64,000 bases of DNA, taken from positions 4,960,001 to 5,024,000 of the forward strand of contig JAYWIR010000001.1 of NCBI GenBank assembly GCA_036172245.1, in the 5' to 3' direction. The notes beneath the pieces were generated by a model. It saw only the letters and a program-made list of their open reading frames with translations. It had not been told where the DNA came from and did no database searches. Position 1 is the stretch's first letter, and every line of letters begins with the position of its first letter. Shown one piece after another: positions 1 to 64,000 of the stretch. The stretch comes from Raillietiella orientalis (taxonomy: Eukaryota). The position numbers and the translations under genes are program-made.

Positions 1-72
1 CCTGTTAAGAAAAGGATGGGAAACCAAGGTGATTTTGACGAAGGTCGGCCACACATGCATGCGCGAACCACC

Positions 73-275
73 GCAAAGCATTGCCGCCTCCTAACTACAT
101 CGCGGAACACTCAACCGACGTCTTGCTTAGCAACAGGAGATCAGTTTGCCCGACTCTCCGGATCTCAGCAAGGCGCTGTGCTGCTCGGTCCACCCGAGCG
201 CTCTCCGCACAGGAGGCAGCATCTTGGTTGAGATGCTGCGGCCACCATTGCATTATCAGTGGAAAGCGCGTGCTG
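73..275 (+). repeat. Local repeat family A, copy 1 (~200 bp)
   Basis: GCAAAGCATTGCCGCCTCCTAACTACAT...ATCAGTGGAAAGCGCGTGCTG aligns collinearly, with small indels, to 2205-2419 and partly to 836-894. Confidence 0.9.
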
Positions 276-835
276 CGCCTAGGCAGAACTCTAAGGAAAA
301 GTGAGAAAACACTAGCTGGTTGGTGAGGATGTTTACCAAACAGGGCTGCAGGATCTTTCTAAAATCACAACATGCCTCACAAAAATCCGCCCGCGTGAGA
401 GAGTGAAAGTCTGCAAATGGGTAGTCATGCATGCCAGAAACAAAGATATCCAGAATGTAGCTGCTGCATTGCAAAGATGAAGCAAACATCAAACGTCAAT
501 CAAATATCAAGCTGAGGGATGAGCAATAAATGAGAAATAAAGAATCATCCAGGTAAGCAAAATACATATAAACAGGTAATGTAAATGTTTATGTAGTAGT
601 GTTTCTGGAAAAGCATTGGCAACTGTTCCCGATAACAGGACATTTATTGACTTGTTTCATCCATGACTGTGGTGATACGCTGAGACAAACGAAGGACATC
701 CTAGGCAAAAATATCTTCTAGATAGATATAAACCTTAGATACGAACCCAATACTTCAGTTTATCTGTTTATATGTAGTTTTCTTCACCTGGAAGATTCAC
801 TTATTCTAAAGATTCAGGGTCCCTTTTCTCAATGG

Positions 836-894
836 CACCTCCTAACCACATCGAGGAACACTCGACCGACGTCTTCCTTAGCAACAGGAGATCT
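836..894 (+). repeat. Local repeat family A, partial copy
   Basis: CACCTCCTAACCACATCGAGGAACACTCGACCGACGTCTTCCTTAGCAACAGGAGATC matches the 5' part of the copies at 73 and 2205. Confidence 0.85.
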
Positions 895-2204
895 AGGTGG
901 CAGAAATGGGTGGCTCGGAAGTAGCATAAATGGACTACTTCATGGGACCTGGATTATGAGGCTTTCGAGAAGAACATCTAAGCGGAAAGCCTGTGTGTGT
1001 GCATTCGGCAGCACAAAATATCTTCATCGAATTGAAAATTGCTGTCATGTGAGCATGGAGGATCAATAGTGAAGAATTCATGGAACTCTTTTAGCAGTCC
1101 CGTATTTCATGGATGGCTTTAATGAGGGCTTGGAAACTCGCAGAGGCCAAGTGTCATTGAAGGAATCGCACGTTCTCCAAACAGGAAAGCAGCATCTCAG
1201 TCCGAGAGCAGCCATTGCAGCAACTTCACAGTGAGCGCACCATATCTAAAAAAGTTCTTTCATACATCTTTGGCATTGTGAGCATTTGTCTTTTTAATGG
1301 TCAACTTGCCAGCTTAACTTGCACCCTGAAATCCAATGCCAACTGACGATGAAACCTTTCTCTAAACACACAGGGTTCAGAATTATGTGCTTATTAAGAG
1401 CATAAAACGGAGTTCAAAGGAGCAGGCTGGAGGCGAAACCATGAAGGAGCTTTTGAGAGATCGGCAGAGCAAACAAGGGATATGCCCAAAATTCTCAAGC
1501 CTATTGCTGTGCATTTCTTTCATTGGTGCCACATGAATTTTCAGCTCGGCAAGCGTGTTTGGTTCCCTGATCTCCGCTCCCACTGAAAGCATCTTCTGAT
1601 GAGGTGAAGCTGTGGTGAGCTCGACGCTCGCAAGGACTTCGAAGTCAGCGCAAAAAGGCGGACTGACTTCAGTGTGAAGTTGACTCGAGGAAGGGAAAGC
1701 AGCGATGTTTTTCGAGACATTATCGAGAAATTTCCAGAAGATTCTCTGGAACGTGAATGAAGCAAAAGAGAAATTAAATGAGCATTGAAAATATGCAAAA
1801 AAAAAAAAAAAAAAAGGGTTGTTTAGATCCAAGTGACTTTAGGGATTTTGTGACGCCACCTACAGTTAGACTTATTAAAGACGGGCTCAAATCATGCCCG
1901 GATACAGGAAAGCAAAATTCTTCTTCAATCAGTGCCGCCAGTCTACATACCTACGTCGCACATCGGAAAGGTCGCGATATGTTCCACACATTCTGGGAAA
2001 GCGTAAGCAACTGGTGAAGAAGACACGACATTTACTGGCTTGTCTCATCCATGATGAGTTGATGTACTGCGGCAGACGAAACACAGCACCCTAGACGAAA
2101 ATATTTTTCAAACAGCACAATTAGACGCCGTTGGACGAAGTCGTTTTAGCTCTGTGATCCAGGATACACCTTTCATCTGCATTTGAAAAGGATTTCATGC
2201 AGCA

Positions 2205-2419
2205 GCAAAGCTTTGCCACCTCCTAACTACATGGAGGAACACTCGACCGGCGTCTTCCTTAGCAGCAGGAGATCAGCTTGCCCGACTTTCCGGACTTCAG
2301 CAAGGCGGCGGTGCTGCTTGGTCCGCCCGAACGCTCCCCGCACAGGAGGCAGCATCTCTGTTGAGATGCTACGGTATCCTGGAAGCCACGATTGCAGTAT
2401 CAGTGGAAAGCGCGTGCTG
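2205..2419 (+). repeat. Local repeat family A, copy 2
   Basis: GCAAAGCTTTGCCACCTCCTAACTACATGGAGGAACACTCGACC...CAGTGGAAAGCGCGTGCTG, collinear with 73-275. Confidence 0.9.
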
Positions 2420-3839
2420 GACCCACTTATCCTAAAGGAGCCCATTCATTCCAAAGGTGAAGCAGTTTTCTTCCCGTTCGATGTTGGTTTCCATGTGTGG
2501 ATGTGTTGCATGCACTTACAAGGCTAACTCGTACTTCGCCTTTTTTTGCACAGATCTCATGTGAGCATCGTACCAGAAATTCCATGTCATCACTATTCTC
2601 TGTTTATTCTGGTGCGACTGTGTGTTTCTTCCTGGATTTAACACTTCACGGGGACGATAATCGCGGTTGAGATTTCGGTAAGCAGCAGCGCTTTCACTTT
2701 CTGCTCGCTCTTTCCCCGACCTCGTGGAACCTGCGGGAGGTTCGGTAAACGCCTCGAAGCCGAAAACTCGCTGCTTGCAATTACGCTGCTTCTTACGATG
2801 CAAATGAATCTCTACTTGCAAGTGGTCCATCCTGTGAACTGGGAGGGGAGTGTTCCCCCGCCCAATGACGTACGAATTCCCTTACAGGAATTCGTTTTCT
2901 CGTCCAGAAAAAAGAGCTCGCTCTCTTATCGGTGGTGATTCGCGGTGCCTCCGCCATAGCGACAGTCGCGTTCGGCCGAAGGACTCGAGTGAAACTGCGG
3001 ATGTATCAGTGACTCTGGGTAAACTTATACGTCGAGCGTGACCGGTCCAGCATGCCACGTCTGCGAACCAAAAAAAAAGTTGATTAAAAGTTGTCCCTGT
3101 TTCCGTCGTGGTCTCACTGGTCACGACGGTCTTGCTTCCCGGCTGCAAACAAGTTTCGTCGTCCAGGTTCAGGACTCCAACGGTTTTTTCCTGCTGGAAC
3201 CAACATGACAAAATGTCAGCGACAGGCAGCTGGATATCGGAAAACACACCCACACACACACACAAAAAAAAAAAAAACCGAGCGTCCGGGTTTCGAGTTG
3301 CATCTTTCCGGAATGAACCGGCATCCGAAATCGTTTTCAGGAGCCTCCCATCCCTACAGATGAGCTCGTTTTGATCTGCGTGTGAAGGAGGCTGGAGTCG
3401 GCTGCTGCCGCGTCGGTGGGTGGGAGCGTTTGGTAGCAGCACGTACTTTGAATAAATCGCGGCTCCTTAGCCAATTTTCGCCAACATTTATCTCCGTTCG
3501 AATGTGGGATTCCGTGCAATCTTTCCACACTCTACCTCTGACTATCCAGTTCCAAGTTTATTTGTCACTTAGTGACTGCGAAATTTATTGCTACTCTCCA
3601 AGAAAAAAAAAGAAAAAAAGATTTCCAAGCAAAAGAGTTGTATCTCCTAAAGCCAGTTTTTCCGGAATATCCACGAATCGGACCTGAAAACTTTCCGGTT
3701 GGATATTTCCGGGTGCGTTCGTCTCAGATGATTGGCACCTTAAGATGTTACATTTGGAAAACGCCCGACGACGCATTCCTCTCAAGAGGAAACGGATGCG
3801 CAACTAAGTTCGGAAGCAGGGAAGTGGACCGCAGAAGTT

Positions 3840-3970
3840 AAGGGACCATGTCCTGAACTTGGAAGCATGCTGTAAGCAAAGAGGTTTCCGAAAGAGCACC
3901 ACGGCGCCGACGCACTGCCTTTAGCTTATTCGACTGATCGTGGGTGGCCACTGCAACCTGGCCGTCTTGG
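3840..3970 (+). mobile_element. Possible highly degenerate non-LTR reverse-transcriptase fragment
   Basis: Translation KLRDHVLNLEACCKQRGFRK...LIRLI...NLAVL resembles the QxGFR motif region of non-LTR RTs. It contains a stop and has only this single motif. Confidence 0.2.
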
Positions 3971-6900
3971 TAAGTTCTTTGATCCGTCTTCATAACCACA
4001 GGAGAAATAGGCGTCTGTTGGCTCACGTAATTTACACGTTTTCAGATGTTTTTTTCTTTTTCCTTCACTCCTTCAAGGACGTTGAGAATACGAGCAGCGC
4101 AAGAAGCGAGCGAATTTGTTTTAACATCATGAAATCATTTGCAGCGTCTGTTGGGCATCCCACAGATCACACGCGCTTCAGCATCGTAGCGCCTCAGATA
4201 GATGCACAGCTGGATACACGGTTGTCGCTCTTGTCGAGATGCACCATCCTCAAGCATCCCCTTCCTCCTCAAGCCAGAAGGCGGGTGACGGTTCTGAAGA
4301 TGGAAGTGGAAGGCGAATAGGTAAAGCAGAGGGAAGCGGCAATCTGCGTCTCGGATCTCATCGTGGAAATTCACAGAAATGGTGACTCTTTTCCATCATG
4401 GCCCCTGCCTTGCTTCCGCAGGCTTTCCCATCTCCCCATCGGAAGCTTATTGATGCCTTCTAAGACCAAATGTTCCCAGCTGTTCGTTAGCCTACTTGCA
4501 CGCCTCTTCTTTGACTCACCGTTTAAAATACCGACCTTATGGGGGTGAGGAAGAAGTTCTAAATCAAATTTGTGGGGCCTTTTTAACAGCTTCACCGGCT
4601 GAATGAGGTCGAGTGTCGTCATGCAGCCGTAGAACCTCGGCGATTGCCGTGAATAGCAGGTTACGCTTCTCCTGGTAATTTCTTGGAGCCATTGACGGTC
4701 CTTTTACGTTCCTGCTAGTGTTCGAGAATTGGGTCATTCAAATCCCCCCCCCTTAACCCCCTAAAAAAGAAAGAAAGGAAGGAACGGCGAACATGACTTT
4801 GCAAGAAGAGGGGGCACTTTTGAATTTTTCGGGCGAGGGAGCCTTTCCACACCGCATTCCTTTTTGCCGCTGGCTTCCGGGCCTTCTGCGAACTGCCCTG
4901 CGCCGCGACGGTACCGCGCGCCTGCCCTCCCCGCGCACCCAAACCTTCGAGCATTTCCGTTTGCGGAACGGATTCACCTGGGAGCCAGCTCTGGGAGCCA
5001 GAGCGGTTCCACGTCGAGCTCGCAGGCCGGCAGCCCCACACCCGACTCCTCAGTGGCAGGGGAGTTCTTTGAGAACCCGGAGCTTCCCGACCACAAAGAT
5101 CGCAGTAGGGGACCACCTTGCATGTGTTCCAGAAGCGCACTAATGGCCTTCGCTCTTTGATTTATTCTCGCACCTACCGTTTAGTGAAAGTGGATGCACA
5201 AAGGACGTTCGTTTCCCCACGAATCGGGAACCGACGGAATGAAGCAAAACAAGGTCTTTCGGGAAAGTTCCTATTTTCATCCACTTGATAATCCACGGTT
5301 AATTTTATCGAGGGGAATGGAAGTTGGCATGAAGAACATAAACAGCCCCAGATTAAACAAAAGCCGAGGCAGACCGTGGTGTTTCCCAGCTGCTCACGTA
5401 TGCGGTTCAGGCCACCAGGCCGTAAGGAATCCCGTCGGTGCGCTGACCACGGTGGAAGGTGATGGCCGCCACCGAAAGCGCGAATTTTTCGATCCCGTCC
5501 TGGGCTCGCCATCCAGGAAGCGGCACCGATCGGCACGATGAAAACTCGGGAGCAGCCTGCTTGCACCGCGGTACGTAAACGAAGTCGTCGCAGGCAGAAG
5601 AACACTTGGCAGCCGAACGCAGGCAATTCTTTATCCATCATTCAGCGCCCTGGGATGTGTACACATTCCACTTGGCATGTTCGGCAAACAGAAAAAAATA
5701 GAATCACCCGTGCAGACGAGGATCAAAATACAATCGCGGGGAAACCTCCGGCGTACGGAAAGACGAAGACTGCAAGTTCGGATTCCGCTCCTCGGGATTT
5801 GTCCTGGGGAAACTTCGGTTTGGCACTGCATGCCGCTCCACCTCGTCTTTCGTTGCAGATGCGAGGAGTCCACAGTGGATTTTCGCGCTCTTTTCCGGTT
5901 CCACGTCCGATTTCCGTAACGAAGTCGTCTTGCCCCGGGGCAAACGGGGGATACCCCTCATGCAGATCGATAAGAGCTGCAGCCTGATCTCAGAAACTGC
6001 GACTACCTCCCCACTGTGATGGAGATGGGGACCGGAAATTTTCCTAAACTCCGGAGGCATTCGCAAGCTCCTTGGACCGGCAAGCGATACGAAGCCGCAG
6101 CAGCACGGAGAGTGCATCCGAACCGTAGTGAACAGCGGCCATCTTCTCGGATGCTGCCTGTGGGTTAGCCGAAACACGCTTTCTCCTCACGATCACTCGG
6201 CGTTCCATAATGGGTCCAGAATAGGAAATAATGGACTCGCGCAGTTTCAAGACCAAAACCGCGGGAGCCCACCGTAGAGATGGTGACGCACATCTTGCAA
6301 GCAACAAAATGAAAATTATTTGCACCATTATCCGCCAAGGCCACGCGTACTCGAAGCATAAAACGGATTTTATTCATGCGCACCTTCCGATGCCTAGCGA
6401 TTCCAAGAAGGCCACCTTAAAATGGAGGGTTGAAACGTGGATACGGGGAAAAGAATGGAAAGGAGAAATCGCACAGTTCGTTCTTAGTGGAAAAGACGTC
6501 ATTGATCTTCGTTTTTTTCTCTTTTCTCTTTTGTGGGTGCGTTCTTTCGTCCGTGGTTTCGGAATTCTGACCACTCCGCGATGACTTCCGTTTAGAGTTC
6601 TCTTAGAGGGAATATTCATTATTCAAAAGCTTTGATGGTCCTTCATCGCGCGCGCGCGCGTGTTTCCCTGACAACTGCTTCCGATAGAAATTGAAAGAAA
6701 ATTCCGATAGAAAATTCAACAGTTGCATGGATCTTTTTTCTATTTTTTCACTTCATTTTCAGGGTGATTTCAGTAGGTGAGCTGAGCACGTAGGACTGGA
6801 AGTCCTGAATATTTATCCTAATTAGGTGATCGATGTTTCAGAAATTCAGGAAGATCTACAGAGGAAATCCCTTCAGTCATCTATCTTTCCGAAGATGTTG

Positions 6901-8949
6901 GAGCATCTGTGGGGCCACTCGCAGACTCCCAGCTACCACAATGCTTTATTCCGTCGGATTCAGGTTTCTCCAGGTAACTCACCATCCGCTTGAGAGACTC
7001 ACGTGTCTTTTTCGGTTACGATAGCTCTTCTTGCTGCATTTCCCTAAGTTCATCACCTCTTCAGAGTTAAGCTATCATCTAATCCAGCCGGACGTTTCAT
7101 TTCTTAGACCTGGTGAAAATGAGCCGGTTCACGCGAGGTCAAGTTTCGGTTGCTTTCGTAGATGTCCTAGAATTTCTTGTTAGATACTCCAGATGTCTCT
7201 ATTCAAAAATTTGCTCTGGAATTTGTAGATAGATAGCCAGCCTTGCAGCATACCCTCTATATGCGCTTATTTATCGTTGCTTTAAGGAACAGAAAACTAT
7301 GGTACAAGAACGCCAATGGCAGACCCCTAGTCAAAGTGAGCTAAACCGAAAAGATGCGGTTTCCAAGTAGCTTATATCAAGACAGTCTCCTTGAACATGC
7401 TAAAGTCTTCAGCTTTGAGCTCGGAATGGTACCTCGATTGTTTTTTGATGCTTCAGAAGCTCCATCTACGATGCATCTGTGATGTACCAACTGATCATTT
7501 CCTCTGGTCTCTCGTTTATTCGTCCATTCATGAACATCACTTGTTCCTCTCTTGGGTTTGTCTTTCTGTCGGGGAAGGTTGGATATTTATTCTATGCACC
7601 TTCTATTTAGGGTTCCCCCAAAAGCTTCCATCGCACAATTCAGCTGTGCGAAGGTCAGCTTTTTCTTTTTTTGTGCCTCGGCACCCCTCCTCGCACAAGT
7701 TTCGCGAACTTTCAGCCGACCCCAAAACTTGCGTCGTTCCCAGCTATCGCAAAGGCGATTGAATTCTTTCTTCCTTCCGTTCTTCATTTCCTCTTCCATA
7801 CTTCATAGCAGCACGGAGCGAAAAACCTTCACGTTGGGGGGTGCACCTTCCTTTCATCCCTCTCTTTTTTTTTTTTCCTTCTTTACTCCGTGCCCTATTC
7901 TTTGTTCCTCATCCTTGAGTCAACTCCACGTTCCATTTCCAGAGGATTCCTTAATCACTGCTTCGCATCTCGACTCTCCCAAACATCAGTGCACTCGTGC
8001 CTTTGTGTGCGTGTCCTTAAGAAAACATCCGAGTGCTCCTTCATTTTGAGCTGCTTGTATTGCGAGACGAATCATCCGTCAAAAGCCTGGAAGAGGAGCG
8101 CACGGCGAAGGATTTGATTTAGCTGTCCTTTCCTGGCTGCCTGAGAGCTTCAGTGTCTATTAGGAAAACGTCGCCGCTTTTATGGATGGGTTGTCCAAGT
8201 CATCCTTTCCGAAGAAGGATGAAAACGAACACTGCAGCTCGCTCAGTACCGGAACCTCCGCTTTCGTCCCGTTTCTGGCCGGGCTGACGATCGAACCACG
8301 CACTTGTCATCTTGCCATCGAGGAAAGCACCATCCTTCCTCACGGGCGGATGGGAACCAATGAGAAGCGCTCACTGCTCAAAAATGATTCATGACTTAGA
8401 TGTGAGCGTTGCAGTTGAGATGCAGAGTGAAACAAGGCGTGCCGTGCTCCAAGGTAATCCAGATGCAAGACATTCACCCAAAGAACTCGGTGCCGGATGC
8501 TGACGTCACCGTTTGCCGGACGGTACCTATTCGAAACCATCCGTGGTTCCAGATTGAATTTCCGCATGGGACACGATAAGATTCCTTTTAGCAACATTCG
8601 AATAAACATCAAGGCATGGTTGGTCTAACGGCTTTGCGAGATGGGATTCCAGGCAGAGTCAAAGTTATTCGAACCGTGGACTTGGACGCAGCTGAACGAT
8701 CGCATCTGATGATTCGTCCCGAGCTTTTTTCGATCCCGACTCGAAATCAGTTTCCGAGTTTGCAGGACGGTCAAGCCCAAAAGCTATCGAATCCCTAATC
8801 ATCGCAGGGAGACCGCCACTTTCGGTTGTAGGGCTTGTTAGGACATACCGCTCCACATTTTTAGCTGAAATGTGGAAATCTTGAGCCCTCGTGGCCCACC
8901 CCAGCAGATCGTCAGAACTGCGGAACCGCAGCTGCCTCCTGTGCGTGTG

Positions 8950-10380
8950 GTGGCGCTGTCAATGACGAACAGCACACTGCAGCAAACCAAACGCGGTGGA
9001 GAATGATTTTCATGATCTGCAATGGGGTGAAAAGAAAAAGGCTGCGCGACGTCCGGCCGACGCCGTGATCTCCCGAAGAACCTTGGCGTTGCCACGAACG
9101 CTGCTTGTTCTTGCTTCAGTGAGCTGCTGCCAGAACCAGAAGATGCTCCGATACCCGATCTTGAAAATCTTCTGTGCAGGTTGACGGCGCCTCCTTCAAG
9201 GAAACTTTCTCTCTTGGAATGTTTCTTTGGCTGCTGCTCCTGCCGCTCTTTTAGACCATGCAGGTTGACAGCGTCTCCCTCGTTTCAAAGTGAACGTCAG
9301 CAGCCTACTTACCGTATGTCCTTTTAACGACGTCTTCTGTGATTCGGAACTCCTTTCGTTGCTACGTCTCCATTCCTGTTGACACGGATTTGGGAATTGT
9401 ATGCAAAGATTGCACAAAGTTGAAAGGTTAAAGCGACCTACTCTCATGGATCAGAATTGCTCTTCATAACTGATTTGGAACTAGGTTGAAAGGGGGGGGG
9501 GGAAGAAGAAGCGAGGTACTGTGATGACTTTGGCTGTTTCATCCCTTTTCTGCACGGACCCAGTCTATTCACGCCGTGGGTCCGAGATCTAGGAGAGACC
9601 ATGGATGTCTGCGACAGTCGCATGAAGATTTGCAGCGAGGAAGCGGGGAGTTGTGGGAGTTATTGGGTTTCCTGATTTCAAGATTCGCCTCCGCCGAAAC
9701 ACGAAGTGTGACCAAAATGAGGGAATATAGAGCATGGCGCCTGCAAACTGCCGGTGCCTGTGAACTCCGGATTCGTGTCGTGACGTCAACGGCGCGAGGC
9801 CAGCGGTCAACAATGCACCTCAAAAGCACGCGGCCGAGGCCGCCATGGTGGCGAAGAGCATCAGGGCGCCAGCAGATCCATTCCAAGTAGCCCAGCTTGT
9901 GTTTCGTAGCAGGCCTGAGGAAAGATTCATGTGGCTGCTGTACCGGGAAAGAGACTCGGCAGCATTCATGCGCACGAACCTTGGAAGGGTCCATTAGCAC
10001 TCTTTCCTTGCAGCCTCGGAAGGAGGATCAAAAGCAAATCGGGAAAATTTACCGAGACCGGTGCCTAGCGACGACTGTCACCAGAGAAAGCAAGAAGCGA
10101 ACCCGTCCGTCCTCCGAAGCCCTTTTCCTGAAGAGTGCTGTGACGACGACGCAGACCCACTCGAAATTCTCGTTCTGACTCGTGAAAGCAGTGCGAATCG
10201 GTCAGAACCACGTCAGAACAGCCGTGCAAAACCTTCGGGCATCACACGGTGGCCCTGACCACGTGCTGCGAGTCCGAGACGTTTGCCGTGAGTAGGAGAC
10301 GCCCGTCATGCAGCAGCAGCGCGTGCGCAAGGTGGCGAGCAAAGGGTCGGAGAGGGCAACCCGAAGGCATTCTCACGAAT
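8950..10380 (-). pseudogene. Decayed MFS monocarboxylate-transporter (SLC16/MCT)-like pseudogene
   Basis: Frameshifted pieces occur in the order expected for MCTs: AFGL...GVSY-GKRLGLAA (cf. VSYYFEKRRxLA, ~10260-10370); GALMLFATMAASAACF-GALL (cf. WRGALL...CCVFGALMRPL, ~9810-9875); KIFKIGYRSIFWF, KQEQAAFVA, ITASAGR, IADH, RLVCCSVLFVI (second-half TMs, ~8960-9175). Recognised by eye. Confidence 0.4.
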
Positions 10381-10703
10381 AGCCACAGTCCATAATTCCT
10401 ACCGGGAAAGGCCGGCTCCCTGGTTGCCGCTTCCGTTAGCAATTCCGGACGAGAAGGCCTTCGTCCTGGATGGGTACGAGAGCGGCGGTCGAACACCAGA
10501 CTGGAGCGGAAAAGTTGCAAAAGACCCTCCCGTTGCTCAAGAGGACAGTCTCACTAACCACAAAGATGAAAGCGCGTGAAAACTACTGCAGACAATCATC
10601 AAAAATGATTTTTCGAACCGGCACTTTCAAGTTGCAGCCACCTCGCCAGAAAAAAAAAAAAAAAATCCAATAGCCGCCACTAACCTAAGCTCATAGTCGG
10701 AGA

Positions 10704-11402
10704 CCCAGCGTTGGTAGCCGTTGGCTGCAGCCTCCGAGCGTGGCACCGAACGACGCGGGTTTGAATTCCCGCCCGGGAAAAAATCGACGCCAAGAAATGG
10801 GAGGGGCGAGAGGGATCATGGGGTTTCAAGTTCCCCCCCGCAGGATGACGCTGTAGCCTTCGGGTGCGGCGGCACTGGTGGAAGCCGAAAATCCCTGGAC
10901 GCCCCCCGTGACTGGCAGGGGTCCTTCCAGGAATCAACTAGACAGCCCCCTGGTTGTCGCGTTCCATGGATCTGGTTGATGCCCCCTCGGAGGCTTGCCT
11001 CTCCCGAGTGCAAGAAGCGCACCTTTGGGGAAATTTGGAAGTGGGGTTCCTCTTCAGAGGAGCACCAACAAGGAGCGGCTCCCTTGCGGGTTCCCTCCGG
11101 AGAAAAAATTCCAGGAGCGGATCCTTTCCGGGTTCCCCCCGGAGAAGAAACGAGGAGTGGCTTCTCTGGGGGTCCTTCTGGAGAGAATAGGGAAGAGGTT
11201 TCCTCCAAGGTTCCTTCCGGAGACAACCAGAGCGAAGGTTCCCTTCGGTGTTCTTCTATTAAGCGTAAGAGGAACGGACTTTGTCCTCAGGAGTCCTTCC
11301 GGGATTCATAGGGTGGTCCCTCCGGGGTTACCCTCCTAAGCTGAAGAGTCACACGCACCCTCGAGTAGGGTGGACAGAGTCAAAGACCTTCGTAAACCTC
11401 CC
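10704..11402 (+). mobile_element. tRNA-derived SINE family B, full-length copy with internal ~40-bp tandem array
   Basis: tRNA-like head with degenerate B box (GGGTTTGAATTCCCGCCC, ~10757). Body and 3' end (…GGGTGGACAGAGTCAAAGACCTTCGTAAACCTCCC) are homologous to reverse-complement copies at 19912-20477, 45250-46973 and 54190-54312. Confidence 0.8.
11043..11250 (+). repeat. Degenerate ~40-bp tandem repeat (about 5 units) inside the SINE
   Basis: Units such as GGGTTCCCTCCGGAGAAAAAATTCCAGGAGCGGATCCTTTCC / GGGTTCCCCCCGGAGAAGAAACGAGGAGTGGCTTCTCTG / GGTTCCTTCCGGAGACAACC. Confidence 0.75.
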
Positions 11403-14400
11403 TTAATGAGGCGAACGGTTCTTCAGCATCTGGAAAACCAAAAGAAAAAATAGTTGAGGGTTTTCTTTACTCTTTTGATTACGAGATGCCCATGTAGAAC
11501 AGCTGACTCAGAGACGTTGGGTTCTCGAAAGATCGCTTTCCTTTGACGGAGCAATCACTGTCGAATCACGAAGTTTATTGAGCTTTGATAGTTTCAAAAA
11601 AAGGAAGGAAAAACAAGAACTTATGTGAATGAAGGTGCACGTTGCGGGCCATCATTTGCGCATCTCCCATAAAACTGCCATTTGCTTCCACTCGTGGAGC
11701 AGCCTCCAAATTGATCACTCTGCCCCAGCGTATTGACGGGCAGAATTAACCATTCCAACGCAGATCCCTCTTCTTTGTTTATCAGAGCGGCCTTCGATGA
11801 TTATCGAATGGTTGCGTATTTCTTGTTCTGCATCCGACCAGTCAATCGGCATGCAGATGTCCGTCCTGCCTGTCCTCGTGTTTTCTCTTTTGCCTGGTCA
11901 CGTGTGGCAGCGGACCCTGAGCTGGGAGATGATAGTGTCAGGAAAAGTAATATCTCCATCAGTGGACCATGGTGCGATGGGATTAACCTTGCCGGGCTGC
12001 TGCCGCATCTCGCGTCCGAAATTGAGAACCTGGGCGTTCCCCGCTCTTCCGCTCTTTCGGCGGAAGTCCTGAGAAGGCAGCAGTGCACAGCCCGCGAGGC
12101 CGATCCCATCTCTTCCGCCACGCTCACTTCGGAATGGGGGACCAAGTCGGCAGACCAGAGCTCTTGGGAGGTTTCCAAGGTATTGCTGCTCACCCGCGAG
12201 GCACAGATAAGTCTGCAAGAGCTCATCCCGGTTCCAAGGCGTTTTCGTCTTTTTTTTCTCGCTGGAGCTGAATTCTGCATCCAGGCAACGGAGAGGAAGC
12301 CTCAGAGACGCAAGTCGTCGGCTGCAAATCTCATCTCCCCACAGCTCGAAATGTGTCACTGGACCTCATCCGTCTTGCATTCGTCCAGTCGACAGAATGA
12401 ACCCGAAAGGAGGCAAACGGATGCATCGGCAAAGACTGGAAAAAAAATAAAAATGCAAGATCAGTTTCATCAGCCCTTTTATTCCAGATTTGCATTCCGT
12501 CTTTTTGATGTGTCTTTCATTCCACCATCGTTTCATCTTTCATCACAGATCTTGGGGGATTTTAATGAAGACGGATTCGTTCATTTGGGGGCAAATATCC
12601 GCTGGGAGCGCGGAAGGCGGAATTCCCCGAAACTGGGGCATCTCCAGCAACCGGAGCCTCCTGTCCCTGAGTGCAGTGCCACCGGGACACTGTTCCGCGT
12701 GTAATTAGCTGGAGGGAGACTTTGCCGCGGATTCATAACAGACGTTCAGATATGCTCCGAGGAACTTACTCGGGAAAAACTGAAATTTCATGAATCCAAT
12801 CTCCGAGGAACGCGTGTTCATGAGGGGGGGAGGGGCTCGCTGACTGGCAACCGCAGAGTTCCTCCGGCTCTCGAAAAAACAAGAGCTCCAACTGTGCTTC
12901 CCAAGCCGGCAAAACACAAGCTACCGGTGAGCTCGGGTTCCTCATCCAGCAGGATGCACTGCTCTGCTCTCTGAATTCGTTGGACCGTCAAGTTCTTGCG
13001 TCAAGAGGGGATCCGATGCGACTTTTCCTATGTTTTTCCCCCTGGAAACCAGATGCGTTCTCCGTCGACTTTCTCCATAGTCGCATTCCTCCAGGGTGAG
13101 CGGACTCTTCGAGCAAAGCACCAAGCGTTTTGTCCAGATAGAAAATCGCACGGGAAGTGTTTTTGCTGTTGTTTAGAAACAGGAAAAAACAAAGGACGTT
13201 GAGGAAGAGGAGAGGAGAAGGTGGGAGGGGTAAAACAAATTATAAGGAAATAAGAAGAAAAAGGAAAAGAAAATTTAAAAGGGGGTTTGTTAAGTTTTTG
13301 CAAAAAAAAAAAAAGATCCATCCTGCTGAGGCAAGCCTCAAGGAGCTCTTCCCGCGGCAGGCAAATCCCCTTAGCAGCCATAAACCCGGTTGGATGCATC
13401 AAAATAGGTGAGTGGGTTGTGCTTTCACAAATAGCTCAACCGGCGTGCTGGGACAGCAGGGTGGCAGATGTGAGAAGATCAGGACGCGCACTATGTTTGA
13501 TGTGCTCGTGGGTGATGAATTGGATGCATCTCTTTCACCGCTGCAGGCTGCAGTGAGTGCACCACGGAGAGACCGCAGGAAGAAAGTTCGGATCCCGAAG
13601 CTCAGTCCACGGGAATGGTTTGTTGAGGCTCCAAATTTCGGATCCTGGATCGCGGCGAAGTGCGCGTGCGCGGGTCACGAATACGGGAGCTCGAGGACCG
13701 ATTTCGATGCACCCTTTCGTGAATCTTCCTGCATAAACCAGGAGACATGACCCCCTCCGAAGGGAACGCGCCGAGTTGCGGATTCTTTACGGTAAACCGC
13801 TTTAGCACGACATCCGAGGTTTCCACAGAGTGATCCAGCCATCCAACTCAGGGAAGGAATCCCGAAAAATCGAAGGCAGGAATCGAACAGGAGGGAGACA
13901 TTGGTCTGCATCCACATCTGGTCCTTTATCCGCCAGCAGGCTAGTGGTGCCTGGAGCGAGATTCGCCAGAAACAGATGCACGGACTGCTTCCTTCCCAAG
14001 GTTTATGATCCTCCGGGAAAATCGACCTGAAAGTGTCGCTCCTCTACATCCCTGTGCTCATTTTTGGAACCGCGGCAGTCCTGTAATTGCACGTTCTCCA
14101 AAAACAGAGGTGCCCACAGGAGCATTAACCAGCATCGGATTGGCTGCTCTGAAAGTCAAATCTCCATCTTTCGTTCGAAAGAGGAATTTCATCATGTATT
14201 ACAAAGTATCAAATTTTGTGATGTTCCAAAGAGTCAAAGGAAGCGAACACTTTTGGAGCATTCAATACCCACAGGTGCATTTGGATTCTATGAAGGTCAG
14301 CAGAAGGCCAGGTCGCACCCCTTGAGCAAACCTGAGAAGGAAGCTGCTTCCACAAGTGCGATCCTAAACCATTGCTTCGGTGTTACGTATCGAGACCACC

Positions 14401-17174
14401 TCCCTCAGCGTCTTCTGTGGATTATGCTGTCTGATTGATTAACTGGTGATTATTCCAGGCAGCAGGGCAAAAAAAATCGTGCGAATTAGCTGCTCTCGAT
14501 GTGAGGCGCGCGTGAGAGAAGACCACGGAATTGCAAACACAGCGACAACTCTTTTTGTACTGCTTCTATTTGAATAAGTTTGGATCCAACCACCTCTGTG
14601 TGCTCAAGAACGCCTGGCTGCCTGTATCTGGCAAGCGTGTCGAGGGAATTCTGAAAACAGAATCTCCCTTGTTGCTATGCGTTGTCACCAGACGAACTTG
14701 GCACTTGAATCTTCTTCCATCCCCGTATCTCCATGCCGAAATCAGTATGAAAGTGAATGCAGGTCGATATAGGCAGCCTGATGAAGAAGTGGAACCGCAG
14801 ATGGAACTTTGGCATAAACAGCTCGTCCACGTTGCTGCTGCTACCGGTCATCGAAAGCGAAAATTGCTACATCTGCTGCTGAAGCAACCGGGAAACAGAG
14901 CTGTTTTCCGCCATCTTTTATCAGCGCCTTCTCCCATCAACTCCAAAACTCAAAAGCCGAATTCTCTGTTCGAGTAATCCTTCTATGCTCCCGTATATAG
15001 AAAATTGTGGTCTTTCCTTCGCTTGGAAAGCAACATCCGCGTTCTTCTATCAGGAGCATCTTCGAAGGGCGTGCTTTGAACCATTTGTACATGATGAACG
15101 TGCCTTCATCATGCCGACTGCTCCGAATTTCTTGCCGCAATCGTTCCTCTAACCACGTGTTAGCTAAATGATTAACTCGATCTTCTACACTTGAGTAACA
15201 CAATAAAAAATAGAAAGTGAGATGTGGGCTTCCCATATTAGGAAAGCAAGACTGATCGTGTCTGCTTAGTTTCATCAACTACTCAAGACCGCGAAGCTTT
15301 CGTGTCTGCGTAGTCATGCTGAAATAGGATGCTGCGTGTTGACAGTGACAACAGATTGTGCGGGGAACGAAAATTCATTCTTGTCATAATTCTATGGATC
15401 GGATAACACGTCATCCAGTCAGCGAGCGAAATTTTTTTTCGTGCTGCAGGGTTCTTCATCCGAAAAAAGGAAAAAAAAAAAAAAATGGGCACACTGCTTC
15501 TTTGTAAAGCGAACTACCAGTTTCTACGGAATCACGAAGCACTTGTAATATCGGGAGCACCTCCATCCGCTCTCCATCGAAGCATATGACACTGAAGAGA
15601 AGCAACGAAGAGCTTTAGAATTTTGGAATCGCTCGCCACGAAAATTCAAGACAAGCTCAAGAGAAGATGGGTGGTTCTTTGGAGTAGCTTGGAAGATTCC
15701 GTGAATGTGGCTTCTGAGCGTAGAATAAGGCTTTTTCTCGGATCTTCCTTCTTCTTGTTCTTTAAGCTGTCGTTCCCCGAGGTATATTAGCTGAAACGCA
15801 GCTGCCTTTGTAGTTGAGCTCCGAAAAGGAAGTTCTTCGTGCTCTTCCCATTTTCGGAGATCGTAGAACACACCTATCGATGTGCATTTTCCACGGATGA
15901 GACGTGAACATCTGCAAGCAAGCTCGCGTATCACTTCGCTCCCAATATCTGATGAGACACTGTTAATCTCTGATGGTACTCAAGAGCACCATCAAAGATT
16001 CCGGTTGATTGAAGAAACTAAACAAATTCATGTTCTAAAGGGAACGTGCGAAATGTTTCTCGAAATATTTTTTTTTTTTTTTTCATTCACCCCAAAGGAC
16101 TGTGTCGTAACACGGGCAGGTTTGGTATTCCTGCGCTCTTCTGGTACAGTGGCAGCTATCAACTGCTCCCAAGATCAGTGCTCTCACACGTTGCAACTTT
16201 CAGATCATCCCTGCATTACCGATCGCCCTCAAAAATGACCGAAAGGATGAAAACTCCGTGAAAAATAGAAGAAAAAAAAAGAAAAAAGGTGACTAAAGGA
16301 GAACACCGCGAAGCGGCCCTAATTCAGTGGAGTCTAGAGGGCCCTGCGTGTCTTCAAGAACACGTGAAGCTGGAAACAAGGGGAGTTGAAGTCTCTGCCG
16401 ATGACTACGCATCTAAAAGGGAGGATGCTCGCGCAAGAAGGAACTACTTTTCACACACAACACACACACACACACACACACGGAAAAAAAAATTCCTTCG
16501 GTTCCCTCTTGGAATTGCACATCGGCTGCAACAACCGCCCTATCGAACAAACACGTTGATCGATGACGAAGCGCCACACATTCTGCACCACGAATTAACA
16601 CGGAAAGCAAAGGGAATGAGGCGATTTTCGCGAGCGGGAAAAGCCCAAGACGGGAGAGGGACTTTGCGCTGCGTGATTTCAAGAACCTCCGCGGGAGAGG
16701 ACAGCTGGAAACCCGACGGGCGCTTTCCGCCAGCGCGAGGCAGCGCACGCCTTGGAGACGGGGTGGGGAGTGGGGGAACCCCGTGGAAATTCGAGGGTGG
16801 ACTCCCAATCAATCAGGAAGCAGAAAGCGGCGTTACCTGGAATTAGGAAGCGGGGCCGGGAAGCAAATCTCGGCGCCGAATCACAAGCGGGAGCGTTGCT
16901 GGGACCGCCGGGGCGAGATGGGGAGTTCGCCTGACAGGGGCGCAGAACGCGCGCGATCGGCTGCCAAATGACAGGCCGAACGCGAAGTGCCTCCAGCAAT
17001 TACCCCGAGCTCGCGGGAAAGAGAGACCCCGCCGGCGGAACGAACAAGTCGGGAATCGGGAATCTCCGGATTTGCAAGCTCCGAATTACCGCCCACTCTT
17101 TTTGCTTCGTGTTTGCGGACCCCGCCGCGGTCAAGTGGATTCAACGCATTTCCCTGCTTCGCTCCTTTTGCACT

Positions 17175-17495
17175 TCTACCGGCCGGTCGCTCCTCGAGGA
17201 TTACAAACTTCTTCAAGGTCCCCGGGAACGAGAGGATCTAATAAGGTGGCTTCCTGGGAAATCGGCATCCTCGACTGCGCTAGCTCCCCGATTCCTGGAT
17301 CGCCTGATGATGGTGTTGCGCCGGACGCGCTTCTATGGAAGCGCCGCTGCATCTCCGCCTGCAGGAGTGGCATCCCCGAAGCAGGCGTGGTTCCTTACGC
17401 GGCGTGGACAACGGGCCTCCCATGACCGTGGCTGCTCACCAAGCATCGCGCGCCGGCACTTCGGACGCACTCGCAGGTGCACTCGATCCCGGTAT
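17175..17495 (+). pseudogene. Decayed ankyrin-repeat coding fragment
   Basis: Joined across frameshifts: TGRSLL...EDLIRWL; EAPLHL-ACRSGIPE-AWFLTRRG; HQASRAG-DALAGALDPG. These match the ankyrin consensus TPLHxAxxxGhxexvxxLLxxGA in 2-3 consecutive units. Confidence 0.4.
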
Positions 17496-19540
17496 TCCAG
17501 ACGGGAAACCTGCGGCCTCAGAACCAACGGGACGAAAGGAGTCACGTCGGCGACCGGAGCCGTGTCTTCTTTCGTGTAGTGATTACCTTCCGCGGCATGT
17601 CGCGGAAATCACGGCAGTAATTTGTTGAATCTTGAGGATCGTTCCCAAGGCATTGGAGGGGGGGAGGGAAATCCAGCCTTACCCTCGGGAGGGAGAGAAC
17701 GAGATTACCGTGTAGCGTTGACCCCCTTGAGCGTGAAGAAATTTTTTTCTTGTGTGTTTCTGCTTAAACACATGGAGCGGTGTGTCATCCATCAACTCAT
17801 TTTCAGGCGGTGACGCAGGTATAATCGAAGAGACGAGGGGCCCTGCAAGTGAGAACGGGGCCATGAGACGAGAGCCCTCTGCGCGCAGCCTCGGAGCGGA
17901 TTTTTAATTGCGAGGGTTGCGAGGACCAGCGGTATCCAAGGAAGAGCTGCTGCGTCCCCATAGGGAGCGAAGGAACGGAGAACGGCAAACGCACTTCAAA
18001 GATCAATACTCGTCCTTAATCCTTTCTGCACGGAAAGACGATCGTGTTTAATGCCCAGCTGCAGAATAAAAATTAATTCGAGGAAAGATGAAAGTATAAT
18101 TTCCAATATAGTCCAGAAGAAAAAGAAAAAAAAGGGATGCGATGCAAATCCGACTTCAAATTCGAGAACCAATCTGAATATCAAAAGAATTTAATCAGAC
18201 GTTTCCTTTGGCTTTTGATTGATTCCTCATCACGCACCGTAGAATGATGAAATTCGAAAACTTCTGACGGCTTCATTTCGCCGGAGCTCAAGAGCTCAAC
18301 AGGAATTGAAATTCTAAATGCTGGACACGGAAGAAGTTGTCGAGAACTTTCCAGATTTCCAATCCTCCTCTCGAAGAAGAAGAAGAAAAAAAAATAGCAC
18401 AAAAAATGACTGATTTCATCTTCTCTAAAAAGGTTAAAAAAAAAAAAGCAAAAAAAGGACGAGGCTTGAAATTCTCGTTCCTATTTTTGTTTGGTTCGAA
18501 GCAATTGGCGAAAGGAAGCCTTCTGGCGACCACCACCCACCCCCGGCACCGTTTGTTTTCAGTCAGCCCGTACTCCGGGATCCCCACACTCGTCTTCCCC
18601 TGCTGGAATGAGTTCGATCTTCAATCATTGGGAGTGGAATTGTGGCGCAAACCTCGTATCGAGATCCTTACCACCCCAAGTGACGCGCCACGGATCTGGC
18701 AAACACTTCCAGGCATTCCTCCAGGGGACGGCTGTTGCCGGGATTGCCTGTTTTCCCAGAAGACCATCCGTAGTAAAGCTCAACACCGAAAGATGTTTAC
18801 CTTCTTGATATCTAGAAACGCAGTCAGATTAATCCGTACTCTATTGGTTTCGAAATCCTATGCTGCTTATCACGGTCGCTAGGGCCAACCTTTTTCGGAA
18901 TGGAAAATTCCCGAATAAATGCTTCACGTGTGCACCGTGCTGGAGGCACGCAGATAGCAAGGTTTGGCCTTCGACGTTTGGTAATTTCCACGGGGTCCTG
19001 CAGCCGGAGAGGGTCGTAAAAACAAATTTCCGACTCTCGATCGAACGCGGGCGGAATTCTCCGTGACTCGATCGGACGGCATAGAAAGTCATTTGTCTCC
19101 ATGATTTGCATTTGCAAACCTAAGAAAGCGGAAGACCGCAGCAGAATAAGGTGTTCACCGTCGTTCAGTCTCCTGGCTTCTCGGCTTTGGGGCCGCTCCC
19201 CTGTCCCCATGCGCTGATGGCCTTGGTGCGCCAAAGAGAAAATCAGCAGCAGCATTGGAGGTGATGAAAGGCGCGCGTGCTCTTCGCGCGCGCCTCTTTA
19301 CGTTTGCTTTCTGCTGGAAGCTGAGTGAACGGAATTTGGCGCAAGTTGGCTCGCAAAGTTCAACTGCATTCTCGGCACCATTTTCGAACTGCAGGTTGTT
19401 ATAGACAGCTGTGGTCCTTTTAAGTCCTCTCTTCAATAACAAGGTGAAAAACACACATACACACACGCGTGAAAACTGCGCGCATCAAGAATTCTATCGC
19501 TGTGAAGATAGCGGTGTGGTACACACCCCTATGTCCTCCG

Positions 19541-19663
19541 CCGTGTCTCTTCCTCAGCATACGTGCCAACCGCAGCCATGTCTCTTTTTCAACCACATGA
19601 CCGTGTCTCTTTTTCAACATACGTGCCAACCTCAGCCATGTCTTTTTTTTTCAACATACATGA
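19541..19663. repeat. 60-bp direct tandem duplication, itself built from CCRTGTCTCTTTTTCAAC sub-repeats
   Basis: CCGTGTCTCTTCCTCAGCATACGTGCCAACCGCAGCCATGTCTCTTTTTCAACCACATGA at 19541 is repeated at 19601 with few changes. Confidence 0.9.
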
Positions 19664-19911
19664 GAGCCTTTAGTATTCTGGGTTCAAACTCATGACTCAT
19701 CTATTGCTGGAGGATACAATGCACACGTAATTCCTGAATAACAGCTATCATTGCTTTGAGGCTGGGCCCAGCGTTAGGGGAAGATGATCATCATGTTATT
19801 TTCTTTGCATTTGGGAAGAGTAACTGATGTGAATTTGCTTTTTCTTTTTTTTGGGTGGGGTTTGCTAAGTGCTGATGAACCGCTCGACTCCTTATGGAGG
19901 GGGGGGGGGGG

Positions 19912-20477
19912 AGAGGAGGGTTACAGAGCTCTTTAACACTTTCCACGCCGCCTGAGGGTGAGTGTGACTTTTCAAGTTATGGAAGGTTACCCCGGAGAGG
20001 CCACCCTATGAATCCAGGAATGGCAGCGGGGGAAGGAGTACGGGGTTTGTTTTTTCTCTGGAGGGAACCTGCTAGGGATCCGTCCCTGGCTTATTCCCCA
20101 GAAGCGATGCTCCCGAATTTCCCTGAAGGGCGCTTCCCGAAGGTGGGCTTCTGGCACTGTGTAGAGGCAAACCCTCGAGGGGGGCGTCAGACAGATCCAT
20201 GGAACGCGACGGAGCGCTTCATGTTCACAACAAATGGACAAGGAGGAAAGTCATCTCGTTGATTCCTGGAAGGACCCCTGCCAGTCAACGGGGGCATCCG
20301 GTTCCCAGCTTCCAACAGTGCCACACCCAAAAGTTGCAGGTCAGCCGGCGTCATCCTGCTGTTCGAAACCCATGACGCAACCATTTCTCGGCGTCGATCC
20401 TTCTCCTGGTGGGATTCGAACCCGCAGCTCTTGGCACCACGAGAAAAAACCGCAGCCACACGGCCGCCAACGAGGGC
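19912..20477 (-). mobile_element. tRNA-derived SINE family B copy
   Basis: Perfect B box (GGATTCGAACC on + at ~20412-20422). Body blocks GTTGATTCCTGGAAGGACCCCTGCCAGTCAACGGGGGC and CAGATCCATGGAACGCGAC are reverse complements of the 10.9-kb copy. The 3' end matches 11300-11402. Confidence 0.85.
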
Positions 20478-21634
20478 CGTGTGGCTATGGTGATTTGCCG
20501 GTCGGCAATTCGAAGCAAACAGCGTATTGGCAGTTACGAATTCACAACGAATTTGGGATGAAACCTCGCAATTTTTTTGCTCGGAAACCAAGCTGACGAA
20601 GGAGATACGTGTAGCATGCTTTTGCCACTTGATGTTTGGCAAGTCTTCCAGAGAACATCCTGGATTTCTTTAGCCGTTCTTAAACGTCTGAGGCTTCCGT
20701 TCAAGGTCCACCGAAAATGGTCACGATGAGGGCGAAGCGGTCCTTACTCTTTTTTTTGTGCTGTCAGCTGCCTGATGAACACGACTCTCGTGAATGAATG
20801 GAGTGCAGCTTTGTTGTTCTTCTGCCCAAGCATTCTATAGAAGCCAAAATAGAGAAGTATTCAAATCCCTGTGTTTATTTCCTTTTGTTTTTTACGAGAT
20901 GCTTCTGTGCTGCAGAGAACAAGATGAGTGTTTTCTCATTTCCCTGAGGAAACTTTGATGGAGAAAAATCCTTGAAAAAAAGTGGTGCAGCTTTTCATCC
21001 CCCTAGCAATCTTGGTACGATGTCCAGGCTTTCCAGGATAGGGACTAATGGAAACTGGTGTGCTCTGGTTTCCACTGAAGAGTTCTCTTGCCACCCAACG
21101 GACGAAGCACACTGCCTTTACTGGACTTCCAATCAGCAGAGTATCTGCCCAGACAGCTGCTTGGTGGAACCTCTCGTGAAGAAACCTTAGAGTTAATTTC
21201 GGGCGGTTAAAATTTTTCCAGGAACTAGAATTAACTGACGATTTCCTCTTTCCCTTTTTAAGGGCCCCATGCAACGAATTTTCGGTCTATTCTATTGGAA
21301 TTTAATTGTGATTAGCTAATGAAAAGAGACAGAAAACGGACCCCGCATCCTGGTTCCCACGTAACTCGGTGATAAGATCTTTAACCCGTTCTTCAAAACT
21401 TGTTTGAAGGTGGTTGCATGGGGCTCTCGTGAAAGGACCTCAGAATTAAAATAGATAATCTTCCTACGCATCAGAAACCACGTGGATTTTCGAAGACCTG
21501 AATGTGCCCCCGTAAAGATGTGGGGCAATTTATGCGAATGCCGTGGATCGCGCGTATTAAATTTCGAGATTAGATCATCAAAGTTCTCTCGGGCACAAAG
21601 AAACGAGAACAAAAGACCGAGAGGAATGGAGGCG

Positions 21635-21740
21635 GATGCCTGAGTTTGTCCGCAAACCGAACAAATCGCCCCACTCTCTTTTTGATCTGAGCAAGTGTGC
21701 ACTTGGTGATTGCCTCCATGGTGCACCCGCCGTGCCGGAA
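21635..21740 (-). mobile_element. Possible degenerate gag-like zinc-knuckle (LINE ORF1) fragment
   Basis: RVHHGGNHQVHTCSDQKESGAICSVCGQTQA resembles the CxxCGGxHxxxxC...CxNCGxxH knuckles of Jockey/I ORF1, but several ligands are mutated. Confidence 0.25.
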
Positions 21741-24232
21741 GTTTGCCGAGGAGCTTTAAGAGTGCACCGCTGCTGCAAGACGCTTCGGTTCCTCCCTTCA
21801 ACTTCCCATCGCAAAAGATCTCCCTGCAACTAGAATCCGAGCTCTCGCACAATGCAAAAAGTCGCGATTCCTTCTGTTGATTTCCACGCTCGGGAGAAAT
21901 CGATAGAAATGGGGACTGCTCTGGAATATCAGGTATTTAATTTCAGCCTGAGGTTCAGCTGCAAGAAGATCGTGTGATGCTCAGAGGAATAGAGGGATTT
22001 TTTTTTTAATGCGAAAATATCAGACTTAATTAACGTTATTTATTAGACGTTTGCTTCGTGTTCTTCGGCAAAACGGATTTGCTGGTAGCATGGGTGACTC
22101 CCAACAGTTTACTTACGCGGGAACCATTCCCTTAATTTATCAGCTTCCCTAAAAACTTAAACTGCTCTTTGCAATGATCTATGACCTCTCTCGCGAAAAT
22201 CTTCGTATATTAAACACGTAGCTCTTCCTTTAGACTATTTTGGTGCAAATTTTGATTTATTTAACAAAAAAAAAAAAATCCCTCCTTTCTTTCTCGAAGC
22301 GCCTTTTAAAGATAGAAGCTGATTTATCCCGTCAGCCGCTTTTCCCTTTAAAACCTGCATCAATTTCATAATTGGGAACAAATTCCTACTCCTGTCCTAA
22401 TGCCAAAACAGGGATTCCCCTCCATAATTTCTAGCAACGGTAATGGAAACCTTTTTGATTCGTGGAACTAAAGTGCATGTTGTTGATTTTGGAATCTCAC
22501 TGCTGAGAGGTAGAGAGGCTGTCGAGATGAACTGGCCAGTGGTTGCTTGTGAGCGACCTCCGAGGAATTCGCTCCAAGATCAAAGAAAGAATCATTACGT
22601 CATCATCCAGCACGGCGGCAGCACCTTGTTCTTCGCCGCACAGCACTTATGTCTCCCATGAGCAAACGCCCTCTTCAGGTACTTCGAACTGAAGGATGCT
22701 TTGTGCCCCAACGTGGAATTCTTATTTTGTTTTCATCGCTCTGAAGGATTTCATTCCTTTTCGAAACTCCAGCTTTTTTTTTTTCTTTTTCCTTTTTTTT
22801 GTGGGAGGGGGGGCGTTCCAGAGGAACAGGCTGGATACTCGGAACCTTATCTTCTCAATTTCTGGTTTCACCTTGTACGGCACCTAGCTTTCCCTTCCTC
22901 GCCAATGTTTTGCTGCCTTCTCACGTTGCAGGCCAAGAAGAGATGGAAGTGTTGCGTAAATCTTCGGATGCGAGGGTGAGAAAACTGTTGATGGAAATTT
23001 AACAAAAGACTTGTGTCACTATGGGAACCGCACTTTCCTCCCTCCCCTCCTTTCCTCCTCTCCGACAACCGCATGTGTTTTCCGGAACGCAACAAATGTC
23101 GTCACTTGCCGAGCTAACATATTTCCTCCTCCCTGCTCGTATCGCTCCACGTTCTTGTCTGTCGAAAGAGCGCGTCTCCAGACGGAAAACGATTCGTTCA
23201 GGCTAGAAAGACATCAACAGAAGACACGGAGGATTCGTTGTTTTGCCAGAACGGAGAAGAAATGTCCGCGTGGGTTTGCATTCAGCCTTTGCCTCACAAA
23301 TCGGAGGATGCGCTGCAGGAGATCTATCTGTTCTTTTTGCATTGAGGAGCAGCTTGCTAATTCGTTCGACTCCCCGTCCCCCCAGCCGGCCGAGCCACGC
23401 CCGAATCTAAGGAAACACGCCTGCGGATCATGGAATTTGTTTTCTTTCGGTGGACCATTACCCTGTTTCTCCCGAAACTCCTTCCGAAAAAAATGAAGCC
23501 TGCTTTTTCCGATCCACTTACTTTCTGGCTTCCGGTTTGTTTATGGGTTAGCTCTGAGGGTGGTTCTTGCCGCGCGTTGCCGTGCTACTGAGATGCCATC
23601 CTCGAAGAGTGGCGCACCGCTTTCGAGTTTGTCATTTTCTTACTTGCCATGCATTCTCAAGTTCTCTTTGATCTATTCTTCTTCTCTCTCTCTCCACTAC
23701 GGCATAACTTCTAGGGGAGCTGCAGCGCATAACGGAATTCTCTTCAGAGAAAAAAAATCCCATTTTTTCATCTGAGCGGCCGATCTGAGAACTTGAAAAA
23801 AATTCTGATCCGATTTTTCGAAAGGGTGAGAATTTCAATACCTCTCACATAACGAATTTCAAGAAATGGGTCACCTGAGAGGTTTGGTTCTGCCGAGGCA
23901 GCGAACCATCAACTTGGTTTTCGGCGGAGGATTTCCCTAAAATCTCCCAATTGTCTTCCACTTGAAAAGCGTCGTTGCACCTCCGCCAGGAAAGAAGTAA
24001 ATTTCAACCGGATACCGCTGCTGCTGGCTTCCTTGGATGTTGCTCGCGAGAGACGTGTGACCATCTCATTTCGAGAAGGCTTGCTGCTTCCCAGAATTGC
24101 GATTCCAAAATCAGCATCCACTCTTTCTCCTCCACCTTCTCCTTTCCTCTTCCTCCTTTTCCTCCCTTTCTTCCAAGCGAGAGATTCCAAAAATCAGCAT
24201 CCACTCTCTGCTTTCACAGATCGATAGCTTTC

Positions 24233-24278
24233 CTCCTCTCTCTCTCCCTCTCTCTCTCGCTCTCGCTCTCTCTCTCTC
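24233..24278. repeat. Imperfect (CT)n microsatellite
   Basis: CTCTCTCTCTCCCTCTCTCTCTCGCTCTCGCTCTCTCTCTCTC. Confidence 0.9.
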
Positions 24279-27200
24279 AAACAGATCCACTCGCTTTGTT
24301 CTTCCTGAATAACTACTGTTGTTACGTTAGGCACTTTTTGTTGTTGTTTCCGTGAAACCACATTCCATCACAGTTCTTGGAGTTCTGGTGAGCTGTGGTT
24401 GCAGACCTCGGTTTGTTTCCCGCGAACACGAGACGTCCCTTGAAATGGCAATGCTTTTCCTTTTTCTTGCTCCTGGAGCTACGAACAGCCACCACCTTAG
24501 CAGCAGTACGCAACATCCCGAAAGCAGCTTTCGCAGTTCAGGCGCTGTCCGTTTCAGTGGCAAATTCCACCGCGGCCGATGGCACCTGCAACCAGCAGAC
24601 GGAGACTTTCACCTTCCTCACTTTCAGGCCCTCTTACCCGAACTTTCAGGTGTTTTTTGCCTTGGCTCCGGGAGGAAGGTGTCCTCCTGGCTTGGAAAGT
24701 GTCCTCCTTTTTCCGCTGCCATTTACTGCTCTACTGCTGAAAATGAGACTGCTCGCATCTCTTTAGGTGAAGAGCACCACTTCGCAGTCCGAAAGAGACA
24801 GTTGGCCGCCGTTTCGGTTTCTCTTTCGGGAATGAAGCTCCCTGCAGGCATCTGCGATGAAGAGAGTGGGAGCCGCGCCTGTGCTGGTGATGCACCACGA
24901 GCAAAAAGGTGGATGCCACGAGCTGCAAGATCTTGTTGGTGCACCAAGTGGCAGCTTTCACGTCACAGATAGCCTGGAAACATGGAAATTGCTGGGAGCA
25001 AGCTGGAAACAACCCAGGTGTTAAGCATGAATGAAGGCTCAGCGATCTCGAAGTTTTCAAGCTTCAGGGATTCTAAAGGGTGCTAGAAAATAGCTGAAGT
25101 CCCTTGCATCACGTGCACCACACAGATGAAGCAACTATCGAGCCAGGAAATCGCCGATACATTTGCTGAACGCGACGAGAAGAGTCGAGATGTTGGATCT
25201 CTCGTTCGGCTTTGCTTTCCTTCCAAACTCCCAAGCCGTTGGCGTGCCGAACGAAGGCCGGCGACTCCGGTCTTCGGAGGAAGAAAAAAAATCCCCCTCC
25301 CCTTTCCCCCCGCATCCTTTTTTTTCCACTCTCCTCATAGTACAATTCTCTAACCGCGGACAAAAGCTCCACGCAAAAGGCGGAAGTCGAAATTGGACCT
25401 CGTCGGGGAAACGGGAGCAGAAGGAACCACAAGAACTGGCGTTTCGCGAACCCCGGAGCCAGGGAGAGACGAGTGCAGCATCCACTCACGAGAGCGAGTT
25501 CGAGGGATGCGAAAAAAAGAGGAGAGTTGCCATTCGGATCGCCGATAGGAAATTTCGCGAAACGAAAGGGAAAGCGGGAGCGCAGCCGCGGAGGACGCCG
25601 CCGTTCCAGGAGATCGCGGATTTCCCGCACCATTCTCCGCATGCCGTCTGCTTGCAGCGATCAGCCTGATCGCTCGTTCCATGGGGCGACGAGGCGGATG
25701 CAGGAGCCATTCGAGCCATTCCATCAGGGGAAACCCAGCCTGCACCTTCGAGTAAACATGAGCAGCTCGTTACGGGAAGAACTGGGGAAACTGATCCTGT
25801 TTTGGTTCGGTTCCTTATTTAGAAAGATGGCCTAGAATGCGTGAATGAATTGGAACCGGGGAGTAGGAACTCCAGGTCAACGGTCGAGCACCCGAACAAC
25901 TCCGGTCATCCGCGTAATTCAGTGCAGGCAAGCGAGTCGATAGACGAGAGCGAAGACGAACGCGAGACGCGAGACACTGAAGCCACCTGAAGACGCGAGC
26001 ACTGGAACCACCAAATTTTCGGCAAAGACCTCCTCCTCCTTCCTCCTCTTCTTCCTTTTCCTCCTCCTCTTCTTCCTTCCTTTTCCTCCTCGTCCATCCT
26101 CTCCTCCTTTTCCTCCTCCTCGCTCCCTGACCGCCGTGTCGCGTGCGTCGGGGAAGAGCGACACGAGGAGCCGAGGGAACTCTGGGATAGGCTCCGCGAA
26201 GGGAAGGCGGTGGACCCGGGTGCAAGTCAACGGGGTCGTATTTCTCGCAGGTGCGCTCCAAGCTGCGGTGAGGAGGAGGGCGCGATAACTCCAGGCCCGC
26301 GCTTTGTCATCGGCTCGGATCGAATCTTCAGCCACCCCGGGGCCGCATCCGAAATGCTGACAAAGAGTGGGCTTAGGCGCTTCGAAAATGCCAGTTCTCT
26401 CTCCCCCTTGCGTGGACCGACTTCGTGAGGCTTGGACGTCTACGATGATTGATATTCCCCCAACGGGGAAGAGGCGGTGAGACTGCAGACCTCTTCCGTG
26501 GAGTTGAGATCCCTCGAGAGGCAGGGAGGAAAAGGGACCACGGACAAGAGATCCGAGCCTCGGGAAGTCTGCAAGGAAGAGGTCGACCTCGGACCGGCTG
26601 GAGGTAACAGCAGAGAGGGCGGTGTGCCCCCTCGCCCTCGAACCCTGAAGGAAGCTGGGGCGCGCTCAGGGAAAGCAAACAGAAAGATGACTTCCGGCCT
26701 CATTTTCCTTCCGATCGTCTCTTTCGTTTTGTGGGATACGAGTAATCTTATCGTGCGCGGGGTCCCTCTGACAGCAACAAGTCCGAAAATCGCCTTTGGG
26801 AGGAGTCGATGCGCTGCTACTCTCGGAAGAGGAAGGGTGCTTCGATGGTGAGTTCAAATTCAGCCTCCCCGTTCTCTGTTGCTCCCGATCAGGCGTCGCA
26901 ACTTTGTACTCTTCTGAAGCAGCCTCCCTGCAACTCCCGAGAGGCTCTTTTTTCTCCTGGCCACGAAGGATACCCCCTCATTCTTGAAGAGGGAGTCTCG
27001 AAAGGAAGAACAAATGGACAAGGGACGAGAAGGAATGCCATTCAAGACGTGAAAATGGAGAAGACAATGGAGGCAGCAGGAAGTCTCGGGAGCGACTGGT
27101 GATGCCGATTGTCCAGTCGGCGATGGCGTCAGAGACTTCCAGGACGACGGTGACGCTAACGAGAGCGAAAGCGACAACTGTGAGAACGTCAATATCGGTG

Positions 27201-29690
27201 AAAGCGGGGTTGATGTGATGATGCTGGCGCCAAAGGAGGCAGCAAGAAGCCCAAGGTGCGACCAGTGGCTCTGGGAAGGAAAGGCGGCGACGATGGGGAA
27301 TGGTGGTGCGACAAAAAACTGAATTCATCGCTTCCACGTCACCCTTCCGTGGACTCTTCCGTTGCGATGGAGACTTTTTTATTCGAACCGTTCTCCCTTC
27401 GTGTCTTCGCTGCCCCACATGCGTGAGGCCTCGCCCGGGGAATCGATTCTGTTCCGTCTTTTCTTCCCTGTTCCGACGGCTTGAACGCTGCCCGAGGCTT
27501 TTTGGCAGCGCTCCGCGAGGACGCGCGAGGCGTCCTTGCCGTCCACCAGCCCCCGCCCCCTCTGCACCTTGGAAGGCCGGTAGAGGAGGGGGCGCGCTCA
27601 CTGAGGGGTTCGCGAGAGCGGAAAACAGCGGCTCGGGGCGTCGGCTTTCCGCCGCTCTCCAGCATCCCTCCGAGCAGCATTCGCGGAGTGCGCACGCCAG
27701 CTCTCGCACCGGCACAATTAGTTGCGCAAACAGACACAGGCGATTCCCGTCCGCATCCTGGTGCAGGCGGACGCAGGGCGCGCGCTTCCTCCTCGCCAGC
27801 TCTTCCCGGTGAATTAATTTCCCCCTCCCCCTCCCTCCTTTCCGAAGGACGTTTGTTGAAACAAGGAGGTTGGTTTCCCTTGTGCAAACAACGGGGACGG
27901 GGTTCTCGGGGGGGAGGGGACACGTGGGCTCGCCGGGACTCGATGGTGATCTTCGAACCTCCAGAACACGGCGACGTGTTCCGTCGTACATTGGGGAAAC
28001 CGCCAATGAGCGTTGTGCGGTGGAGGGTGGAGGGGGTGGAAGAGAGGGCGGCTTTGTCCAAGTCAAAGCCTCTCCTCCGTGTAACCCTGCCTCCCGCAGC
28101 GGCCGCACGGGTCGGTTGCCCCGAGATCGCAAGACTTCTTTTTCTTTTGCAGGGACCCCTTTCCTCCTGTGCCCTGCTTCCACCTCCGGTCGCCGATCTG
28201 ACCGCAGTGAGGGAAGAGAGAAGGGTGCGGACCCCCCCCCCCCCCCTCTTCCCTACACACACAAACGTACACCAGCCGCCAGCTTTCCTGGCGGGAGACT
28301 ACCCGGGGAGCAGCGATGGGATGCGAAAAACAGACGGGTGTGCGGTGAGCAGCAGCAGCGCGCCGGGCGGGCGACGCGCGAACTGCGCCGGCGATAGCGA
28401 GTCCTTCCCGCGGGAAGAGCGGGGATCGCGGGTTCCCTGTCGGCCTTCTCCGGAAGCGAGGAGAGAGGGAAAAGAGGAAGAGGAAGGAGGAGAAGGAGGC
28501 TTTCCGTTTTCTCCGATCCTCTACTTCCGGGATTTTCATCCCGTCTCTGCCTCCCTCCCTCTTCCCCCGCTCTGCAGCAGCTGCGCGCGCCTCTCTCCAG
28601 GAGTTCTGCCTCCCTCGAGCGGCTCGCGGGAGAGGCGAAAGAGGCAGACCGGGTGGCCCAACAGCAGGTGCTCCGACGGGATGGTGTCCTCGTCGCGATC
28701 TGCCCTAGGCGCCGGCCTCCCTCTCCGACAGCAGCTCCATCCATCAGCAGTTGATCAGCTCTGCCGAAGAGGTGCGTCCGTCGGCCAGCCCTGCCGCTTC
28801 CTGCAGAGGTTCTGGTGGACGAACGATCGCTCGGGGGAATAGGTTTGGGTCCTTGCCGATGAAACAAGGGGAAGGGGAGGGGAGGTAACAGGATGAGTTG
28901 CCTGCGCAGGTCGAAGGGAAGACTCGGCAGCAGCGACGGCGTGGTAGCTAAGAAGGACAGGGAGATAACCCACCAAGCGAAAGGGAGGGAGGGAGGGGAG
29001 CCTTGCATTGGGTGCTCCGCCTAGAGTCGAGGGGCACGCGGCGGCAGAGAGTCCTCAAGACGCTTCCACCTACGTGCCCCTCAGGGGAAGACGAGGACGG
29101 CGCAAAAAAAAAGCGAGCGCGTTCCGTCACAGCTTTTTTTCTTCTCTTTCCTTCCCTTCCCTTCCCTAAGGGTAGGTCGTTCCGGACGACATCGGCGTTG
29201 AAGGATGAATGGACGGGGAGGTTGTTGTTGGGGAGAGCAGGCACGGGAATCGTGAGCGGAACGCGCGTGGAGGTCGAGGAGCCACGGTGGCACCGATGGT
29301 GGAGGACGTCGAAGCGCCGCGACCGTGCATCGACCGCCTCGAGGACTGCGAGGAGGGTTGCAGGGCGACGCCAGAAGCCGGAGGTGGTGGCATAGGCGAC
29401 GCCAACGGGATGAAGGAGACGATGATGGCGCCGAAGACGTGGCGAAAAGGAACGAAGGAGCCATAGGCGGGCCAAAGGTTGCGGTGGAGCCGGAAGGAAA
29501 GACGGGAAGAACACTGTTGTTCTTCGTGATGCTCGCAAAGCCTTCCGTCCGCCCCTGGAAGCGGGTCACCGTATTCTCCGATGACGCTCGCACCCGAAGT
29601 TCGCGTGGTGGTCTTTCCGCAGTGACCACCCGACTACTTCTGCCCCCATAAGGTGGCGCTGGCGGCAGTGGAAGGAAGGTGACTGGGCTG

Positions 29691-29752
29691 TGGCAACAAT
29701 GGAACGCCGGTATCCATCGATTGTGCCTTCCGGCAATTAATCATCGACGGTG
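29691..29752 (+). repeat. ~60-bp dispersed direct repeat (partner at 31157-31215)
   Basis: TGGCAACAATGGAACGCCGGTATCCATCGATTGTGCCTTCCGGCAATTAATCATCGACGG vs TGGCAACAATGGAATGTCGGCATCGATTGTGCTTTTCGGCAATTAAGCGTCGATGG. Confidence 0.8.
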
Positions 29753-31064
29753 CTGAAGGCGTGCCCACGGGATGCGTGCATTTCTCATGCACTGTGGAAG
29801 AGTTTCTCGCCCTGCCGTTCGCCGTGGAGACCTGTTGGGGTCCTACTCTCTCGAACCTCCGGAAAAAAAAATCCCGAAATGAATTTTCGTTCCCCCCCCC
29901 TCCTCCTCCTCTGCAAAATGCCCTGTTGCTTCCCTTTCGCGGCAAGAGAGACTCGTCGGGCGCGGGAACGCGCGTGTGTTTTCCTTTATTCCCACGGGAG
30001 AACAAGAGAGAAGACGCAAATCGCTGTCCGGGACAGGAGGAACCCACGTCTGGGAGCTGCGAAACAGCCTACTTCGCAAGTTTCACGGGGAGGTCGAGGA
30101 ACTTGCGGGAGGAGAGCATGGGAGCGCTTCGTGACGCGGCGTGGGTCCCGTCGCTACAGAGAAGCGCGGCGCCATCTTGAAGAGCGTCGTCGGTTCGACA
30201 GCCGCGCGCGACGCTCGCACGGGCTTCGCCCGACCGGCCTCCAGAGGCCTGCCGTAGGCGAGGATCCCCTGACCGACCCAGCGTGGGGACTGCATCCGGA
30301 TTGCGCCAGCCCGCGCCAGCCGGTAAGAAGTGACTCCGGCGCCGAGCGTGGTGCAACAGCGGCAACATCATTCATCTCATTCATCCAGGGAGTGCCACCG
30401 AGGTTGCCTCCGGGGCGTAGAGATCAAAGCCTGCGTGGAGGGTTTGTTTGTCCTTTGCTCTCTCCCGGTTTCGGGCTCGCGAAGCAGGGAAAGTAAATCC
30501 CCGAACTTTAAGCGAGGTGCCAGGGGGGACTCCGCGTGCGGCGAGGGGCGGGCCCCGTGTTCCCTGCTCGAGAGCGAACTCCCGCAGTGCCCTGGAGCGA
30601 GTCGTCGCTTTCAGAAAAACTTTGGGCGCCACTCAGCCACAAGTGGTGTTCTCCGCCTCGGTACTCCTGTTGCCCTGCGCCCCTGGACGTTGCTCGAGGG
30701 TGGCGGAAGCAGCTTCCCGGAAAAGAGAGGGAGGAACTCGCGGACTCTGTGGGAGCCAGGCTCACTTTTCCTCTGGAGCCCGCGAGCGACCTCGGAACGG
30801 GACCAAGGTCGCGAGTGACTAGTCGAGGGCGGATTGTGAGGGAAGACTTGTTCTCTGACAGGGTAGCGGGCGGCTCTTCCGCGTGGCCGGCAGACCAGCG
30901 GTGGACGAGCTCTCCTCTGGAGATGGAGACGGCAGAGAACCCACCACTATTCAAGCAGACGTCAGTGGCCTATGATGGCGGCTTTCGAACAAACGCTCTC
31001 CGATCAGAAGGCGCTACACTACGGAGGGTCTCATTACCAACCTCTCATTTTAGGGCACTGATGC

Positions 31065-31250
31065 TGTCAATGTCAATTAAACATGGAGGGTAATTAAACG
31101 GCGATAATCGATGCCCAAACTGTGGTAACAATCAAACATTAACGCTGACTGAGTAATGGCAACAATGGAATGTCGGCATCGATTGTGCTTTTCGGCAATT
31201 AAGCGTCGATGGCGATCGAATATTAATGGCTAATAAATGCCGATGATCAC
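31065..31250 (+). repeat. AT-richer degenerate minisatellite-like block (CAATTAA…TCGATG motifs) containing the partner of 29691-29752
   Basis: Recurrent CAATTAA/CAATCAA/TAATTAA and ATCGAT(G) words, plus the direct match to 29691-29752. Confidence 0.55.
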
Positions 31251-34200
31251 CAGAGAGGAGATGTGCATCAGCAATCCAAGACTGGGAATTCCTCGTCAGC
31301 CATCCATAATTGTTTGCGGGCTACTTATGAGAAATGGAGAGACTGATTGTAGGTTGCCATTGGGTGGGGTCCGATGATCCTCTGTTAGATGTGAACTGGC
31401 GGCCACTGAAAGAGCAGAGACAGGTCATTTGCGGTCCCTGGATGCTGCAGCCATCAGTCAGCCGCCAGCGATGCCGATCGCCGGATCGGCAAGCGGCCGT
31501 GAAGGACTCTGCGGTTCCGTGGCAACTCGTTGTGGGTCAGCAACCGGAAGCCATCGGTAGACAGCGGGCCAGATGCCCACCTTCGACAACCAGAGGACGC
31601 TTCCTCGCGGCCTTTCCCTGCCGGCAGCCTCCGAGGAAGTTGCCCGGTAGGCTTGCTGGGCACTCGGGGGCGCCTCAAGGATGGCTGCCGCTGCTCGTGA
31701 GATCCCGGCACGGTCGGGACAGCGTTCCTCGACCCCCTCTCCTTTTTCCCTTCCTCCCCTCCGCGAAACCGCGGGTGCTTTCGCTCGTGAGCCGATGCGC
31801 TGGGGCGTTCCCGCGGCGTCCTCCAGGATCGCATGCATGCGGGAGGGGGCGGGCGGTCTCTCTCGACGGCCTGAGGCCTTCATGGAACCCCCCCCCTCCC
31901 TTCTTCATTCGATTTGGCCCTTCTTTTTCCTCTTTTTTTTCTTCTCCCCTTGATCTTCCCCTCACGGATCCCTCCGAGCGGCCCCAAAGGGAGCAAACGA
32001 ACGGCCCGCTGGCCACCGGGAGCGAAAGTCAAGGGGCGAGGGGAGCGTGGCGGAGCCCACGCAGAGAAAAGAGGGAGGGCAGCGTGGGAGAGCGTCAGGT
32101 GGCTCCCCAGGATGCCCGCAGAAGGCTGACGGCGTGGAGCTCCTTCGCTCCGAAGTCCGCCTCGAGGTCTCTGGCAGGGGACGTCGAGGTCGTCGCTCCG
32201 GGAGCTCACGCGCGCACGCGAAGCTCCCCTACCAGCGACGTTCCCTCAACTTCCCCGGCGCTCTCGCTTTCCTTTGTCTCCCGGGAGGCTCCCGGCGTAT
32301 CCCCACGGAAGTTGGACGCGGGATCGGCGGCCTTTCGGGAGCCGGCGGCTGGCCCTCGGGGAAACGACCCGCCGCCATGCTCGCTGCCGCTCCGTGCGTG
32401 GCTCGGCAGGGGATCAGGGAAGGGGATGAAGCGGAGGGAGGGAGGGGTAGAGACCAGGTAAACGGCGATACGGCGGCGACCGAACCGTGTACGCGCAAGC
32501 GCCGCCGACGGCGGAGGGGGCGACGGCGGCCGTCGGCGTCGCCCCGAAAGAGGAGCTCTTCGCGGGAGCCGATCGGGGGCATCCCCCGCAGCCCCGTGTG
32601 GCACGACCCGAGGTCGCGAACCAGGAGATAGAGCAGCCTCCAGGAGAGCTCGCGGACAACGCAACTCCGGCGTTCCTTCCCTGTGGGCGGCTCTCATCGT
32701 CCTGTGGGATTGTGCCGAGACGAGAGGGGGGGAAAGGAGGATGAAGGGTGCGAGGGGGTTCGCATCCCTCAGGACGTCCCCTATAGGCAGGGTGATGATC
32801 CACTAGAGGCCCACGAGTGAGCGTGTGTGTTGGACGGGTCTTCGGACTAAGTAGCGAAATTCTCACTCGGCGGCGGCGGCTACTCTCGCTTTGGGCGGTC
32901 CCGTTGCACAGCGGCGCCTCTGGCGGCGGATCCGAAAAGCCTGTCCTCCGGGCTGGCTGGCTCTCCCCGCTCCGACAAGCGGGAGGGAGGAGGGGGGAAG
33001 AAACTGAAAAGGATCCTTGACCCTCCCTCGCAGGCTTGCTGCTCCGTCACCCCCACATACGAAACGGGTGGAACAAGGACCTCGAGACGAGTTCCTCGGC
33101 GACGCGGACCAGTGGTCACGTAGGCGTTCCTCACCAACCCTATTGCCCGGCTTCCGCGACACTTGTGCCGATCACAGAGTGCTGCGTCCGAACCCGCCCG
33201 GGGAGGGGCATGGGTCTTCCCTTGCGTGTCCGCTTCTTCCCAATCCCCGGCCCAGCTTCTCCTGGACGTCCGTCCGTCACAAACTTCGCCGGCAGTGCCC
33301 TCTTTCCCGGTCTTCTGGGCGACAAGACTGAGGTCATCTGAGGTCGGCGCTGTACGCTCCACTTCTGGGTCCTTGATGTTCACGGGGAGCGTTCGATGGC
33401 GCACGGCGTCCATCCTGGACTTCCCGTCGCGTCCTTTTCTGGGAAGCGCCGGGAAGAGAGGATGATCACTTCCGGAGAGATAGACAGAACCGTTTCCCAG
33501 ATGGATCCCCGGAACTGTGGGCGACATCGAGTGGGGGTAGAGGAGGGAAAAGCTTGATCCACTTTGTAGGGGACGTCTCTCACTTTCTCCCCTTCCCCCT
33601 TTTTGGAAGACGCGGTTTCCAGAAGCATGAGTTCTCCCCATAGCTTCCTGCTTTCCAGGTTCCGGCGGCTGGGACGTGCTTTCCCCTCCTCTAAGGACAT
33701 CTCGGACACCCTCTCAGTCCTCCCTTCTCCCGGATGGGTGATCCGCGGCGCTGGCAGTGCTCTGGCGCCGCCCCGATCTCTCCAATGCGCCCACGAAGCC
33801 GTCGCTCCTTGAGGAGGGAGTGTGGCAGTGATGCAGCGTCCCGCTGCGTGCGGAAGAACTGGCTGGGAGGCAAACGTGGGCCGACCGACGACCCTCAATA
33901 GGGATGTTGGGGCGCAAAAGGGAACCGAGTGAGCTCCAGCGCGTGCTCACCAGCAGCCCCTGCCATATGAGGCAGTCGCCGGTCTCTCTAGGGGGGGACG
34001 GGGTGAAAAGGGAGCAAACCTGAACGTGGGAAAGGGGTGGAAGTGCAGATGGGGTGAACGCGGGATTGAGATGAACACTAGACCGAAATGAATGGTGGAA
34101 TGGGAAGAGCGGGGGAGGGGAAATAGGGAAGAAAGCATGCATGCACTGGAGGGGGAGTAAAGTCTGTCCTCCGGAAGGGTGTAGGATAGCACAGAGAATG

Positions 34201-34649
34201 GGATGAACAAGCAGACAGGATAGACGGGAGCGGCTGAACGATGGAGTGAGGTGATAAAGGGGATAGAGAGAAATGGTGAACGAGGGATGGCTACCATCAA
34301 CAGGATGAAGTGAGCAGGGGCATAAGGCGAGCAAAGGTATGGGGTGTGCGGGTTGGGATGACACATAAGGGGATGGAAAGGGGAGGAGGACAAACGGGTG
34401 CCTCTCGTCGACCCCGTTTCCTGAGGACTTTCCCGAGATTCCTGATAAGCGAGAGGGGGAACGGGTCGGGAGAGCCGAGAGCGAGAGTCCCGGAAGTAAA
34501 GAAAGCTTCCGCATCACGGAAGGCGGGGAAGAAAGGGAAGAGGGATCTTCGCTGTTTCCGAACGAGGGTTCTCTGGGGCGGGAATTCTGGGAGGCTGTCG
34601 TTCGCTCCCGCAAGGCATTCTCTTGGCGCCCCAGGAAGGAGCAACGAGC

Positions 34650-35600
34650 GCTCCGAAGCCCTGGAGCGAGCGGGAGGGAAACCGGGAAAAGCAAAAGGAA
34701 GGGAGAGCCATCTTGGAGACGTGCGAAGGGGTGCGCCCTGCCGGGTGACCCCGCGGCTGGGATGTGCGCGAGGGAAGTGAAAGCGCGAGAAAGCGGAGGA
34801 CGCAAGAGTCGCCCCGCCCACGCTCCCTCTGGCCTGAATACGGCCGCGATGGTGGCGGCATCCAGGCGGCATCCATCCTCCGGGCGCCTCTGCAGCGCGC
34901 GCGATTCCGAAACCGTGTTTGCTTCCTCCTCCCCCTTCCTCCCCTGCACATATCCTCCTCTATCTTCACTCCCTCCTTCCCGCGAGCTCCCGCTTGTTCC
35001 CCGTCTCCGTGACGAAAGCGAGGCGCGACCCACCCATCGGGCTTGCCGCTCCGCTCGGTTGAGGGTAGGACTGGGGCCTCTGGGATGCGCACCCTACCCC
35101 CAGGCGTTTTCCCCTTTTTTTTTTCTTCTTCACCCGTTGCTTCCTGGAAGATTGGGACGCACAGCTTCCAGAAGACCTCAGACGAGGTAGTGGCGCCTCC
35201 CGGGAGGAGGATGGTTCAGAGATGTTGCAAGACTTTCGCGTCTCATTCCGTGGAAAGGAGTTGCCGCTGCCCCTCCATGGAAGACCGTCCGACGAAAGGG
35301 AGACCTCCCACTCGGGAAACTCTTGGTCTTCCCTCTCCTTCTCGCGTCCCCGTTGCGGTGTGGAGTCCAGACCAATCCTCTCCCCCCCTTCCCCATTCCA
35401 GAACGCCGCGAGACCTGCGCGAGCCTGCAGTACGGAAGATCCCTCACGCGCCACCTTTCTTCCCGGGCGGCCGCAGCGTCCACGCCACCAGCCGGATCTG
35501 GAAGATTGCCGTGGGCCGCGGAGGCCCCGGAATCCCTCAACAAGAGATGGGTACCCTCTCCTTGGCGTGGTGAGCGGAGAACGGGAAGGTCGAGGGGGCG
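34650..35600 (+). repeat. Diverged GC-rich long interspersed repeat family C (partner ~61390-62560)
   Basis: Collinear shared words: GCGGAGGACGCAAG/GCGGAGGGCAACG, CGCGCGATTCC/CGCGCGATCCC, AGACCTCAGACGAGGTAGT/AGACGTCTCATAGACCCGGTAGT, CAAGACTTTCGC/AAAGATTTCGC, ATGGAAGACCGTCCG/ATGGAACACCTTCCG, TGGGTACCCTC/TGGATACCTC. Confidence 0.5.
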
Positions 35601-35894
35601 TACATCGGACATGCAAATGTGGAACCACCACAGGAGCTCAGCGGCCGTAACAGGAGACTCCTCTCATGCTGGAGGCAGGGCAGAGGCTGTCGATCCCTGC
35701 TCCGATGCTGTCTCCACGGCACCCCGCTCGAGCCGCAGGGGGCTCTTTCCACAAATCTTTCCTTCGGGGGCAGCAACGGAAACATCACCACGGCTTCCAA
35801 GGCAGCACCCTTGGTGGCTCGCGCATAAGCGTTTCCGGAACAGTGGACTCTTCCCCTTCCTTCCTCCCCTATTCCTCTCCCTCTTCGATCCGCG

Positions 35895-36090
35895 AGCAAG
35901 GAGATGAGGTAATTTGTGGCATGGGCTGTGCAAAGGGTGTGAGGTGAGCGGAAGCATGCGATGGGTAAGGAGATGGGATCAGCAGAGGCAGGGGTATGCG
36001 AGGAAATGATGTGAGTAGAAGCACAGGATGAAGAAGGACATGGGGCATGCAAGGAGGTGAGGTTAGAGGCATGGGGAGTGCAAGGAGATG
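35895..36090 (+). repeat. Degenerate ~33-bp purine-rich minisatellite (5-6 units)
   Basis: Units approximate GCAAGGAGATGAGGTGAGCAGAGGCATGGGGTAT. A related, more decayed GA-rich tract lies at ~34000-34390. Confidence 0.7.
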
Positions 36091-39000
36091 GTACCTTCCC
36101 TCTTCCAGTTCCTTCTCCCTCTCAATAGCTTAACTACTGAAAGTGGGCTCTGATTACTTGCTTGAATGGGACGGCTGAGATCCAGAAGAAAGAGACATCT
36201 CCATCAGCTTGGTCTTCTCCTTCCGTTATAGTCAGTGGACCCTATAGGTTCCCCAAAAAGACCGTCCTCTTCTCCTTCCTCTGCTCATGGTGCTCTCTCT
36301 CCCTTCTTCCCCCTTCTCCTCTCTGCCGTCGTCATCATCGCCGCGAGCACCACGATCTTGCATTTCTCTTTGTCCCTACTCCGCCTCCGGAAAGGGGAGA
36401 GTCTTTTGAGTTGGTGACGACTCCTTCCTCAGGCAAACTCCCTCGAGGTGTGCCGGAAGGAAAGGTGCCGTTTGGGCGGCTGGATCCCACTCACCCCATT
36501 GTGTTGAGCACCCTATTGTGAACCGTCCTATTGGCAAGCTGTCATCTTTTCTCGGCACTAACGGGAAATCTCGGGATCGTAGGACCGCATGATCAGGAGG
36601 CAGGGGACGCCTCCACATGCTTTCCGTCCACTCTGATACCTCCCCCTTACTTTTTTTTCCTGTCTAACTTTCACGAACCGCCGCAAGGTTCAGAGGGCAC
36701 TGAAGTGCTGCTCTCAGCCTCACCCCTGGGAGCGTCAACCTTCGGCTGAAGACGGTTCCCGTTCAAAGGAATAAAGGAAATCCCAGAAACCAGCAACGGG
36801 AAAAGAAATGTCAATTCCGGTTGAGGAGACGTTCACCTGACTCTACTCCTTGTCCTCCCCGGCTACTTTCAGGGGGATTCTGGAAGAGAAGGCGGTTCGG
36901 ATGCTTTCACCCCTTGATTGGCATGAAGGCAGCACTCCTCTTTCAGGATGGAGCGGTGAGGAGGAGGAGCAGACTTTCAGCAGCAACCGTACTGGAACCA
37001 AATGGAGGTTCCCCACCACAGCTTAACTCATGAGACAAAGGAGGACTCACGGAAGTGGCAGCTGAGAAGGATGCTGCCGGCACTTTGTGGGTTTCTGCCT
37101 CCCATGCTACTGCCAAGGAACGCATCGCTGAAGAAAGGCTTCCGTCCCCAGCTGGTGGAGCTTGCATTACCGTGGATCATTTCCTGGGGACCCCAAGGCA
37201 GATGACTTGGTAGACCCCATGAGAAGGAAAGCCACTCGAGACGAAGAAGTTTCCTCGACGGGAGCTCTGATATCGGTCAGGGATACCACTGAAACCACCC
37301 ACGAGAAGAACTCCTTGGTTCACTGGAGGTGGGAGTCTTGGAAAAGCCATGCCGTGGCGATCTCAGGTGGGAGATGCCACCAAGGAGATTCTCTATGCTC
37401 TGCCTTCCCCAGGAGAAACTCCCGTTGACCCCGTCATCTGTTTCTTACAGCCATCTCGTCCCGTTCTACTTCTGAAAGAACAGTCTTCCTTCCGACTTCT
37501 AGTAATTCGCTTGTGATCTTTTGCTGCTGAGAAGGGAAGCGTAGACCTTCTGCTCCTTCTACCCTGCGCTTTCTTGCATCGGTAGCGATGCCCCTCTCGC
37601 CTCCCGAGAGGAAACTGGCTGGTCGAAAGCAGGATCCTACGGCCAGCGCCACTTTCATCCTCAATCTTTGCTTGAGAGGTTGCACTTTTTTTCTTGAGGA
37701 CGTTCCGAAAGGCGATCTTCTCTCAGGCTTCAGTTGCACTTCAACTCATAGAAACAGGCGACTTTCCTAATTTACTTCCCGCGGAAACTTCGAAAGCCAA
37801 ACCAACGTCCACTTGCTTGTCCGCCTCGAGTGCTCCCGGCTCCCGTTTTCCGCATCGGCCACAGGAAAGGTGTGGCGTGCGTCGATCCGAACAAAGGAGT
37901 CCAGAGCTGGCTGGAGCACAACTAGGGAGAGAGTGGGAGGATGAGCCAGCAAATAAATAATTAAATGGGAGTGGGGATGGACCGGCCTTGCCATAATGAG
38001 CATGATTCCTGAGGGATCGTGTCGAGTGGAGGCAGGTGAGAAGCACGGAGTGCCGTCTCTAGGTTTCGAGCTTGGCTGACCTGGGGCTCTCTAGCACGTC
38101 TCATCCTTGCTCCGGCCAATTCCATCAAGCAGCGATGGCGATGGCCCCTTGGGATAACAGTCATAATTCTCTTGAGTTCCACAAGCCGTTGCTGCTCGCA
38201 TGTGGCTCCGAGTAGCCAAAGAGGGGACTAGCATACCAGAGGAGTTGAGCATTTTTTTCAGGAAAGAGAGGGAACACCAAAAAAAAAGGAAAGATGCTTT
38301 CCAGGATGCATTCGTCCCAAACAGATTCCCCTCCATCTTCCCACCCCATCCCGTGGTTCTCCCATTCTTCGGAGGAGGCTGCAGTCGACGCCGATTCAGT
38401 CTGCTGCTTCTCAGAATGCTTGTGAAGGGCATTCCGGGAAGTATGAAGGCCATCGTCGAGGAGATCAAAAGTGTGCTCCTGCGACGTGCAGCCTCTGAAG
38501 CGTTTCAGAAGCGTGTGAAGCAGCTTTCCCCCATACCACTGTGGTCTCATCCCTTGGGGATTCTCTCCAAGCATTCACAGGCCTGCGTGTCAGTTCAGAT
38601 GGGCTGGTGTGGAGAGAGGAAGATTTCACCTAGTTTGCCCCTTTGCGTTGATAGAGAGATTCAGGAGAGCCACCTGACATCATTCCAGGCAGCAGCCTTC
38701 TTCGATTCATAAGGGAGAGGGGAAACAAGAAAGCAGGCGCACCGCCACTTTCAGCAGCCTGTCAAGCGTGGGAGATTTCATAGGGGTTGAGTACGGCTTA
38801 GGTGCAGCCTCATGGACACCTGCCGAGGAGCTCGTGCAAGCACGTAGGCGGGTCAGTTGCGACCGAGACGAGCTACCGCTCTGGCCTCGAGCAATTTCGA
38901 AGATCGGATCTGGTGCACGAAAGAGCCTATTGACGGCGCTGTCACAGGGGTTCTGGTTAGCGGTCCTGTTCCCCCGCGGGCTGCTGCTTGGAAAATCTGG

Positions 39001-42000
39001 AGAAGGGAAAAAAGCGCGCCTTTTCTCCAAGAAATTCCGGTCGCACGCTTGGGACCCTGACTCCGCCGGAGCACTTTTACTTTCTCTGGAGTGGAACGGT
39101 GGCGCTTCTGCTGAGTCCCGATTCGGAAGAGAGATAAAAACTTATGCAGGAAGCAAGTCAGGGGTGCAGATTCGCCGCCGTTCTCTCGGCGCTGAAGACC
39201 AGCTGAGGCATGCAGCACCTTCCGGAAGATCTAAAAGGAAGTGGAACCTCTCGAGCAGCGGCTGCAGGTCGAAGTGGCGCAGTCCGAATGCAGCTGACTG
39301 GATGTCTCGTTCGCCGAAAGGCGGTGGCTTGTGCTTTTCCAACAAATGTGATACGCATGCAGTTTCCCATTTTTCCGGCGCGCCGTTTTCCAGAAGAGCC
39401 TGCAGAACAGAGTTAGCAGGAAAGAGAAGCAGTGAGCTCTGTAGCACGCCGAGAGAAGATTTCGCTTTCCCCTTTCTAAGCCTTCACCTAAGAAGAAGCA
39501 AATGAAAACTATTGCGGACCGATTTCCCCCTCCCCCACCCGCTGATGAGGTTCTTCGATGAGCCAATGATCACAGAATGAGGCGATGAAAAAGCCCTAAT
39601 CAGGGTGCTTGTCTCCGTTTCATATTGTATCTCCAAACTCTTCCGTCGATAGAGTTGCCGCTCAGATTCTCTCTGCTCTGTTTCATCCTTGGGCGAATCT
39701 TCCGAGTTCGGTGGCAGAAAAGCATCGACTTTGGTGCACCCGAATGCTCGGAACTGCGTATCACAAGTCAGCAGCGCAACCAGATTAGGTCACCTGAACC
39801 TTGCTTCTCGGTTCCACTGGAGGTGGGATGAATTTATTCAAACGGCTTGCATAAGCAACGGTCTCACAGGCAGCACGCTCTCAACGGTTTTCAGTCTGCC
39901 GTTCTTTGCACTAGGAGTCACGCCTGTTGGCTGAATCCGGATTTCTAGGTCGCTGGGGTCCGGTCACTAAGAGATGTTGAGCGTTTTGCTCACCTGGACA
40001 GCATCCTCAATCTTTTTCATGGCGTCCGGACTGGAACTCGGCTGCAGTTTCTGATGTCGATCTCCTGCCGAATGAATCGTCCCAAGATGTCCATGGCAGA
40101 CATTGCTCTTCTCCTATTCTTATTTTTGGCTCTGGGAACGCTGCCGTTCCTTCAAGCAATCCCTCCAGGATTTCCATTCTTGAGCTCCTCTGTATGCCTG
40201 TTACCGCCTTGAGCGCTGCCCAGTCTTGGAGCAGAGTTGGGATGGTGAGCACGTGGAAATGGATTTCCTTGACCCCATTTGCCAAGTAAACTCCGTCTTG
40301 GATGTTGCCTGTCCAATGTTTTATCCACGAGCCACTCAAAATTTCCCCATGATAAAACGTCAGGACCACACGTGATTGTTCTGATCTTTTCCATACTTCG
40401 CGTGTCCGGTGAGTTAAAATACCCTTTGACCTTTTCAACACATCGGAGCAGCCGCATTCGGTGGCGAACTGCTCGCAATCCCGAATAGTCAACCTGCACC
40501 TTGGGTGAATCCACGGCCACGTCTCCGTGGAGCGGGAGAGAAGCAGGGAATCTCCAAGGCCAGTCCTTCATCCCACACGTCCTTTGCTACTAAGCGCTAT
40601 TTTGAATTGGTGAATCCACACCAGCGCCTGCTTTCTCTTCCAGATGGAATCGATGTTCACCCGCCGTCCAAGTCTGCCAAATAGGGCTGGCGTCAGGTCA
40701 TTCGAGTTGGTCAGCAGCTTCGAGTGGGCTCTTTGTGTCTCAAGCGGCTACCTGCCCCAATCCACGATGAGTTGCTTCGAGCCCCACGGCTGGCACGAAC
40801 TGTTCCAGCTACTTCATCGTTGTCCTGTCTCAGGCTGGGTTACCTGAAGAACATCCCATCTCTAAGAAAATGGGTGTCCAAGGACATGACGATTTGCAAC
40901 TTTCTCTCGGGGTATAAGATAAAGGCTGCTCCGAGTGCATCTGGAGAAGCTGAAGTCAGTCTGTGAGCTTTGCTTACGGAAATCCGGTACAGGAAACACT
41001 CGTACACTGACATTCTGCAAGTACCAATCCCCGACATGCAAATGAGGACAGAAGGGCTAAAGACGAATTTGGAAGCGGATCTGGAAAAATCGGAGGCACA
41101 GAAAATGGCTGGAGAAATAGAAGGAACCCTACAAGGAGCTGAATAGTGCAAGCCGAAGATTGGCTTCATATGCCGGCGGGAGAAATCGGAGTCCAATGCA
41201 CTACAAGACTTCACTGGCACAGAAGGACCAACGCTCAAACGCTTCCAGCCGCTTCCAAAATTGCTTATCGGGATGCGGGAAGATGAGGTGGAGAACGGCA
41301 TCTGCGCTTCCGAAAATGGGCTTCTTCTTTTGGAGAGAAAAAGGGGCAGCCAACATTGAAATCCAGAGGCGGGAGGTTCCACGGTTCGCTGCGTTCCTTG
41401 CCCCAACGCAGAGATCGCTGTCCGCCCGCGTCCGTCCGCTGGGTGGCCAGAGGGATCCAGCAGTGCACGACGAGGTGCACGGAACGCAGCGGAAGGTCAC
41501 CTTGTTCACCTTCCCAGCGCACCTTCCCTCTCCCTCGCTTGCTGCGAATCCTGAAGAGGATCACGGTCGTGATTTCCTTGTTCCTGTTCGGTCCCGGAGA
41601 ACCATCCGTCGTCTTCTAGGGACTCAAACGAAGGTCTTAATTTCCGGAGTGATTAGCCTGGATTAATCCAAGTGCCGCCAGCTGCTGGTTTCCGCACGGC
41701 TCGTTCATTTAGCTCGGAAGATAATCCCTAGAACAAACAACGTCCAGGCTAAGACAGGAGGAAAGGAACTGGAAATCTGTTTCCCGTTTTCCCGCTCTTC
41801 CCGAGATCAAATTTATCGGATATTTCGCAGCACGTAAATTCGCAAGAATCGCCAAAAACAAACAGACAAACAAACACATGCGCACGCACGCACACGCACA
41901 CGCACGCACACATGCCAAAAGCCCTTTCCCCTTAGCTACAGAACCACAAGCACTTCGGTTTGCGAGCGTACAAGATGAGGAAAAGTGCGAGGAGAGCTAC

Positions 42001-43437
42001 ACTCGATGACAAGAGCACTTGGTCATAACGGTCCTTGTTGTTTCCCACTGATGAGTTCCGCGGCCGGTGGGAAGAAAAATCGATGAACTCATCACCACTC
42101 TGGACAGCTTCGCGCTTCCTCTGGTTCACGTCGCTCACTGCGCACAAAAGCCCTTCTGACACGATTTCACTGCGTCTCATCCTTGGTCGTTTCTCTGCGG
42201 CGGATCAAAAGGTAACACCTCCAGCATTCGTTCATCTCGTGTAGAATCTTCTCGTCTTCGAGCAGGAAACCAGGTATCTCTCCACAGTGATCACCTAACT
42301 GAGCCAAAGGGGCGAACGAGCAATCAAGATGGTGAGAATGGGACGTGGGGGCATGGCACGCTGCTCACGACAGACGAGAGACCGGGTCTCCGTGGATTCC
42401 AAGCAGGACAGTGGCGATACAACGCGTCCTCTTCCTCCGGGGAGAATCGCCTCGCGTTCGACGTGAGGGTTTCCGCACGGCGCCATCATCGTTCGTTTTC
42501 CAGCGTCGAAGGACGCACGCTTGCAAGAAGGAAACAAGGAGCGATGTCAATGCAAGCGGAACCCATCGGGTCCAGTGGATTCGACAGAAATTCATGTCTC
42601 CTTGTTCAGCTGCTTGGGTGATCGAGTTGTTTTCAACAAGGATTCCATCTCCATCCTTAGGTAAACTGAGTCCAGGAATCCCTGGACAATTGTCCAATTG
42701 AAGCTGCAGCGGCACTTTGATCTGTGCATTCCTCAATGCTTGAGGGTGGAGTGGCGTCCCATTGCAGAAGTTTTGCTGAAATACTTGTCAGTGGCTCTCG
42801 GAACACACGGCTGAAGAGCAAGAAGGCGAGGTTAAACAAGAAAGAAATCAAGAAAGCGGCTGTCGTCATGGAAACCTGTGACGTGCTGGTGTCGCTTCTC
42901 AGTAACTCCCAAGCAGATTCGCCGTAGAAAAAAAAGCAAGTGATCAGGCTCTTGAGCCAAAATGAGCTTCACTAAATCTCAAAACTGAAGGGGGCTATAA
43001 GCCCGGCTTGCTTGAACTCTGGAGCTCGGGTTTTCTGGCTTTTGAGAGCCATCAACAGGGCAGTCTTGGGGAGCCGAACTGGTGCCGTAGGATGAACCAA
43101 ACATTGAGTTGACAGCGTCCGGTGAGCAGCTCATGGGGTCCCTTGTCAGACCTGGCTTCGCTTTGCCCCTGGCTTTGCTCCTGACCAGGCGCGCTTTCCC
43201 AGCGCCAAAGCTCTCTGGAGAAATCTGCTGCTGGACCGTGAACGATGCAAATGTTTCACATGTAACAGCCTCAGGTGAACCAACGTACATACATACTTGA
43301 TGCATATTATGTAGTAGTCCTCATGTGTGTCTCAGGTCAGTTCTTTTTCGTGTGCCTCAACCATTTGCCGACGTGTGTCCGACAGCTCACTGTTAAGAAA
43401 GGAGTTCGACCTGTTAGCGATGGGTGCCGATCGAGAT

Positions 43438-44005
43438 CCCGAAAGGTCATCAAAAATGCACACACGTGCTTGTCTTGTATAGATTAAAATGCCAAATTTA
43501 TTTTAATATACCTAGTCATTCATATTTATTAACATACATATTATTGATATTATTGGAATAGATGTATTTATTGAGATTCAGTGATATACATTTTATTAAC
43601 ATGGGCTGTTCATTATATTATTGCTATATACATTAAATATTATAAAAAATAAATATATGCGCTTAGTATATACATCTATATTTATAGATAATACAAACAT
43701 ATACATATATGTATGCATGACTATATATATTAATGAGAATATGTACATAAATATATATATAAATATAAATGTGCATATACATATATATTATAAGGATATA
43801 CATTTATTTTATATATATATATATTTACAATATAATCAGCAGCTTATTAATTTTATTAATAAATATACGTTACTGAATCTGAATAAATATATCTGTTCCA
43901 ATAGCATGACTGTTAATAATATGAATAATTGTGCACATTAAAATAAATTTGCATTTTAATCTATACAAGACAAGCACGTGTGTGCATTTTTGATGACCTT
44001 TCGGG
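43438..44005. mobile_element. AT-rich foldback/MITE-like element; the whole 568 bp forms an imperfect palindrome
   Basis: Perfect 55-bp inverted repeat CCCGAAAGGTCATCAAAAATGCACACACGTGCTTGTCTTGTATAGATTAAAATGC (43438-43492 vs 43951-44005). Imperfect complementarity continues inward (TATTGGAATAGATGTATTTATTGAGATTCAGT vs its right-arm counterpart). No clear TSD. Confidence 0.85.
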
Positions 44006-45249
44006 GTTCCGATCGTTCGAGATTTTCAAGCAGACGCGTTGCCGATAACAACCAAGCGCTTCCTACTGATGTGACTTCTTCGGTCTTCTACCCTTATCTC
44101 CAAGGAGGCTGGGGAGGCCGATCCGGCCCAGGGAACCTGATCTAGGTTGCACTGCCAGCTGCTGTCCCGTCGCATTCTTATCCAGGGCTTCTGGGACCCC
44201 GGATAACTGGTGGAAAGATGGGAGGAAGAGGGGTCTTGGGCGTGCTGAATCCATCGGTCATTCGCGAATCCACCCGCTGGACGGGAATTCGGAACCGACG
44301 CATGCGTCGCAGGCCTCCTTATCCCTAATGACAGACCCACGCGCTCCACCAGGAAGGTGAGCCCCGCACCTCTGCAGCGAGCTCAAAGGCGTAAGCAAAG
44401 GCTTATTTATTCCTCGGCGTGAATCCATCATGGCAGCGGCAAGGAGGCTGAGGAAAGTCGATTTAGACGTTCCGAATATTAATGATGTGGTCTCCTCCGT
44501 CAGCGCCTTTCTGGAAGAGAAAGATGACTCTCCAAAAAAATTCCATGATTGATCACCGGGAACGACAAGCAGGAGGCTGCGCTCAGCTGACTCCCGTTCC
44601 GTCGACCCGGGAGCTCGCGGCCCCCTGTGGACGCCCATTGCACTGGGACGCGGAAGGAGAGCGCGAGATCCCAGATTCGCGGGCCTGGGGGAGGAAACTG
44701 CCAGCCGACCTGCTGGTGGATGCGGGGAAGCTCCATGTTCTCAGGAGTCGTAGGTCGCGCTGCACCACTCGTTCCCTCCTACGAACTCTCACGCTTTCTC
44801 CCTCCCTCCCCCCCTCGCGTTCCACGCGCGCGGACACGCAATGGGAATTCGAAGGCAGAACGGACGGTTCAGTGAGCAGCGCGATGTGGGGTTGGGAACC
44901 GTAGGGGGTGTGCTTGGCGCGTTGTTCGTGGTGTTCGCAATGCTGACCGCATCGCCTGTACGCGAGCACACGAGATGCAGCTGCAGAGATGAACCTCGTG
45001 AGACGTATCTCTTGCATGCTTTCCATCATCTTGATCCGGGCTACCTGTGGCACGCCTGGGTCAAGGCTCGAGCTGAAGACGATGGCGCCGCGACCACACC
45101 GTCGCCTTTCTCGACACGGGAGGGACGTCCGGAAGGAGGAAGAGAATGAAGTGGGGTCGTCCGGAATGCACCTTGCAGTTTGTCTGTTCGTTTCGGGTTT
45201 CCCTTTTTGGGAAGGTTCGCCAAATGCTAAGAAGCCACTCACCCTTTTA

Positions 45250-46973
45250 TGGGGGAGGGAGGGGGGCTCGCAAAGTTCTTTGGCAATGTCCACGCCACCT
45301 GAGGAAGTGTGCAACCCTTCAATGCAGAGTGTGACCTCGGAGAGACCACCCTATCAATTCAGGAAGGCTATGTAGGCAAGGGTCCGTCCCTCTTACTCTT
45401 GGGAGAAAGCTCCGACGGAAACCACTTCCTCACTTTCTCAAGAGGGACCACCCAGAAAAGAACCGCTCTTCGTTTCCTCCTCGGAAGAGAACCCCGAAGG
45501 GACGTCTCTAAATTTCTCCAAAGGGCGCACTTCTTGCTCTCTGGAGAAGCAACCACCCGAGAGGGGTAACAACCAGCTCCATAATACGGCTCCCTTTTCA
45601 CAACCGAAGGGGAACCCCGAACAACTCGGATTTTTGGAAGAACCTCGGAGGGTCAACCTCCAATCCCGGTCAGTCAACGGGGGGCCATCCGGCTTCCACC
45701 AGTGCCACCGCGAACGGTAGTGTCTGGTTGCAGCGAACCGTTCTCATGTGGACGAGGATCCAGGAGCCACGCGCGGAACTGACGTTTCTGTACGTGCGCA
45801 ACAACAACTGCACGCTGCGGGAGATCCTGGAAGATCCCGTGAAGAGTGCGTGGGCAAGCGGAACCTCCCTCTCCGCAGCGCTGCCCTCCCTTAGGGAGCA
45901 CCTGGGCAGCAGCCTTACGACTGGATGGGAGGTTACTGTGGAAATATCCGGAAGGAGAAAAGGACTGGGCGAGTGGACGACAGGCCAGCTCACCATCGCT
46001 ACCACCCTGATTGCTCGACCTCGTGAACTTTTGCGCTGGGGCATGCTACTGGGTATTCCGGAGGAAGATCTGCAGTGGACCCCGGTGCTCATGAACACCC
46101 GCACCCTCTTTTTAAAGTGGCAGGAGTCGGCGTTGATACTGCTGCACTGGGGGCTTCCGTGCAACGCCTGCCGACATCATTGGACACGGAACAAGGGGGT
46201 GGATCCGAACTGTGCAAGGTGCAAGGAGAGGGAATCCCTCCTGTACCTCCTAGTGGACTGTGTTGCCCTCCAGCCTCTTTAGGGACGCTTGGCCACGACC
46301 CTTGGAACCCCCGTCTGCAACGCCAGAAACGTTTGAAAGCGCCTCTTCCTGAGCGACGCCCTCACGCCGGCCGCATCCCCAGCAACACTGAGCTGCCTGC
46401 GCGGGATCGTGGCTGCATGGAGCAATGCCAGAGGAGGCTAGGACGACAGGAACGCCATCCACTCTGCTGTCCTCTTCATGGGAATAGAGTCAAGATGGTC
46501 CCATCTGGAAGCCTCGAAACAGTAACTTGCCGGCATCCGTACAAGGATGCAGAGGAGACCTCCAGCACACAGTGATCCTTTCCCGAACACCCCTCATTTT
46601 TCTGATTGTATGTTTTTGTTTTATTTTTTTCTTTCTGTTTGTCTCCCTTTCCCCTGTGCTGCCCAGGTGAATCCTGCTGGACTGCGTGCCAGTTCTCAGC
46701 AGGTTCCTTCTCGTAGTTATGAGTAACGTGGAGGGATCAAACGTCCTGCCAAAGACGTTTATTTTTATAAATAAACGCCCCGGAGTGACCGGGTGTCAAT
46801 CAGTGCTGCACCCAAAGCCCATAGGCCAACCAGCATCATCCTGAGGGGGAAGAAGGACTCGAAACCCACGACGCACTCATTTCTCGGATTCGATGATCCC
46901 CTGGGCGGGATTCGAACCCGCGACGTTCTGTGCCACGCGCGGAGATAGCAGCTACACGGCCACTAACGCAAGC
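45250..46973 (-). mobile_element. tRNA-derived SINE family B copy, split by a LINE insertion
   Basis: Head at 46801-46973 with perfect B box (GGATTCGAACC at 46908-46918) and tRNA-like CTCCGCGCGTGGCACAGAACGTCGCGGGTTCGAATCCCGC. The body resumes at 45709 and runs to the G-rich 3' end at ~45250, matching the other copies. Confidence 0.8.
45710..46800 (+). mobile_element. 5'-truncated L1/Tx1-like non-LTR retrotransposon (ORF2 C-terminus with zf-RVT CCHC domain plus 3'UTR)
   Basis: ORF 45728-46282 ends KWQESALILLHWGLPCNACRHHWTRNKGVDPNCARCKERESLLYLLVDC, the typical L1-clade zf-RVT pattern. It is followed by a T-rich 3'UTR, AATAAA at 46770 and a terminal hairpin. Flanked by degenerate duplication CAGTGCCACC / CAGTGCTGCACC. 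Confidence 0.75.
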
Positions 46974-49900
46974 ATCTTGAAGTTTGTTCAACCTTTCAGA
47001 CTGTAGCTGGCATCGATTAGCAGTTCACTGATGCCCTCCTACAACGCAGGTCTTGTCAAGCCAATATCAAGGTGTAATCTCCTCAGGGGCTTCAAATACG
47101 TGGGCAAAACCAAAGAGCCACGCAATTTTCTAAGACCCATAGAATCGCCAGTGCACAGAATGCTTGGCCATTTTTGCTGCCATCGAGCGAGGGTATTGGT
47201 GTAACTTCCGGAATTCCCCTACCCCACTTAATGAGAGCTTCTCCAGCAGCCACGCTGACATTCACATCTTCCTCGCAAATTACTGCAAGGGAAAGCTATG
47301 CGCGTTGAAAAGATGCACGAGAAGATAAGGAGGAAATCAATCGTCTAACACAGAAACGAATTCGTGCCCTGTGTTGGTCAGCATCCAGTTCCTTTTTAAG
47401 GGATACCACGTGCGGACCACCACTTCTCACGAGTGGCTCCATTGAACTTGCTGCTGGTGCGAACCGCACCTATTAGAAGCGGAGCTGACCGCGTGTGCAG
47501 GAGATGCGCACTGTGCCAGGGATCTCTTCAGACCGCCTGCAACCACTGCAGGTTCGGCTCACGAACCGTCGCTCATGGTCCATGCTGAGCGGTCAGCGAG
47601 CAAACTGAGAAGCATCTCCACAGAACGGTGAGAGCTGGCTGCTCATAATCGACCAGCCATCTGGAAAAATTCCAGCCTCTTGACGGGATTGGCGTTGCAG
47701 GGCGGGGGACGAGTGATCCCACGTGACCGCCACCTGCCCCTCAGAGAGCGGTTCCTGGCTCCTATGAGACTCCAGAAAGAGGAAAGAATAAATACTAGAG
47801 TCTGGCCAGCACTTGACCAGTACAAGGGAGTACACGCCCTCTGAGCGAGCCATCGTGGTAGATTGGCCCCCGGAGTCCCTGGAGCTTGGGAAACGGCATC
47901 AGCCAACGATGAGGTCCAACAGAAACTCGAAAGCAAAGGGATGCGAGCCCGAGTGCATCAAAGAGATGATATGCAGTAGCACACAACTCTCCCGGGAGAT
48001 CCTCTGGAACCGGATGGGTTGAGAGACGAATGTAAGCAACTCACAAACAGAAGAATCCTGATTTTCTGCATTCACAAGATTATGGAAACCGTGAAAATCG
48101 TGGATAATTCTCTTGTCATCCTACAAACCCTCCCCAAAATTTTTTCTTCTTCAAACATCAACGCTTTGTTGATGAAAAACAAAACAAAGAGGGAAAATAC
48201 CAAAAGGCAGAAGAATAAAGGCTGCAAGACTTGACCACCCAAGCAAGAAACTCCTATGGCTGAGGATGCCCTCCCATTGACCAAAGTTTGAATTATGGCG
48301 TCTTTATCTTGATTTGGCGTATCTTTATGAAGATTATCGGGAAAGAATTCGAGTTCTTTGTCTTCGTGGAAATATTGCGAATGGGTGTCGAATCAGCGAC
48401 CACTTTTTTTTTTTTTTGTTTGTCTTTGGTTTTCATGGTGCGTTAGAAAATAAAGAGAACGCCGAAACTAATTATTAACTTCGTTTTGATTTGGCACTGG
48501 TGTTCTTTGGTCAGCGCCCTTGGCACTCTTTCAAAACAGACGTGGACTTCGGTTTCGAAGAATACTCCTTGTTCTTGTGTGATACCGGGAGTTCACTAAA
48601 GGAACAGAAGTGATTAGGCTTGCGTGCTGTACTCGGAGGAACACTTCGATTTTTCCTTCCTTGTGTTCCTGCAGGCCGTAGGTTGGTCGCGGCCTAACTG
48701 TCTTCCAGGCAGCATTGCGACGGAACCACTTTGGCTGAGTTCCGCCGGTCAGCTGAGCCCGTTGACTGCAAATCTTGCAGCAAGCCCAAAGAAGAGCGCT
48801 TCGATTTGCTTCTTCAGGCACGACAAAGCTGTTCTCATGTCCCATCTTTTTCATAATCCGGATTTGCGCTTGCTCTCTGCCTGTCGTTTCTCCTTGACTC
48901 TTTGTGACCGCTGACGTCTCTCCTCGCTCCAGCTTGAATCCGGTTTCCAGATTGCCACGCAAGTCTCTGGCTGATGGACTGACGGGGTCCTGACAGTTTG
49001 CGCTTTCAGAGACCTTGGACTGATGCTTTTCCGAATCTTTTTCCGAAAATTCTTTTGCCTTTTCTCTTGAATTAGCAGAGCTTGCGTGTGGGAGAAAACC
49101 GCGGCGCTCCTATGATGTTTCTTCTGGAGAGCTTTCAGGAAACTTTAAAAAGCATTCACCACAAAGAGCGACGTAAATGTGACTCCCACGTTAGCAGGAA
49201 CGGAAAAATACGCATGGTCGCGCAGTTTTCAACCACTTCTACCACCGCTTTAGGATCCACACGCGCAACACACTTCGTTCGAGGGTATTCGCAGGGATAT
49301 GTGGGGGTGGAACGACGATGGCTTTATCCAAGTAACCGAAGAACTTATTTAGTCCCTGTCTTCATGCTCTTTCGAACGAATGCCGAAAAGGATCGGCCGA
49401 GCACGCAAAGAGCACGAGGACTCGGAAACCGATGACACCAGAAGCGCTTCAAGCGCTTCACATTCTGTGTTGAGTTCCTCTGAGTGAAGAGTAATGGATG
49501 GAGTCCCAGCAAGCACTCCTGCTCTTCGGATTCTACGGACTTGATCTTTGCTTGGGAGCATGAAGATATTTCAAAATGAATGGCAGAACAGCATCTCTTC
49601 AGAAACACTTGGAGAGTGGAGAAATTTTTTTCTCGGCGTTGTTCTTTCTCCAGATGATGACTTCTGGCTCGCCTCAGAGATGCGTTCGTGGGAAAAATTC
49701 TTGCAGTCCCCGAAGTCGGTGACTGCAAGAATTTTCCTGATGCTCGTTGTATCGTCCATCGTGTCGTCCAGTTCCAGACTTTAAAGGACGGGATGAAGAC
49801 AGCTTGTTGGAAAGGAAATTTTCTTGAATATAGAATTCCAATTCCACAGCAGTTCTGGTGATGCTTCTGTGCTCACTCTAATGCCCACATCCCTGAAACA

Positions 49901-50510
49901 TCGCTGGAAGGGAAAAATGTGTTGCTCCCTGTGATAGGGAGATTTCAACTTTTGTGGGACATTTTCAGAAGATGCAAATTTTTCATGTCCACAAGACGTC
50001 ACACACACATACACATGCACGGAAAAAAAAAAAATCTCAAAGTCGTTTCTGGCTTGTAAAAAACCAACTAAGAAAGTCGTTTGCAAGTTGGCAGCTAAGA
50101 ATGCTAATACTTGCAAATCGTCAGCGTATTAGCATCCAACATCTTGATTAGGGATGAGGAAGCGTCTTTGAAAAGGAGCATGTTTGGTCGTTTACTGAAG
50201 GGGAAATCATGTTCCCCGAACAACATCACTTAATTCGAAAGCATCATCTTCCGCACAGGCTGCAAAGTCAACCTAGCAGATTAGAACAAAGGTTGTCACG
50301 GCTAAGGGCTTACCTTGAGCAACAAACTGTAAAACACGCTATAGAATGTTTTAGCTTTAATGCTTTTAAAATAACGTTTCTTCCTGCTACCTTATCAATT
50401 AATGCAGTACACCGACCCCTCCCTAATCTATCCACCAACCCTTTTATCCCACCAAGCTGCATCTTCGAACTCCCTACCATCCAATCTTTCATTATCTTAA
50501 TCCCTATTAA

Positions 50511-51284
50511 CCCTTTGAGTGCCATGGACGCATCTATGCGCCTGGCAAATGTTTTTACCGTATACCCGGCGACATAAGTTAACACCATCAGTGTTTGAGA
50601 CGGACACATACACTCACGTTCTCATAATTCCGTTAGCAACGTCAGTAAACAAAACGTCGGCTAACGATTCTCGTTTTTTTCTCGGGGTCGTATTCAATTT
50701 ATCATAGTTGTCCTTTTTATCTTTGTGGTATCCTAAAAATTTCGAGTAATTTTGAAGAAATTATAAATAAGTAAGCAATTACAATAGTAACTTTAATCAG
50801 CAGTTCATAGAGTCAATCGGTGTGCAATAAAGATGGCATATGGTGCATGTAATCAAATTAAAAGGAAGACTGTGGAAATCTCGCCATCGATAAAAAAGGA
50901 GTTGAAGCACAGTGTGCTATACAGTGTGCCTAGAGAAGTGCAAAAGTGCATTTCGGTTTCTTTTTTGGTTTAGTTCAGGAATGTTATTCCTATTAATGTT
51001 ATTCCTGCCGCTTCTCAAGTGCTTGATCGCGTGACATCGAGTGAAAGCGTGATCAACATTACCTTTTGTCAAAGTAACCCCTTGGATTTCACCCTTTTCA
51101 TTGATTACCATATGTAACTTGAAACCAAAAAACCAGCCATAAGAGCTCTTGCTTAATTTTGCAATTCCAGCAAAAACTTCCAAACAGACGCGAAGAAACA
51201 TTCCGTCCACAGAGGTCGGAGCTGCGACCCGCGTGCCGTCGACACACAGAACGTTTCAATCCGACGAGCTCCGCGCCCAAAGGG
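50511..51284. mobile_element. Non-autonomous piggyBac-like DNA transposon (774 bp)
   Basis: TTAA at 50507-50510 and 51285-51288 (target-site duplication). Termini CCCTTTGAGTGC / (rc) CCCTTTGGGCGC match at 10/12. Subterminal near-palindrome GGACGCATCTATGCGCC. Precise excision restores the ND5 frame. Confidence 0.8.
51052..51177 (-). mobile_element. Bacterial IS982-family transposase fragment, Wolbachia/Rickettsiales type (endosymbiont-derived DNA)
   Basis: Uninterrupted 42 codons VFAGIAKLSKSSYGWFFGFKLHMVINEKGEIQGVTLTKGNVD contain the IS982 hallmark GWFxGFKLH...xGNVD, with AT-rich codon usage. Similarity stops abruptly on both sides. Confidence 0.85.
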
Positions 51285-54189
51285 TTAATTCCGCAATTGC
51301 TCCTCAAAGCTTCACGATCAACCCAATCAGTTTACTCAACATCCAACCAATAACCATACTTACAGCTGTCATGTACTTTTCCGCAATAGATGATGCGAAC
51401 CTCTCGACCTCTTCTACAACTGTTCCTCCACCGGATTCCACCGAAAGCATTCAAAATTATTAACAAAATGCAACGTGCGATTCCCACTCCTACATCTCCA
51501 CCTCTTTTCCTCAACTCTTAGTACCAATTACGTCAGCATCCGATATCTGTAAGCAGCTCTAAACACCATCCCCACCATTGCCATTACCTCGACAGGGCCA
51601 CCTCGATCTGAGCATTCCACCAAATAACCTTTCCTATAACAACAGCCTCTTAAGAAGGGGAATCCCGCCAGTCCCGTAACACTGAACATTATAAATCACT
51701 CTCGGAAACGTAAATACCACTTCTGCCCATGCCGATACCACGCGAGTTGTGCCTCCCATCACACCCATGAATCGCCAATCCCCGGCACAAGAGCTCCAGT
51801 GATTTAAATACAGCATGAATCAATAAATCATGGTAAATTGCTAATCATTGCATCTTCCCATGTTGCAGCCGAAAGAACAATGGCAGCTGCGGTTTAGTTG
51901 GCTTGGCGATCGAAAAGACATCGCACAAATTGAAAATTACTGAGGCGCTCATCAAAATAAGACCGTGGAAGGAAGGGTTGCACCGAAGGTCTTAGAAGAA
52001 TAGGTTTTCCAAGAAAGAAATCCTCCTCGATGATGGCTCTCTTTAAGCAGAGCAACGGCAGAATCGATGTGAATCGTGGAGACTGAACGATCAAATATTA
52101 ATGAAATGCAATCCTCATGAAGTACTGCTCACTTAGCAATGGATTCGTTTTTATCTCGCTCAAGGAATCACGGAGCACACAGCCCTTTCTAAGAATGCTG
52201 ATCCACTACATAGATTCTAATTGATGGATCTAAGTTGCTCTCGTTAGCAATGTAGACGGCACAGCATTAGGGTGCTTCTAGTAGGAATAAGATGCGAAGA
52301 AAATGGGACCGTCTTTCAGAGGTTCCCCGGAGAAATGGGGATGGACATGAAGTCGCCGGTTCGTACCCACTTCTGCTCCCTTCTTTTCGTTCAGTAGAAG
52401 AAAATGGGAAAAGGGGGCTTTGCCACCCGAAGTTTTCGACTGCTGTCCTTGAAATAACCTCCTGTCGATTCCGCGGACTCAAATTCATTTTCCGTGTTTG
52501 ACAAAGAAATGAATTTCGTCTTTCCTCCGTCCTCGACCGGTTTCTCTGTTTGCACAACACTTTCTCTTCTGGGGCAGCTGGCTCTCCCATCCAGCGAAAT
52601 CGACTCTGCCGTTCGCTTGAGCTCGGGATTCCACGGTGTTGAATATGAGGAAACAAGAATTGTGGTCTCCTTCTAGAGAGCTCTTCTCGCTCCACGCTTC
52701 CCATTTTGGGAGTCTTTCATGGTCGTCGGGAACCTTCAACGGGAGGGGGGAGGAGGGAACGAAGAAAGCGGAGAGAACACCACGTCTCTCCCCATCTCTC
52801 GATCACGTCGGAGCTGTTTGTTTGAACCGGCCATGCTTCTTTACGAGTATAAACAGGAAATTGCGCAGAGGAAAGGGAGAAGAAATTTTCCGTTTCGAAA
52901 TAACCGTTTCTGAACTCCGCGCTGTCCATTGCATGCGCTTTTGGACGCTGATGGGATTTCTCCCTCCGTGCTAATGAAGGAAATCATTTTCTCGTGCCTC
53001 GAGAAAGAGACACGATACTGGAGCACAGATTCGAATTGCCGTAAATCACCTGACCTGGGCTGCGTTCTGCTCGAATCGAGTTGAGCACACTCCTTATCGA
53101 AACACTCCGTTCCCTACGAGCCCAGTGGACATGGTGGGCAACCCATGAGTCCTTTCTTGAAACAAAGGAAAGCTCACCGGACTAAAAGAAAACAAAACAA
53201 AACAAAAAAGAAAGAACTTTTTCCTCCCCTTTTTCTACTCTTCTTGCATTCCAGTGGAATGCAGCTTCTCAGCTCTCATGTGTTGATGGCGCCCGCCGAC
53301 GACGGAGACTGTCCGAGGACCAGTTTAGTTTCATTTTAGAAGGCTTCTATCTTCTTTCAGCCCGTTTAGAGGGCCATTCTCTTTAGCTTGAGTAACTGAA
53401 GCGCTCTCAAGTGTTGAGACCGGTTGCGTGAGGTATGGTTCTGTGAGCAATCATATGAGCACACCTGCTCCCTCTACCCGAAAGGCGTTCTGCAGGAAGT
53501 TGCGGAAGAGGAGGCCGTACCTCGCCCGCGTGCTAAACAAACGAAATTCGTGTCTTCGGCCGGCTTTTTCCGGAAACGTGCAATCCAATGTTCCGGGGCA
53601 GTCGAATCGAGTGGATGCTGACAGTTCCATTTCCTCCCGATACAGAAAACTTCCTCAGCGGCCTTGTAAGCATTGCCTGCAGCAATGGAACAGAAATATA
53701 GCCACCTGGAAGATGTTCCTGAATAACTATGAAGGCGAGGGTCCAAGCAACTCACTTCAAAAAGCACAATTACATTGCCTTACACGACGTGCAGTGCTTG
53801 CAGGAAGAAGGCATGAGGCTGTACCCAGCTGCCACATACATCTTCCGAATTTCTTCTTTCACAGCACATGTTCTAACCTAGAATTCAAATGCACTTCAGT
53901 AGCACGCGATTCTCCGGGTTTCCATCCAAAGGGATCCATTCCTTGCTTGTAATTTGCTTTCATAGGTTTACAGGAAGACTTGGGACCTGTTTACCGGTTG
54001 GACTGTCTGTATTTTAATAAACAGTTGGCTTCAACATCACTAAGAGACAAATCAAACTCGATGGTTTGTTCTCTGGAAGGTTCTCTGTTCCAAATAGAAC
54101 CCAGTTCTGTACTAAACATTTCCACTAATGAAGCAATAAGTAGACACACTCCAAGTGAACCGCGCGCGAGAGGGGAGGGGGATACATTT

Positions 54190-54312
54190 GCAAACCCCTT
54201 ATGGAACCGACTCCTTGATTCCCGGAAGGATCTTCGAGGGTCAACTTCCAATCCCGGCCACTCAACGGAGGCATCAGGTTTCCGGCCCTCACCAGTGCCG
54301 CACCCGAAACTC
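54190..54312 (-). mobile_element. SINE family B internal fragment
   Basis: GATTCCCGGAAGGATCTTCGAGGGTCAACTTCCAATCCCGGCCACTCAACGGAGGCATC...CACCAGTGCCGCACCCGAAA matches 45628-45709 and 20260-20330. Confidence 0.7.
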
Positions 54313-54559
54313 CTCCAGTGCGTTCCTACAGGAGGAATCGCAGAACTGAAGGCACAGAGAAAGCACATGTTAGAAGCACAGGGACCCCGAAGTGTGCTGC
54401 TTCTACGTGTGCAGAGTGGAAATACAAATGCACGACTGGAAAGATCTGTGGTCTGACCGAGTCTGGATCTCTTCGCAGAATTCTCTTCTACGTCTTGCAG
54501 TTGCCACATCGCATTTGAATAAAGGAACTCCTAAAAGCCTGCCACATGCCATTCCGAGA

Positions 54560-55265
54560 GACGAACGAAATACTTCAGGAGCCTGGATGCCGGGACACTT
54601 GCGAGCAGTGCTATCTGCTTCGATCTGGTAACAGCATGATAACGTGATGCACCTATGATAAACGAGATACGGTTGCGGTTCAGGAAGACGTGGGAGTTGA
54701 ATTTCCTTCCGATACATGAAATCCATGCGCCACGAAGGCATGAAAATTCAACGCAATAACCCTCGAGCATTCGAAGAGTTGGTGCATCGAACCGAAGCAG
54801 TACCAAAAAGTGTACACAGAGATTTGTGTACGCTGACTGATTCACGAAGCTATCGAAAACAAAAAGCTACACAAGCTGCACAAAAAGCTGCTGTTGAGTA
54901 TCAGTTGAGACGGCAACCCTTTGGCAATAAGCGAAAATCTCTTTTCCTCTGAAGTGCAAAACCCCGAAATCAAACCTCTCCGAATGCTGCAGATTCAGCG
55001 CTGCTTTCCAGAGCTGATTTATCTCCAAACAAAGCTCCACGCGAAGGACGTTGACCTGAATTCACACACGTGAGGACGCATTCATTTGGCGAAGAACCAA
55101 TGAAACAGAGGAGGCCAACGATTGCGAAAAACAATCCTTTCTGATGGTGGCGTCGTTCGGCTGCCCTAGGAACTGCATTACTTCCCAGCGCAGCCATGTC
55201 TCTTCTCCCATATGCTCTCCACGCCGAGCCACACCACTCCATGACGCGATCCAGGAACAGTTCTC
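54560..55265 (-). pseudogene. Decayed protein-kinase fragment
   Basis: Ordered subdomain-like pieces across frameshifts: GSRHGVVWLG (I), LR-EVMQFLGQPN...VSLVLRQM (III-V), LRG-MDFMYRKEI-H (VIa), APEVF (VIII). Confidence 0.35.
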
Positions 55266-56469
55266 GCTGCCGATCGCACAACCAGTCCTTGCATCACACG
55301 GTGGATCGTTTCTGTCTTCGTGAAAATGAATTCCACTGAGTGAACCACGCACTGCCTGCGCCAAAACCTCCCGCAGGCTTTTACTCACCAGACGTCATAC
55401 TGAGTGACTGTCATCTCTTCGGATTCCTAAAAGCTACACTCGGTAGTCACTCATTGTAAGGAGAGGAGTCCATTAAATAATCCTTGTGAAGGGTTTTTTG
55501 CCACCGTACTTTGACGCTTTCTGAGGGCATTGAGATCTGCGGTCACCGAATCGAGGGATGACGTGAGCATGTCATGCGCAGACCCTCTCCCGGAAAGGGC
55601 TGGTGGAGAACGAACTTGCTTTTAATTTGCGCTTTTTCGAGTGACATGGCGAGATGTGAGCTTAGAGGCGGAATCTCCTCCGTACCGTGAGGCATCAACC
55701 TCAGCTCTCAGATGACTGAACAGTCAGCGGCCTTTGCCTTACAAGCTGAGCAGATTGCAGAAGCACCAACACGTCTTTCGAGCAGCACAAATCGGGCATG
55801 GTCTCCCAGATTAATTTCCATTCCCTTTCCAGACACTAAACTCTGTTCCCTTGGGAGTGTCTTCCAGGACAAAGGCATATCTAAAAAAACTTGCAAGTAC
55901 AGCCGGTCTCCTCAGAACTTGTGCAGGTCGAAGAAGAGTCGAATGACGCCCACATAGCTGGATGTGAAAGAGAGAGCGGGAGAGCAGGATCTTGCACTGG
56001 AGCAATAGGAGGTTGAATCCTGTGGTGGATTAAATCTGGTGGGGTCAACGGAGGACGTGGCCATCAGATGCTACAAGAAAGGGCCGTACATTTCGACCAA
56101 TGTTTTGTAAGTTCCAGAGAGAGAGCGAATCTGAGGTTTGAAGATTGAAGGAAGAAGGGATATGGAACATCCGCTCGCAGATTCTTCGACTTTGAATAAT
56201 TCCACTCTTTGAACCTTCAAGATCTTCAAGATTTAAAGCTTGAGGAATGCTTATCTTAAAATGTTCCATAGGAAGAACAAGCTGCAGGTTATAACAGGGC
56301 GCTCCAAAATGTGCACGCCACTGTAAAACTGCTACTCCAAGAATCTCAGCTGTAGTCTTCTCTATGAAAGCTTCATTTCCACTCTGATCGGTGGAATTCT
56401 TTGAGATCAGTCCGTTCCAGATGTCTTTGACATAGGCGGTTCGTATCAATGTAACAGAAAATACACGTG

Positions 56470-56935
56470 TGCGCACATTATGCTGGAAACAGTGTCCATG
56501 GTTTCCGGGTAACGTTGGACCCTGGTTCCCTCATCTTCGTGGACTCGAGTCTCCAGCACAGAAGGGCATTATTCTTCAGCTTCCTCTACCTGCAACAAAA
56601 TGGCCTTTGGGGCGAAGGGAGAATAGCATCCACCTGGATGAGAGGACTACGAGGTGGTGCTCTCACCTGCAAGAAGAAGTCTTCAGGGATATCTCCAGCA
56701 TCCAGCGCTAGTCTCTAGGAAGAAAGGAGCAACTGAAATCAAAGACTCTGTCCCTGCCCTCCTCCCTTTTTTTTTCCCCTCCTTTATCCATTGTCCTTTT
56801 TCTTCAGCTCTCGACTCCCTTACAAGCCGGCCTGGGAGCTGGTAGTCATCTCAATGAACTTTCCTTTTTGTAACTGACTTGTGACTCATTTATTGTTAAA
56901 TAAATGACCTGGAGTGACCGGGTCCAAAGCAAAAA
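56470..56935 (+). mobile_element. Second LINE 3' end related to 45710-46800
   Basis: Ends TTTATTGTTAAATAAATGACCTGGAGTGACCGGGTC plus an A-rich tail, nearly identical to TTTATTTTTATAAATAAACGCCCCGGAGTGACCGGGTG at 46758-46795. Preceded by a pyrimidine-rich UTR. The 5' boundary is uncertain. Confidence 0.55.
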
Positions 56936-57204
56936 GTGATTCAGTTTCCACAACTTTGACTCCTTCCCCTCTTGGCGACCCTTCCTGAACGGGGGCGAAG
57001 ACTCAAAATTCCCAGCTCCAGCAAAATTCCGGATGATCACTTGGAAGATGCATGCAGCGGTTCCCCCCGGAACCTCGAGCACCAGCCTCTTGGAGTGGCG
57101 TAGGGAACCGAGAACCGGTTACCTGGGATACTCATCCCCTGTGATGCACTCTTCCCTACTGGGCGGGGCTCGATCACACGATCCGGCTGCAGAGAAATCC
57201 ACCA

Positions 57205-57412
57205 AGAGATATACTCCGCTTACTATTAATATTGTCACACCCAATTTCCTGCACTAACAACAATCTCATACCAATAAAACACCAACCACTACTCAACCCA
57301 AATAAAATCTACCTACTCAACACATTCCCCAATACTAAATAAATGCACAACCACAAAAATAAACCTACAATCAATTCTTCTTATGCATCCCTCTAGCACC
57401 TTACCACAACCC
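57205..57412 (-). pseudogene. Probable second numt fragment (ND2-like)
   Basis: Abrupt A/C-rich island on + (G/T-rich on -), like the ND5 numt. Mito-code translation is hydrophobic: LIVGLFLWLCIYLVLGNVL...GMSLLLVQEIG-VTMLMVSG (cf. ND2 YFLVQ/QE motif). Confidence 0.45.
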
Positions 57413-60029
57413 CTCTGCCCGGTGACCCCGAGGAGAAGAGCAGTCTGGAATGATGTTTTTTTTTCACCGAGGGGATACCGGGACTTCTTCCCTGCTCGTG
57501 ACAGTTGCATTGAGGACGCTTCCGCGCTCCCGGTCAAGAAATCCGAGGTCTCCCGACCAAACGGAAAACGACAGACGGGAGCTCCCAGCTCCTGAAAAGA
57601 CAACGCTCCCAGCTTCACTCCTGGGTGCTCTAAGAAACGAAGGCTGCCGTCCCCTCTGCTGCCGGGAAGAGCTAGGAGAATCGGAGTGAAAGACACGGAG
57701 AGACGGACCTTTCAGAAGGCAGCGCCGCAGATCTTCCGCGTCCTTGACGAGGCTTCCTGATCGTTTGCGGTGAGGAGCGGAAAAAGGAAAAAAAGCGAAA
57801 CCCACAGCTCCTTCTTTGGCCAAACTACTCTCTCTCGTCTTCAAGGAGGTGCAAGTGCACAGAACAATCTGCAAAGATGACCGCAGACAGATGCGTTCCC
57901 TTCCTCATGCCAAGATGTTTCTGATCACCTACTGAGGATGGTTGATGTGGATGACAGAATTTTCGAGACCTCTGGGAAACATGAGAGGCTTACAGCTGTC
58001 TTGAGAGATGCTATCACGGCGGGGCAGGCAGCCGAGACGACGGCCCACTTGGAGGAAGAAAGAAGCTGCCCTTTTCTAAACCAGCACTATCTTGATGATG
58101 ACAGATGCCCCCCGAATGGACCAGCGCCTTTTCGCGACTTCTGTGGCTCGCTCTTGAGCTTCCTTTGTTGCTGATTTTGCTTTTGTCTATTCGTTTTGCC
58201 TTTCCTTTTATTCCTTTCCTGCTTGCAGTTGATGGCGTCTGGCATCCTCAAGGTGGAACGGGGATGAATGGCTGCAGATGACCTGCCTTAGTGACACACT
58301 TCACTTGGCCAACGCACTGTGGATGCCGCCTTCACATCCCGCACCTCGTAATCCCTAGAGGTTCGCTTCCGGGAGCGGTAACCAACAACCCTACAGGGGA
58401 GCGCGTGGTACTGCGTGCCGGCCGGGCGGCTTCCGCCCGGCTCCGAAGTCCTCGGTTTCGAGAGGCGCCGTTTTGCCGGCGGCAGTCTGGAGAGAGGAGT
58501 CATGCACGCGATGGAGCGCATTTCCCAATCGACACTGGATGAGGAAGCTCCAGGTGCCCGCTGCTGCATCCCTCCAGACTCCACTTTCTCGTTCTTCCCC
58601 CATCTCCCCTGCATGCGGTCAGTTCACAGCGCGGGTGCGTGCTTCCCTGTCCGCTCCCGGGGAAAGTGCACCCCAAGATGAAAAGGAGTTCCGATACCAT
58701 GGTTACAAACCTTGTTATCTCGCATCGATTGGTCGCCATCTCGTTATCGGTAACGAGAAATCTGCAGCCCTACAGGACGTGATCGCCGTCTAATAAGCCC
58801 AGCACGTAGAACGAGACTTCCATGGACGGTGACGGGAGAGAGGGTGGAGGTGCGCATGCGCACCGATTCCCCGCGGGACCGTGTATTCGAAGACCCGGTG
58901 GCCGAAGGTTACCGGAAGGGAGAGATGCGGGAGAAACTTCCCCTTTTTCCGTTCGTGCAAAGGACGCATCCCTCCGAGCCACAAAGATGAAGTGGTGCCG
59001 CAGGGAGTCCCTCCCAACGCGGGACGCAGCGCGTGGTCTCGATTTTTGAACGGTGCTCAAGGCTATGTTGCCCGGTGACCCGAGGAGTAAGAGAAGGAAG
59101 GGAAGGAGGAGGGGAAGGGGCAAGGGAGCAGAGGAGCAGGGGAAGAGGGAAGAAGAGAGGAGGGGAGGGGGAGGGGGCGCCAGCCTCCAGCCATGGCGCG
59201 AACTGCCGGGAGCAGGGAGCCTGGGCATCTCCCAGATGAGCCCAGATCAGCCAAAGTGATGAAGTCAGATAATTTTGCATGCGAACGGCTTTGAGGCGCG
59301 AGAGGCAGAGGAATGACTTCTTCGACCGAGAGAAGCAGCTGCAGTACCGCTGTCCCGGGCATGGCAAACGGGTACTCTCGTCCAGAGAACCTGTTTTTTC
59401 GGCGCCATCCGCAACCGAGTGATTCCCGCAGCGGTGGGGAAATTGAGAGGAAGAACCAGTGGGAAGCACCTTTCTCTCGTTGCTTATTCTTCTGCTGCTG
59501 CTGCTTTAGAGTCCAAACGAAGACGCAGGAGCGTTCTTTAAGCCGCCCACGACCTGACGCGCAGGGCAGCAGGGCGCGAGCCAGCTCTCGGCGCCAAAGA
59601 CCTTATTGAATAAATGGCTTCCCTGAGCGAGTAGGTGCATCCCGACCCTTCCTCCTTGTCCCCAGTAATCCTTTGAGCTCTCCGTTTCGAATGTTCCCGG
59701 TATTTCGACACACCTCCGCCCCGCTCGCGTTCCCCCTGCCACTTAATCTGCTCCCCAACGAGGACAGCAGTGCCTGCCGAAGGAACCCGCTGGGCGCTGC
59801 TGCCGCGATCCCTCGTTAATCTCATGTCCTGGTCCCCGCGTCCCGCGAAATCCTCAGTGTCGTGGACTCCTCTTGCTCCTAGCTCGGTCATCGGGTGAGC
59901 GCTGGCCGCGAGCGTGCGTCTCGTCACGTGCCAGTTGCGCACACTCGCAGCCCTGCCGACCCTCTGTTCTTGTATGATGACGCATGCTTCCCGACTGACC
60001 ACGTGTGTCTTTTCTGAGTGATCCTGCAA

Positions 60030-60425
60030 TACACAGATGACCAAGGGAACCCGCGGAGATCCGTAGCGATCCATGGGTGTCAAGGATGCGTCCTAGGATG
60101 ACCCGGGAAGATCCGCCGAGAACTAAGCCGACCCAGGACGAATCGCACAAACTCAGGACGACTTTTTCTTCATCTTCTTCATAGCTACCATGAGTGACCC
60201 AGAGATGAGAAAAGAATCGAAAGTGTCCACGGCGACTTGATGAGACTTTGGGTTCCACCTTGTGTTTGCCTAGCATGACCCAGAGAGGAAACAAGAGAAG
60301 ACCAAGGCCACCAAGAGGTACCCACAGGTACCAATAAGAGTAAGAATAAAAATCCAACGCTGTCAAGAGAGACCCAGGGCGACTTGGAATGACACAGAGC
60401 AACTCAAGGCGACCTAGGAGGACCG
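60030..60425 (+). repeat. Degenerate 10-bp-period minisatellite (consensus ~GNGACCCAGR)
   Basis: GAGACCCAGG GCGACTTGGA ATGACACAGA GCAACTCAAG GCGACCTAGG in phase at ~60369-60418, with further ATGACCCAGA/GTGACCCAGA words upstream. Confidence 0.6.
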
Positions 60426-60439
60426 TTTTGCGAAAGCAC

Positions 60440-60620
60440 TACGGTGGAGGAGGATGCGCTTCGAATGATCTTCGGCTGTCGAATCCTTCCAGCCTTCGCG
60501 TGAGGAGGAGAGTGTAGCCTTGGCAACTCACAGGGTTCATCCCTTCGCCTATCCCTTCGTGTGACCAAGGGAGGCGTCCAGCCCAACACAGACGCCGCTC
60601 GCTACCGCGTTTCCCATCGT
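60440..60620 (+). mobile_element. Possible older degenerate copy of the zf-RVT LINE region
   Basis: EESVALATHRVHPFAY-TKGGVQPN aligns loosely to QESALILLHWGLPCN...NKGVDPN of the 46-kb LINE. Confidence 0.25.
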
Positions 60621-61389
60621 CGCCGGCTCCGTGCCGCGGGGAATGAAAGAAAGAGAAAGCGGCTGCCGAGCCACTGCTGTGATGCGGCGCGCCGCCCACG
60701 ACAACTGAGAGCTACTCTGAGGAACAGAATCGCCGTCGGTGTGCACCGAAAGGGGCGCCTCACATGGGGGCAGGAACTTCATCTCAGAGGGGAGGCTGGA
60801 ACGGAATGCGCGACGGCGCGCGGAAGAGGGAGCAAGGGCCTCCAGAGAGGGGCAAGGAGCTCCGCGAGTGGAAAAATGCTGTGCCCGTTCTATTCCCCTT
60901 CCCCTCATTCAGAAGGGAGGAGCGCTTTCCCTCCGATTTGGACAAGGGTGCCTATCTGCAAGGGGATGCTGGGAAGTCAGCATAAGCGGGGTGGCTAGAA
61001 GCTACGGTGCCCACCTCGACGTCCGCCTCCACCGCAGCCACGCCACACGGCCTGCTCCCGCCGCTTCCTTCCCAACCAGCCTCCACGGAGAGATGCTGCC
61101 CCATCTCGCGCCCTGGAGCCCCAGGATTGGCTTCACCCCATTGCCCGATGACGACAGGCAGGTCTTCACTTGAGCGCTTCACGCAGGTGCTGAAGGCGGC
61201 CTCGACCGCCGGGTCGGGCTGCGATGGAGAGAAGAGAAAGGAAACCAAAGGATTCTCTGGAAGAAGGAACGTCCCGAACGGGAGCGCTTCTGGGACAACG
61301 CCTGCCGCCGGGACGCAGACGAACGCTCTTCGCAGCATCCGCGGAGGCGCAATAAATAAATCACGGCTCGAAAGCTGCCTGCCGGCGTC

Positions 61390-62560
61390 CTGGAGAGAGA
61401 GAGGAAGGGAGGAGAAGGAAGGGGGGCGGGAGGTAGGGAAGCGAAACGACAGCATCCTACCCGTTGGAGAGATAGGGATCGAGGCGGCGCTTTTCCCCCA
61501 GGAGATCGTGATAGACGGCGCGGAGGGCAACGACGCGGGCGCTCCATTACCTTCTATCATTGTAATTAGAGGGATCCTCGGTGCGTCCATTAGAGATCTG
61601 AGCTCTGCCCTTCCCTTTAGGGACGCGCGATCCCTGGGTCCGGGTATCCTCTCTCCCCTCTTCATCCATCGAGAGTCCCCATTGAAACGCGTCCTGTGGC
61701 TCTCCATGCGTTCTGCGAGCCACGGCGCAGTCTCGTCTTCCTCGCCACAGTACGACTCAGAGTTTCCCAGTCACCACTGACCAGGCTTCGGCCAAGTCGA
61801 AAGGGGTCGCTCATTCCGTCCGTACTCCATGGGGGATTCGTGCTGCTGACCCGAGGAAGGATAGACGGATCGACCCTTCCTCGCCCTCAAGGAACGCCCG
61901 AGGAGGCCGGCCGACCAGCGGCAGAGTCATCGGGAAGTGGAAAGGGTTCCGCCCTGCTCATCTTCTCTTCATCCCCCTCTGCTGTCCGAAATCCCCGAGA
62001 GACGTCTCATAGACCCGGTAGTCCCCAAGACGCCTCTATGGGGATTCTCCGAAGATACCGCTCATTATTGTCTCGTCTTGGTTTTCTAGCTTCTCCTCCT
62101 CTTCCCTCCTCTTCCTTTCCCCTCCTCCTCCATTCCTCCCTCTTCTTCTCCCTCCTTTCCTCTAATTCCTGTTCCTCCTCCCTCCCTCTATGTGCCTGCT
62201 CCCTCAGCCTACTGCCCCTCCTCCCTTTTTGGACACTTCGGCATTGCACTGTGAGCGTGATCGTAGGAGACAGGAAAGATTTCGCCTTTTCGCGGCGTCG
62301 CTTGTGATGGAACACCTTCCGTTGTGCTTTCCGTCCAGATCCCCCCGGCCTCCCTCCCGGTTCTATCCCCGCTTCCCTCCTTCCTCTTCCGTGCGGACTC
62401 CCCCTTGGAATCTCCCTGTCTCCATCTCCTTCCTGCGCTCGCAGCAGCCGCCGCAACAGATGACGCACAGGTCGGGAGGGAGTGCAGCAGATTAGGGCAC
62501 CCGTGCGTGGATACCTCCCGCTCCGAGCGTGACCGAAGATGGGGGGACCACTTCCGGTTG
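61390..62560 (+). repeat. Diverged GC-rich repeat family C copy (partner 34650-35600)
   Basis: Same collinear words as listed for 34650-35600, with an inserted pyrimidine tract at ~62090-62230. Confidence 0.5.
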
Positions 62561-63679
62561 CGACCGCGGAGGAATGGAGCCCTAGGGAGCTAGACGCTCG
62601 CGCTGGGGAGCGCTGCCGGGTGGTCCATCGCAGGAGGTGGCATCCCTGTAGCCGTATCCCAGGGGGAGCGTCTCGGGGAGGGCTAGCTCCTGCTCGAAAG
62701 AAGGGAGGGAGCTCCACGCTCTGAACTCCTTCCGACCGTCCTCGGAGAGCTCAGCACTGCTTCCCCTCCTCGACTTTCTGGATCCGGAGCGTATTTCTTC
62801 CGGAGTAAGGCAGGAGGAGAAAGAAGAGAGGAAAGGGAGCGCCGTTCCTGGCCTGCTTTTTGAATGCGCCCCCTCAGCAGCCCCGTCTTTTCCTTCAGAC
62901 CACCTTGCAGAGGAAGGAAGTCAAGAACGGGCTATCGACTGCTCTTCCGGGTGTGCGTTCCCCCCCCTCCGGTGTAGGGCACCCAGGATTGAGCAGAGTC
63001 CAAAGTCTTCCTTCCGGTGGAGCGTGCCGAGTTCTTCTGCAGCCCTCCAGAGAGGCGGGTGATCGCGTTTTTGTTAGTCGGAAGAGGAGCGCGGGAGACC
63101 ACGAACGAGTGCGTTCCTCCGCAGTTCGTCCAAGACCCTTCCACGTTTTGAAAAGAGGGAGGAAGAAATGCTACTCACCCACCCATCACCCGTATCGGGC
63201 AGCGAGCGCTCTGCAGAATCGCGAGAGACCGGTGGCCACAGGGCTGCCCAGTGGTTTTGCAAACGGAGGTGGGTGGGAAGAGCTAGAGATGAGCGGAAGA
63301 GGCAGCGAGGAAGGTGACGACAGCAGGATGGAGAGCGGAGAAAGCGGAATATGCGCGTGGGAGGAGCGGCGATGAAAGCGACATCCTTGGGCAGGTTGCC
63401 TTCGAAAGAGAGCGGCCAAAGTTCCTCTCATCTCCCTCCTCCTCCCCTCCCACTCACAAAAGAGGACGAGTCGAACAAACTTCCGCTTTTCACCACTCTC
63501 CGGACCTACTCGCGCCTAACGGCATCAGTTTGGAGAGAAGGACACCCTAGCCACACGCAGGAAAGAGATCCCAATCGGCCACCTCTCCACGAGAAAGTGG
63601 AAGCGGTGACTCACCTTACCGGAGGAGGAATCCCTTGCCCCCCATAGGCGGCAGCTCTTTAGCAGATGAAGCCATCGTT

Positions 63680-64000
63680 TCCTCATCCCTTTCTACTCTC
63701 CTCTTTCTCTTCCTCTCCCCTACCTCTTCCTTCTCCTCTCCTCTTCTTACCCACTTCTTCCTCCTCCTCCTCCTCCTCTTCCTCTCCTCTTCTTTCCCTC
63801 TTCCTCTTCCCCTCCTCTTCCTCCTCCATTCTTTATCCTCACAGTTCTTCCTTCCTTCCCCCCTCCCCTCCCTTGTTCTCCTTCTCTCTTTTCCGTCCAT
63901 ATCCCCATACTTTTCCTCCTTTTCTTTTTCCTCCTCCCCTTTTCGTTTCCCATGCCTTCACTCCCTTTCTTTGCTCTGTTTCTCCTCCTTCTCTTCCTTT
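63680..64000. repeat. Low-complexity polypyrimidine (CT/CCT) tract
   Basis: Almost exclusively C/T for ~320 bp. Similar tracts occur at 26030-26120 and 62090-62230. Confidence 0.9.

Follow-up and report, generated by a model that had tools for sequence, protein, structure and literature searches.

A decayed mitochondrial ND5 gene

The minus strand of the window, by which we mean the whole stretch of 64,000 nucleotides analysed here, carries a fragment of a mitochondrial ND5 gene in two parts, with the 5' part at 51289..51990 and the 3' part, corresponding to the C-terminus of the protein, at 50310..50510. Three reading frames (ORFs 51991..51689, 51803..51528 and 51456..51289) make up the 5' part, so that at least two frameshifts are needed to read through it. 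When the first of these ORFs, translated from the minus strand with genetic code table 5, was compared with the chains of the PDB by phmmer, all 14 hits at E ≤ 10 were chains of the ND5/NuoL type, the best match being 8b9z_L (E 0.001, chain residues 268-332). The second ORF gave a single PDB hit, which is again an ND5 chain (residues 365-429, E 0.13). The two matches are collinear and place demonstrable ND5 similarity at 51934-51731 and 51716-51534; control ORFs taken from nearby matched unrelated proteins at E values of 0.44-1.4. Identity to the PDB ND5 chains is about 30% in the conserved core, as counted by hand from the alignments, and a fast-evolving host mitogenome may account for this strong divergence. 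The ND5 pieces gave no match in Pfam, a search of a 5.8-billion-protein collection with the 91-aa and 100-aa ORFs found nothing, and the ND5 piece had no hit at E ≤ 0.001 in a representative library of 1.84 billion proteins. No ND5 similarity is seen upstream of about position 51990, and the ND5 part is surrounded by sequence without mitochondrial features.

The codons of the fragment point to the same origin. An AGG at 51635 and an AGA at 51548 align with the serines of the YSK and YS motifs of ND5, and five TGA codons lie in frame. AGR codons at conserved serine positions together with in-frame TGA fit the invertebrate mitochondrial code, and the initial annotation of this DNA, which had recognised an ND5 pseudogene written in that code, is thus supported by the two ordered ND5 matches as well as by these codons. 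The extent given there (50310..51846) has to be revised at one end, because ORF 51991..51689 matches ND5/NuoL chains and the similarity therefore reaches about 51934-51990; the assignment to ND5 itself stands.

The 168 and 201 nucleotides that adjoin the interrupting element on its two sides have no detectable similarity to ND5. We infer that they belong to the gene from their order, their expected length, a common GC skew and the open frame that they form. The plus strand of 50310..50510 has a G content of 0.08 and a C content of 0.30, and the same strong skew is present on the other side of the element. This 3' part ends with a TAA at 50310-50312 and is open for 66 codons under table 5. Removing the element and one copy of TTAA in silico gives an open frame of 122 codons, under table 5 only, with the terminal stop as its sole stop compared to 14 and four stops in the other two frames; the rejoined frame was open in 13 of 20000 composition shuffles. 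The earlier statement that deletion of the element restores one open frame is therefore borne out.

A 774-bp element between duplicated TTAA copies

The ND5 fragment is interrupted by an element of 774 bp (50511..51284), flanked by a left copy of TTAA at 50507..50510 and a right copy at 51285..51288, as had been proposed. Its inverted ends are 13 bp long (50511-50523 and 51272-51284), and when the left end, CCCTTTGAGTGCC, is set against the reverse-complemented right end, CCCTTTGGGCGCG, 10 of the 13 positions pair. Counted with the TTAA and one further base, the inverted repeat measures 17 nt and is 88% complementary. The 25-mer at the left end, allowing up to three mismatches, found a match in none of 100 shuffles of the window, in which the element itself is present as a single copy. 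No transposase of the piggyBac type is encoded in the 14 internal ORFs of the element, the only transposase domain being a fragment of an IS982 transposase that is described below, and a Pfam search with 259 ORFs of the window likewise recovered no domain besides that fragment and no piggyBac transposase. Since the element lacks a transposase, its piggyBac-type label derives solely from the ends. Judged by sequence features, the duplicated TTAA and the short CCC...GGG inverted ends suggest membership of the piggyBac superfamily, whose DDD transposase was not seen in the window. The element as a whole had no match among phage records, and its ends had none in metagenome contigs.

A known family offers a close parallel. 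According to the accessible part of its description, npiggy1_Mm of the mouse lemur duplicates TTAA, has 13-bp inverted ends, lacks a transposase and measures a few hundred bp, and its ends open with the same seven bases as those of the 774-bp element (PMC2997546); the initial annotation was thus right to describe CCC-starting ends of the piggyBac kind. In contrast to the element described here, of which one copy is seen and 46% is bacterial DNA, npiggy1_Mm is a high-copy family with a known autonomous partner.

In the public run X1, 0.05 of the sampled window words were present, and its contigs are scattered pieces, none of them crossing a junction of the locus; no RNA data set containing these words was listed. 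Contigs from this run match 50507-50556 with three differences and 51244-51289 with five differences, beyond which they are unlike the window. In both of these end-matching contigs the alignment includes the whole TTAA but breaks off past it, and on the inner side it is lost after about 41-46 bp of element sequence. On sequence grounds, this pattern may point to a family of elements with common ends.

Two Wolbachia fragments in the interior of the element

When 60 Wolbachia genomes were searched with the 774-bp element, matches were confined to element positions 313-554 and 539-670. The first of these stretches (fragment 1, 50823..51050, plus strand), which had been overlooked previously, is the frameshifted beginning of a gene for a type I secretion permease/ATPase of the PrtD type and comprises about 49 bp of upstream sequence and about the first 60 codons, with a GTG start at 50872. 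It is 79-85% identical to Wolbachia DNA, and 59 of the 60 genomes match the element, nearly all of them at this fragment; the corresponding Wolbachia ORF matches TIGR01842 (E 4.2e-197). Its alignment contains 11 gap columns, as opposed to none among the Wolbachia sequences, with indels that shift the frame, and 16 of 181 sites that are invariant in Wolbachia have changed. A contig of 151 bases from X1, which may be the source sample, is identical to 50897-51047, including the changes specific to the window. The fragment was also considered as a non-coding RNA; this candidate was rejected, its consensus fold having become moot when the piece proved to be the 5' end of a protein-coding gene.

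The second fragment (51049..51180, minus strand) is an internal piece of an IS982-family transposase of about 43 codons, covering part of the DDE core and matching PF13612 (E 2.6e-16). An IS982 piece had previously been placed at 51052-51177, and our analysis confirms it with DNA homology that spans 51049-51179/80. Homology to IS982 ends sharply at 51049 and 51180, with no IS ends, so that the piece falls short of the transposase of about 290 aa and is a fragment of an insertion sequence, not a mobile unit. Against 16 Wolbachia loci its DNA identity is 78.7-88.6%, and 93.8% over 81 bp, while the search of the 60 Wolbachia genomes gave identities of up to 90%. A comparison with bacterial genomes, which the initial annotation had proposed, identifies Wolbachia as the closest source: the encoded protein is 80-96% identical to the 16 Wolbachia loci versus 48-71% to 15 loci from other bacteria, and no plasmid-borne IS982 copy exceeds 68%. 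Judged from sequence, its nearest proteins are those of Wolbachia. Moreover, 42 residues agree with the consensus of seven relatives, six of them of Wolbachia type and one from the Midichloriaceae. The piece has no indel, and only one of 76 Wolbachia-invariant sites is changed.

A side-by-side comparison of the window with both sets of loci, those of the secretion gene and those of IS982, locates the switch from fragment 1 to fragment 2 at ATCAACA (51052..51058), a 7-bp microhomology that is present in both Wolbachia source sequences. The source loci are not adjacent in the Wolbachia assemblies: at least about 245 kb separates them in a genome assembled as one contig (G001), and three others (G003-G005) have them on different contigs. 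The two fragments make up 358 bp, or 46% of the element. On either side, the remaining element sequence at 50511-50822 (312 bp) and 51181-51284 (104 bp) matches none of the 60 Wolbachia genomes, and a search of positions 1-60000 of the window turned up no further Wolbachia-like DNA. Taken together, these alignments argue for a nuclear Wolbachia insertion that is decayed and, in the assembly, lies on one molecule between stretches of non-bacterial DNA. The unequal decay of the two fragments (16 of 181 as opposed to one of 76 invariant sites) fits a single patching event less well, unless the secretion gene of the donor was divergent.

Surroundings of the locus

There are no tRNA genes between 48 and 54 kb and no tandem repeats, and a scan for promoters and terminators gave results at chance level. 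A search with Rfam returned nothing relevant at the locus, its one match being to a viral family at chance level (E 0.85), and no match at all over the whole window.

Interpretation and alternative readings

We consider it likely, with a probability of about 0.8, that the locus is a three-layer genomic fossil in nuclear DNA, in which an ND5 fragment encloses a TTAA-bounded element that in turn encloses two Wolbachia fragments. The three origins named by the initial annotation, that is, an invertebrate mitochondrial ND5, a TTAA-duplicating element and an IS982 of Wolbachia type, are all supported by the sequence evidence. Its making can be described in three steps. A piece of mitochondrial DNA holding approximately the C-terminal 55% of ND5 entered a chromosome and gained at least two frameshifts afterwards. 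An element of 774 bp with piggyBac-type ends and no transposase inserted into a TTAA within the C-terminal part of ND5, duplicating the TTAA; its mobilisation would have depended on a transposase acting in trans. The third step concerns 358 bp of the interior, which derive from two unlinked pieces of the Wolbachia chromosome, joined head to head at the 7-bp microhomology. Such a junction is the mark of end-joining repair, by which fragments of broken bacterial DNA are fitted into a nuclear double-strand break. Each of these three types of insertion is common, and none appears to be functional here; the nested locus most likely has no function, and it is not a new system, being put together from well-known kinds of insertion.

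The order in which the bacterial DNA and the element arrived is less certain. Given that the structure is real, we lean slightly towards an order in which a copy of the element began by taking up the Wolbachia patch, as filler when a break or an internal deletion in that copy was repaired, and the cargo-bearing element then transposed into the ND5 fragment. End joining at chance breaks is a commonly assumed route of short bacterial fragments into nuclear DNA. The reverse order, in which an element without cargo inserted into ND5 and the Wolbachia mosaic was patched into this one copy later, so that the bacterial DNA was never mobilised, is a distinctly less probable but serious competitor. The microhomology at the junction fits patching in place equally well, and the X1 contigs that share the ends of the element cease to resemble this copy after about 41-46 bp of element sequence; other family members may therefore have different interiors. 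Against patching in place stands the fact that the only Wolbachia-like DNA in 60 kb lies within an element of 774 bp, which is a short stretch for a random break to hit. A further reading, which we regard as tentative and rather doubtful, places the element in an amplified piggyBac-type family with endosymbiont cargo; a host transposon would then have taken up Wolbachia DNA and would be dispersing copies of it within the host genome.

Three other explanations bear on whether the layers are what they seem. An assembly artefact, in which reads from live Wolbachia and from mitochondria were misjoined to nuclear sequence, is very improbable. No X1 contig spans any of the junctions, as such an artefact would allow; the bacterial part, however, is no more than 358 bp long, combines two unlinked loci of which one carries frameshifting indels, and is bracketed within the element by sequence unmatched in any of the 60 Wolbachia genomes. 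Frameshifts also mark the ND5 part, around which no mitochondrial features are seen, and the 151-base contig from X1, possibly the source sample, reproduces 50897-51047 exactly. The initial annotation had argued from the TTAA-bounded wrapper that the bacterial piece is a genuine nuclear integration and not contamination, which is a reasonable argument and is strengthened by the mutated two-locus mosaic and the non-Wolbachia flanks inside the element. We give equally little credence to the idea that the ND5-like stretch resembles ND5 by chance or represents a Wolbachia nuoL that arrived in the same transfer and decayed, even though the matches are weak (E 0.001 and 0.13), bacterial NuoL/Nqo12 chains occur among the 14 hits and Wolbachia DNA is close by. 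The best mitochondrial ND5 scores 22.4 bits, compared to 14-14.9 bits for Wolbachia nuoL (17.6 bits for a stretch containing stops). At the DNA level nothing outside the element matches Wolbachia, and the AGR codons at conserved serines, the five in-frame TGA codons and a frame that is open under the mitochondrial code only all speak for ND5, as do the unrelated hits of the control ORFs.

With the family named from its ends and no transposase at hand, the TTAA and inverted-end signature might instead be a matter of chance or belong to a TA-duplicating element of the Tc1/mariner type; by our own reasoning, a TA duplication with ends shifted outwards by one base would produce an identical empty site. 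This reading is improbable as well, given that both end-matching X1 contigs align across the whole TTAA, that the left-end 25-mer is not matched in the shuffled windows, and that 13-bp CCC...GGG ends directly at TTAA resemble those of the published piggyBac family, so far as its description was accessible (PMC2997546).

Relation to known insertions and significance

Pack-MULEs, Helitrons and internally deleted elements with filler DNA carry foreign fragments between intact transposon ends, in many cases more than one, from unlinked sources and joined by microhomology. The cargo of these elements consists of host gene fragments, whereas the cargo here is endosymbiont DNA, and to our knowledge piggyBac elements are not noted for capturing cargo. 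As in other numts, a partial and frameshifted mitochondrial gene with its mitochondrial codon usage is kept in nuclear DNA; unlike in a plain numt, the ND5 fragment is interrupted by a later transposon and is very divergent from the PDB ND5 chains. Nuclear Wolbachia insertions, similarly to the fragments described here, are short pseudogenised pieces in host chromosomes, with mobile-element genes among the commonest to be transferred. In a survey of termites and cockroaches, as far as its accessible text goes, Wolbachia is the main donor and transposase domains, including PF01609, are among the recurrent transfers (10.1101/2025.03.16.643567), and most transferred genes are described, in the portion seen of another source, as neutrally evolving fossils (PMC5541319). 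The locus differs from the usual nuclear Wolbachia insertions in that 358 bp form a mosaic of two pieces lying entirely inside a TTAA-bounded host transposon, an arrangement of which a literature search at the level of titles and abstracts found no description.

A mutated bacterial mosaic inside a eukaryotic transposon, itself set in a dead mitochondrial gene, is not easily dismissed as symbiont contamination, and it therefore points to a past or present association of the host lineage with Wolbachia. If the cargo was not mobilised, the locus is ordinary genome archaeology. If other copies of the element were to hold the same cargo, host transposons would be shown to acquire endosymbiont DNA and distribute it, a way for bacterial DNA to multiply and disperse after its lateral transfer; mobilised cargo of this kind would bear on the duplication of laterally transferred sequences in arthropod genomes.

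Mitochondrial ND5 fragment and its interruption

The three layers proposed in the initial annotation, a mitochondrial ND5 fragment, a TTAA-bounded element and Wolbachia DNA, are all real. For an ORF on the minus strand (51991..51689, 100 aa, table 5, the invertebrate mitochondrial code), 14 PDB matches are obtained at E<=10, and every one of the 14 is an ND5, NuoL or Nqo12 chain. The best match is 8b9z_L (E 0.001, 22.4 bits), which we take to be from Drosophila complex I, the PDB search giving the molecule name alone; query residues 20-87 align with chain residues 268-332 and take in the ...ST.SQL... and H-A-x-F-K motifs. Another minus-strand ORF in a different frame (51803..51528, 91 aa) has a single match, to ND5 chain 7zm7_5 (E 0.13; query 30-90 on chain residues 365-429), in an alignment that contains the PF..G.YSK motif. 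Because control ORFs nearby match unrelated proteins at E 0.44-1.4, or have no match, an E value of 0.13 means little by itself; the weight of the 7zm7_5 match lies in its ND5 identity and expected location, and the order and spacing of both matches are correct. Moreover, AGG (51635) and AGA (51548) fall at the Ser of YSK and the Ser of the next YS, both opposite Ser in the aligned ND5 chain, and five in-frame TGA codons are present (51847, 51761, 51698, 51453 and 51306). In the standard and bacterial codes AGG and AGA specify Arg and TGA is a stop; AGR at Ser positions with in-frame TGA is the invertebrate mitochondrial code. The proposed mitochondrial origin is borne out by these ordered matches and codons. 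The fragment is longer than first described, however, since ND5 similarity begins at about 51990, 145 bp past the annotated end at 51846. Upstream of this point no ND5 resemblance is seen, and no tRNA was found near the fragment.

Wolbachia nuoL was considered as a source of the ND5-like stretch and rejected, with scores of 14-14.9 bits in five Wolbachia genomes (17.6 for a stop-containing stretch); there is no DNA-level Wolbachia match outside the element. One of these genomes (G001:C1:760007-760180) carries, besides its normal nuoL, a short segment resembling nuoL; its frame is interrupted by three TAA stops, and it may be a pseudogene fragment. No piece of the ND5 sequence matches a Pfam family, and two word-indexed protein searches and a full representative-library search returned no ND5 relatives. 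The fragment has therefore diverged strongly from all ND5 sequences that these searches covered, reflecting either its own decay or a fast-evolving host mitogenome.

No ND5 similarity is detectable in the flanks that adjoin the element (168 nt on its right, 201 nt on its left), which is unsurprising because ND5 C-termini are poorly conserved. Three observations nevertheless connect both flanks with the ND5 sequence. Strong GC skew on the + strand (-0.35 to -0.82) is seen in 50410-50509 and 51310-51809, is broken by the element, and fades to the left of 50310. By our own arithmetic, placing chain residue 268 at 51934 in a 577-residue ND5 with 778 inserted bases predicts an end at about 50230, near the actual TAA at 50310-50312. 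In addition, in-silico removal of the element and one TTAA fuses 56 and 66 codons in one frame with a terminal stop only, as had been claimed; the other two frames contain 14 and 4 stops, and the rejoined frame is open in only 13 of 20000 composition-preserving shuffles.

The TTAA-bounded element

The 774-bp element reported between duplicated TTAA sites is present as described. On the + strand, TTAA at 50507-50510 is followed by CCCTTTGAGTGCC, and TTAA at 51285-51288 is preceded by CGCGCCCAAAGGG. Between the two element ends, 10 of the 13 terminal positions are complementary, and the inverted repeat including TTAA and one extra base (17 nt, 88% complementary) is the longest inverted pair within 50300-51500. 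A 25-base left-end pattern, allowing <=3 mismatches, matches only itself in the window (0/100 shuffles matched), and blastn with the whole element finds no second copy in the window and no other stretch >18 bp. Among 14 internal ORFs there is no transposase domain except the IS982 fragment. Comparison can be made with npiggy1_Mm, described in the published account as a non-autonomous piggyBac family with TTAA duplication and 13-bp inverted ends (PMC2997546); the first seven bases of its inverted ends, as given there, are identical to those of the element, and both duplicate TTAA.

X1 is the only public sequencing run with words in common with the locus (share 0.05); it is possibly the window's source sample, so that support from it is not necessarily independent. 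When X1 contigs were placed on 49500-52500, one matched 50507-50556 with 3 differences and another matched 51244-51289 with 5 differences, each with unlike sequence beyond both sides. In both, similarity begins at TTAA and is gone about 41-46 bp into the element. From these alignments, we read the two contigs as other family members having the same ends and TTAA targets and different interiors. A 151-base X1 contig is identical to 50897-51047; none of the X1 contigs placed on 49500-52500 crosses a junction. Several unrelated X1 contigs pile up on A-rich, low-complexity sequence at 50000-50040 (bin depth 25.9), which is repeat noise and not locus coverage.

Wolbachia-derived cargo

The bacterial content comprises the IS982 piece identified initially and a second piece that had been overlooked, so that the Wolbachia layer is both larger and richer in information than proposed; together they occupy 358 of the 774 bp. 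Of 60 Wolbachia genomes, 59 match the element, solely at element positions 313-554 and 539-670. The flanking arms (312 bp left, 104 bp right) match none of the 60, and GC content is 61% in the right arm versus 35-40% in the cargo. Within the left arm, AT-rich sequence at 50768-50821 (24-28% GC) aligns with a 282-base X1 contig (54 bases, 8 differences) and with no Wolbachia genome examined; this segment may be repeated elsewhere.

The IS982 piece (51049-51180, minus strand) is matched by Pfam PF13612 (E 2.6e-16). Among species-representative genomes, 31 loci contain a relative, and the Wolbachia-type assignment stands: protein identity is 80-96% at 16 Wolbachia loci versus 48-71% at the other 15, which belong to Rhodobacteraceae, Paracoccaceae, Ruegeria, Rickettsia and others. 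Matches in 229 plasmid records reach at most 68% identity. In a large protein collection, where 93 of 102 candidates have E<=0.001, the top match (95%) carries the label Rhodnius prolixus in UniRef, and louse-Wolbachia IS982 transposases belong to its 90% cluster. Other named matches are mostly Wolbachia, the remainder being entries labelled Glossina and Trichonephila, two Midichloria-type alphaproteobacteria and two unclassified bacteria. A DNA search against Wolbachia genomes, as the initial annotation had suggested, gives homology over 51049-51179 at 78.7-88.6% (93.8% over 81 bp; <=90% in the 60-genome comparison) that ends abruptly on both sides. The piece has no indel, and its translation of 42 residues is identical to the consensus of seven IS982 relatives, six of Wolbachia type and one from Midichloriaceae. 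It is an internal gene fragment, not an insertion sequence.

The second piece, at 50823-51050 (+ strand; to 51064 in some genomes), is 79-83% identical to five Wolbachia genomes, with a top identity of 85% across the 60. Its counterpart is the upstream region and first ~60 codons of a 565-aa Wolbachia ORF that matches TIGR01842 (type I secretion permease/ATPase, PrtD type; E 4.2e-197, 656 bits, cutoff 510). Against four Wolbachia sequences with no gap columns, the window copy shows 11; it is 83.9-87.1% identical to them, whereas they are 87.4-98.7% identical among themselves; it is therefore a pseudogene fragment. One Wolbachia comparison locus, L035, has an Rfam match to WsnRNA46 (Wolbachia sRNA 46) at 3058-3234 on the minus strand (67.3 bits, gathering score 65.3), upstream of tsaD and with no relation to the window.

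Both source loci lie at least ~245 kb apart in the single-contig genome G001 and on separate contigs in three further Wolbachia genomes (G003-G005). In the window they are head to head, with the changeover at ATCAACA (51052-51058), a motif present in both source sequences, which we interpret as a junction formed by microhomology end joining. The secretion-gene piece has changed at 16 of 181 Wolbachia-invariant sites, with 4 deleted and 4 inserted columns, versus 1 of 76 sites and no indel in the IS982 piece, a count biased by the use of best matches as the 13 comparison sequences. Unequal ages of the pieces could account for this, as could a donor lineage with a divergent secretion gene.

In the window from 1 to 60000 there is no further Wolbachia-like DNA. 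Among 259 window ORFs the IS982 fragment carries the only Pfam domain, and the window has no Rfam matches. Use of AGR for Ser, together with cargo from Wolbachia, suggests an arthropod or nematode host. In a 10-kb block at 26000-36000 (59-65% GC), both strands contain long frames without stops (<=471 aa), none with a Pfam domain; the block looks like GC-rich, low-complexity non-coding DNA. A 256-aa open frame at 45512-46279 (+) has a C-terminus resembling, by eye, the cysteine-rich tail of retrotransposon reverse transcriptase; it has no Pfam match at E<=1e-4.

Origin and order of events

Judged from the sequence, live-symbiont contamination and a chimeric assembly are both unlikely: the bacterial stretch is short and mutated, it combines loci that are unlinked in Wolbachia, and within the transposon it has non-bacterial sequence on either side. 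We prefer an order in which Wolbachia DNA would have been captured by the element before transposition into the ND5 fragment, because the sole Wolbachia DNA in 60 kb sits inside the 774-bp element. Insertion of Wolbachia DNA in place, into this single element copy, is a serious rival, and the different interiors that X1 contigs suggest for other family members speak in its favor.

Nuclear copies of mitochondrial and of Wolbachia fragments are common, as are non-autonomous piggyBac elements. Wolbachia transfers are reported in ~20-33% of sequenced arthropod genomes (PMC4299567; PMC3798261). Across 45 termite and 2 cockroach genomes, one survey identifies Wolbachia as the principal donor and reports transposase genes among the transfers that recur, most of which are pseudogenised (10.1101/2025.03.16.643567). 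Full-text literature searches listed no description of Wolbachia DNA as cargo of a TTAA-bounded element. The locus thus adds one more case to familiar types of insertion, and it raises the testable possibility that DNA of an endosymbiont was mobilised by a host transposon.
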